Source of the DNA: Eledone cirrhosa
Taxonomy: Eukaryota
Direction of reading: 5' to 3'
DNA length: 64,000 bases
Assembly: GCA_964016885.1 (NCBI GenBank)
Contig: OZ024741.1
Coordinates: 305,288,001-305,352,000 of the forward strand
In this document: piece by piece, positions 1 through 64,000 of the stretch
How the letters are laid out: the number at the start of each line of letters is the position of its first letter
Position numbering within the stretch: the stretch's first letter is position 1
Program-made: the position numbers and the translations under genes
The notes under the pieces: model-generated
Database searches by the model: none
Told to the model about the DNA's origin: nothing
The model's input: only the letters and a program-made list of their open reading frames with translations

Positions 1-340
1 TTCTAGACCATGCTTCCAGGTTTTAAATTTCTTCTCTAATTTTGCCATAGATTCAGATATAAAGATTAGATCATCTGCATACAGAAGTTCTCATTGGAAG
101 CCAATCTTAAACTCTTCTGTTATACCCTGCAGGATAATAATAAACAGGAAAGGGCTAAGAACTGGGCCTTGATGGACACCAACCTGCACGTTAAATTCTT
201 CACAATAGTCATTGTTAATTCTGTGTTGGTTGTTTCTCTATACATGATTTGTACTACTCTCACAAATCACTCACCTACTCCTAGTTTTCTAAGAGCCCAC
301 CAGATAATGGGTGTGACTCAGTCAAAATCTTTCTCTAATA
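1..340 (-). mobile_element. RTE-type LINE reverse transcriptase fragment (decayed)
   Basis: The minus strand reads QVGVHQGPVLSPFLFIIILQG...ELLYADDLI, homologous to the RT copies at 17.6 kb and 36.9 kb. Confidence 0.75.
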
Positions 341-1325
341 AATAAATATGTATATATATATATCTACATAGAGCACTCTTTTTTCCTGGACCTTTCCGAC
401 GGAATTACTTCATATATATATATATATTAAATGGTGGCAAAGCAAGTTTGAAACAAGTTTGACACGAAATAGCTAAAGTTCACAGGAATGTCAAGCACCC
501 ATCATGACTATCATGATGACGATGATGAAGGCGATGATTATGTCCTCTCTAATTACTGCAAAATGAGTTGTGAAAATATCAAACTATAGTTTGTTTATTT
601 TCTTTTATACTTTTTAGGGTGGGATTAATTCCACCCAATCTTGCAGGTCAGAAAGCAGTGATAAATGAAATTATTACGCTAAAAAAATGAACATTTAGCA
701 ATTTCTGCTTGTTTGTCTCCCTTTTTCTCTTTCTCTCTTGCTCTCTTGCAGGGTTTGAGCATGAGTGATGTTATGAACTGCTTTAGCCATATGCAGCAGT
801 AGTCCAGTGAAATATAACATTATTTATTTATTCATTTTATTCTAATATTATTACAAGTTAATAACTATTTTCAATAACAAAATGGTATTCATTCTTTTTG
901 ATGTGCTAGTTTCTGTCAGTCCATAGCAGTAATTTGAATTTTTGTCCTCATGTTGGCAAAGCAACCATATATTCTGACCTCTTGGCAACAGAAATGCTCA
1001 TTTTTTTTTGTTTTCAAGACCTGGTATTACTTAGCCTGAAGAGACTGGCCAACTGGAGGTTATCTGAGATAACTAGCTTCATCATCTCATTCTGCTCTCA
1101 TCTCACAAAGGAGTCTATACATTCAGTTTATTCCAGCAAGCAGGGTGATGAAGTCTTTAACCAGACACTCCGGCCCTATCGATAAGGGCCAGCTAGCTCT
1201 ATTCCCAATGGCACTTCAATAAAGGTTAGTCCACACATGACAGTGTATATCATCTTTCAAACGCTCTGCACACACTCATACACAACAACATGGCCTTGTT
1301 TTCCTATTTTATCACCAATAACCTT

Positions 1326-1650
1326 CATCATCACCATCATCACCAACATTTAATGTCCATTTATCTATGTTAGTATTGGTTGGACGAGTTGTCCTGTTGT
1401 GGGCAATACCAAGTCAGGTGACCATGTCTTGCTCATACAGAACTGATTTGGGCTTGGTTTCTTCAGCTGGATGTCCTTCCTAATGCCAATCTCTTTTACA
1501 GTGAGTACTGGGTGCTTTTTGTTGTGATGCCTACACAATCACTTTAGTGTGGACTGAGTGCTTTTTGTTGCGACACATACACGACCACTTTACAGTGTGG
1601 ACTGGGTGCTTTTCATCGTGTCGCCATCATGACCACTTTACAGTGTGGGC
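1326..1650 (-). mobile_element. RTE 3' tail / SINE-like element with a ~42-bp internal tandem repeat
   Basis: (CAT)n tail, ...cagctggatgtccttcctaa... and four copies of acgaccactttacagtgtggactgggtgctttt. The same tail occurs at 18.1-18.4, 27.0-27.3, 44.5-44.7, 47.9-48.2, 54.4-54.8, 55.3-55.6 and 56.9-57.1 kb. Confidence 0.7.
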
Positions 1651-1960
1651 TTATTCCTAAATAAAATCTATTTAAGTAGTGATCTTGGTTCTATTGTTCC
1701 TTTAATGGCATTTCACACATGGCGAGACCAATCTTATACATCAGGTTCATCAAGCCAAAAGTTTACTACCACAAACACATTGCTGCACCACAATGAACAT
1801 ATAGATAGGATGAGGGGTTAAATTTTATCTATATCTTTTTATAATTGCATGTTATCAGTCTTCGAAGGATCTTGTTTTTATAAGCAATATAAGTGAAATA
1901 CCTTAATCGAAGAGTTGGTAGCTTCTCATTGGTAGTAAATACTTCTGACTTCCAGGATAT

Positions 1961-2231
1961 AAATAAATATCTCTTTAACGCTCAATCCTCTATAAATATA
2001 ATTTTATTTGTCGAAAGGAATGTAGGAGTCATTTTATAATAATTCTTCACGCGTCCGTATCATCTCCTGGTCAGCTCTGTCTGTCTGGTCTCTCGAGTGC
2101 TGTGTGTGGTTTTTCACCAGAGAGTGAGAGTGAGATTGACCATGTATTTATACACAACTTCCCATTGGTCAGTTTGGCCTTATTGCATATGAAAATGTTG
2201 CTATTGCGAGGTGCAACGTAGTTCCACTACA
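1961..2231 (-). repeat. Gypsy 3' LTR (portion alignable to the 5' LTR)
   Basis: Direct repeat of 6343-6612 with scattered substitutions. Ends ccactaca (TG start on the minus strand). Confidence 0.9.
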
Positions 2232-2368
2232 TCACCCTCTGCTTAGACTGGAAAGCAGTCGATAAAAATGAGGAGAAATTATCTGCAAAGGTAACATAAG
2301 TCATGCAAAGCAAATACAAAAATGAAGAAAAAAAAGAAAAAAAAAGAATAGTTCATATGTAAATTGTT

Positions 2369-2747
2369 TTACAAAGTTTCTTGGGCCAATGGACCTGACG
2401 ACCACTGAGAGTTGTCGTGATGTATATTGAAGGTAAAGGAATTTTTTGTATGTGATTGTGGTGTTTGTGGTGGTGCTTGTATTGACACATTGTAGGAGGG
2501 GGGAGTATGAGGCTCTGGTGTGAGAGCATCTGTGTAGGCCCACTTTAGTCTGTCAATAGAGACTGTGTCTTTATATCCATTAAAGTCAATGGTGAAATGT
2601 TTATCTGTACGTGCAAATACGCGATAGGGTCCAGAATAAGGTGGAGTGAGAGGACTTCTCACTGCGTCATTTCTGACAAAAACATGGGTCCATGAGGCAA
2701 TGTCCCTCGGAACCGAAGATTTAATGGCTTATTGCCTAGTGTTCATA
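2369..2747 (-). pseudogene. Gypsy integrase C-terminal (GPY/F) fragment
   Basis: PLTPPYSGPYRV...DTVSIDRLK, separated from the core pol by a SINE insertion. Confidence 0.85.
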
Positions 2748-3101
2748 GGAGGCACATGGTTTAGTGGTTAGAGCATTGGCCTTGCAATCGAATGGTTGTG
2801 AGTTCAATTCTCAGACCGGGTGATGTGTTGTTTCCTTGAGCAAGACACTTTATTTCACATTGTTCCAGTTTACTCAGCTGTAGAAATGAAATGATAGGGA
2901 CTGGCTTCCCTATCATTCAACTGCAAAGTGGTCGTGGAGGTGCCACGGCAAAAAGCACCCACTACTCACTGTAAATGAGGTTGGTGTTAGGAAGGGCATC
3001 CAGCTGTAGAAATAAAGCCAGAATCAGTTCCCATCCCACCCTTGCAAGCAGGGAAAAGCGGACGTAAAATGATGATCTTGATGATGATGATGATGATGAT
3101 G
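2748..3101 (+). mobile_element. tRNA-derived SINE with RTE-type 3' tail (family 1), nested in the Gypsy integrase
   Basis: A-box tggtttagtgg, B-box gagttcaattc, central cttgagcaagacactt domain, and a tail shared with RTE LINEs ending in (GAT)n. Confidence 0.88.
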
Positions 3102-3201
3102 AACGCAAACAGGACACGGAGTGTAGGGTCCTGAGTAGAAAGGTCAACTGGGGCAAGCATCTGCCCTGGCAGAGATAAAGTAGTGCCGTACAAAAGCTCG
3201 G

Positions 3202-5830
3202 CTAGGGAGAGAATCCAGGGTCCTCTTTCATTGAAGTGCAGATACCGGGTAGTACTATGGGGAGGTAGTCACTCCAATGTAGAGTATCTGGATAGGCACA
3301 CAATGCGGCCTTTAACTGGCAATGAAAATGCTCTACCATTCCATTAGATGCAGGATAGTAACTGGTAGTCCTGATGCGTTGAGCGCCAATGATATTCGAT
3401 AGATCCTTGAAAAGTTGGGATTCAAACTGCCTACCACGATTTGTAGTAATAGTGGTAGGAACCCCATAGCGTGATATCCATCCTGAAACCAGGGCTTGCG
3501 CTACAGATTCAGCAGTAATGTTACTAAGAGGAATGGCTTCAGGCCATCGGGTGAAACAGTCAATACAGGTCAGGATGTATGAACATCCACGACTGGCAGG
3601 CCAAGGTCCCACGATATCAATGTGTATATGGCAAAAACGTGCGTCAGGTGTGCTAAATGTGCCGAGAGGTGCGCGAATATGTTTATGCACCTTCGACTTT
3701 TGACAAGATAAACAGGAACGTGACCAAGCAGTGATATCGCGTCTCATATTCGGCCAGAAGAATCTAGCTGAAATGAGTTTCACCGTGGCGGAAATTCTGG
3801 GGTGTGCCAAACTATGTAGAGAGTCGAAAACTAATCGACGATGAGTCTCTGGTACCAGAGGGCAAGGTGAATCTGTCGCAGTATCACACAGAATCTGAGA
3901 GTCCGAAGTGGATACAGGCAGGTATTTAAATTTGCAGGTTGCAAATTCAGGTGAAGACAGATCCAATGACTCTAGGATTGGCTGTTCTGCAGCCATAAGA
4001 TGCAAGTCAACAGTTGCAGGTGCTGACAAAGCATTGATGGGTAGGCGAGAAAAAGCATCCGCCACTGTGTTTTGTTCGTCCGGTATATGACTAATGTCAT
4101 TCGTAAACTGGGATATGAAGTCCAAGTGACGAGTTTCTTGAGGTGAGTATTTGTCTGGATTGGAACTGAGTGCGAACGTAAGTGAACGATGGTCAGTATA
4201 GATCGTAAACTGTCGGCCTTCCAGTGAATGCCGTAAGTGTTTCACAGCAAGGAAAATGGCTAACAGTTTGCGGCCGAAGGTGCTATAGCGGGATTCGGTG
4301 GGCTTCAGCTGCTTAGAAAAGAAAGCAAGAGGTTGAAGCTGTTGTTGGTGATGCTGTTGCAATACTGCACCTACCGCTGTGCATGATGTATCAACAACCA
4401 GCGAAAACTGTGCACCAGACACAGGGTGAGCAAGTAGAGATGCGTTTGCTAAATTCTGTTTAGCTTTGGAGAATGCTTCAAGTGGCATGGGTCCCAAAGC
4501 GATTGGCTCGTTCTTCTTCTTTCTGTTACACAGGAGATCAGATAATGGAGCTAAGAGTTCTGCGCAATGCGGGATAAACTGACGATAATAATTTAGGAGG
4601 CCCAGGAACTGCCGCAGCTGTTCCTGAAGAGCCTTCACTTCCTCAGGAAGTGGGAATATTCCTTCAAAGTTTATCACGTGGCCTAAAAAGACGAGTGAAG
4701 CAGCGCCAAAAATACACTTCGCAGGGTTAATGCGAACTTGGTACTGCCTAAATCGTTCAAACTGTTGGCGGAATTGCGAGATATGGTCCTCCGGTGAAGC
4801 ACTCGCGATGAGAATATCGTCGATGTAGCAATATACAAAATCCATGTCGTGGACGACTTTGTTCATAAATCGCTGGAAGGTACTAGCAGCATTGCTTAGT
4901 CCAAAAGGCATTGTTAAAAACTTGAATGCACCGAAAGGTGTAGTAACAGCAGTTTTAGGAATGTCCGCAGGATTCACAGGAATTTGATGGTATGCTCTGA
5001 TCAGGTCCAATTTTGAAAAGATAGTACATCCATGAAGCGAAGAAGTGAAATCCTGGATGTGAGGAATTGGGTAACGGTCCGGCACGGTGATCGAATTTAG
5101 TCGCCGAAAATCTCCAGTGGGACACCAGTCTTCCAAACTTTTTGGCACAATGTGCAAAGGCGAGGCCCACGGACTGGAAGAATGGCGAATTATACCCAAC
5201 TGCAGCATATGGTTAAACTCTGCCTTAGCCGCTTTCAATTTTTCCGGAGTAAGGCGACGCGGGCGTGAAAAAACTGGAGCACCCTTAGTCTCAATAAAAT
5301 GTTTGGTAAAGTGAGTAGGGGTATCTACCACAAAGTTCAGGTTCGTTAATTCCGGAAAGGAATGCAAAACCGCATGATAAGGGTCATCCGAAGCAGCAAT
5401 GCAGAAGCTTGGACTGATAGGCTGGATTACAGAAGTATGTCCAAGCACAGAAAGATTCGTAGTTGCGTCCAATAAACGACGTGTCCGCATATCAACCATA
5501 AGATTGAAATGATGCAAAAAATCAGCACCCAGAATAGGATATGGAAAATCAGCTATGGTGAAAATCCATAAATCTACGTAAATCCAGGCTCAAAGAGCGA
5601 GAGATTTGTCCATACGTAGGGATAGCTGAATGGTTTATAGCTTGTAGTGATATCTGTGAGAGAGGAGGTTTCTCTTTCAAGAGTTTTAACAGCCAAATGT
5701 TGCAAGATGCACCCATGTCGATGAGGCAGCGTGCGTGCGAGAAGGAATCTGTAATGAAAAATGCATGACTTTCAGTACAGGATTGCGGAGAAGACGTTGT
5801 GCTTAATTCTCCGTTTCTTTGTTTCCCTGG
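3202..5830 (-). pseudogene. Gypsy pol: protease (frameshifted), RT, RNase H, integrase
   Basis: LIDMGAS protease motif, RT with YIDD, RNase H VDTS...YTDH, integrase H-x3-H...C-x2-C and HIDIVGP...NGMVE. The second integrase Asp reads N (TTNRGRQF), and there are frameshifts and a stop at 3202. Confidence 0.92.
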
Positions 5831-6125
5831 GGTGAAAAGGAACAAGGCTGGATACATTTATGAGCAGAGGCTCCGAAACGGTTATGGTAATAGCAAGCTC
5901 GCGATGGTGAAGGTAGGAAACGACAACGTGAAGAATTCGAGCGATTCCGCGACCATTGTCAGGGAGACCTCGATCTGGATAAACGAAGAAGTTGTATCTC
6001 CTTTTGTAAGGTCACGGATAGTCTTTAGTGTTGCTTCGTTGGTCGAAGTGGTGCTGGCTGAAACTGATGCGACAGGAAAAGGTGAAGCATTTGTTGCAAG
6101 TCGTGATGGAGTAGTAGTGCTCGAA

Positions 6126-6612
6126 GTGGAACTACGTTGCACCTCGCAATAGCAACATTTTCATATGCAATAAGGTCAAACTGACCAATGGGAAGTTGCG
6201 TAGGAATACATGGTCAATCTCACTCTCGCTCTCTGGTGAAACACCACACACGGCACTCGAGAGACCAGACAACAGAGCTGACCAGGAGATGATACGGACG
6301 TGTGAAGAATTATTATAAAATGACTCCTACATTCCTTTCGACAAATAAATATCTCTTTAACGCTCAATCTTCTATAAATATAATTTTATTTGTCAAAAGG
6401 AATGTAGGAGTCATTTTATAATATTTCTTCACGCGTCCGTATCATCACCTGGGCAGCTCTGTTTGTCTGGTCTCTCGAGTGCTGCGTGTGGTTTTTCACC
6501 AGAGAGCGAGAGTGAGATTGACCATGTATTCCTACGCAACTTCCCATTGGTCAGTTTGACCTTACTGCATATGAAAATGTTGCTATTGTGAGGTGCGACG
6601 AAGTTCCACTAC
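6126..6612. repeat. Inverted pair of Gypsy LTR copies (fold-back)
   Basis: 6126-6349 is the reverse complement of about 6384-6610, with a ~34-nt spacer. Confidence 0.9.
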
Positions 6613-8311
6613 GAACATAAACCACGAACTACGGACCAATACTACCAACACCATAGAATCATCTCTCACTACATCTATAAAAATAACCACTTGCTACAAG
6701 CCTGTCTATCTCTCTAATTTTACAGTTGACTGACTCGGCATTGCTGCCCCAGTGATGCGGCCCGGGGCGAAATGGGAAGCGTTCTTTGGTGTGTGGGAGT
6801 TCATGTGGATGCCGCTTTGTGATCCCAACAGACAGAATAGAGAAACGTTGCCCAGGAGGATGCGAGGGAGACACATCAGAATAGTCATTCTAAAACATAA
6901 GGCTCACTACTGTCCGGATAGTAGTGAACAGGGATGTGGCCCAGAGGCCAAAGACGTCGGAAGTCTCCACTGCTACAGGTTCAGCCACAAAGCTAGCAGA
7001 GAGCAATTGGTTCGAAAGTTAGCCCTCTTCGGCCTAATGAGCAGCGAAACCTGGGTTAGTCGCCGAATGCACCGGGTTGTCGCGCGCGCGAGAGAGAAAT
7101 TTAATTAAAATGAGGGGTGGGGAGAAACATGGAAACCCTACATTCTTTACTAGAGTCTAGCCGCTTGCCAGTATACCCCAGCTGCACTCTGCAGATATGA
7201 AGACGAAGGTGTAGCGGTTGTCTCCCTTGTTTTGATTGGGATCTAGACGGGAAGTGGAACCCTTTCTGCAACTTCCGGTCAGAGCCCTATAAAACTAACA
7301 ACTTTAAGCTTCCTCTCGCTCTTTGCCTTTTCGGCACCAGGTCAAGAGTCTTCTCATTTGGCTCTGCCATTAATTTGGCCAACAGGCGCCTGGCCTTAGC
7401 CAGGCGCCCTCTGCCAGCCGCGTTTGCCTGGCAATCAAAACGGTAACTACTAACTTTGTTTCATTCTAACATCTATCTTTGACATGTCAAGTATTCTATC
7501 TACCGTTAATTAAATATTATATACGCAAACATTGTCTCGTTTTGTTACATTCATACAGCCAGTATTCTCGCTATAAAGGCATCACCGCAGAGAACAACCA
7601 GCGATATCCGCTGTATCGGCTATTCCACCTCATGGGATACCTTCCTCATGCGAGATGTCCTCATCGAAACGGAGTGAGAGTGAAAGGAATATAAATAATT
7701 TCATGTTAAGGTGACACATACATAGTCGAATCAGCTGAAAACTTCGATTAAATAGTGGGACTATTAAAAAAAATAAAAAGCAAGGTAGATAACTGTTATT
7801 CATGTTCACCACGCCTTTTTCTTAGTCAGCTCTTCCTGTCACACATTCTTTAAGTATTTTACAATCCTAAGGCATGTTTATAATGCTTTTCTCAATATCA
7901 CGCCATACTACAATTCTTTTGTGTCCTCCTCTCACCATTACTGTTGACAATTGTTACCCACTCTTACTTCTCACGTTTACTACCTCTTCCTCCACCCCTT
8001 TACTGTCTGCTGTTCCCTCCTACTTCTGTGTCTCAAGTCTACACCCCCTCTTATGTCTATCTGTCTCTCTCTCTCTCTGTATATGTCAATATTTCCTCTT
8101 TCCCTTCACCATTAATAAAACTATATATAACAGGACCAGCGCAAGTCTTACTAGTTTCTGTACTTTAATCGTTTATTTTCCATCTTAATTTTTTTTATTT
8201 AGACCAATCCAATTTTACGGGTTACCAAACAGAATCAACTACATTTTCAACTAGGAACACACGCATTTCATCTTTGGTACTAAATTGATAAACTATCTCT
8301 AAATTATAGCG

Positions 8312-8396
8312 ATGGCACCACTTCAGGCGTTGTGTACTTTGTTAGTTATTATGTCGACACAAGTCTTCACCGAAGCTGTTACGTACGAGGACTGCG
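8312..8396 (+). CDS. NPC2: NPC2-like (ML-domain) cholesterol/lipid-binding protein, coding exon 1 (signal peptide)
   Basis: ATG at 8312 gives MAPLQALCTLLVIMSTQVFTEAVTYEDC+G: a hydrophobic signal peptide followed by the typical x-D-C-G start of mature NPC2. 85 nt, phase-1 donor G|gtaata at 8397. Confidence 0.9.
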
Positions 8397-9168
8397 GTAA
8401 TATAATATTTACATATTTATGAAAATTTCATTTGATTTTTGTAACGTCTGTTTTGATTTTCGACTGTAAACAATTTAGAATTGCATGATCGCTATACAAT
8501 CTTCTTTCTTTTTAATCTAAAACTTAGTACTGAATAGACTATCGGCACGTTATTACCCCTTTTTCTTCGTCTACCCGTGAAGGTCGTGGGGGAAGAGTTG
8601 TAGTGAACTTCCAGCGGGTCCTGTTAGAAGCAACCGCCTCCAATTACGTTATCCCTAGACAATGTAGTGACCTATAGGGTTTAGTATTGTAGTTTAAGGA
8701 TACGGTTTAAAGTTGTTTCAATTTGAAAATTGTCCAGAGTTGATCGGCAAAGGCCAGTTGGTCTTACCCTTTGCTCCTTGTTAGAGGTAGATGCTCATTT
8801 TGAACCCCACAGGCAGCGACTCTTTCTGTTTCCCACATCTTCGATGCTGTGCCTAACCGAACGGATTTTTATTTATTTATATATTTTAGAATTTTTGTCC
8901 AATTCTGGACAATGTAGCAGCCTATAGTGTTAAGTATTGGGGTTTAGGGATTTTTTTTTCAGCCTGAGGCATTCGGGTCGTTTGGAGGAGTTGGGCCACG
9001 AAGCTCTTGTTATTAATCGTTCACCTTACCGATCAGGTGATGACCGCAAGTGTGTTTGGTCATTCCAGCATCGCTTCCATCCGCGGCAATGCTGTGAGTG
9101 CATTGACTTGCCTCAGACATTAATTATTAGAGGAAAATTCAAGCGCCCCTTTGTTGTGGCGGGTGATT

Positions 9169-9210
<42 letters not shown>

Positions 9211-10779
9211 CTTCTCCCTCCTTTTGAAAGTAACATTTAAAAAAAATATATAAATTGTGTTTATTTGTATGTATTATATTTTAAATATTACTGAAGTTCT
9301 CAAGCCAAACCACAACTATTTGACCTATAGTAGTTTTACAAGTTAGAAATAGCGGCTAAATCTCATATTTAATATGTTAATTCTTAGCACAACTCCAAAC
9401 TGTTCTTATCACTCAAAGTTCTATATACAACTCCAAACTGTTCTTATCGCTCAAAGCTGCACAAACATTGAATATTTTACGAAAAATACGTAAGGATTCT
9501 GATGAAATTTATAAGCAGGAGTCCAAAACAAGTTTAACTCGCCCTTGTCCTTTATAAATATATTTTGTTTATATTAGTTGTTTCACTTTCTGATAACTTG
9601 TTTTAGTTTATTAATGATGAAAGTGGTGAGCTGTATGTATTAACGGGCCTCTAGTCCTTGCTAGGATGGAAGTGTCTAGGATGCAGACTTGCCAGCTTTA
9701 TGAATAATACGGTCCCATGAAAGTAATTATAAATGCAAACAAAATATATTTATACACTTCGAATGCAAACTAAATTAAATATATTTTATTCATTTAACTG
9801 ATTTGTCACTAAACTGTGCATCTTTATTTTAGTCGATCATATCGACCCAGTACTTATTTTGTTCAAATCTGGTACTTATTTTACCGATTTCTTTTGATGA
9901 ACACACGTGCGCGCGACGGACTCCTGTAGTTTACGTCAAACAAATTTCATTCATAAAGCATTTGGTCCCCCAAGGCTCTTTTGGATCTGATCTAACACTT
10001 CTGTTTTAAGACAGTACTGTGTAATTTTAGCGATATTTGGCTGTTATGTTTTACAAATGTAGTCATGAAAGTCAAATGGAAATACGAGTTGGATAAATTG
10101 CTCCCAAATAATTAAATTACTAAATTTAAAGCGATGAAGACTTTGGGAGGGACTTGCTGACAATAAGTATGACAATATCTATTTCAACACACGTTTTCAG
10201 TTAAGAAATCTTGCAAAACAAATTCAAAAACGAAGTCCATTTTTTCACGTTAGCATGGGTTAAACTGATTGTCCCGTTGTGAGACAAGTCAGATCAGATG
10301 ATCGTGTCTTGTTCATACAGAACTGTTTCTATAGCTGGATGCCCTTCCTAACACCAGCCACATCTACAGTTGGACGAGTCCTTCTCAGCACGGCGTCTCT
10401 CCACTCGTGTTCCTTTATAACGAAGATTACGTGTCGCTGGAGATATTATTAAATTTATCGATTCAGAAGGCAATGACAAAAACGACATAATCCGTTATAA
10501 CAAAAATTCCCTTTTATTTGTTGTACAAATATGGAATCGGAAATAATAAGAGAAGGTTGAGCAAGTCTTCACATAGTGTTGGCTGCATGGAGGTCTTGAT
10601 GCTGGTCGTTCAGTGAACTCTCTCTGTGTCTCTCTGCCTGTCAGCCAACTGTGTCTCTGGTCCAAGTTGTCCCGCAACTTGTCTCAATCCGCTGAGGGCC
10701 CTGATTGGCTACTTCAGCCAATTCACCTCTGTGACACCATTCTTCCGCCAAAGGAAAATATATAATAATTCTGTTCACT

Positions 10780-11545
10780 ACACCTTCATCGTCTCAGCGA
10801 TTTAAGGTCAGCTTTCACAACTTCTGCCCAGGTCTTTTTTGGTCTACCTCTTCTGTAGCTTCCTTCCACTGGGATTTCCTGGCATTTCTTCACCCAGCGA
10901 TCATCGTCCATGTGCATCATATGTCCATACCAACGCAATCTTCTCTCCTGCACACCACCTCGGATTCCTCTTAAACCCAGCTTCTCCCTCTCTCACACTA
11001 ACGCTGCACATCCAACAAAGCATGGTTGCTTCATTTCTCTCCAGCCTACGTATATCCTCAGCAGTTATAGTCCATGTTTCACTACCATGCAGCATTGCAC
11101 TTCACACATAGGCGTCATACAGGCGTCCTTTTGTACGTAGGGAGAAACCTTTCTGGTCAATAGTAACAGTAGCTCTCTAAATCTTTTCCATCTTATCCTT
11201 ATTCTAGCTATTATACTCTCGGAGCACCTTCCTCTGTTGTTAGCTTCTGCTATCTTGATGGCTTAATTATCAACCACTTCTATGGAACCTTGAATGGAAA
11301 AGGTTTATATCACTGATGCTCTTCCTCTCGATTACCCCTGTGCATCTTCTACATACTGCCTTCCCTTCCTGTTAGTCTACCCATCATCGCTCTACATCTC
11401 GTGTACATCGTATAGGGTTTATGCCTACTCCTTTTCTACATATTGAGCAGGGCCGCTCCCTTGAAGGAATCAGAGTTCTTTCTTTCCTACTCACTAGCGC
11501 TTTAGTTTTGGTTAAATCAAACCTTTTGATTCCATAATTGGAATA
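10780..11545 (-). mobile_element. RTE LINE 3' coding fragment in NPC2 intron 1
   Basis: MLHGSETWTITAEDIRRLERNEATML, homologous to 47451-47900. Confidence 0.8.
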
Positions 11546-12404
11546 TATATATTATATATATAATGATTGGATAACTGAATAATTCAGTTATCCACTCACC
11601 ATTGAGACAGCAAGAGCTCAGCCATCAGGCTGTAACTAATTGCAATACCTACACTTTACTTTCTTAAGTATCTAGTACTAAGCTGATCAATGGTCTTACT
11701 AGTCTAAACTAGCATCATCATTTAATGTTCACTTTGCCTGCTAGCAAGAGTTAGACAGGTCTACATAGACCAAGTCAGTACTGAAGCAGGGCTACTGACC
11801 TCATAAACAGACCAAGTGGTCTGTATCCTGCCTATGTAGGGTCATATCAGCGATGGCCGTAGCAATTTATTTGTGCCTTTAGCTGGGCTTTTTAGTTTTA
11901 GGATGGTTAGAATTTTCAAATTTAATACCTGTATGTATAACTTTTCAATTCTAATTACTTGCACCAAGCTAACTTTGATATGTAAAATTGGGGGTTTGCT
12001 GTGTATTCCATTTTTTTGTGTATGAGAGGCCTCCCAAACCTGAAGTTCTGTTAAGTTTAAATCCAACTCTGGGCACCAACACTACCACTTTACTGTGTGC
12101 TTTTTATCATAGCATCAACACTTCTGGTTGGGTTGAAAATTATAAGGTCACACACATGAACAGTCTCAGCAAATAACTCCAGGGAAAGACTAAATGTTAT
12201 AACAGCTACAGTAAACAAGGAACTGAAGAAAAATGTTTAAGTGTTTGGAAATGCATTGAAATATTAGGTGAAATTACTGAAGAAATCATCCAAAGTTTAC
12301 TATTCTCATTCAAGGAAACAATATTTCTACAGAGAAAAAAGAGAATCTTGTTGATAGCAAACCCTGGTTAATAAATCAGTAATGATGATGCAACTGAAAG
12401 AAAC

Positions 12405-12998
12405 TGCCAAATCCCGCCGAGGTTAACTTTGCCTTTCATCCTTACGGGGTCGATAAAATAAAGTACCAGTAATGCACTGGGATAATTGCTGGCCTGGTGC
12501 CAAAAGTAGAAACAGTTATATATCTACGTGGATTGGCAGTATCGGTAGAGAGTCGGACGCCATGCTTTCCAGCATAGTTACGTCCCTTTACGGTCTGAGT
12601 TCAAATCCCGCCGAGGTTCACTTTGCCTTTCATCCTTACGGGGTCGATAAAATAAAGTACCAGTAATGTACTGGGTAATTGCTGGCCTTGTGCCAAAAGT
12701 AGAAACAATTAGGTTTTCTGGTGTTAAATAAAAATCTCATTATTTACATGACAGATAATATTAGAATATCTTATTAAGTGGAAGTAGGATGGTGTATTGG
12801 CAGATTTGGCAGAGCATTAGACAACATGCTTTGCAGCATATAGTTACTTCCCTTTGCATTCTGATTTCAAATCCCGCCAAGATTAGCTTTGCCTTTCATC
12901 TTATGAGGTCTAGAAAATAAAGTACCAGTAATGCACTGGGGTCGATTTAATTGACTTTCCCCTTCCCTTCAAATTGCTGGCCAAAAGTAGAAACAACA
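12405..12998 (+). mobile_element. Cluster of three tRNA-derived SINE family 2 copies
   Basis: Repeated gagttcaaatcccgccgaggtt.actttgcctttcatccttacggggtcgataaaataaagtaccagtaatgcactggg at about 12405, 12527 and 12795. Other copies at ~15450(+), 22800(-), 28945(-), 39520(-), 50960(+), 51158(+) and 60700(+). Confidence 0.85.
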
Positions 12999-15277
12999 AT
13001 ATAGAGATATATCAGTTGGAGACGGTTGCTTCTGACAGGACCTGCTGAAAGGAGTGTTTGAGGACTCTGCCCGCATGGCCCTCTCAGGAATAAGTGGGCA
13101 AAGGAGAATAATTATGATGCAAGGTTTTAATATGATAACTATATTAAAATGAGCATATTTATATCATAAATCCTTTCTACAGTTTCTGATGGGTTGGTCA
13201 ATTAATTGTCAATGTATTATTAAGTTCATTTAAAAAAAATATATTGTTTTATTTTAAAATCCTCTTTGCTCAAGGACTTGTGTCTAATTAAAACAAACTG
13301 TTCATAATGTACTTTAACCCTTTTATGATTGCATTTCTAATGAAATACACTGTTTTAATTAATTAATGAAAAATGTTGGTGGATTTACTAAAATTATTTA
13401 ATTACTAGGATAATAACTTAATGTAAGGTTCTTATATAAGGTTATGTTGGAAGATTTTAATTTAAACTGGAAACCTTTAAAATGGGTGGTTTTATTTCAT
13501 AGAATCAGAGCTGGTTTTTGCTTGGTTGGTAACTAAAGGGTTAGAAAAGCATGAAGTTTACTCTGTATTTCCTTTTCAAGCTTTATATATCTCCTTTTAC
13601 AAATGATAAACAGTTACAGTAGGCAGCAAATTGGCAAAGTTGTTAGAATGCTTTGTGCTATTCGGTCTTGCACTCTGAGGTCAACTTAGATAAAATACCA
13701 GTTAATTCTTCCTCTATGCCCTTTTTTTTATTTGCTCTCTCCCATTGTGTCTCCCCGAGAAGAAATTGGCTGTGTTCAGACTTGGAGAGGGGATGGGCAC
13801 CACCAGGTTTAAATGCCCAAGACATGCTGTATGTCATGATGGCACCCCTGCAACATAATCAGAGGTTAAAGGCCCATAAATAAATGGAAGCAGCTATAGA
13901 AAAAAATAGATATTTAACAAATTTTATTTCTGTTGTGAAATAGTAACTCATGAGAACACAGCTGAAAACGAAGTGTTGCTTAACAGATGTGAAGAGAAAT
14001 AAGACTAATATTGATATGTAATGTGATGGGGCATGGCTTAGTGGTTAGGGTACTGGGCTCATGACTGCCAGGTTGTGAGTTTGATTCCTCCAGCAAACAC
14101 TTTATTTTGCATTGCTTCAATCCACTCTGCAGGAAAAAGTGAACACTGGTACCTAACTGTATCAGCCTTTGCATTTCCTTTGGACAACATTGGTGGTGTG
14201 GTGAGGGCAGATGTTTATGCATGGGTGACTGCTAAGCCTTCCACAAAATGTCTCATGCCTTGAAGAATTAAACCTATGGTTGGTCAGTCATGGATGCAAA
14301 ACTCGTGGCCGGTCATGACTGAAGGGAGTTCTTTCTTTGATTTGTAATATGAATATTTGATGTTTATGAAATGGGAAAATCTCTTGAATTAGTGATTGAG
14401 GTGATCACAGAAAACTAAATTACCATGTATTAACAGACAGATTCCAACTTTTGTCAGTCACTATTGAGATCTCTGCTATTTTGTTCTGTCAAATTGACGT
14501 GACAAAGGAGCCGCATGAAGTGAAATAGTAGAGGCAGCAGGTTTCACTGGCTGTTCTTCACAGATGCAGCTGAGATATGTTGTCCAGTTGATAGTGAAGA
14601 GTTTGCCACTTGTTTTGTTTTCCTCTCTTTTTTTTTTCTTACTTTTAATTGTGTTGTATGAATTATGAATAAAAAAATTGATGTATTGAACAAATGAGAT
14701 CTGAGAACATTGAACTTTTAAGATAAAATAAAACAGAATTCATCTGCTTAAATGTTGTACTGAAGAGCTGTCTTACTTATACTGCCAACAACATTTTGAT
14801 CCTCTGCATATGAACCCACCTAAAACTGCTCCTGGTTTTATTATACAAATCTGCCTTTTTTAAAGTGTTCATATCTAAATTAAATTACCATAATTTTATG
14901 TAATGTTTCAAACATCACCTTGATAGTGATATTACTAAATTCCTCCAAATTTTCAACATTTTCAAAATTAATGACAAATGTGGTAACAAAGGAGTTAAAG
15001 CCATTTCCCCTGCTAAAGCAGGTATTATCTTTGCAGGCTCCACAACATAGTCCTTTTTTTGTGACAATGTTTTATGGTTGGATGTCTGTTCTACTGCCAG
15101 CCATTTTAGTTGCATCGTATGACACACTGGTCTAAGGTGTACCTTTTTTAAAACTGGATACACATAGGATCTATTTCATCTATACCAATATGAGCAAAAC
15201 AACATAAAATTATGACTATGATGATATATGTTAAAATCGTGACTTTTTCTTTTCATTAATATTTTTCTATCTTGCAG

Positions 15278-15385
15278 GTAGTTCGCTGGCTCAAATACAA
15301 AGTTTAGAAATCTCAAACTGTACCACACTTCCTTGTCAAATTGTATGTGGAGAGACAATGAATCTGTCTGTTACATTCACACCAA
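15278..15385 (+). CDS. NPC2: NPC2-like coding exon 2
   Basis: Acceptor ttctatcttgcag, 108 nt, (G)SSLAQIQSLEISNCTTLPCQIVCGETMNLSVTFTP, donor A|gtaaag. Matches the NPC2 C-x4-P-C...G...V-T-F-T segment and the 108-nt exon 2 of vertebrate NPC2. Confidence 0.9.
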
Positions 15386-16059
15386 GTAAAGTATCTTTCT
15401 ATTTCTGAGATAAAAACTATTCTTTTCTTTTTTTCTTTATCATATTTTGGCGAATTGTCAGAGTTGTTAGTTTTGTGGTATTCGTTCCAACTCTCTGTTC
15501 TCTGAGTTCAAATCCCACAAAGGTCAACTTTGCCTTTCATCCTTTCGAGGTTGATAAAATAAAGGACCAGTAATGCACTGGGGTCGATTTAATCAATTTT
15601 CCCTTCCCCAAAATTGTTGGCCTTGTGCCTAAATCAGAAACCATTATAATATTTCATTTTGTATTGATATTACTATTCTTAGAAGTGTAAATTTTGTTTT
15701 TCAAATAACTTTAAAAAAAGACTGTGGTTGTGCTGGGGCAAGGTCGGTGCTGGTGCCTAGCTCTACAATGTATACACCCCATTCTCTCAAATGAAATAAT
15801 TTTAACTTGCAGTTGGGCAAGCTGAGAAATATAATTTTGACACTTTTTGACACATCTTGCTTTAACCACACTAAGAAAATTATTAAGCCAGCATTTTCCC
15901 CTACACAGTCCACATTAGCTGATGCCAAATCATGTGATAGGTCAAAGCCCATTTGTTGATTGCAGGAAATTATTATGTATTTTATTATACAAATTTGTAT
16001 AAAACTGATCCTTTAAGGTTCAATAATGCACCTCTCCAAAGTCTGCACCCTACTTCCCA

Positions 16060-18367
16060 AATACCGACACTGACTACATAATTATTGCTGGTGACCTTAA
16101 TGGGCATGTTGGACAACATTGTGATGGCTATGATGGGATCCATGGAGGTTATGGGTTTGGTACTAGAAATAAGGAAGGTTTCAGGATCCTGGAATCATGT
16201 GATACCAATAACCTAACTATCTGTAACACAAACTTCAAAAAATGAGACAATCACTTGATCACCTATAGATCAAGGGAGCGCACCAGCCAGATAGATTTTA
16301 TCCTTACCAGAAGACGAACAGAGTGTCTGTTGTAAACACTAAGTCTCTCCCTGGTGAAGAATGCACCTCCCAACATAGCCTAATAGTTAGTACCTCATAG
16401 TCAAAGGCTAGATAAACTTGATGACAAAGGACAACCTTGAGGAAAAGAATGTGGAAGTTGAAGGACCCCACAACCAGTAACAAATTTAGAGGCATATTAT
16501 TTGATGCTTTTGACAGTAAGGAAGAGAAATTAGAGACATGCAATATAGAGGAGCAGTGGGAATTCCTGAAAGATAACCTGCTGAAGGCAACGGATGAAAT
16601 CTGTGGCTGGAGCAGACCTTTGGGGAGGAGGAGAGTGACTTGGTGGTGGAACAGTAGGGAGATAATTAAGACCAAAAGGCAGGATGGGGAAAGTAGAGAA
16701 CATTATCAGGTGGCTAAGAGAGAAGCCAGGCGACAAGTGTAATTTGCAAGAAGGGAAGCAGAGGATAGAAAGTTCAAACATATTCTACAACGCAAGGACC
16801 AAAAACGTGTGAGGCAATGTGTCAAGGAAAATTATGATATTGTTGAATAGAAGTGTGTCCATAATGATAATGGTGTACTTGCCTGCACTGATACTGATAA
16901 GAAGGAAGCATGGAAATGCCACTACGAGAGACTACTAAATGAGGAGAATGAATAGGATAAAGATAGTTTGACCCAAGTTGATTCAACAGAGGGACCAGCT
17001 GTGCAAATTAGTAGTAGTATAGTAAGTAAGGCAATCAAAGATATGAAGACAGGCAAGGCAGCTGGACCTTCAGGGATAGTTTCTGAGATGTTGAAAGCAT
17101 CTGGAATGGTGGGACACACCATGGTCACCTGGATAGTAAACCAAGTAATAAAGAATGGGGCCATACTAAATGACTGGCGTAGCAGCATCATTAACTGCTG
17201 CAAGGGCAAAGGAGACGCTCTAGATAGAGAAAACTATAGAGGCATTAAGTTAGTTGACCAGGTCATGAAGGTCACAGAAAGAGTTGTTGCCAAACTGATT
17301 AGGGACCAAATTGATCTAGATGAAATGCAGTTTGGGTTTGTGCCAGGTAAAAGTACCACGGATGCTCTCTTCCTTGTACGACAACTACAGGAGAAGTACC
17401 TAGCTAAAAGTAAACTCCTCTACTTAGCTTTTGTTGACTTGGAGAAAGCCTTTGACAGAGTCCCCCGCTCCATTATCTGATGGGCTCTTAGAAAACTAGG
17501 AGTAGATGAGTGGCTTGTGAAAGCTATACAAGCCATGTATAAACGAACAGTCAGCAAGGTTAGAATTAACAATGAATATAGTGAATAATTTAGCATAAAG
17601 GTAGGTGTTCACCAAGGCTCCATCCTTTACTCCCTCCTGTTTATTATTGCCCCACAGGTTATAACAAGAGTTTAAGACCGGCTGCCCATGGGAACTCCTA
17701 TTCGCAGATGATCTAATTCTCATAGCTGAATCTATGGAAAATTAGAGAAGAAATTCCAAACATGGAAGCATGACCTAGAATCAAAAGACCTTAAAGTTGA
17801 CTTGTCTAAGACTAAAGTTCTAGTATGTAGAAAGGAAAATAGGGCATAGGTTTCCTCTAGAAAATGGCCTTGTTCAGTGTGTAGGTAAGGAGTAGGTAGA
17901 AATTCCATTCTGTGTCCCAAATGCAAGCTATGGGTACATAAAAGATGTAGTGGGATCACAAGCAGGCTATCAAAGAATGTAGAAGACCCGCCTTTCCCTG
18001 CACACGGACTTAAACATACACCCAGTAGGCACCTCTTAATCCAATATACACCCCACACCGCCTAGACCTCCCTCCCACTTCTGCCCACACCACCCTTACT
18101 CTGTGAAGTTATGTTGGTATGACAAAACATCCAGCCCACACTCTAAAGTGGTCGTGTAGATGTCATGACAAAAATCCCCTGCCTACACTGTAGAGTGGTC
18201 ATGTTGGAGACACGGCTAAAAGCACCCAGCACACACTGTAATTAGGAAGGGCATCCATCTGTAGAAAACAAGCAAGAATAAATCTTGTATAAATCTCTAA
18301 TGGGACAACCATGTCAAACCCATGCTAGCGTGGAAAATAGATGTTAAAGAATGAGGATGATGATGAT
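16060..18367 (+). mobile_element. RTE-clade LINE (APE end + RT + 3' tail), 5'-truncated and with many stops, in NPC2 intron 2
   Basis: APE motifs IIAGDLNGHVG and SQIDFIL; RT motifs QFGFVPGKSTTD, FVDLEKAFDRVP, GVHQG and FADD; (GAT)n tail. Confidence 0.9.
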
Positions 18368-18632
18368 TAAGTCTGAAAATGGTCCTAAAAGGATTAGTTT
18401 ATTTCTGTTTTATGTATTATTTATCAGGAAGTTATCAACTACACATGGGTAATATGTTACAGTAAAATGGGCAGGCATGGCTGTGTGGTTAAGGAGTTTG
18501 CTTCACAGCCACTAGTTTCTGTTGTGCTGCATAGCATCTTGATCAGGTATCTTCTATTCTAGCCTCAGGTTGACCAATGCCTTGTGAGTAGAATTTGATT
18601 GATGGAAACTGCAAAAGCCCATTGTATATGTT

Positions 18633-18677
<45 letters not shown>

Positions 18678-19813
18678 CCATAGCTGTTAAATGCCCTCTC
18701 ATAAAAGCAAACAAAGTATATATCCTGAGCAGACTGAAAACTCTTAAATTCCTTCACAATAGGTTTGATCCTGTTATTCAATGTCATCATTATAGATCTG
18801 AGAGTGTCTCAGCATGAGGAATGCTGCTTCCTTTGATATATGTAGTATTAAGATCAAATGCTATGGGTTGGATAACCTAACTGGGTATTGTAATCACTGA
18901 AAGTTCTTTACATGGGTTATTCCTTTTATTACCATATTTCTAATGAAAAACACTGCCTATTATTTCAAATAATTTTAAAGATAATCAGAAATTTGGAGGC
19001 ATTTAATTATGCAACTTAAATTTCTAGTTAAGTTGGTATTTGGAACATAACAATGTTTCTTACATAAAATTATGATGGAAGCCTGATAAAATCACTCAGT
19101 AGACCGTGGGAATATATATAAATGAGATGCAGGTCCCTGACCTGTTTGTACACCCTGTAGAGCGTGGGAATGTTTGTAGGTGAGATGCAGGCTCCTGGAC
19201 TATCTGAGCACTCTATAGAGTGTGGGAGCATATGTAAGCGAGATGCGGGCCTTCAGCCTGCCTTTGAATCAGTAGCTCTGCTTGTGTACTGACTTGTCTG
19301 TGACGACCTGTCCAACCCTTGCTAAGAGGGAGAATGGTTGTTAAATGAGATGATGATAGACATTTTAAAATATAAAACTTTGTATTGTAGAACCAGGGTT
19401 AGTTTGCTAACAAATAGGTTAAAGATGAATTCAAGAGGTCTATGATTGGCTCTAAGTAGGAATGTTTTACCAAGTATAAAAATGATGGACACCGTTCATA
19501 GTTCACATCATTGCTAAAACATCTTACTTAATATTTAAATTGAGCAGAAGTTAACTTATTTGATAAATATAGCACTGGAGGCATTATCCTGTGATAAAAT
19601 TCTTGGCTAGCATTGATTGTCTTTGTGGGCATCAAATATTCTCACTATAATAGAGTGTCTTTAAAATAAACTCAGGGTTATAATCATTGATTCATCAAGA
19701 ACATCTTTAGTATATCCTCAATACCAGCTCTTGATGACCATAAATCTTGTTATTTCCTTCAATTCTCTGTTTATCATTATCTCTTTGTTATTGGTGGTTG
19801 TAAACCATTTTAA

Positions 19814-20053
19814 CCCTTTTGATACCAACCAACCAACTGAAACTACTTCTGGTTCTACAATACAAAGCTTTTTATTTTAAAATATTTATATTTATGTAAA
19901 TACCTTTCACCATAATTTTATTTAAGAAGCTTTAAGTTATATCCAAAATAGCAACTTAATAATGAGAAATTTAATTATATTACTTAACCACTCCAAATTC
20001 TTGATTATTTTCAAATGATTTGGAAATTAGACAGAAATATGGTAACAAAAGGG
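19814..20053. mobile_element. piggyBac-type MITE
   Basis: TTAA|CCCTTTTGATACCA...TGGTAACAAAAGGG|TTAA, i.e. a TTAA duplication and CCC/GGG TIRs. Related copies at about 13318-13540, 48651-48870, 49472, 53310-53490 and 59930-60117. Confidence 0.75.
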
Positions 20054-20787
20054 TTAACCATGCTTCTACAAGGTTAAGATTGTTTACTCTGTGTGTGACA
20101 GATAGTAAGAGAGAAAGATCTGTATTTACTTCTCACTGTTTAAGGGTTAGTCTGCCTTGTGGTCTCTGTAGGATGGCCAGCGAGACGCACTGAAACAGCC
20201 ATTCCAACTTGCAGGGTTTGCTCTTGCAGGTAACCACCCTTATCGGAATGGTGTAGAGATGTGGCCCAGGGGGTCAAGAATACTGGAAGTTTCCACTGCC
20301 ACAGGCTTGACCACAAATCTATGAGAGAGTGGCCAATACTTTGACAATTAACCCTCTTCAACCTGATGAGCAGCAAAGCCTGAACACACCATGTTGCCTC
20401 TGGAGAAGGTGTCGCAACATGTGGCTTCCCATGGTGAATATTCTATTGTTTGAGTATTCCACAGAATTGTGTACCCTTAATGTAATTTCCAATTTACCAA
20501 ATGTATCAAGACTGAACCTTTGAATTGTAAGTACAGCCCCTGCAATGAGCTTCCAAACTGTTTCTTTCTACCCATTTTCACTCACAAGGCTTGAGCCAAC
20601 CAAAGGCTATGGTAAAGACACTTGCCTTACATGCTACACAGTGGAATCAAATCCAATAACTTATGATTGTGAAGCAAACTTCTTAACCATTCAGCCATGT
20701 CTGTGCCCATTCACAAAGTATAATGTTGATAGTAACACCTTTTCAATTTACTATAGTACTGGATATTTTTTACTTTTTTCATTTCAG

Positions 20788-20963
20788 ATACTCAAATAAA
20801 AAATGCCTCAGTTAGTGTTCATGGAATTCTAGGTGGTATTCCTATACCATTTGCAATCTCCCCCACAAATGCTTGTGAAAACAGTGGCCTTAGTTGTCCA
20901 CTCAGTTCTGGTCAAGCAGTTACTTATCACTATAGTTTACATATTTCTGAATCATATCCACAT
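20788..20963 (+). CDS. NPC2: NPC2-like coding exon 3
   Basis: Acceptor ttttttcatttcag, 176 nt, (N)TQIKNASVSVHGILGGIPIPFAISPTNACENSGLSCPLSSGQAVTYHYSLHISESYPH, donor |gtaagt. Contains the VHGI-x-G-x-P-x-PF and C-x-x-SG-x-x-CP hallmark motifs. Confidence 0.95.
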
Positions 20964-22076
20964 GTAAGTATCATTCTTATAGTACATTATTTCCAACATA
21001 GCATTTTACTTTGAAAGTATGCTAGCTTTATGTAAGCTGTGTCAAAGATTTTTGACTAAGTAAAATAGTAAAACAAATTGGACATGTAAGCCTCTAGAGA
21101 TGGAAAAAAGTAGACAGTGTTACTGTGATACTGTCCATTTTTTCCATCTCTAAGGGCTTATATACCCAACTAATTCAACTATTTGATATGCTTTTGGGTC
21201 TCAAACAATCACCCCCACCCCCACCCCTGCAACATTTATTAGATTTCGCTAATCTATCTCCAGTGAAATTTTATTTTAAGTGGTATCATTCTTTAGACAT
21301 TAAAAAACATACATGGCAAAAATAAAAATTACAATAAATCTCATATATCATAAAATAAATAGGATAGGTTGGGGTTTCAATATGTAAACTAAATGACTAA
21401 TTCTGGTTTCTAAAAAAAATCAAGGGAGACAACTTAGAAAAATTACCGATTTTTCCAATCCCTCCCCTATTCCAACCCTTCCTCCTATTACCCGAGAGTA
21501 GCCAAAAACCTAAGTTAAAGCAGCTTAAATTAGCTAGTATACTTTCAAAATTCAAAGTTGTCAGTAACACCACTTGATGATATGACTTCTGCTAAGCTAT
21601 TTTGTTGAAATCTTTCACTCTAAAACTGCTATTTAAAACCCATTACAAACTTCATATCTAGATATATTTCAGTGCTGGTGCTATCATAAAACGCACCCAG
21701 TACACTCTGTAAAGTAACAGTGCTGATGGCTCAATAAAATGTTCCCAGTCCACTGTAAAGTTATGGAGCTGGTGTTATATTAAAATTCACCCAGTACACT
21801 CTAAAAAGTGGTAGTGTTGGTGCCACAATAAAAATACACTCTGTAAAGTGGTGGTCATTAGGAATGGCATCCAGCTGTAGAAATCATGCCAAAGATGAAA
21901 TATATGAGCAAGATGTTATGTTCCTATCTTATAAATTAAATAATGAATTAATTTTGGTAAATTCCCAAAATACTTCATTAATTAATTGAAAAGGTGTATT
22001 TCACCAGAGATAGTCACAAAAGGGTTGATAGTTTTAAATTTTGTATTTATTCAGATCTACTTTTATTTTATTTTAG

Positions 22077-22157
22077 GTTTCTGTCATCATAAAATGGGAA
22101 ATTAAACAAGCTCAAGATGAGATAATCTGCTTTGAATTCAGTGCTCAACTGGTTTAA
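22077..22157 (+). CDS. NPC2: NPC2-like coding exon 4 (terminal)
   Basis: Acceptor ttttattttattttag, VSVIIKWEIKQAQDEIICFEFSAQLV*. The four exons total 450 nt, i.e. 149 aa plus stop, with consistent phases (1,1,0). Confidence 0.93.
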   Translation, partial: VSVIIKWEIKQAQDEIICFEFSAQLV

Positions 22158-22225
22158 TTTTTCTACACCTGTTTTTCAATATTTACAGTGGTAAGAGGGA
22201 GCAAAAAAATGAGTCAACCTTTTTT

Positions 22226-22231
22226 AATAAA
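22226..22231 (+). promoter_or_regulatory. Candidate polyadenylation signal of the NPC2-like gene
   Basis: AATAAA about 70 nt after the stop codon, followed by a GT/T-rich tract (ttttgtttttgtatttc). Confidence 0.55.
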
Positions 22232-22924
22232 ATATTTCCTTGAGCTTTTGTTTTTGTATTTCTTTTTCCATTGCAAGATTCATGTGAAATCATGTGTTGA
22301 AACAGATATTGTCATTCTTTGAGAGGGTTGTGTATGTATGCCAGTCACTGCATATGCCATATCAACATCTGTGACAGTTCTTTATGTTCCTCATCAACAA
22401 TGTCTTGCTGCACACCAGTGGCATATACCATACTTAGACAAAATATGGGTTGGCATCAGGAAGAGCATGCAGTGGTAGAAAACCTGCCACATATCTCATC
22501 CAATCCATGAAGTCATAGATGATGATGATAAGGGGGAGGATGAATTAAGTGAAATTTATTAATCAATAAAACCAAATGTTTGTGACTTTGTAGCTTCAGT
22601 AATTCCTAATATTTTAGAGTGGACATTCAAACAAGCAACCAAATAAGGAAAGCTATCCATCTCTAGTCTCTGAACTCATGATGGAGTTTTAGGGGTGCCA
22701 ACTAACACATGTCTTTGGCATTTTAAACCTGGCTGAGCATAGCCCATTACTCCCAGAGGGAGTGAGAGGAAGAGATGAAAGATCAACCCCAGTAGTATTG
22801 GACTGACAACTTTATCAACTTCAAAAGGATGAAAGGCAAAGTTGACTTCAGCAGGATTTGAGCTCTGAGCACAGAGAACTGAAACGAATCCTGCAAAGAA
22901 TTCTATCCAACATTCTAATGTCTC

Positions 22925-23801
22925 TACTATCTATCTAGGGGGGAGGGGGGTAAAATTCCCGAGATCCATGGACGAGTTCTCTCCAGCGGTCTCTGTCCCT
23001 CATTATCGCTGCCATGTCCTGCGTCTCCAACAAACCAGTGTCTGTCCTTAGGGCATCAACATACGTTAACCTTGGTCTACAGTAAAGCCAGGACTCTGGC
23101 TTTACTGTAGCACCGGCTCAGAGCAGGAGAGTTAAGGCGAAAAAGGTATTAGATGCTGAATTTGCCGACGACATAGTTTTGGTGACAAATACAGTGAAGG
23201 AGGCAGAGGATTTGATGCAGGAGGTTGTGACTGTCGATGAGTGTGGGGCTGAGAATGAATGAGACTAAAACAAAATATCTGGTAGAGAATGTTGAGAAGC
23301 CAAAGGGGATCACTAATGTAGGCGGGAAGCCGCTAGAATTGGTTGAGGACTTCCTGTATTTGGGAGCAAAGATTGGGAATATGAAAGATGATGTGGTTGA
23401 GAGGAAGAGCAAAGCCTGGGCGGCGTGCCACAGCTTGAGATCGGTGTGGAAGTTAGACCTTCGTAAAGACCTGAAAATCCGCCTCTTCATTGCTGTAGTG
23501 GAGTCTCTGCTGCTGTACGGGTCTGAGACTTGGACACTGACCAAGAAACTCACTCAGATGGTGGATGGGTACTACACGAGAATGCTGAGGATGGCTCTGA
23601 ACATTAATCAGTATACACTGAGGATGAAAAACTCAGAGCTGTATGGGAGCCTCCCAAAAGTCAGCTCAAAAGTGACACAGAGGAGACTGAGGTTAGCTGG
23701 ACATGCTCACCGACATCCAGAGTTGACATTGCACTCAGTGCCCCTGTGGGAGACCCTACATGGACACACTAGAAGAGGAAGACCAAGGTTAACGTATGTT
23801 G
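22925..23801 (-). mobile_element. Non-LTR retrotransposon (different family from the main RTE) with an inverted 5' segment
   Basis: 23110-23801 (+) encodes EFADDIVL...LLYGSETWTL...RGRPRLTYV. 22925-23078 (-) continues RPRLTYVDALRTDTGL...RDRDRWRELV to a (TAGA)n tail. Confidence 0.85.
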
Positions 23802-26121
23802 TCTACTATTTCACCATTTAAAATAAGGAAATAGGTAAGTTAAAAACAATGGCACTTACATGAGCTGCGAGATGGTGAGCAAATTTACATAGTTAAATTA
23901 TGAAAGAAGAAATTACTCTGCATTAAATAAAGAGAAATATTTTTCACCACTTAATTCTGACAATGGCCCTATAATGATTAGTTTATTTCTGTTTTATGTA
24001 TTATTTTATCAGGAAGTTATCAAACTACACATGGGTAATATGTTACAGCAAAATGGGCAGGCATGGCTGTGTGGTTAAAGAGTTTGCTTTACAGCCACTA
24101 GTTTCTGTTGTGCTGCATAGCATCTTGATCAGGTATCTTCTATTCTAGCCTCAGGTTGACCAATGCCTTGTGAGTAGAATTTGATTGATGGAAACTGCAA
24201 AAACCCATTATGTATGTTTGTGTGTGTGTAATTGGCAGTAGTGCTAAGACATTGTCAATTAATTATAACCAGTCAAGCTTGCACTATATGCAAATGAGTC
24301 TTTCCAGCCTATATTTTTTGTTCTATCCAAATGAACATATCCAGCAAATGATCATCACACAAAATTATATATAGACTATAGTCTGTTTCACCCCAGTGCA
24401 TGTCACCGAAACAGTGCTGTCTGACATACTTAGAACTTACTGGCAACTCTGTGATATAGCCACAGAAAAAAAGAGGAAAAAAAATTTCGCAACAATAAAA
24501 TATTTTACTTCGACAGCAACGCTACCCATATGTTTATTGCATATAAACATATATGTTTTCATATACACCTCTGTCTTACTGCTACTGCCAATTATATATA
24601 TATATATAAAATTTACAAAATTATTATCTAAGTAAAAATGCTTGATTCGGGGGCAGCCCATGTCCAAGTAAAAGTAGAAACAACATGGAAGTATATTTAA
24701 AGCATCTTTTTTTCTTTAATCTGACAGAGTAAGAGTTTTTAAAAGGAGATTTCTGTGTGTATGTGTGTGTCTATTTAGTATTTTATGAGATAAATTTACT
24801 CACCGAAACCGGTAATATATTATAAAAAACCCCTTTAAAAAAAAACTTACTTTGTTGAAGTAAAGAAAAAAAAGATGCTTTAAATGTACTTTCGTGCTGT
24901 TTCTACTTTTACTTTTTACATATAGTCTTTGATTTTTATGGAACTTTATCCCCCTTTTCAACTACATCTATATCATCACAACATATGCACCAATCTGTCC
25001 ACTATTAGAATGGTCAACGCCTCACTCCATCCAACTTTTACCACTGGATGTACCCCACCATCATTCATTCATTTTTTTCAATCCCTTTCTTCTTTCTACA
25101 TCTTCCTTTCCCCTCTCCCACCTCTTCATATATCTTTTTCTAAAAACAACCAATCAAAACAAAGAACAACTGACTACTCCAAATGAATAAGAATGGATAT
25201 AGCTGTACGTGAAAGATTTTGTCATTAAGCAAACAAGTCCGATGAGCTTTTGATTCCAGAGTCTGGCCCGATCGATAGAGATCGAACCATGAGCTGATCA
25301 ATCACAAAACGCAGGTCACGCCTGAATAAACTTAATGAAAATTAACATCTTGTCCATACTTATTAATATTACACTCTGCTTAGTACAACCCCAAAGTACA
25401 TACTGGAAACTACACATCGAGTGCTCATTTTGAACCAACAGTAACTTGACGTTACAAACCCTACACTACAAACATACACACACATGTATTTGTGCTGTAA
25501 AGGGAAGTAATTTTCAACTACTGTATATCGTAGCAAGACTTTAAAGGGGAGTAATTATCAACCATTTAATGGTGGTATGTCACATGAATTATGCTTTTCA
25601 TCACACACACACAACTTTGGTCTTTTCTTACAAGAGTAAGCGAGTACTCAATACCAATTGAAAAATGTATATATTTTATATAACTTATCCTGACAAACAA
25701 TCGTCTTTTGCTCATTTCCCTGATAGCAATGGTTGAATGAGTCATCACAAACAAGTGAGTATGCATGCAGAGCTACTGGATTCTCAGGAGGGCCCACATC
25801 TCAGATACTTCTCATACCATATGTTCAGATGGGTTAGGGATCTGCTTTTTGCTTACATATGTTCTCATGCTCTACTAAGTGCATTTTATCGTGGCACCAG
25901 CACTAGGGAAGCTGTCAGGTTTTTAACACAGCTGACACCTTTCAATTTATGAAATAGATAAAGAAACAATATATATATATATATATAAGTAAAAGGGGTA
26001 TTTAATGTGTTGGAAGTCCAACAAATATAAATGATTATAACTGATTTAGAGCACTCAACCGATTACTGGAGTAAATATTCAATGATATTAAATAAATGGG
26101 AACTATTTATAAAACCATATT

Positions 26122-26185
26122 TATTTTATTATATATATTTCAAGGGTACCAAAACAACATTGCTACGCTTTCATCAGATAAAATA
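26122..26185 (-). ncRNA. Type I hammerhead ribozyme
   Basis: The minus strand reads UAUUUUAU-CUGAUGA-AAG C GUAGCAA..UUGGUAC C CUU-GAAA-UAUAUAUA/AUAAAAUA. Confidence 0.7.
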
Positions 26186-26341
26186 CAAAGTTTGTTTTAT
26201 AAATAGAGACGTACCCATAATTATTTACATATTCATTTGCATAAGTTTGAATAATCCCTAATATATTTCCACTATCCAGTGAATTTCCAACCGATAAGGT
26301 ATGATATTCATGGGTAATCTCTATTTATTAAACAAACTTTG

Positions 26342-26405
26342 TATTTTATCTGATGAAAGCGTACCAATGTTGTCTTGGTACCCTTGAAATATATATAATA
26401 AAATA
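26342..26405 (+). ncRNA. Type I hammerhead ribozyme
   Basis: 8-bp stem I UAUUUUAU/AUAAAAUA, CUGAUGA, stem II AAG-C-GUACCAA/UUGGUAC-C-CUU, GAAA, palindromic stem III, AUA cleavage triplet. Confidence 0.8.
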
Positions 26406-26463
26406 AATATGGTTTTATAAATATAGTTTCCATTTATTTATTATCATTGTATATATATATATA

Positions 26464-26608
26464 CGGAAGTTTCGTATTTCTAAAGAAATATGGTTTTAGG
26501 AATCCGTAGCTATGCAAACACTGGGGCTAACGCCCTCTGGTGGTGTCCAGCAGTGTTTGCATAGCTATGGCTTCCTAAAACCGATTTCTTTAGAAATACG
26601 AAATTTCT
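26464..26608. mobile_element. Fold-back MITE-like element in (TA)n
   Basis: About 58-bp imperfect TIRs (ggaagtttcgtatttctaaagaaat...gctatgcaaacactg / cagtgtttgcatagc...atttctttagaaatacgaaatttc) around a ~25-nt spacer. Confidence 0.65.
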
Positions 26609-26652
26609 ATACATTTCTATACATAAAGCTATGCTTGAAGCAAAATCTTATT

Positions 26653-26698
<46 letters not shown>

Positions 26699-27770
26699 TT
26701 ACTTATATTTATATGAACACTAATATCTATTCCCTCATTAAACGTGCTAGGCTGTTGAGTGTGTGATTTTTATATGCCGATGTCAATTTCGCCACTGGCC
26801 TTGGCTGGGAGATATCAACCAAATGTCAACTCAGGTTTGTTTGACTATTAAGCTTTTCTGAAGAATATATATTCTCTTCTCTTCCTTTCAACTTCTGAAA
26901 TTTCCACACTTCGGAAATAAAAAGAAAAAAAAAAAATTTTGATATCTCTCCTCCCCCTTCCACACATCTCCCATTCCCTAACACCCCCACCTACATCCTG
27001 ATCACACTACCTTCTCCTATGCTTTGAACCCCTGCCTCAATTCTCAGTCCACACTGTAAAGTGGTATTTTAGTGCCATGACAAAAAGCACCCAGCTCACA
27101 CTGTAAAAGTGGTTGGCATTAGGAAAGGCATCCAGCCATAGAAACCTAGCCAGAAACAGTTCTATAAGAGCAAGACATGGTCACTTAACCCAACTTACCT
27201 CAAATGGGACAACCTGTCTAAGCCATATTAGCATGAAAAATAAACATTAAACGATGATGATGATGAATTTGAGCCTTCAACTTCAAAGATTGGATGATAT
27301 CAACTAAAGCTTTTGCTTTTTTAAACTTCAATACCAATTTATCCAACCATTAACCAATGATAAAAACTTTCTGGTGTACTGATTCACTGATGAAAATCTT
27401 TTAAGACTGAAAATTTTGAAAGAAACAGGTTTTAAATAAATAAACATTTGGAATGAATATTGAAAGACTGACGCCTAGTTGAGACCAACTTACACAGCTC
27501 CATATGTAAATGAGGCTAATCAGCCCATATACATAGGCAAAAATACTATATATTTTCACCTGTTTCAAATTCCAACAGAGATCAGAGGGAAACACTACCC
27601 TGATGAGGACCAGAACCCGAAATGTACATTGACAGTTGTCTCCTGCTGCTTCTGCTGGAATCCTCTAGACGGTGGTAGAGGTCAGCCTTTCAATATTCAT
27701 AATTAGAAGGCTTTCCAAATTTTTATTTATTGAACATACTGTATATCATTAGATATACAAAATTCACATA

Positions 27771-27772
<2 letters not shown>

Positions 27773-27845
<73 letters not shown>
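27773..27845. repeat. (TA)n microsatellite
   Basis: Pure TA tract. Similar tracts at about 26658, 31538, 34180-34333, 39754, 40283, 52363, 52704, 53076 and 60307. Confidence 0.95.
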
Positions 27846-27848
<3 letters not shown>

Positions 27849-27986
27849 AAGGTTAAACAAGGTTCAATGAATAAATCAAAGAATGAGTTTTACAATAGAT
27901 TGGAAGCACTCAACAGATATGGTTTTCTGGAGTTATTAATATTAATTCAAAATATTAACAAAAATAGACATTCGTGTGATCAAGTA

Positions 27987-28053
27987 TATTTTATTATACA
28001 TATTTCAGAGGTACTGAGCTATCTTCAACAGTACGTCCTCATCAGATAAAATA
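27987..28053 (-). ncRNA. Type I hammerhead ribozyme in a Penelope pseudo-LTR
   Basis: UAUUUUAU-CUGAUGA-GGA C GUACUG..CAGUAC C UCU-GAAA-UAUGUAUA/AUAAAAUA. Confidence 0.8.
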
Positions 28054-31000
28054 AGATGATGCATGACATACCCTGACTTAGTAGATGTTTAAGATTCAGT
28101 CATGGTAGTAAATATGATATGACAAGACTCAATATTTATATACCTTAAGATTGAGACATGAAAAAATGTACATATAATACAGAGGGTGCGTGTGAGAAAG
28201 CTTAAAAATACATAATAGCAATTTACATAACTGTTATAGTGATGGAAGGACACTAATGAAGTGATTGACTGGTTTAAAAATATAGATTATAAGAAAAATC
28301 ACAAATTCATCCAAATGGACATAGCAAGCTATTATTCTTCTATTACACCTAACCTATTAAATAAGGCTTTGTTTTATGCTTATAAACATACAGATCTAAC
28401 TATGGATGAAATCAATATCATATTAACTGCTAGAAGAACTCTAATTAATTTCAACAATGAGTATTGGACCCGTTCAGATAGGAATAGAAACTTTGACATT
28501 ACCATGGGATCATCGGACTCAGCGCAGGTCACCGATCTTCTGGGGATTTTTATCTTAAATATGGTAAATAGAAAACTGCCGGAGATTACCGGCGGTTTAT
28601 ATAGGGACGATATTTTATTTACGGTTGTCAAACATAGCAATACAGAATTAAATAGGGTTAAGAAAACTATAATTGAATTCTTTAAAAATTATGACCTTAA
28701 ATTAGAAGTTGAAAGTAGTACCAAAAGAGTTAATTTCCTTGACGTTACTCTTAGGTTTTTATTACCCTTTTCATAAGCCCAATGAAAACTTAAATTACGT
28801 TAGCTATTGCTCTAATCACCCTAAATCCGTGAAAAATGCAATAGTCAATAGTGTACAGAAACGCATAACTAGAATAACCGCTAATAAATCCATATTTATC
28901 TGTCATGTAATAATGAGATTTTTATTTAACACCAGAAAACCTAATTTTTCTACTTTTGGCACAAGGCCAGCAATTACCCAGTACATTACTGGTACTTTAT
29001 TTTATCGACCCCGTAAGGACGAAAGGCAAAGTCAACCTCGGCGGGATTTGAACTCAGATCGTAAAGGGACGTAACTATGCTGGAAAGCATGGCGTCCGAC
29101 CCTCTACCGATACTTCCAATCTAAAAATAATATTGAATATATAGATAATAATAATTTGAATTATAATCCTGATAAAAATAAGACTAACATATACAAATGA
29201 GATTCTAAAAATTATAATACAAACACCAATACCGTGAATAAATCGGTGAAAAAAATCAGAACTAAATCAGTTATATGGTCCCCCCCCCGGCTTCTGTAGC
29301 AATAAAAACACCACTCGCAAATCTATTCTTTAAAGCTTTAGATAAATGCTTCCCCATTCAATACAAATACCGTTCCATATTTAACAGACACACAATTAAG
29401 CTTTCTTATTCTACAACTATGAATATGGCCCAGAACATCGCAAAAATAAATAATAGAATTCTAAATCATAACCAACAAACAATTAACGATAATGAATATA
29501 ATAACACTAGCAATATTAATACTAGGAATAACAATAACATTAATCTAAGCACAATCAATAGAACACTTCAAAGTACTAACAATGTTAATGTCAATTGTCC
29601 AATAATGTCAATTGTCCAGTAATAACAATAAATCGAAATGTAATTGTAGAAATAGATCAAATTACCTTCTGCAAAATAATTGTCTGGATAGCAATCTGGT
29701 CTATAAATGCACCGTAAAAGCAAATAACATCACATACAACTATATTGGTGCAACTTCATTGAGATTTAAATTAAGATTTTCGAATCATAAATACTCTTTT
29801 TCGAATCCTAATAGGAAATCTCCGACTTCTTTATCACAACTTATATGGTCGTTAAAAGACAAAAATTTAAAATACTCGATTTCTTGGTCGAAGCTGTGTA
29901 ATAGTCGAATATACTCAAATTCTTCAATATCACCTAACTGCAATCTCTGTACTATGGAGACTCTATTAATAATTAATAATTATGATAATTTAATTAACAA
30001 AAAAGTGAATTATTCTCAAATTGCCTTCATAAAGCTTCCTCTACATTCCAAGCCTTGCAAAAAGTCAGGAAAAAACTCTAAATAAATAGGTTCAAATTTT
30101 TGACGTCTCGTATCAACTGAGTGCGTAAAATGTTATAATAATTTTTTTTACTCATTTATGATATGACTAAAGTTAGATTAAGGGTTCTATATAAATATAT
30201 TAACATATAGATTGTTAACATGATCTCTTGATGAATATGCATATCTTTTGATTGTGTAGATACATTTAATTTGATTGGGATTCTTGTATTTTTTTAAATA
30301 TATAGCTTATATGTTTGACAGTTGTAATGAACCGTAAACAATTCATGCTTTTATGCATTTAAGTATTTATTCTTTTGGAGTATGTTAGTTTTAAGATTCA
30401 GGATGTTTGATTTATATATTTATATTTGTTTATATATATTGGGCTTGCAATCGAAAGGTTGTGAGTTCAATTCTTAGACCGGGTGATGTGTTGTTTCCTT
30501 GAGCAAGACACTTTATTTCACATTGCTCCAGTTTACTCAGTTGTAGAAATGAGTAAACTGGAGCAATCTCATTGGGTCCCTATCATTCCACTGTAAAGTG
30601 GTCGTGGAGGTGCCACGGCAAAAAAGCACGCAGCACTTACTGTAAATGAGGTTGGTGTTAGGAAGATAATATAATTTAATATGGATTACCTTCGTGTGGA
30701 TGAAAATACTAAGTTTCTTTCTCATGTTTGCAAATACTTTAAATATGATTTTATAAATTAAATATGTTAGTATACTTTAATATTAATATAGATATTTATA
30801 AACTTTTATATCCTGAAATATTATACCTTTAGATTAATTCATTATTCTGAACTAACATAAATAATTCGAAATTTAACGGTCAGCTGGATACGTTTGGATA
30901 TATATAGTATATATAATTAATTGTTAGTATATTTCTAATTAACTATGGACTCGAAATTAAACCCTCATATAATTACACCCAGATATATTTAATATTTAGA

Positions 31001-31428
31001 TTGATGGATACTTCTAGATAATTCAAAGATTCGAGTTTAATCTTTCACAAAGCTATGTCCAAATGTATATTCATGTATTTATCTATGCTTTATACTATAC
31101 AAATTATTCCCCTTTGTCTCTCTATACTTGATCAATTCTCTTTTGCTTTCTATACTTCTAATAACTATATTTTTTCCTCATCTGTTTCTCTCTGTCTTTC
31201 TTCTTTCTTTCTTCTTTCTTCAATAATTTTAATTATTTGAATCTCTAACAGTTATGCAAATTGCTATTATGTATTTTTAAGCTTTCTCACATGCACCCTC
31301 TGTATTATATGTAAATTTTTTCATGTCTCAATCTTAAGGTATATAAATATTGAGTCTTGTCATATCATATTCACTACCATGACTGAATCTTAACCATCTA
31401 CTAAGTCAGGGTATGTCATGCATCATCT

Positions 31429-31494
31429 TATTTTATCTGATGAGGACGTACTGTTGAAAAAGCTCAGTACATCTGAAATATGTATAATAAAATA
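31429..31494 (+). ncRNA. Type I hammerhead ribozyme in a Penelope pseudo-LTR
   Basis: Inverted twin of 27987-28053 with an intact CUGAUGA/GAAA core and an 8-bp stem I. Confidence 0.8.
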
Positions 31495-31535
31495 TACTTG
31501 ATCACACGAATGTCTATTTTTGTTAATATTTTGAA

Positions 31536-31620
<85 letters not shown>

Positions 31621-31622
<2 letters not shown>

Positions 31623-32305
31623 TACCTCTGCTAGCTGCAAAAGGCTTTCCCCTCAAAATGAAAGGCAGACTGTATGATGCATACATACAAACAGCAATGT
31701 TACATGATAGTGAGACCTGGGCGTTGTGTGTAGAAGACTTGCATAGATTAGAAAGAAACGAAGCTTTCATGCTCCAAAGGATGTGTAATAGTAATATACG
31801 TGAACGGCAAAGCATAAACAAATTGAGAGAGAGACTGAGCATAAGAGGAATCAAATGCTGTGTGCAGTAGAGGAGGTTGCATTGGTATGGACCTGTGATG
31901 CGTATGAAGGAGAACAGCTGCATAAAAAGGTGCAGAGCACTAAAAGTCGATGGAAGCCTTGGAGTGGGGAAACCCAAGAAGACCTGGGATGAGGTGAAGT
32001 TGACCTTGCTCAATTGCACCTTACAAAGGCAATGACACAGGACCGAGACCTCTGGCGTCACAACAAAAAAGCACCCAGTCCACACTGTAAAGTGGTTGTG
32101 TAGGCGCCATTGTAAAAAAGCACCCAGTACTCACTGTAAATGAGGTTAGTGTTAGGAAGGGCATCCAGCTGTAGAAATCAAGCCAAAATCAGTTCCCGTA
32201 TGAGCAAGACATGGTCACACGACCTGGCATTGCCCACAAGATGACAACACGTCTAACACATGCTAGCGTGGAAGAATGGACGTAAAACAGTAATGATGAT
32301 GATGA
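31621..32305 (+). mobile_element. RTE LINE 3' fragment
   Basis: MKGRLYDAYIQTAMLHDSETWAL..., the same subfamily as 47195-48206, with a (GAT)n tail. Confidence 0.85.
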
Positions 32306-32414
32306 TATATATATTTATGTATGCGTGAGTATGTGTATGTATAATTATATGTATATATATATGTGTGTATGAGTGTACGTAGATATATATATATATGTGT
32401 GTATATATATATAT

Positions 32415-34035
32415 GCAGGCATCCAATATAAACTAGATTGGTCAATTTTGAACCAATCTAAAAAATATGCTAGAGGAACAAGAAAATGCACGCTCTGCAT
32501 AAATGAAAAATTTTGGATATTGCAAAATCTTAAATCACCAAAGACCTGCCTGAACACAAAGACGGAAATTTTCACCAGTTGCCCACACATGAAATCACAC
32601 CTGCTTTCCAGCTCATATAAACTTAACACACTTTCAGATACTTATCCTCCATAAACTCTTATTATTCTCTTTTTAATTACCCTTTCTGACTTACTTTCAT
32701 TTTTATCCTTGTCAATAATTTCATTTATTTTCACTTTTATTTATTTTTACTTCACCCCCCCCCCCCCTTTATTCTCCGATCCACTTCCTATTTTCTATTT
32801 TTTACTTCCCCTTCTTTTACTTCCCTTTTTCCTCCACTAACTGATTATACTTGTCTTTTGTGTTTTTCAATCCAGATATATTTTTCATTTTTATTTTTAT
32901 TTTATTTTTGCGCAGCCTATCTTACAATTTTATATTTGTACTTATTTATCCACAATTCAATATGGCTGAACGCCTTAATGTGTGTATACTTTTTATATAT
33001 GTACATGAGTGACTACGTATGTGCGCGCGCGTGCGTGTATGTATATGTATATATATATATATATATATATGTGTATGTATATGTGTGTGTACAGGTGTTT
33101 GTGTGTGTGTGTATGTATATATTATGCGTATGTGTACGTGTCTTTATATCCGTGATTTTGACATCTCGGTTTTATGTTTTGTTCCTTTTTTCTTCTCCCC
33201 CCCCCCCCCTCTTCCCCTTTTTTTACTTACTCAGTTTCATACGTGGGCATGCAAACAGGTTTATATGCGTGAGTATAAGTATGTGTGTGTGTGTGTGTGT
33301 ACGTATCGAACGTATGGAAGTGTAAGTGCGCGTGTGTATATAAGCATAATTATTTTTACATTTCTTTTGTGAGACACGCGTGTCTGTGTATGTATGTACC
33401 CCCCTTTTTTTGTTTTCTTTAATTTTTTCTTTTTAATATCTTTTCTTTCTAATTTATCGTTATTATATTTTTATAAATATATCGAGACTGATACTTTTCT
33501 TTTAATTATTACACTCCCTTACCTCCTTTCTTTCCGCATCTAAGTGTACGAGTGTCCAGGCGTTTTATGCGCGCGCCTTCATATTCATATATTTACGATG
33601 TAACCATTTCTGTCTGTATAATACAGACATATAGATACATTTGCCCTAAATTTTAGAATTACGCACACTTTCTCACTATACATATACATGTGCGCATATA
33701 CATATATGCACATCTGTGAGCGTATATACATACATATACACAGACCTAACTATATTTCTTGATAGATTTTTATATATTTCAATTTCTATTTCATTTATCT
33801 ATATCTTTTTTTGATTTTCTTGATGTGTTTTTCTAAGTATTTGCCCATGTTTTATATTGCCTCGTCTGACGAACGAATGAAGTCGTTTATTTCGTATTCG
33901 CCTCATTCGAGAAACCTCTGGTAATGAGGTAATTATATTGTATTGATTTTTATACATTAAATTTTGCTCTGATACCTACATAGAGCACTCTTCATTTCTA
34001 TGACCTTTTCTGTTTCCAACGGAAATTTCAATACT
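32415..34035 (+). mobile_element. 5'-truncated Penelope-like element (GIY-YIG C-terminus + 3' region with hammerhead)
   Basis: IQYKLDWSILNQSKKYARGTRKCTLCINEKFWIL...LNTKTEIFTSCPH, flanked by TA-rich microsatellites. Confidence 0.7.
33856..33933 (+). ncRNA. Type I hammerhead ribozyme (CUGACGA core, GUA triplet)
   Basis: Stem I AUUGCCUCGU/AUGAGGUAAU, stem II CGAAUGA/UCAUUCG with an A-A mismatch at the base, stem III ACC-UCU-GGU. Confidence 0.75.
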
Positions 34036-34169
34036 TATATATATATATATATGTATATGTATGTATATGTGTGTATATATATATATGTGTGTGTATATGT
34101 GTTTGTGTGTCATCATCATCATCGATGATGATGATGATGATGATATGTATATATGTATATGTGTATATA

Positions 34170-34675
<506 letters not shown>

Positions 34676-34787
34676 TATGTATACTCCAGTCCTACAAACT
34701 GTAGAGTGCTTCTTATCCGATATCTGCATTGCTTTATTGTACTACAATAAAACTCACCTCCTACATATATATATATATATATTATAT

Positions 34788-35703
34788 ATATAAATGAAAG
34801 GCATAGAAAACATTGTAGCAAGAAGCCAACATTTCATGATATATAAGTGACTATAGCGTCAAAATGGGAAAAATAGTTAACGTAAGATGTGGGAAAAATA
34901 ATTCAAACTCATCTCAAAGAGAATCAGGATATAGATTCATCCACAGAATTTAGTGAAATTCAGGGAAAAATCAATAGAGCCTTAACTCATGATAAAATAA
35001 AGTTTAAAATACTCATCCTTCAATTTGGAAAAACTTCAAATGCTCTGTATAGTCTTAAAGACTATTTCACGAAAACTTTCAGTGGAGATGGTCACGGTTG
35101 GAATTCGATCCTCAGCAGAGCTCAACTCGATAACCAAGATTCTCACAGATTAATATGCCAAAAAGGGAATTTAAAACAGGCTAGTTCACCATCATGCGTG
35201 ATTATGAAAAAATAAAACGCACACGAGGAAAGACAGGGGTAGTGACGTCAGAATGAGACGAATGTTTGTTTACAAGAAACAACAGTAAAAAAACATTCCG
35301 AAAAAACTCTACAATAAGGAGTTCAGCAAAAAGCAATATTATCGCGGTTTTTTATAAAAAATACCGGGATTAGTCACAAATAATTTAAGCACTCTAGGAA
35401 AGAAATCCGAGTATAAATATATAAATGAAAAGTATAGAAAACATTGTAGCAAGAAGCCAACAGTATTCCATGATATATAAGTGACTATAGCGTCAAAATG
35501 GGAAAAATAGTTAACGTAAGATGTGGGGAAAATAATTCAAACTCATCTCAAAGAGAATCAGGATATAGATTCATCCACAGAATTTAGTGAAATCCAGGGA
35601 AAAATCAATAGAGCCTTAACTCATGATAAAATAAAGTTTAAAATACTCATCCTTCAATTTGGAAAAACTTCAAATGCTCTGTATAGTCTTAAAGACTATT
35701 TCA
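34788..35703. repeat. Direct repeat of ~280 bp (34788-35068 and 35417-35703) around a ~350-bp spacer
   Basis: The two copies give the same ORF start MGKIIQTHLKENQ... at 34889 and 35523. Bounded by (TA)n. Confidence 0.85.
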
Positions 35704-35788
35704 TGAGACTATATATATATATATATGTATATGTATGTATATGTGTGTATATATATATGTGTGTATATGTGTTTGTGTGTACGTGTGG

Positions 35789-35820
<32 letters not shown>

Positions 35821-35862
35821 GTGTGTACATGTGTGTATGTGTATGTGTATATGTATGTATAT

Positions 35863-37160
35863 ATCATCATCATTATCATCATTTTACGTCCGCTTTTCCC
35901 TGCTTGCAAGGGTGGGACGGATCTTATTCAGCACAGCATCTCTCCACTTGTCATGGTCCTTCGTCATCTCCACCGTGAGCTTCAGCGATCTGAGGTCTGT
36001 TCTTACCACCTCCGCCCATGTTTTTCGTGGTCTACCTCTACCACGTCTTCCTTCAACTGGCATTTCCTGGCACTTCTTCACCCATCGGTCATCCTCCATG
36101 TGCATCACATGTCCATACCACCGCAGTCTCCTCTCTCGTACACTATATTCTATCCCTCACAGACACAGTTTCTCTCTCAACACATCCATGCTGGGTCCTT
36201 CACGCACATTGACATTGCACATCCAACGGAGCATGCTTGCCTTATTTCTCTCCAGCCGTCGCATATCCTCTGCAGTTGTTGCCCAAGTCTCACTACCATA
36301 CAGCATCGCGCTCCTCACACAGATATCATATAACTGGCCTCTCATACACAGGGAGAAACCCTTCTTCGTCAGCAGAGGAAGCAGCTCCCTAAACTTCTTC
36401 CAACCCGTCCTTATTCTAGATACTATGGCCTCGAACCCTGCCCCCCCCACTCCCATGCTAATCTGATCTCCTAGGTACCGGAAGCTATCCACCACTTCTA
36501 TAGCACCCGCCTGCATTTGAAAAATGTGTCTATCAATGCGACTTCTACTGTCTAATTTCTACTGCATACGTATTTCTCCCTACCTGTTAGTTAGCCTGCT
36601 ATCCCACTACATCTCTTGTGTACCAGAATCTGCATTGTGTGCATTTTATAGAATTTATGCCAGTTCCTTTTCTGCATATCGAACATGGCCATTTCCCTGA
36701 CGGAATCAGAGTTTTGTCCTCTTTTCTACTCATCAACACTTTTGTCTTAGCTAGGTTCACTCTCAGTCCTCTTGCTTCCAACTGCTGTTTCCATAGCCAA
36801 AATTTATTCCCTAGCTCCTTTACTGATTCTGCTATAAGAACCAGATCGTCAGCATAGAGAAGTTCCCATGGACAGCCAGTCTTAAACTCCTCTGTTATGG
36901 CTTGGAGGACTATAATGAACAAGAGCAGGCTGAGGACCGAACCTTGATGTACTCCTACTTGTATCTGGAATTCCTCACTAAATTCCATTCCTACCCTGAC
37001 TTTACTGACAGCACCTCTGTACAAAGTTTTCACTGTCCTCACAAGCCATTCCTCAACACCTAGTTTCCTGAGGGACCACCAGACGACAGATCGGGGTACC
37101 CTATCAAAGGCCTTCTCTAGGTCATCAAAAGCTAAGTATAGTGGCTTATTCTTCTCTAAG
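35863..37160 (-). mobile_element. RTE LINE, 5'-truncated (RT C-half + 3' end)
   Basis: GVHQGSVLS, ELLYADDLV, FRYLGD, LYGSETW and GRRGRGRPRKTW motifs; (GAT)n tail. Confidence 0.9.
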
Positions 37161-39749
37161 AACCTTATTATTGGTATTTTGGTTAGGTTTTAAATTTCTA
37201 TTATTAATTCTATTAATATTTTGCGCTAAATTTTTGGTGGAAGAGTAAGTTAATTTTATAGTATGTCTATTAAAAATTGAGTAATATTTATGTGTTCTAG
37301 GGAATCGTTTGTCAAGAGCTTTAAAGAATAGTTTAGCGCAAAATATTAATAGAATTAATAATAGAAATTTAAAACCTAACCAAAATACCAATAATAACCC
37401 AAGCAATATTCAATCGAATAACTGTAACTGTAGAAATAAATCAAACTGTCCGTTAAATAACAACTGCTTAGCTAAAAATGTAGTTTATAATTGTAGTGTT
37501 AAAACTAATTTAAATTCATTTAACTATGTCGGTTCTACCTCTACAGAATTTAAATCCCGCTTCAATAATCATAAAAATTCTTTTACAGATCCAAACAAAA
37601 AATCTTCAACTTCGCTATCTAGCCTATTATGGGACCTAAAACGAGATAATGTTGAATATTCGTTGATTTGGAATATTATTTCAAAAGCTACTCCTTTTAA
37701 TTCCTCTTCTGAAAATTGTGATCTTTGTATAGAGGAAATATTTTTTATATTAAAGACCAAAAATTCCCTTAATTTAAGAAATAATTTATTCAGTTGCTGC
37801 AGACATAGATTGAACTCAACGTTTAAATATAAATATAAATTTAAAATGTAGTTTAATTAATTAAATAATTTAGTTAATATAAGAAACCTGTCGATAAATC
37901 ATTAGATTCCTTCACCTTTTTCATTTTCTTTGGTTAAGTACCCAAGTATAAATTTTCTTCATAAATATAATTATAAATATAATAAACTATTCTAGAAAAG
38001 TTTATCCTTTCAATATCTGGAATAAAATATACGTAAGATAAATTTCTATACTAAACATATTATTTTAGCTTAGATTCATTTTATTTATATTTTTTTTATT
38101 AGATTCATTTTTTTATTAGATTCATTTTTTTTATTAGATTCATTTTATTTTTTATTTTTTATTTTTTATTTTTTATTTTTTATTTTTTATTTTTTATTTT
38201 TTATTTTTTATTAGATTTGTTTTTATTCTGATAGCTTCTCATAATTTTTATTAGATTTATTTTTTTATTCTGATAGCTTCTCATAATTTTCAAAAGTTTG
38301 TCCTCTCAATGTCTTGATTAAAATATACGTAAGATAAATTTCTATGCTAAATATATTAAACATATTATTTTAACTTGAAATATTCTATAATATTTTGGGA
38401 TATTTTAGTATTTTGATGTTTGTAGAATTCATTTGCCTTTTAAGTTATATTGATATAATTATATTTCCAAAATATAATCCTTTTGTATTTTATATACTCA
38501 ATTGTACTATGTTATATGTTGATGTATACTTATGTCTATGTACGGCTTATGTATCTATATGTGTGTGTTGACATACATATACATGTGTTATAGGTTTTTT
38601 TGTGATTATATGTCTGTCTGTATATATGCATGAGTGACGCGTGTATACCAATTGAAGATGCACACATATATCTATTCATGTATAGCTAAGAATTATGGGT
38701 GTGAATGTACAGGCTTACACATGCAGTTTTTGATTTCAGATATACATAATTTAACAGCCATAAATGCAGAAAAGTTAATCCTATATATTTATATATATAT
38801 ACTAAAAATGTTTAATTAGTAACACAAGGAGTGTATAGCAATAAAAAAAAAATCACTTATGCTTTGTATGTATACATTATGTGCGGGAGTAGATATAATG
38901 TGTATTTTCTGAGTGAGTGAGTATATGTATCTATGTACCTTTGCCTATGTATATGTGATATACGATAGATAATCTCTCTAGCAATATATATATTTTATAA
39001 TGTTTAAATTCCAATTTTTAATATATTGATCTCAATTTTTAAACTAAATATATAATCATAATTAAACAATGTGTAAATATCTATATTCCATTCACGAATA
39101 TTAATATTTCTAATTTTATTTATTCATTTCATCTCAATTGTTAACTCAACTTAATATAACATAACTTAAGGTTTTCGTTCTCTCCCCCCTCTCTCTATCT
39201 CTGCATATCTCTCTCTTGAGTTCTTTCTCTGTCTGATGTTTTGATATCTCCCCGTTATTTTTCCTCTGTTCTCTTTTCTTTTTACTTTCTTCTTTTTCTT
39301 TATCTATCTTTCCCTTTCTTTTCTCCACATTTCTCTCTCTCTCTCTCCATCTTTTTACTTACTCTTAACACTATGATTTACTAAAGTAAACAAACCACTA
39401 TCCGGATGGCCTCCAAAAAACAACGGTCACTTTTTGAAAGGGTACGTCAATATCTATTTGTAAAACTGTTATATATTGTATTTTGTCTGATGAAGGCATA
39501 CCATGATTTAACTTATATGTTTCTACTTTAGGCACAAGGCCAGCAATTACCCAGTGCATTACTGGTACTTTATTTTATCGACCCCGTAAGGATGAAAGGC
39601 AAAGTCAACCTCGGCGGGATTTGAACTCAGATCGTAAAGGGACGTAACTATGCTGGAAAGCATGGCGTCCGACCCTCTACCTATACTGCCAATCCACCAT
39701 ATATAATGAAATAAATATGGTTTTATAAATATAGTTTCCATTTATTAAT

Positions 39750-39790
<41 letters not shown>

Positions 39791-39829
39791 GATATTAATA
39801 AATGGAAACTATATTTATAAAACCATATT

Positions 39830-39894
39830 TATTTCATTATACATATTTCAGGGATACCACATTAAATTATGGTATGCCTTCATCAGACAAAATA
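39830..39894 (-). ncRNA. Type I hammerhead ribozyme
   Basis: Reverse complement of 39965-40029. Confidence 0.75.
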
Positions 39895-39964
39895 CAATAT
39901 ATAACAGTTTTACAAATAGGTTTGACGTACCCTTTTAACCTATTTGTAAAACTGTTATATATTG

Positions 39965-40029
39965 TATTTTGTCTGATGAAGGCATACCATAATTTAATGT
40001 GGTATCCCTGAAATATGTATAATGAAATA
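39965..40029 (+). ncRNA. Type I hammerhead ribozyme
   Basis: UAUUUUGU-CUGAUGA-AGG C AUACCAU..GUGGUAU C CCU-GAAA-UAUGUAUA/AUGAAAUA. Confidence 0.78.
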
Positions 40030-40157
40030 AATATGGTTTTATAAATATAGTTTCCATTTATTAATATCGTATATCTACTCCAAAAATTTGTTGAGTGCTT
40101 TATATCAGTTATAAAAATATTTACTTGTTGTATCCCAACAACTTTAAATAGAACTTT

Positions 40158-40197
<40 letters not shown>

Positions 40198-40272
40198 AAT
40201 ATATGTATGTGTATATGTGTATATGTGAATATGTATCTATGTGTGTATATGTGTATACATATATATATAATA

Positions 40273-40356
<84 letters not shown>

Positions 40357-40406
40357 GATATATATATGTATATACATATATGTATGTGTACATGTATCTA
40401 TGTGTG

Positions 40407-40438
<32 letters not shown>

Positions 40439-40591
40439 AGCAGAAGGGATATTCAATTTGTTGGTAATTCAACAAATATAAATGTTTATAATTGATGCAG
40501 AGCACTCAACAAGTTTTCTGGAGTATAATATTCTGGAGTATAATATTCTGGAGTATAATATTCAAAAGTATAATTTATAAAACGCACTTCG

Positions 40592-40652
40592 TATTTTATC
40601 TGATGATAGCGTACCAAAATTTTCGTACCCTTGAAATATATATAATAGAATA
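40592..40652 (+). ncRNA. Type I hammerhead ribozyme (partly decayed)
   Basis: UAUUUUAU-CUGAUGA-UAG C GUAC..GUAC C CUU-GAAA-UAUAUAUA/AUAGAAUA. Confidence 0.65.
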
Positions 40653-41134
40653 AATATAGTTTCCATTTATTTAATATCATTGTGTATATATATATATATA
40701 TGGATATAAGAGTGTATGTTTTTGTGAGTGTGTGGGAGTACGGGCTTTATATATATGTGTGTGTGTGTGAATGTGCTTGTAGACACCTCAAATATAGGGA
40801 TTTTTAGCTTAAGAGAACCTTAAAAATAAGGAGTGGCATCCCCAATTTGAACTTGTTCATAATCATGATTCAATGTCCATTTTTCCACGCCAGCATGGTT
40901 TAGATGAGTTGTCCATTTTGAGACAAGTCAGAATTCACCCATATATATATATATACACACACACTTAAAAACCCTTCCTATTTAGCAGGGAATATAACAC
41001 AATGTGTATGTGCGTGTGTATAATATACATATATTTATATATGTATATATACATTCTAACTTGATCAAATAAATTCAGGAACCTGGGGGTGGGTATGCTA
41101 CAAAATCCTTCCTGCTATCTTCTGCTGTTATATT

Positions 41135-41263
41135 CAATATTATTGGTCACTATACTGTTTAGAATAATGAACTTTACAATATTATTGGTCACTATACTGT
41201 TTAGAATAATGAACTTTACAATATTATTGGTCACTATACTGTTTAGAATAATGAACTTTACAA
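41135..41263. repeat. Perfect 42-bp tandem repeat x3
   Basis: Unit caatattattggtcactatactgtttagaataatgaacttta. Confidence 0.95.
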
Positions 41264-42317
41264 AACATCCAATAAAATCATTGGTCTGTTTTATAAATTG
41301 TTCAATAAGCCTTTGTAAAATGGTAAAAAGTCACTCAACATCTGCCACCTCCCACATCCTACCTCACAAAACAGGAAATCCTACCTCCACAAAACTGGAA
41401 ATCAGAAAAAAAATCAAGTCGATCTTGTTTCTGTCTTCTCTTCAATCTTACACTTCTTCCCAAAACATTCACACTAAGAAAAGCAACAAGGGAAACAAAA
41501 GCAAATATAAACGAAATATATCTTCTAAGTAACTTAGAATTTCTGTTCATTATCAATTTCTTTTGTGTGATTACATAGCACTTTTTAGTCACATGTAGTT
41601 CCTGCTCATTTAAAATATTCACTTAAAGAATTCCATAACAAAAAGCAGCAACAACAACAACAACAAAACAAAGGACAAAAAAATAAAGGAAATCAAACAA
41701 AATAGGTGAAAGATATTTATGATTATGGTTGTGATTGCATATCACATTCATATATCTTATATATATATATATATATATATCTTATATATGTCTTATATAT
41801 ATATATATATGTCTTATGTATGTATGTATGTGTGTGCGTGTGTATGTATATGTATGTATGTGAACATGTGTATATATGTTTGTATGCATATATATATGTA
41901 TGTATGTATGTGTATGCATATGTTCATGACACAACATAAACGAATATACACATATTAACACATCATTTATCTGCTCTTTCTCTCTCTCCCCCATTTTCTC
42001 TTTTACACACACATATATACAAACATATATATATATATATATATACCTGCATGTATGCATACATACGTACATATTGCATGTTTATATCAATACACATTAG
42101 CATATAGGTTCAAATAATGCGTATTTTTTATGATTATATTATGTAGTGTGAATCTATTCAACTTTTATCCCTCCTTATAAAATGATATAAATACTGTTGG
42201 CTCTCAGAACACTTCATGCCTGTAAATGCTAACATAGTTATTCTAAACACACTAACAATCTAAACTGAACTAAAACAACTCAGTCCTTAGTAATTATTTT
42301 CGAAAGTTACAATAACT

Positions 42318-43500
42318 ATGAAAGAAAATGTTACTGGCACTAAGAAACAGCTTGAGACGACGGAAAATGGTGCTGATTCTAAGAAACATTTAAAGAGATC
42401 AGAGTCTTTGGTGGAGGATGTCACATGGCGTCATTACATGTATTTTGTTGTTCACTTATTCCAGTCATGTGCCACTGCCATCGGTTATCCTGTAGTATCA
42501 CAATTTCTTTATGCAAAGTTAAACAAGGAGTACCTTGAGAAATCAAACATTACATTTAATTCCAGTGATGATGATAGTTTGCGTTTGGGCCATTGCTTTG
42601 TTAATAAGTCATTGCCTGGTTATATTGTTCAACAACATGTTCAAGCTATCAGTGCTGAATGGTCACAGTGGTTCTCTCTGTGTAATGGAATACCAAGTAT
42701 CATTATTGTACTCATTGCTGGTTCCTGGGCTGATGTTCTTGGCAGAAAAGCAATATTTCTTTTAACTGCATTTGGACATATATTAAAATACATAGTATAT
42801 GGGATAGTGATGAAATTTCACCTGCGTACAGAATATTTATTAATAGGTTACATAACTGAAGGTTTTTCCGGGAGTTACTTTTTGGCCATTCTGGTAACCT
42901 ATGCATATACAGCAGATATTACACCAAAGAACAAAACACGATCCTTCTTTTTGGTAGCATCTGACAGCATATTTCACGTTTGTTTTGGACTGGCAAATTT
43001 GGCTTCAGGTTATTTCATTCGTGCCACAGGATTCTTTTGGCCACTTGTATTTGCTACATCTCTGTCAATCTTCAGTATGATTGTCTTTGTATTAATTGTT
43101 CCAGAGACTGTAAAAAGAGGAAACTTATCAGATCTTTCTCCAAAGAAAAGTGTTCTCAGGACAGTGAAATTCTATGTCGGCAGCAAAAACAAATCTAAAT
43201 ATAATAATATGAAGTTCTGGCTTTGTCTCTTGGCTTTTGGTGCATTGTCACAAAGTGTCATTGGAGAATTTAGTCTTAATACACTATATGTGCTAAATTC
43301 CCCTTTCTGTTGGGATTCTGTAAAGATTGGAAACTTTGGAGCCTTCTCATCCTTTGCGATACCTCTTTTAACGGTGGTTTTCATGAGATTGATGCAGTGT
43401 TGTGTGCCAGAACAACTTATAGCAAGTTTTTCTCTGCTGTTTTTTATGATGCGGTCTTTAGTGAAAGCTTTCAGCACTGAAGACTGGGAGATTTATATAG
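42318..43500 (+). CDS. SLC46-family (PCFT/SLC46A3-like) MFS transporter, large exon A (about TM1-9)
   Basis: 394 codons + 1 nt. Motifs GSWADVLGRK (PCFT GAWSDSVGRR), YAYTADIT and LYVLNSPFCWDS, with a glycosylated Cys-bearing loop 1. Ends WEIYI-G|gtaagt. The ORF tail beyond 43500 is intronic. Confidence 0.92.
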
Positions 43501-45472
43501 GTAAGTGCATTGAAAATATTCCAAGAATCTTCTTTCCTTTTTTTTTTTAAATGAATGTATTGTTGTGTTGCACAATCATGAAATTGATGATTGCATTAGT
43601 TTTTGTATATATTTAGTGTATACCAAGGTCAGGTGACCTGGTAGAGTGGGAGCATTAGAAAGAAGAGAGACAGATTTATAAGTAACACTACATGGTTACT
43701 GAAGTTGTATGGCGGGGGGGAATCTGAGGCTTGCAGCAGTATTAAGAAATGTGTAATGATTAAATATGAGATTCACTTTATAGCAAAAAAAAAATAACGG
43801 CTTGAAATATTTAACTTCTCCTTTTATCAATATCATTATCATAATTATAATAATTATTAGCTGGTGCCCTGCACCTTTTCTGTTTTAAAACCCATAAAAA
43901 ATGAATTTTTGGTGTATTTTGGGGACTGGAATAGATTATTCATATTTTAATTAATTTCAATGGGGAAAATTGATTTATAAAATAAGTAAATCATAAAACA
44001 AGTTCGATCATGGAATGAATTAAACTCATACTGCGAGGTATCATTGTACTTCAGTTTACATTTTCCAAAGTGTCTTTTTTTTTAACTGGTTGAGTGACCA
44101 TGTAGGGGCTCATTGATTAGATTATAGTAATTATAACTGTTGTCGTTGTGTTGCTCTAGGTCATTCTTTCTAGTTATACCATGATTTCCTCAGGTCGAGC
44201 ACCATGCTGAATATGCTAATATGCAGCTCTGAATTGTATGTGATGCAACATGACAGTTTAGACACATTGTGCTCTCCCCTCCCTCTGTCAAGCCTATTCT
44301 TGTATAACTGTTGTTATGACAGTTGTTTCTCTCTGTATTGGTGCTGGTTTGTAACTCAACACTATTGATGTTGCAGCTATTTCTATGTTTGTTTTGGATC
44401 AGTGGGAGAGGTTGTGTTTATAAAATATTGTTGTAATTGTGCTGAGGAGGTGTTGTATGTGTGTGGATGTATATGGAGGTGTATTGTTGTGTAGCGACAG
44501 AACCGAGCCCACACTGTAAAGTGGTTGTGTAGATATCACGACAAAAAGCACCCACCACACTCTGTAAATGTGGTTGGCGTTAGCAAGGGCATCCAGCTGT
44601 AGAAATCTAGCCAGAAACAGTTCTATATGAACAAGACACTGTCACCTGACCCATCTTGCCTCAAATGGGACAACCTGTCTAACACATGCTAACATGGAAA
44701 GTGGACGTTAAACGATGATGCTGATGAGGATAATGATAATGACAGAGACTATAAGTATTGACATGCTCCACCTACAAACTGTGTTCTTAGTATATTCAGG
44801 TGGTGTTTTTGTGGCCCCCTAAACTACCACATACAGGGTGGATTAGGGACATTTTGTATTAGGGATGACTGTAATAGTGAGAGCTGATTCAAGTGACAGT
44901 CTATTAAGAACTGTAGTAAGCAACTGCACTACCTTACCGCGGCGGAACAATTGGGTTGTGTTTGGTCAGTCGCCAGGCTGGTAAGTCGGCAGTGTAGGAA
45001 TACCAGGCACACCTCTTATCACTTCTAGGGAGTTGCAGCTTCCTTTTCGTAGAGACAAGACATTACTAATGGCGTAACTGACAAAATGAAACATTTACCA
45101 AGGAACTTTGGCCCTCTCGGCAAGGGCCCAGCAACATCCTACCTAGGTATATGTCACAATGGTGCCTAACATTCTATTGTAATATTTTACGGAGAAAAAT
45201 AAACCTTTTTTTTATATTTCCTCACTGTGCTTACCTATTTGATCCTTTCCTCATGAAGAAACTTAAACACACAGCCTTATAACCACATCTTCATTAAGAA
45301 TCCTTCTCGCAACCAAAAAATCGGATTCTAAAGCTTTTTCTGCTAAAGAACGTTTTGAAATGAATATTTTTATGGATTTTAACTTTTTGGCAAAAAATTA
45401 CCTTAGTAATTATGTATTATTGCCTTGTGAGATGTACTTTTTTAGAGGTATCTATAATTATTTTCTTGCACA

Positions 45473-45800
45473 TATGTACTGTAATGTTAGTGGTTGTGGT
45501 AATGTTAGATGCATGTACTGTAATGTCTGTGTTAGTGGTTGTGGTGTTGTTGTATGTACTGTAATGCCTATGTTAGTGATTATGGTGTTGTTCTATGTAC
45601 TGTAATGTCTATGTTAGTGATTGTGGTGTTGTTGACTGTATGTACTGTAGTGTCTATGTTAGTGGTTATGGTATTGTTGTATGTACTGTAGTGTCTATTT
45701 TGGTGGTTGTGGTGTTGTTAGATGCATATACTGTAGTGTCATTGTTGGTGGTTGTGGTGTTGTTAACTGTATATACTATAGTGTGTGTTAGTGATTGCAG
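45473..45800. repeat. Degenerate minisatellite (~36-42 bp unit)
   Basis: About eight copies of tatgtactgtaatgtctatgttagtggttgtggtgttgtt. Confidence 0.85.
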
Positions 45801-47194
45801 TGTTATTCAAACCTGAAAACATTGAGTCTGTTTCCTTGTGGAATCTATTAGTGTTGTAATGTTTATTTTTATCTTTTGTGAGAAGCATGTATTTTTTAAT
45901 GCATATCGTGTGAGTTTATAGTTTTTGGTACGGCAACAATGGCCCTTCTGGTTTGATTTGCCAGTGCTGTTGTTATCATTGTTTCGACAGTGAAATTGCA
46001 TATTTACCTGGAATGTTTGGAAATGGTGTTTGTTAGTTTTTGTGCAAGGATTTTGAAGACTAAATAAGAATTTTACCTTTGAATAGATGACAATCCTTGT
46101 TACTTGTTGAGATTTAATTTCTGTCATTCTATAATATTTGCACAGGATTGTTAATTTAGCTAATTTCTGGCTAGACCTAATATATTCTAACACAATATTG
46201 CCAATGAAAATAATCCCTAAGCTGATAGCTATCAATCTTCTTCTCCTACTTATTCCTGAGAGGGTTGAGCACACCTTCCAGCAGGTCCTGTCAGAAGTGA
46301 CTGTCTCCAGTTGATCTGGTTGAATCCCCAAGAGAGACTAGCCGAGTTCATTAGTGTTATCCAATCACCTTACTTGGGGTTTACCACTGGGTCTCCTGTA
46401 GATTGGTTTTGATCATAAAATCTGCCCAGTGATTCTATCTTTAGATATTCTAATCATAGTCTAGTTAATTTTAAAAATAATTTTGTGTAAATGAGAGGAA
46501 AAGGAGGGAAAGGGTTAGGATTGTTAAGCAATGAAAGAAACGGCGAAGAGGAGAGGGTGACAGACTCTACACCTATGTCAGAGTGGTGTTTTGACAGCAC
46601 CCTGTGAATAAAATGGCAAAAGCATTGCTGTGGACAATGGCCAATGATACCCATTGCAACAACCACTCCCAACATGTGGCTCCTTTTTCAGATGGGCTGC
46701 TGTCATTCCAGTTTTACAGAAGAGGTCACATGTATGGGGTCCGAGGATGCTTGAGATCTCAATGGCAAGTGGTGTATAGAGGAAGTGGCTGGACAAGCCC
46801 CAGTATTTGCTTATCTTTCTGTCCTCTGCATTGTGGGCTGCAATATCAGGGTTTGTGGCTGAAGTGACTCAGCTGGAGATGAAGAAATGTGCTGCATCAT
46901 GTTGCATCCCAGATAACGATTTATCTTCCTCAAATGGGAAGAGGGTAATTCCATGTTGTTCAGAGCAGCATGTCAGGTGAACAGGCCTGTGCTCTGGTGG
47001 CATGATAGTGGGTGCAGACCGAACCCATTGATGAGTGTAATGTGTGGTGCTAGCACCATGACAAAAAGCATCCAATCTAAACTACAAGGCAGCAGTGTTA
47101 GTGCCACAATGAAAAGCAAGCACCCAATCCTTCCAGTAAGGTGATTATACTGGTGCCATAACAAAAAGAGCTCAGTCCATACTATAAAGTGGAT

Positions 47195-48206
47195 CTCAGG
47201 AAGCTTAATTAAGAATGTAGGATTCACATGCAGCAGCTGTGCTGAAACAGCAAGCAAACAGCCACAGGAAACAAGTACCACCAATCTCTGGGAGGGCCCT
47301 GTAGAAACAGTAGACAGCTTCTGCTACCTAGGTGACCGAATTAGCAACGGAGGTGGGTGCTCAGAAAGTACAATAACTAGGGTAAGAACGGGATGGAAGA
47401 AGTTTAGGGAACTACTACCACTGCTAGCTGCAAAAGGCTTCTCCCTCAGAATGAAAGGCAGACTGTATGATGCGTGTATCCGAACAGCGATGTTGCATGG
47501 TAGTGAGACCTGGGCGCTGAAGGTGGAAGACTTACGTAGATTAGAGAGAAACGAAGCCTGTATGCTCCGATGGATGTGTAACAGTAATATACGTGAACGA
47601 CAAAGCATAAATGAATTGAGAGAGAGACTGAGCATAAGAGGAATCAAATGCTGCGTGCAGGAGAGGCGGTTACGCTGGTATGGACATGTGATGCGTATGA
47701 AGGATGACAGCTGCATAAAAAGGTGCAGAGCACTAGAAGTTGATGGAAACCGCGGAGTGGGGAGACCCAAGATGACTTGGGATGAGGTGATAAAAGCCGA
47801 CCTTACCCAACTACACCTCTCAAAGTCAATGACACACGACCGTGACTTCTGGCGTCACGCAGTAATACAGGGTACCCGACCTCCCATGGGTACATGCTGA
47901 AGCATATAAACAATATGCCCCCCCCCCCCCCCACCGCAAGGTGGTCGTGGAGGTGCCACGGCAAAAAAGCACCCAGCCCACACTGTAAAGTGGACGTGTA
48001 GGCGCCACGAAAAAGCACCCAGCACTCACTGTAAATGAGGTTGGGGTTAGGAAGGGCATCCAGCTGTAGAAATCAAGCCAGATCAGTTCCTGTATGAGCA
48101 AGGCATGGTCAGCCGACCAGACACTGCCCACAACAGGACAACCCGTCTAACCCATGCTAGCGTGGAAGAACGGACGTAAAACGGTGATGATGATGATGAT
48201 GATGTT
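47195..48206 (+). mobile_element. RTE LINE 3' end with an intact C-terminal frame and 3' UTR
   Basis: FCYLGD, LHGSETW, RRLRWYGHVMR and GRPKMTW motifs; UTR with 42-bp repeats and (GAT)n. Confidence 0.9.
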
Positions 48207-49687
48207 GATGCCATGACAAAAAACACACAGTCTGCACTATAATGCAGTAGTGCTGGTGCCATTACAAAAAGCATTACAAAAAGTTAGTAGAGCATGAGTC
48301 ACTATAAAATTATCCCAGTACTCACTGTAAAGTGGTTGGCCTTAGGAAGGGCATCTAGATGTAGAAACCAAGCCAAAAGCAGAGCATATGGGCAAGACGT
48401 GGGCACCTTACTATTATAGTCTTGGTGTATGACAGGCTGTCTAACTCATGCAAGCATGGAAAATAAACGTTAAATGATGATGATGAGGATGATGATTCCA
48501 GCGAATATATTTTTTGTTAGTATTGATAATATTCTGGTTTTCATGATAAATATTAATATTACACTTTAAACTATTTCAAATATAGAATGAACTTAAAGAC
48601 AATAACAAAATCTTTAATATAGTGAAACAGGTTTGAGCATCACACTTAAACCCTTTAGCATTTAAATCGGTCATATCTGGCCAGAATTCTCTCACCCCGT
48701 TCTGTTCAAACTGGCTGTAACTGGGCACTCATACTGATGTTAAGGTATTGTTCTCAAAATAAATAATATCAAAATCTCATAGATTCAATATCATGTGAGA
48801 TATTATGTAAAATAAAGTCTTGACTATGAAAATACAATAGTAAATATAGAGTAATGTAAATGCTAAAGGGCTAAATAACATCAACTATGGAAAGAAATTG
48901 AAAATTTAATCAGAATATTTGACTTATTTGGGAAAACTCTTCAGTTGTGCCATAGACATGACAACTTCACCAGTGATAGTGATAGTGGTCTACACAATAT
49001 ACATGCCCAGTACACTTTGTAAAGTGGGTGGTGATAGAAAGGGCATTCAGCTGTAGCAAACCTGCCAAAAAAGGGTTGTGTCAAACACATGACAACTTAT
49101 GAAATGTTGGTGCTATGGGTATAGGAAGGTATGTCAGCAGGATGCGTGCCCACTTGGCCCACCTGAAGATCAGTGGCTCTGCCTGAGTACTCACTAGTCT
49201 GAGATGACCAATCCAACATTTGTTAGTAGGGAAGATGGATGTTAAAAGATGATTGTGATGATGGTGGTGGTGATGATGATGGTGAGGATGATGATGAGGA
49301 GGAAGAGGAGGAAACAATGTTATGAAGATCTATGATCTATAAATCAAAATATCAAAATAGAAATAAGAATAATTATAAAATGTGTAATTTTCATGTAAAT
49401 TTCCTGCTATATTTTTTTTCTATAATTCAAATAAAATCTAATCCTACTTCAATTCAAAATGACAAATTTAACCCTTTCAATAGCAAGCTACTCAAAACTG
49501 TTAGTTGTAAAGTGTTTATATTTATCTAACAACTTTCCTTCATAATTTTATGTAAGTACCTTTGTTAAGTTATGTTCCAATAACCAGCTTAATAATGAGA
49601 TAGTTAGCTGTATTATTAAAAAAAACTATTAATTCTTGAATATATTCTAAATGATTTGAAAATCATAGGTTGCGTCCTTTATTAGAA

Positions 49688-51434
49688 CTAGCAGAAAAAT
49701 CACCCTTCGGGTGGTTTTCTGGAAGCTTGTGTAGTGTGTATGTTGATATTATACGCAAGTATATATACATGTAGATATGATACATCAAATAAAATCGTAA
49801 TTGACAATATAAACAGAAATTGAACGAAGACGTTGTTACACTGTCTTATGTAATCAGTAACGTAATCCATGATACATTAAAAAAAGACGATATCTAATAT
49901 ATATTTGTGAAATTGGTGGTGGTTGAAATTCAGATGTGCACGGTTAAATGGTAGTAGACGTGGTCGGACGGACATGAAGTGCCAAGGAAGCAAATAGACG
50001 AGGTTTCAAATCTCTAACTTGAAAAATGTGGTCCCTAGGGCCCCCAAAAGGCCTATTTACTATCGCGTTCGGTGAGTTATTTCCCCCTGTTCTAATACTT
50101 GGATGAGTTATTTACAATTTCATACAAATTTTTAAACTCATCAACGTTCTTTCGCTGTTAACATACAGTACCAATAATTTGAAAAATATTATTGAAAGTT
50201 TATTATAAAGAAGCAGTTGCAGGAAAAAAATATATAAATATGCACTTGGGGCTGGACGGCGTACAATGAGAAGTGGAGCGACGTGAAAAACGTTGTTTAT
50301 TAACAGCGAAATAGCAATGTCGATGATATGCAAGTTTGAAAATGCAGATTAATAACCTGTTGCCTTCTACAGTACGTTTCATTTTCATTTTTCAATTACA
50401 GTTGCTCTATATTAAATTTAAATACTTCTATAACGATCATACAGTACCGTTTTAGGAAATCGATTCTGCAGTAGAATTTTACGAAATGCCAAATCGAAAA
50501 AGGTCACTGTTTTCTAACAAAAGAAATAAAACCCTTACCTTCTCATTGTATGCTGTCCAGCCCCAAGTGCATATTTCTATTTTTTTCCTGAAACTGCTTC
50601 TTTATAATAAACTTTCAATAATATTTTTCAAATTATTAACTTAATAAAAAGTGGCCCCGGGTGCAACCGGGCTCAGCTGCTAGTTATATATAAACTGCAT
50701 TAGGAGAAAATTAGTGACAGAAAATTAGTATGTTTATTTAAGTGATCGCCACCGGAAGTGTTGACATCACACACTCTCTGTTTCTATATATATATATATG
50801 GTAGTTGAAGTGGTGGTGGTGGTGGCAACGATATACCGGAAGTGCAACTTTGAAAAGAAGTCAATTTAAATTATTTATTTTTTCGAAATTATTTTTGTTT
50901 ACGAAATTTAGTAGATAAATTATGTAATATTCATTCATTATTTATTCAAAGGGTGGAGGGCGGTGGATTGGCAGTATCGGTAGAGGGTCGGACGCCATGC
51001 TTTCCAGCATAGTTACGTCCCTTTATGATCTGAGTTCAAATCCCGCCGAGGTTGACTTTGCCTTTCATCCTTACAGGGTCGATAAAATAAAGTACCAGTA
51101 ATGCACTGGGTAATTGCTGGCCTTGTGCCTAAAGTAGAAACAATTATTTATTCAAAGGGTGGTGGATTGGCAGTATCGGTAGAGGGTCGGACACCATGCT
51201 TTACAGCATAGTTACGTCCCTTTACGATCTGAGTTCAAATCCCGCCGAGGTTGACTTTGCCTTTCATCCTTACGGGGTCGATAAAATAAAGTACCAGTAA
51301 TGCACTGGGTAATTGCTGGCCTTGTGCCTAAAGTAGAAACAATTATTTATTCAAAGTAATCCAACTTATTTTACTAACTGGATAAAAAAAAAAACGTACG
51401 CAGTCCCACAGACCTTCCTTTATTATAGTTTAGA
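49688..51434 (-). mobile_element. Non-autonomous Helitron-like element (minus strand), composite
   Basis: The minus strand starts A|TCTAAACTATAATAAA at 51434 and ends hairpin CACCCGAAGGGTG...CTAG|T at 49688. It contains a second hairpin+CTAG end at 50657-50682 and a SINE dimer. Confidence 0.55.
50952..51356 (+). mobile_element. Tandem dimer of SINE family 2
   Basis: Two ~190-bp copies, each bounded by ttatttattcaaag (three occurrences). Confidence 0.88.
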
Positions 51435-51462
51435 TATGATAAGGAAGAGGTTAAGGTGTTTA

Positions 51463-52360
51463 TCTATATTACTTGTTTGTCTGGTTGTACTATCACTAAA
51501 ACTCGACAACCACCCAACCGATTGTTTTCAAACTTTACACATGTAATACTTATGGTCCTATTGAGTGTTCTGAGCAAACAAATTTCAAATTTTCAATGCC
51601 CTAGGGACCGCATAGAGCGATTTAGTGATCTCTGTCTATAATTCTTAGTCTTTCTCTTTTTAGATAGATACATAGATATGACGTCGCGCCTTTATAATAT
51701 CTGTCTGTATGCCTGCTGTCTGCATTACGTCATTATGACGCGATCAGTGTGTGTATATATATGTATATATATATTCTTATGCCAGGGAACGTCTTCACGA
51801 ACCAAGTGTCGTCTTTCTGTTTTCCTTAGGCTGCAACGTTTTTCGAAATATTTACATCTGCGTTCACAGATTGATTTTTTTAGTTTCAGAAGATCCCTTT
51901 AAGGTTGAAAGTAGCGATTCTTTGCTTAAACTTTAATATCTTGTTTTAATATAGATAATCGTGTACAGATATTTTTGCCTACACAAAAACAAAATATAAA
52001 CAAACAAGGCCAACGATTACATCAGTTAGTCTTAGTGTACTTCATACTGCTTTTAGGTAGAAGATCCCGTTAAGGGTGAAAGCAGCGATTCTTTGCTTAA
52101 ACTTTAATATGTTATTTTAATATATATATATATATATAATTATATATTCGTGTACAGATATTTGTGCATACATAATAACAAAATATAAACAAAAGTATTT
52201 ATTTCTCGATAAAGTATTGATTTTCTTCGCACGGAAAAAAACACAGGTAATGTACGACCAATTTATTTTTATAAGCATAAAATGTAGACACTATCCCGAG
52301 GCTGAGGTGTTCCATTCTTCACTGTACTGTTATATATATATATTGTATTGATTTTTATAC

Positions 52361-52413
<53 letters not shown>

Positions 52414-52701
52414 TATAAATAAAACGAAAAATCAGTGATGCATCTGGTCTTAATTTATTGCGTGCTACAATTGTTTCTCTAGCAGGTAGCTCGAGACATG
52501 GTCTTTGTATGGATCTGGCTGATTCTACTTCTGCAGGTTCATTCACAGACGAGTATTTCGTTTGGAGCAAATTTTATCACGCAATAAATTAAGTCCAGAT
52601 GCATCACTGATTTTTCGTTTTATTTATACTATCTACACTCTACTCTGATGAATATCGAGTGCTAATTTTGGCATACCGCCCATGGAAGCACTATAGCTAC
52701 C

Positions 52702-52756
<55 letters not shown>

Positions 52757-53075
52757 GTGTACAGATATTTTTGCATACACAATAACAAAATATAAACAAA
52801 CGTATTTATTTCACGCGGCTCGATAAGGATAAATATACATAAAATATATAAGAACCCTAGAGCAAATCCCGAGCAACGCCGGGCCATTCAAGGATAAATA
52901 TATATAATTTTTGCATACACAATAACAAAATATAAACAAAAGTATTTATTTTGCGATAAAGTATTGATTTTCTTCGCACGAAAAAAAAAACAGGTAATCT
53001 ACGACAAATATTTTTATAAGCACAAAATATAGACACCATCCCGAGGCCGAGGTAATCCGTACTTCTCTGTACTGT

Positions 53076-53167
<92 letters not shown>

Positions 53168-53306
53168 GTGTACAGATATTTTTGCATTCACAATAACAAA
53201 ATATAAACAAACGTATTAACTTCACGAGGCTCGAGAAGGATAAATATATATCAAATATATAAGAACCCTAGAGCAAATCCCGAGCAACGCCGGGCCATTC
53301 TGCTAG
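51463..53306 (+). mobile_element. Non-autonomous Helitron-like element
   Basis: A|TCTATATT 5' end; 3' hairpin CCCGAGCAACGCCGGG followed by CTAG|T; no TSD; internal tandem duplications and (TA)n. Confidence 0.7.
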
Positions 53307-55887
53307 TATTTATCTAAAAGCTTTCCATCATAATTCTATGTAAGATTCCTTTTTAAGTTCTGTTCCAATAATCAGAAAGTTATATTATTAGAAAATTATA
53401 TTATCATATAACTCTAAATTCTTGATTATTTTCAAAATAATTTCAAAATCATAGGAAATGTCTTTCATTAGAAATATGATATTGAAAGGGTTGAAAACTA
53501 ATCATATACTCTCGGGTCCCAAATAATAGGGAGTGGGGTTTGGAAATTCGGTAATTTTTCTAGGTTGTCTCTTGATTTCTTTTAAAAGCCAGAATTAGTT
53601 GTTTAGTTTACATATTAAGACCCCAACCCAACCTATTTGTAATGTACTTTTTTAGTCATGTATAATGTTTTTTAATGTATAAAAAAAATTCATTGCTATA
53701 GGAATGCTACCACTTAAAATAAAATTTCGCCAGGGATTGATTGGCAAAAAGAGCAGGGAGTGTGGGACTGAAAAATTAATAAGTATGGTAATTTTGGAAT
53801 AATTGTATTAAGTATTTTACTTTAAAATACAGAACAGTGTTGCCACTTTGTGAGAATTGTTGAGATGGGCAACTTGCAAGGGGTCATCTATCATGCATTA
53901 TAAATTTAGGGAAATATTTGAGCATGTCGGTTAAAAATAAAAAAATAAATATAATAAAAACATAGTTAAAATTAGGAATGACTTAAGCTTGCGTGGCTGA
54001 AAATTTAATTGGGGCCCATGTACATTATTTTTGACCTTTTAAATATTGCCGCTTGTTAACTCTTAACATCCTATAATGTTTTAGCATAAAACATCTAAAA
54101 GTAGGTTTGTTAATTGAAATGTTTGTAGTATCTTTATTACTGGACAGATCATTGTGGAAATTTTCACGAGATTGAAATAAAGATTTTAATTTGTAATATG
54201 ATTGGGATAAAGCTGACTTTGCACAATTAGACCCTGCTAAGGCAATGACACATGACCGTGATCTCTGGTGCAATGTAGTATTACAGAAGACCTATCTTCC
54301 CATATGCTGAGGCATATATCTAGTAGGTAACACCTTCTCCTACCATATCCCCTCCCTTGCTGTAATCATCCCACCCTATACCTACATCACCAATTCCCCA
54401 GGCATCTTCCCCACTCTGCTCAAGTCCCCAATCCACACCATAAAGTGGTCCCCTTGGAGTCACGACAAAAGCGCCCATTTCACACTGTAAAGTAGTCATG
54501 TATGTGTCATGACAAAAAACGCCCAGTCCGCACTGTAAAGTGGTCATGTAGGTGTCACAACAAAAAGCACCCAGTCCACACTGTAAAGTGGCCGTGTTAG
54601 TGACACGACAAAAAGTGCCCAGCCCATACTGTAGAGTGGTCATTTAGGTGTCATGATAAAAAGCACCCAGCACACACTGTAAATGTGTTTGACATCCAGC
54701 CATAGAAACAAAGCCAAAATCAGTTCTGTGTGAGTGAAACACGGTCCTCCGACCTGATCTCTCACAAAGGGACAGCCAATCCTATCCATGCTAGTGTGGA
54801 AAATGGATGTTAAATGATGATGATGATGCAGTCCTTGTGCTGTTTTGTGCTATACAAGCATATCTTGCTCATTTGGTTTCATGCTGTACAAGATGTTAAA
54901 TAATAAATTTTGTATAACAAAAAAAAAAGCATGCCATAAATCAACCATTCTTCTCAAAGTCATTTCTAAAATTTGGTTATCATCATCATTTAACATCTGT
55001 CTTCCCTATTAGCAAGGTTGGATGAGTCTTCACAGACTGAATCAGTACTATAACAGGGCTACTGATTTCTCAGATGGACCAAGGGCCTGTATTTTGCTTA
55101 CATACATTCCTGCTCTACCAACTGTATTTTATTGTATCATGGCCCCAGCACTAAGGAGGTGGTCATGTCTTTGACACAGCTGAAGAGTCCTCCCAAGTGA
55201 ATCATATTATACTGAGTGAATTTTCTTATACTGTGCTTGTGGCATGCACAGTAGTTATCACCAAAGTGATAGTCGTGAAGAAAAATATCAGATTAGTTTA
55301 ATATTTTGTTAGTAACTTAATATATGTGTAATTTTCTGTATCATCATCATCATTGTTTAACGTCCATCTTCCACGCTAGCATGGGTTAGACGGGAGTTGT
55401 CCCACTTGAGGCAAGCTTGGTCGGGTGACCGTGTGTCGCTCATATAGGACTATCTGGCAGGATTTCTACGGCTGGATGCCCTTCCTAACACCAACCACAT
55501 TTACAGTGTGGCCTGGGAACTTTTTACCGTGTTACCTACACGACCACATTACAGCGTGGACTGTGTGTTTTTTTTTTTGTTGTGACACCTACACAGTCTC
55601 AATTTCATTATCTCATTTATTTGGACTGGATATTGTGATACTAACTTTACAAAGGGAGGGTGGTGTTGGTGGGAGTGGGAGGATAGAGTAGGGGTAGTGG
55701 ATTGGGGTGTATATTTGGTTAAGCGGTGCCTACTGACTGTAGGTTTTGCTTTGTACATAGGCAAGGTGGGTCTTATCTCTTTTATATTTTTATAATAAAT
55801 AAATAAATGGATATATATATAATAAATTCTTTTTATTTCAAGTTTTCATGTATCTAAATTCTGACAATTGATTATTAAATATGACAT

Positions 55888-56229
55888 GGAGGCACATGGC
55901 TTAGTGGTTAGAGCATTGGCCTTGTAATCGAAAGGTTGTGAGTTCAATTCTCAGACCGGGTGATGTGTTGTTTCCTTGAGCAAGACACTTTATTTCACAT
56001 TGCTCCAGTTTACTCAGCTGTAGAAATGAGATGATAGGGACCCCAGTCCCTATCATTCCACTACAAAGTGGTCGTGGGGGTGCCATGGCAAAAAAAGCAC
56101 CCAGCACTCACTGTAAATGAGGTTGGTGTTAGGAAGGGCATCCAGCTGTAGAAATTAAGCCAGAATCAGTTCCCATCCCACCCTTGCAAGCAGGGAAAAG
56201 CGGACGTAAAATGATGATGATGATGATGA
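55888..56229 (+). mobile_element. SINE family 1, full-length copy
   Basis: Near-identical to 2748-3101. A partial third copy lies at about 30439-30665. Confidence 0.88.
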
Positions 56230-58357
56230 CTAATGATTCTGAGAGGGAGGTTAATTGCCAGAATCAAAGAGCATTATACAGTTGGAAGTTGACAACAGTA
56301 AAAAAAACATATGTGCTTGAATTCCAGAGGGTCAAAATTCAGGGAAGAAAGGATTGGACCTAGTGGTTAGTCCTGGTCCAGCATGGATATACTATGGGTA
56401 ACAAGAGGAAGAAGAAAAGAGATGAATGAGCTGGGAGTGCTTGAGTGGAGATGGTAAGAGAACATCCAGATCCAAGGAGCAGAGGCCATAGAAGTATAGG
56501 TGGAAATGTCAGAAAGAGGAGACACAGCGCATCTGTGGCCAAAATTTGGGGTGTGTTCGTGAGTGACTTCAGGCTAATTTGGATATCTTTCTTTAAACCT
56601 GGTCTAAAATATTTGTATGTGTAGCAGCAACAGTAGCATCACTATCCTAGATGTAGGAGCAGTAGTCCATTGACTGGAGAGTTAGTAGTTGTTGAGGGCT
56701 GGAATATTTTCTGACACTGAAGAAGAAGACCAGTTCTGGGGATGCAGCTTTGGTGATATTGAGGATGAGCTTTTACCAACAGAGATCCTCAACAATAGTG
56801 AAGCTTAGTATTTGTTGCAACTTTGAGGGTTCTTAGTGGTACATAGATCATGTTTAGGGGAAGATGTAAAATATTTTTTGATATGTGTATCATCATCATC
56901 ATCATCATCATTGTTTAACGTCCATATTCCCCGCTTGCATGGGTTTGGACGGGAGTTTTCCCACTTGAGGCAAGAGTGGTTGTCTTGCTCGCATAGGACT
57001 GTCTGGCGGGTTTTCTACAGTTGGATGCCCTTCCTAACACCAACCACATTTACAGTGTGGAACCGGGAGGTTTTTACCATGTTACCTACACGGCCACATT
57101 ACAGCGTGGACTGTGTGTTTTTTTGTTGTGACACCTACACGACCTCATTTGTTTCGGCCTGGATGTTGGTACCAACATAACTTTACATTGAAAAGGGTGG
57201 TGTGGATGGGGTGGGGTAGTGGGACGGAGGTATATTTTGTTAGAGATGCCTACTGACTGTAGTAGGTTTTACTTTGTATTTAGGTAAGGCGGGTCTTCTC
57301 TATTACTCTGTAGCGCCAAAGATCTCGGTCCAGTGACAGTCTATTAAAGGGATTTGAACATGAGAAGCTTCAGTTGGGGTGCTTCACTCAGCAACTTCTT
57401 ACTGACAAAACCATCTCTTTATAACAATGTTTCTCAATTTGTTTTGTCCCTTGCCCACTTCAATTAAAAAAAAAAAAATCTCTGCCACCATGATTAAACA
57501 AAGTTAGTAAATAGCATAACATATACACTCAATTCTAAATTCCCATACCCCACCAGTAGGTGTGTGCACCCTACTTTCAAAAACACCAGCATAAAGTTTA
57601 TGTATCTTTGACATGTATTTGGAATTGCAATATTTTTCATTTTTACATTTCACATAATCCGTTATATTAAAAATAAATCGTTTAAGTATTGTTCCTTTAA
57701 GTTACTTTTAAAAACTACACATTCCTGAATTTTGCTTTAATTAATAATGTTCTAATTAACAAGAATGGCTGTGTGGTTAAGAAGGTCACTTGGCAACCAT
57801 AGGGTTTCCAGTTTGATGCCATAGTGTGGCACTTTGGGTATGCATTTTCTGCATTAGATTGGCTAATACATTTGTGTGTTGAATTTGGTAGGTGGAAACT
57901 GTGCAGAGCTCTGCCAAATATATATAACTAAAAACCATGATTTAGTACTGAAAGAAAAAGCAAAACAAAACAATGACAGAGGAAAAAATGTTTAGTAAAA
58001 TTAAAATGTTCTATAAAAATAATAGAGAATTTTTCAAATAAATTTCATAGTAAAAATAGATATGTTTTTCTACACAAAAAATGTCTCAACACAAAATTCA
58101 GTATCTTTAAATCAAATAAATATTTCTTTAAAATATTTTGGTTTATAAGTCGTTGCTATCTCTATCACTCGACTAGCATTGTATCTTAATTAGCAAGTCA
58201 TTAGATGAACTTGTTGCTATATCAATATCACAATGATTCTGCTTTTTACAAAAAAACAACAGTTTTTGATTGAAAAATAAAAATAAAAATATAGAATGTT
58301 TATATAATTCATTGGATTTGGAATTTTGAACAGATAGCAGTTGCTGCTTACATCAAA

Positions 58358-59486
58358 ATGGTAGCTGAAGGAAAACCAAAGAAAATTGAACGACTTGACT
58401 CACTTGTCCAAAATGTTACTTGGCGACATTACCTGTTTTTTGTCATTCATATGTTACAGTCAGTGGCTTCATCTATTGGACAGCCTGTTTTAACCCAGTA
58501 TTTATATGGTAAGATAAAAAGAGAATATTTTATTGAAAATAACATCACTGAAACAGAACCACACCGTCGTCTTGGACATTGCTATAAGAATGTTACTAGC
58601 CCAGGCTACAAGTTACAACAAGAAGTACAATCCATTAATGCAGAATGGATGCAGTGGTTTTCTTTAAGCACTGGCATTCCCAGCATCATCGTTATTTTCA
58701 TTGCAGCATCATGGATAGATGTTCTTGGGAGGAAAATTGTGGTTACTATCAATATGACTGGACATATGCTTAGATACCTTATGTATTGCCTTGTTATGAA
58801 ACTGAATTTGAAAACTGAGTATCTTTTATTTGGTTACATTATTGAAGGATTAGTTGGAGGACATTTGCTGAATATAATCGTCACCTATGCATACACTGCT
58901 GATATTACTCCACGTAATAAAAAGAGAGGTTTCTTACTTGTTGTCGTTCACAGTATTTCACATATCTGTTATGGATTAGCTCACTTGGGGTCAGGATATT
59001 TTATTCAAGCAACAGGTTATTTATGGCCTTTAGTATTTGCAATTTGTTTGTCTGGAGTTTTGATCATTCTTTTTGTATTCATAGTTCCAGAGACTATGCC
59101 GAGAGGTAAACTCTCAGAACTTTCTCTGAAGAAGAGTTTTTTTAGGGTAACCATGTTTTATACCTCCAACAAAACTAAGTCTGGCTCACTAAGATTGAAA
59201 TTTTGGCTTTGTTTATTGGCGTTTGCATCATTAAGTCAAGGCATAATTGGAGAATTTGGTCTGGAGGTACTCTATGAATTAAATGCTCCTTTCTGTTGGG
59301 ACTCTGTCAAACTTGGCTTATATGGTGCTGTGATGTCTATAGGTATACCAATTCTTTCCATTGGTACATTGAAATTAATGCAAAAATGTTTATCAGAACC
59401 ACTAATTGGTTTTACTTCATTAATATTCTTCATGCTAAGATCTCTCATCCGCGCATTTTCAACTGAAACATGGATGCTCTATTTAT
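58358..59486 (+). CDS. SLC46-family MFS transporter, large exon B (about TM1-9)
   Basis: 376 codons + 1 nt. Motifs ASWIDVLGRK, YAYTADIT and LYELNAPFCWDS. Ends WMLYL-T|gtaagt at the position homologous to exon A. Possible acceptor ttttgaacag at 58333 ahead of the ATG. Confidence 0.92.
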
Positions 59487-60295
59487 GTAAGTATCATGAG
59501 TTTAATATAAATATTTGCTTTTGTATGAACTGTTTATGAGAAAACATAAAATGTTGCTGAACTCAAACCATTGCACACAAAATAACTGAAAAACTTTGTC
59601 TTATTCCAGATTTAAGTATGGCTGTTACATCAAAGCCAGTCATTCATCTGTTATTAACTCCCACACCATTTAAACTTCAGCATCATTTTCATTGTTATCA
59701 TTGTTTTTATGTCCATTTTCCCATGCATGTACTGACTGGATGGAGACCAGAGTTCATTACAGTTTGATGTGGCATTAAGCAGATGAGAGTACAAGCCTTC
59801 CTTTTGGATGGGAACACCAATGCATCAGTTCCTTGATTGTTGCTAACATATTTTGTCCATGCCATACTGAAAGATAGTCATTGACTTCTTTCATATGAAA
59901 TCACCATTGGGTCTATGAAACTAAGCTATTTACTTTAAAGTGTTTATATTTACCTAAAAAACCTTCCCTCATAATTCTATGCAAGAACCTTTGTTAAGTT
60001 CTATTAAAAAAATCTACTTAATAATTAGAAAATTAGTTATGCTACTAAATCCTTAAAAATGTTTGGTTATTTTCCAGATTGGCAGTGTCTTTCAATAAAA
60101 GTATGGTAATGAAAGGGTTAAGTGTAGTTATTTATGTATATTTGTATGTTCTGTTTATATTTATTAAATTTTTCCAATAAACAAGAAGACGTTTCCGCAG
60201 TAAAGGTTCTCTCACTAGAATTTAGAAAACAATACCTAAGAAATCTGGTATAGTCCTACTGTTCCATACACACATACACATATATATTACATTAT

Positions 60296-60348
<53 letters not shown>

Positions 60349-61099
60349 CAACATTGACCTCAGTAAAATTTAAACTCAGAATGTAGAAAGTTGTAACTAA
60401 ATGTTGTAAACCATCTTGTCCATTGCTCTACTGATACAACCAATCCACCACCCTATAAAATAGATGGAATAATGATATAGTTTCTTTAAATTTTCAAAAG
60501 TAGATTTTTAACTATGAAACCTCTTACGATGACTGACCCTGGCTGTATCATTTCAAAATTATTCTTTATATGCCTTTATTTCTTCACAATAAGTTAAATG
60601 ATATAAATTCTGTACCAAAACTTATAAATTTTCCATATATATATATGTGTGTGTGTGCGTGTAAGTGTGTATTACAGTATGAATACATGGCCTTTATTAA
60701 GTTAGTGGCTGTATCTGTAGAGCATCAGACAACATGCTTAGTGGCATAAAGTTAGGCCCTTTACGTTCTAAGTTCAAATCTCACTTTGCCTTTCATCCTT
60801 ACAGGATCGAAAAATAAAGCACCAGTAATTCACTTGGGATGATTTAATCGACTTTTCCCTCCCGCAAAATTGCTGGCCTTGTACCTAAATCTGAAATCAT
60901 TAAGTTAGAGCAGATGTTTACCTTGTAATCATTGTCAAATGTAACAAATGAAGACCATGCACAGGACTCATTGGTATCCATTTAATCTATGAAATATGAA
61001 TCTTTTAAGAGGGGCAATAAACAAATCCTTGCTTTAAGTTTTTCTGTGTTCAATTCAGAGTGGAAGTCATCAAAGCAAACACTTTCTTTGTTCAATGTA

Positions 61100-61181
<82 letters not shown>

Positions 61182-62062
61182 TGTAAAATCCTGACCACAG
61201 CGCCAAGCGGTTTCGTCTTGTGTATTCAGCGCGCCTTTTAAAGGGTGTAGTAATATTTGCAGGGTGTATAAAAATAGGTCGCTAGTCTTGGTCGAATTTA
61301 TCATAGAAGTAAACTGGGCTGATGAAGAAAGTGGGTGGGGGACAGAGAATGGTAAGTGTATCTGGACAGGCAAGGGGGTCAGGAGAAGGAAGAAGTGTGA
61401 GCGGTTAGTGGGTAGAAGAAGGGTATAATAGGAGTGGAGAGGTGAGGGTTAAGGCTATATATATACATATGTATGTGTACATATTTGTGTGTGCTTATAT
61501 ATATGTATTTTTGTGTGTTGTTGTGTATACATATGTGTGTGTATGTGTGTATTCACGTATATATATTTCTGTGTCCTTGTACTCATGGTTGTGGCTATAC
61601 TGGAGCAAACACTATTTATACTGTTGTTATATTGTGACAATGTGGAGATCCTTGGTTGTTGTCCATTACTGGTGAGCGCAGGAATTCCTTTCTGGTTTAT
61701 GCTGATATTTATAACCAGATAACTTTTATTTCTTATCAGATAAATGGGCCAACTCATTTGGAACCAATAAGGAATGTAATCAGTAATAGATTGATAACCA
61801 AGTAGCTTCACCTCCATACTTGCAAATTCATGTTAACATTATCTCTAAGAATAAGCAATGCAAAGATCTTCCCATTTTATGTATGTCTGCAAGATAAGAT
61901 TTCTTTGTTACTATTTATTTTATCATTGTTTATAAGCAATGGATTGTGTTTATAATCATTATCCTAGTATGAAATCAACTGCATCCTGGTGCTGATCTCA
62001 GAACAACCAAACTTAGAAATTCTTTTCTATTAAGTTTATCTGGTTGGTTTGACTTAGCCAAT

Positions 62063-63242
62063 ATGGTGAAACAAAAAGATTCTTACAACATCACACCTGT
62101 TGAACAACGAGATGGAAATAACACTGAGATTGACAAACAAGATTCTCTCGTCGATAAAGTAACATGGAGACATTATTCATTTTTCTTTATTCATTTTTTG
62201 GAAGATATATCATATGCTATTAGCTATCCTGTAATGGATCAATATTTGTATGCCAAATTAGCCGAAGAACACATTGAAAATACTTCATTCTCTATTAATT
62301 CGACTTTCAGTCATGGAGGCAATTCACTGTGCTCAGTGAACAAGACATCACCTGCTTATATATTACAACAGAAAGTCCAGGCTGAAGCAGCGTCATGGGG
62401 GTTTTATTTTGTTTTGACACAAGGCATACCTCAATCATTTATGGTTCTGCTTATGGGAAGTTGGGCTGATGTTCTTGGCAGAAAACCAGTCATGGCCTTT
62501 AATATGTTAGGCTATGCTGCAAGATGTGCCATCTACATAGCTGTAATGCATTGGAAATTACCAACAGGGTATCTTCTTATAGGATATTTTCTAGAGGGGA
62601 TTGCTGGGGGTTATTACGGTAATACTCTTCTGGCCGTTGTATATACTGTAGATTTAACTGCAAAGGGACGCTTCAGAGGAACATTTCTAGTCATTGTAAA
62701 CAACCTGTCTTATTTATTCTATGGCATTGTTAACTTTGGCACAGGCTATTTTATTCGTACTTATGGCTTTTTCTGGCCAATAGTCAGCTCTTTTATATTT
62801 AAAATCATTCTCATTATTTTAATATTAGTTCTCCCCAAAGAAACAATGAAAACACGAGGCAGTTGGTCAGAACTTAAACTTGGTAAAAGCATTAAGCGAG
62901 TTTTGAAATTTTATCTGAAAGCTGATAGACACCAAAATAAAAATTCTCGCTTAAAATTTTATTTGTGCATCCTATGTTTCATAACTTTATGTCAAAGTAT
63001 ATATGGCACATGGTCTATTGAAACATTGTACCAGTTCAACTCACCATTTTGCTTTGATTCTATCAAGCGTGGACGTTATGTTGGAATAATATCCATTGTT
63101 CAACCGGCCGTCAGTGTCATTTCTTTAAAGATTTTACAGCGATTTTTTGAAGATGATATAATTGGTCTCATTGCAATCTTCTCATCGATAACCCAGAATG
63201 TAATTGTAGCTTTATCATATTCAGAATGGATGATTTACACAG
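62063..63242 (+). CDS. SLC46-family MFS transporter, large exon C (about TM1-9)
   Basis: 393 codons + 1 nt. Motifs GSWADVLGRK, YTVDLT and LYQFNSPFCFDS. Ends WMIYT-G|gtaact, with the same phase and position as exons A and B. It is the most divergent of the three. Confidence 0.92.
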
Positions 63243-64000
63243 GTAACTATTTATTGAAATGTTTTTCACATCAATATTCTCAATATTCTTCACAACCTCA
63301 CTAAGCACTTTTGAGAAAGAATTAACTAACCATGACACACTTTTGATTCTCAGTGGTCCTAAGTCATTAATGAATTTGAGAAAGACATAAAAGAATAAAC
63401 ATAATTACATCCTCATTTTCTTTTCCTCATAAAATAGATGACTTCTGTCCCTAGTCAAAACATAAACACTATTTATTTTCCATGCAAATGATAGCCTTGA
63501 GTTTTTTTCCTTGGATTCTGTTGTTTTGTCCTATCAGCAGCATATGTACATCTTCGTATATGCATAGTTATCGAATAAGGTTTAGTAAGATCAAAACATA
63601 TCTGGAGTTGTCACTGTGTCTGTTAAACCACATTAGCTATTTCCAATATCAATTAATTTGGACTTACCTCATTTCAAAAGCAATGTTTTATATTTTTTAT
63701 GTTGAATTGTCTCTCTTGCTTTTGGTTTTATTAAGCACCGTTGAACACTGTTTACCTTACCACAACAACACAGGTAGAGTTTTGATTAATTAAATTTATT
63801 GTTCTTGCCATATTAGCACTTATTTCAGTGTGTATGAATATGTATGTATATATGTATATATAAATGTATGTTTTTATGTATGTATGTACCCCAAACTTGC
63901 CACAATCCAATTACTGAAACCATTAAAAGAATAAAAGAATAGCAAGAAAAACAGACATTAAAAGATGATAATAATTGTTCTATTTTTGGCACAAGGCCAG

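What the first reader, a model, noticed from the sequence alone, without database searches (positions are those of the whole stretch)
42318..63242. Candidate variable-exon/constant-exon SLC46 transporter cluster (UGT1A/protocadherin-like architecture)
Seen: three same-strand, uninterrupted 1129-1183 nt exons, each with its own ATG, each encoding about TM1-9, and each ending W-x-x-Y-x at a phase-1 GT donor (43501, 59487, 63243). Known: this position matches human SLC46A1 intron 2 (c.1081), after which short exons supply TM10-12 (PVIR..LS..V...EQG, ALF, FNSLY). Seen: I found no such exons in 43501-58357, in the short 59487-62062 gap, or before 64000; these intervals are mostly accounted for by transposons. 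Inference: frames and donors that stay intact despite strong divergence imply selection, so A and B are unlikely to be dead partial duplicates. The simplest model is alternative large exons spliced onto one shared C-terminal module downstream of the window, giving a modular transporter repertoire from one locus. I know of no such architecture described for an SLC46 gene.
Basis: partly seen in the sequence, partly recalled or inferred. Interest (0 to 1): 0.88.

Follow-up and report, generated by a model that had tools for sequence, protein, structure and literature searches.

The report
Octopus transporter with three swappable fronts
One octopus gene holds three different front ends of a membrane transporter ahead of a single back end, and likely makes three transporters with different pores by splicing each front to that shared back end, a design known from detox enzymes and fly taste receptors.

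Summary
Confirmed and extended. The three exons (A 42318-43500, B 58358-59486, C 62063-63242) are open, paralogous (37-57% identical) and end at phase-1 GT donors. One three-exon C-terminal module lies 5.7-10.4 kb past exon C, outside the window. It is the only one in 364 gap-free kb and the only close copy in the genome. The same profile finds private modules behind every gene of two ordinary SLC46-like tandem pairs. Each exon joins the module in frame (529-547 aa). RefSeq models of Octopus sinensis (X1-X3) share an identical 149-aa C-terminus on C-, A- and B-type fronts. Unnamed cuttlefish-type spliced proteins show the same design. No RNA of this species was available, and own promoters versus a shared leader is unresolved. 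By alignment to chicken PCFT the fronts supply six of eight pore helices. The TM5 gate acid is Asp, His or Asn across A, B, C, while its TM10 Arg partner is shared. PCFT's folate-binding Arg, Asp and Tyr are absent. The architecture is known (UGT1, Gr39a) and the isoforms are already auto-annotated; seven paper searches found no description in an SLC46/MFS gene. This scan noted what appears to be the same gene in another genome (e1-8671828).

The parts
42318..43500 (+). Variable exon A, ATG to phase-1 donor; about TM1-9 of an SLC46-like MFS transporter; TM5 gate position Asp
   Evidence: 80% to O. sinensis isoform X2; clade 100/100
58358..59486 (+). Variable exon B, same layout; TM5 gate position His
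   Evidence: 86% to O. sinensis X3; clade with Argonauta 100/99
62063..63242 (+). Variable exon C, same layout, the most divergent; TM5 gate position Asn
   Evidence: 76% to O. sinensis X1; clade with Argonauta 100/99
63243..64000 (+). Start of the intron that leads to the shared module, which lies OUTSIDE the window. With window numbering continued: constant exon 1 at 68960-69043 (84 nt, TM10 with the conserved Arg; G000:C2:305356960-305357043); constant exon 2 at 70159-70315 (157 nt, TM11-12 with the conserved Glu; C2:305358159-305358315); constant exon 3 at 73383-73602 to TGA (cytoplasmic tail; C2:305361383-305361602), AATAAA at 73736

Best explanation
Three intact, paralogous large exons, each encoding about nine membrane helices of an SLC46-like transporter, lie ahead of a single three-exon C-terminal module, and each is likely spliced separately to that module to give three 12-helix transporters. 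SHOWN: anatomy, phases, one module, open spliced frames, and matching protein records in relatives. INFERRED, how an exon is chosen: most likely each exon is a first exon with its own promoter (about 65%). A front's donor then skips to the first strong acceptor, at constant exon 1, and any downstream fronts go out with the intron. A shared non-coding leader with mutually exclusive splicing is the alternative (about 30%). INFERRED, function: the front supplies the whole N-bundle plus TM7-9, six of the eight pore-lining helices and the extracellular gate. It would set substrate choice and proton coupling. The shared TM10-12 and tail would supply half of the inner gate and one sorting address. 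Most likely these are endolysosomal or surface carriers of organic anions or peptide-like solutes rather than PCFT-type folate carriers. INFERRED, origin: the ancestral gene already had one large TM1-9 exon; tandem duplication of that exon alone built the array. The C versus A/B split predates the octopus-cuttlefish split.
For: One module in 364 kb without N: constant exon 1 37.0 bits (next best 9.8), constant exon 2 76.9 bits (next best 10.5). A genome search with constant exon 2 gave 2 matches of 4 candidates: itself and a 41% paralogue 35 kb behind a separate SLC46-like gene on C1. Positive control: the same profile finds a private TM11-12 exon behind 2 of 2 genes on C6 and 2 of 2 on C14. 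In-silico splices are open, 547/529/546 aa. O. sinensis XP_036363466.1, XP_029643288.1 and XP_036363467.1 (isoforms X1-X3) share 149 identical C-terminal residues with fronts 40-57% alike. O. bimaculoides X1 and X2 share theirs too. Unnamed Logan proteins P0027 (3 contigs, longest 1746 nt) and P0030 (42 contigs) share 132 identical residues with fronts 53% alike. The same fronts also occur as intron read-throughs (P0005, P0032), so the joined forms most likely come from RNA assemblies. P0030's cluster holds a Sepia pharaonis record. Selection: fronts are 76-86% identical to O. sinensis against 59% for the tail of the same gene; paralogue pS is saturated at 0.75-0.78 with pN 0.29-0.43. 25 of 143 distant homologue predictions break off at this same boundary into a Gly/Cys/Ser read-through, so the intron is ancestral. 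Contig depth over the constant exons is about that over B and C, not three-fold (weak). Pore helices and gate residues are from PMC11929075 and PMC7612623 (passages), mapped.
Against: No junction was seen in this species. The RefSeq isoforms are automated models whose read support I did not see. No A-type Argonauta or C-type O. bimaculoides record turned up in three searches. In cuttlefish-type data no C-type front was seen joined to the shared module, and the C-related proteins P0012/P0038 have a C-terminus of their own. Exon C has four AG sites with pyrimidine-rich tracts within 150 nt of its ATG, which fits a spliced leader; A and B have none at that threshold. No promoter motif is shared by all three. 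The constant-exon-1 profile is insensitive: it found 1 of 2 control genes on C6, weakly, and none on C14, so the absence claim rests on exon 2. One of three DNA runs shows a 1-base deletion in exon C in a single contig; the other two do not show it. The TM5 residue differs between orthologues (B: His/His/His/Gln; C: Asn/Gly/Asp), so its functional meaning is uncertain. Residue mapping rests on a sequence alignment only.
Confidence: 0.9

Rival explanations
1. Same three isoforms, but chosen by mutually exclusive splicing from one promoter and a shared non-coding leader upstream of A. This is a sub-variant of the best explanation; the value given is its share.
For: AG acceptor-like sites lie 28-126 nt before C's ATG. 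The element shared by A and C upstream ends in CAG|AACA and could be an acceptor.
Against: A and B have no AG with at least 60% pyrimidines within 150 nt of the ATG. In A a TATAWA lies about 30 nt before that shared element, which suits a core promoter; this is weak, 6 of 200 shuffles in one of three pairs. Exons over 1.1 kb are more often terminal than internal (general knowledge, recalled).
Confidence: 0.28
2. Only C plus the module is a gene; A and B are orphan partial duplicates or make truncated nine-helix proteins.
For: Many database records of A/B types end in intron read-through. B has AATAAA 608 nt into its intron.
Against: A and B are intact, 80-86% identical in O. sinensis and better kept than the tail. 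A- and B-type fronts are joined to the module in two Octopus annotations, and two related fronts in cuttlefish-type Logan contigs. The read-through tails differ between species.
Confidence: 0.05
3. Three separate genes whose near-identical C-terminal modules were collapsed or lost in assembly.
For: The introns are repeat-rich. No listed contig spans the whole stretch. The DNA runs are one sample and may be the assembly's source.
Against: No N in 364 kb. B-C is only 2.6 kb and yields no C-terminal exon. Depth over constant exons is not three-fold. Other species' records independently show one identical C-terminus including the variable tail.
Confidence: 0.03

Closest known systems
Drosophila Gr39a, also Gr23a, Gr28b, Or46a, Or69a (PMC2204066; passages read)
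   Same: Tandem large exons, each with its own start codon, a GT donor and most of the membrane helices, spliced singly to three small shared exons.
   Different: Gr39a is a 7-TM chemoreceptor with only TM7 shared. Here the protein is a 12-TM alternating-access transporter and the shared part contains pore and gate helices.
Vertebrate UGT1, GCNT2 and UGT2A variable-first-exon clusters (PMC1885805; passages read); clustered protocadherins (search listings only)
   Same: Tandem paralogous variable exons and one downstream constant set; the variable part is thought to set substrate choice; GCNT2 also has three variable exons.
   Different: There the split runs between soluble domains; here it cuts through the C-terminal helix bundle of one membrane domain. 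A promoter per exon is shown there and untested here.
RefSeq 'solute carrier family 46 member 3-like' isoforms X1-X3 of Octopus sinensis and X1-X2 of O. bimaculoides
   Same: Orthologues of C, A and B on one identical C-terminus: the same gene, already modelled automatically.
   Different: Names only. No paper on the architecture or function was found.
PCFT/SLC46A1 (PDB 7bc6; PMC7612623 passages), SLC46A2/A3 and Drosophila CG8046 muropeptide carriers (PMC11509177 passages)
   Same: Only PDB hit (E 4e-41 for the full isoform). TM10 Arg and TM11 Glu are kept, as are two Cys that probably match the loop disulphide.
   Different: PCFT Arg156, Asp164 and Tyr323 are not kept in any front. Glu193 is acidic in A only.

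Membership tests
Variable-exon/constant-exon cluster (UGT1/GCNT2/Gr39a type) | Tandem paralogous large exons, each with a start codon and a donor of the same phase | tested here: met
Variable-exon/constant-exon cluster (UGT1/GCNT2/Gr39a type) | One downstream set of constant exons, none between the variable exons | tested here: met
   with positive controls on C6 and C14
Variable-exon/constant-exon cluster (UGT1/GCNT2/Gr39a type) | Each variable exon spliced separately to the first constant exon | tested here: inconclusive
   Met by protein records in O. sinensis (3 of 3 fronts), O. bimaculoides (2 seen) and cuttlefish-type Logan proteins (2 fronts). No RNA of this species to test.
UGT1/protocadherin type in the strict sense | Each variable exon has its own promoter | not testable with these tools
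   No RNA 5' ends; the upstream motif comparison was weak
SLC46 / MFS transporter | MFS_1 above the curated cut-off; nearest solved structure PCFT | tested here: met
SLC46 / MFS transporter | 12-TM fold | tested here: inconclusive
   Near gap-free alignment to PCFT over residues 90-463. Hydropathy gave 10 peaks, two of them overlapping. The fold prediction never returned.
PCFT-type folate transporter (SLC46A1 function) | TM4 Arg156-Asp164 pair and TM8 Tyr323 | tested here: not met
   Tyr, Ser/Gly and Pro in all three fronts
PCFT-type folate transporter (SLC46A1 function) | TM5 acid (Glu193) to TM10 Arg384 inner-gate salt bridge | tested here: inconclusive
   Arg kept in the shared module; the acid is Asp in A, His in B, Asn in C

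The most novel reading that the evidence does not exclude
Coleoid cephalopods evolved a modular transporter: swapping the front exon changes not only the substrate pocket but the energy coupling. One gene would yield a proton-coupled carrier (A, acid kept opposite the shared Arg) and differently coupled or uncoupled carriers (B His, C Asn), used in different tissues on one shared gate and sorting tail. It would be a natural set of chimeras that tests how MFS half-bundles set specificity.
Probability: 0.3. Interest if true: 0.8.

Novelty: new variant of a known kind. Interest (0 to 1): 0.6.

Why it matters
Variable/constant clusters are known for enzymes, adhesion molecules and insect chemoreceptors. 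Here the split cuts through the helix bundle of an alternating-access transporter, so three fronts only 37-57% alike must each gate against the same TM10-12. That gives natural, evolution-tested chimeras for asking which helices set substrate and proton coupling in the poorly understood SLC46 family. The design appears in both octopods and cuttlefish. It also shows an annotation trap: several public records list the fronts as truncated separate genes. Tempering this: only three fronts, a known architecture, isoforms already auto-annotated, and no known substrate.

Tried and rejected
RNA evidence in this species: no RNA holder listed. The three runs laid cover introns as well as exons, i.e. DNA of one sample, and showed no splice joints among the rows printed; this says nothing on expression. 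AlphaFold job for the O. sinensis X2 isoform (alignment A2, 108 rows) never finished (last poll), so there is no model and no fold search. Same architecture at other SLC46-like loci: rejected for the C6 pair and the C14 pair (private TM11-12 exons); the C1 gene shows one large exon. Same design in other animals: of 7260 pairs, the 45 with the largest excess of C-terminal over N-terminal identity were all among the cephalopod proteins. The library is clustered at 50%, so power is low and this is no evidence of absence. A fourth or decayed front: none in 100 kb upstream of the window or 200 kb downstream or in the genome. dN/dS between species was not possible (no DNA of relatives); between paralogues dS is saturated. 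Shared promoter motif: not significant for A-B (150 of 200 shuffles) or B-C (174 of 200), marginal for A-C (6 of 200). Paper searches with no description of this locus or of such an MFS gene: (listings only). The library lacks most subscription papers, and no supplements were read.
Full report
Observation. The window is G000:C2:305288001-305352000 of a 3.0-Gb genome; its closest named proteins are octopod. All three pass Pfam MFS_1, and the only solved relative of A is chicken PCFT. They are 57% (A-B), 37% (A-C) and 41% (B-C) identical, with saturated synonymous sites.

The missing end. I fetched 200 kb downstream of the window and 100 kb upstream. tblastn with full-length relatives found one set of three exons at 68960-69043, 70159-70315 and 73383-73602 in continued window numbering, all with AG/GT ends and matching phases. 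Joined in a script, each front reads through the module without a stop: 547, 529 and 546 aa. Profiles from 108 homologues found one copy of each of the first two constant exons in the 364 kb. The best scores inside A-B and B-C were 5.0 and 4.3 bits for constant exon 2, against 76.9. As a control the exon-2 profile found a private exon behind both genes of a pair on C6 and both of a pair on C14. The exon-1 profile was weak on those controls, so the claim rests on exon 2. A genome search with exon 2 gave itself and one 41% paralogue belonging to a separate gene on C1. Three DNA runs of one sample gave contig depths of 6.9-9.1 over B, 5.2-7.9 over C, 8.5-9.7 over constant exon 1, 6.8-10.7 over exon 2 and 5.5-14.6 over exon 3. 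That does not look like a three-fold collapse, but such depth is a poor copy measure and the sample may be the assembly's source.

Relatives. O. sinensis isoforms X1, X2 and X3 carry C-, A- and B-type fronts on an identical 149-residue C-terminus, tail included. O. bimaculoides X1 and X2 do the same for A and B. Argonauta has a C-type front on the module and a B-type front recorded as a truncated gene. These are automated models; I did not see their read support. Stronger, because assembled from reads: unnamed Logan proteins P0027 and P0030 have fronts 53% alike and 132 identical C-terminal residues. The same fronts also occur unspliced, so the joined forms most likely come from RNA. A Sepia pharaonis record is in P0030's cluster.

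History. In a maximum-likelihood tree of 26 fronts, A, B and C each group with their octopod orthologues (100/99-100). A, B and two cuttlefish-type fronts form one clade (99/99) apart from the C group (92/89). The C versus A/B duplication therefore likely predates the octopus-cuttlefish split. One-to-one orthology of A and B to the cuttlefish fronts is unresolved (89/90, 82/75). The shared modules of octopods and cuttlefish group together (92, quick tree) apart from the private C-terminus of P0012/P0038, a C-related whole-gene copy not found in this genome. 25 of 143 distant homologues break off at the same boundary with a Gly/Cys/Ser read-through, as does the C1 paralogue. The large TM1-9 exon is thus ancestral, and duplicating it alone suffices to build the array.

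Mechanism. The boundary maps to chicken PCFT 368/369, upstream of Arg384 on TM10 (PMC7612623, passages). The pore is lined by TM1, 2, 4, 5, 7, 8, 10 and 11 (PMC11929075, passages), so each front gives six of the eight and the module gives two. PCFT's inner gate is held by Glu193 (TM5) and Arg384 (TM10). Among 97 distant full-length homologues the first site is acidic in 77 and the second is Arg in 83. Here the Arg and the TM11 Glu lie in the shared module, while the TM5 site is Asp in A, His in B and Asn in C. It is stable among A orthologues but variable among B and C orthologues. PCFT's Arg156, Asp164 and Tyr323 are absent from all fronts, so PCFT-type folate carriage is unlikely. Other SLC46 members carry muropeptides in endosomes (PMC11509177, passages); the substrate here is unknown. 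I infer that the choice of front sets substrate and coupling while the tail gives a common address. How a front is chosen is unresolved. I favour a promoter per exon (about 65%) on analogy and the lack of good acceptors before A and B; C has acceptor-like sites.

Comparison and novelty. The architecture matches Gr39a (PMC2204066, passages) and UGT1/GCNT2/UGT2A (PMC1885805, passages). It works like them, but strict membership of the UGT1 type needs the untested promoters. Seven searches listed no paper on this locus or on such an MFS gene, within the library's limits. Other notes report variable-first-exon genes elsewhere in this genome (unchecked), so the design may be recurrent in octopods.

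Verdict. A real, conserved variable/constant transporter gene; new variant of a known kind; confidence 0.9 in the architecture; interest 0.6.

Noticed in passing
P0012, P0037, P0038, P0043 (unnamed Logan proteins): A C-related transporter with its own private C-terminus, apparently a whole-gene copy outside the array; no counterpart in G000.
   Followed up: partly
P0041 = XP_036363468.1, O. sinensis: A 139-aa truncated, slightly diverged copy of the C-type front recorded as a separate gene: a decaying fourth front or an assembly artefact.
   Followed up: no
window about 42120-42210 and 61915-62005: A and C share a short upstream element (TATA-like word, then TCTCAGAACA); 6 of 200 shuffles. It could be a core promoter or an acceptor remnant.
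   Followed up: partly
constant exon 3 (L009:9383-9602) and relatives' tails: Otherwise divergent tails keep an N-x-x-(Y/F) word near the end (NQGY here; NLGY, NAAY, NKAF in relatives). A sorting signal is possible; that reading is recalled and untested.
   Followed up: no
G000:C6:40.51-40.56 Mb and C14:37.79-37.88 Mb: Two ordinary tandem pairs of SLC46-like genes. The C14 pair is a recent duplication (91-96% DNA identity over the aligned pieces) with a third, extra TM11-12 exon copy behind the first gene.
   Followed up: partly
G000:C22:30118360-30119244 (+): Another SLC46-like match inside a 498-codon open frame, possibly an intronless family member.
   Followed up: no
window 3205-5589 (-); 28243-28773 (+); 36602-37189 (-); 47145-47897 (+): An LTR-retrotransposon pol frame (RT, RNase H, integrase) and further RT fragments. 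The 47145 frame in the A-B intron looks LINE-like by eye but has no Pfam hit.
   Followed up: no
L051 and L054 (G000:C14:37780001-37784100 and about 37810200-37812100): Two arrays of an about 161-bp tandem repeat, 83% alike, 30 kb apart.
   Followed up: no
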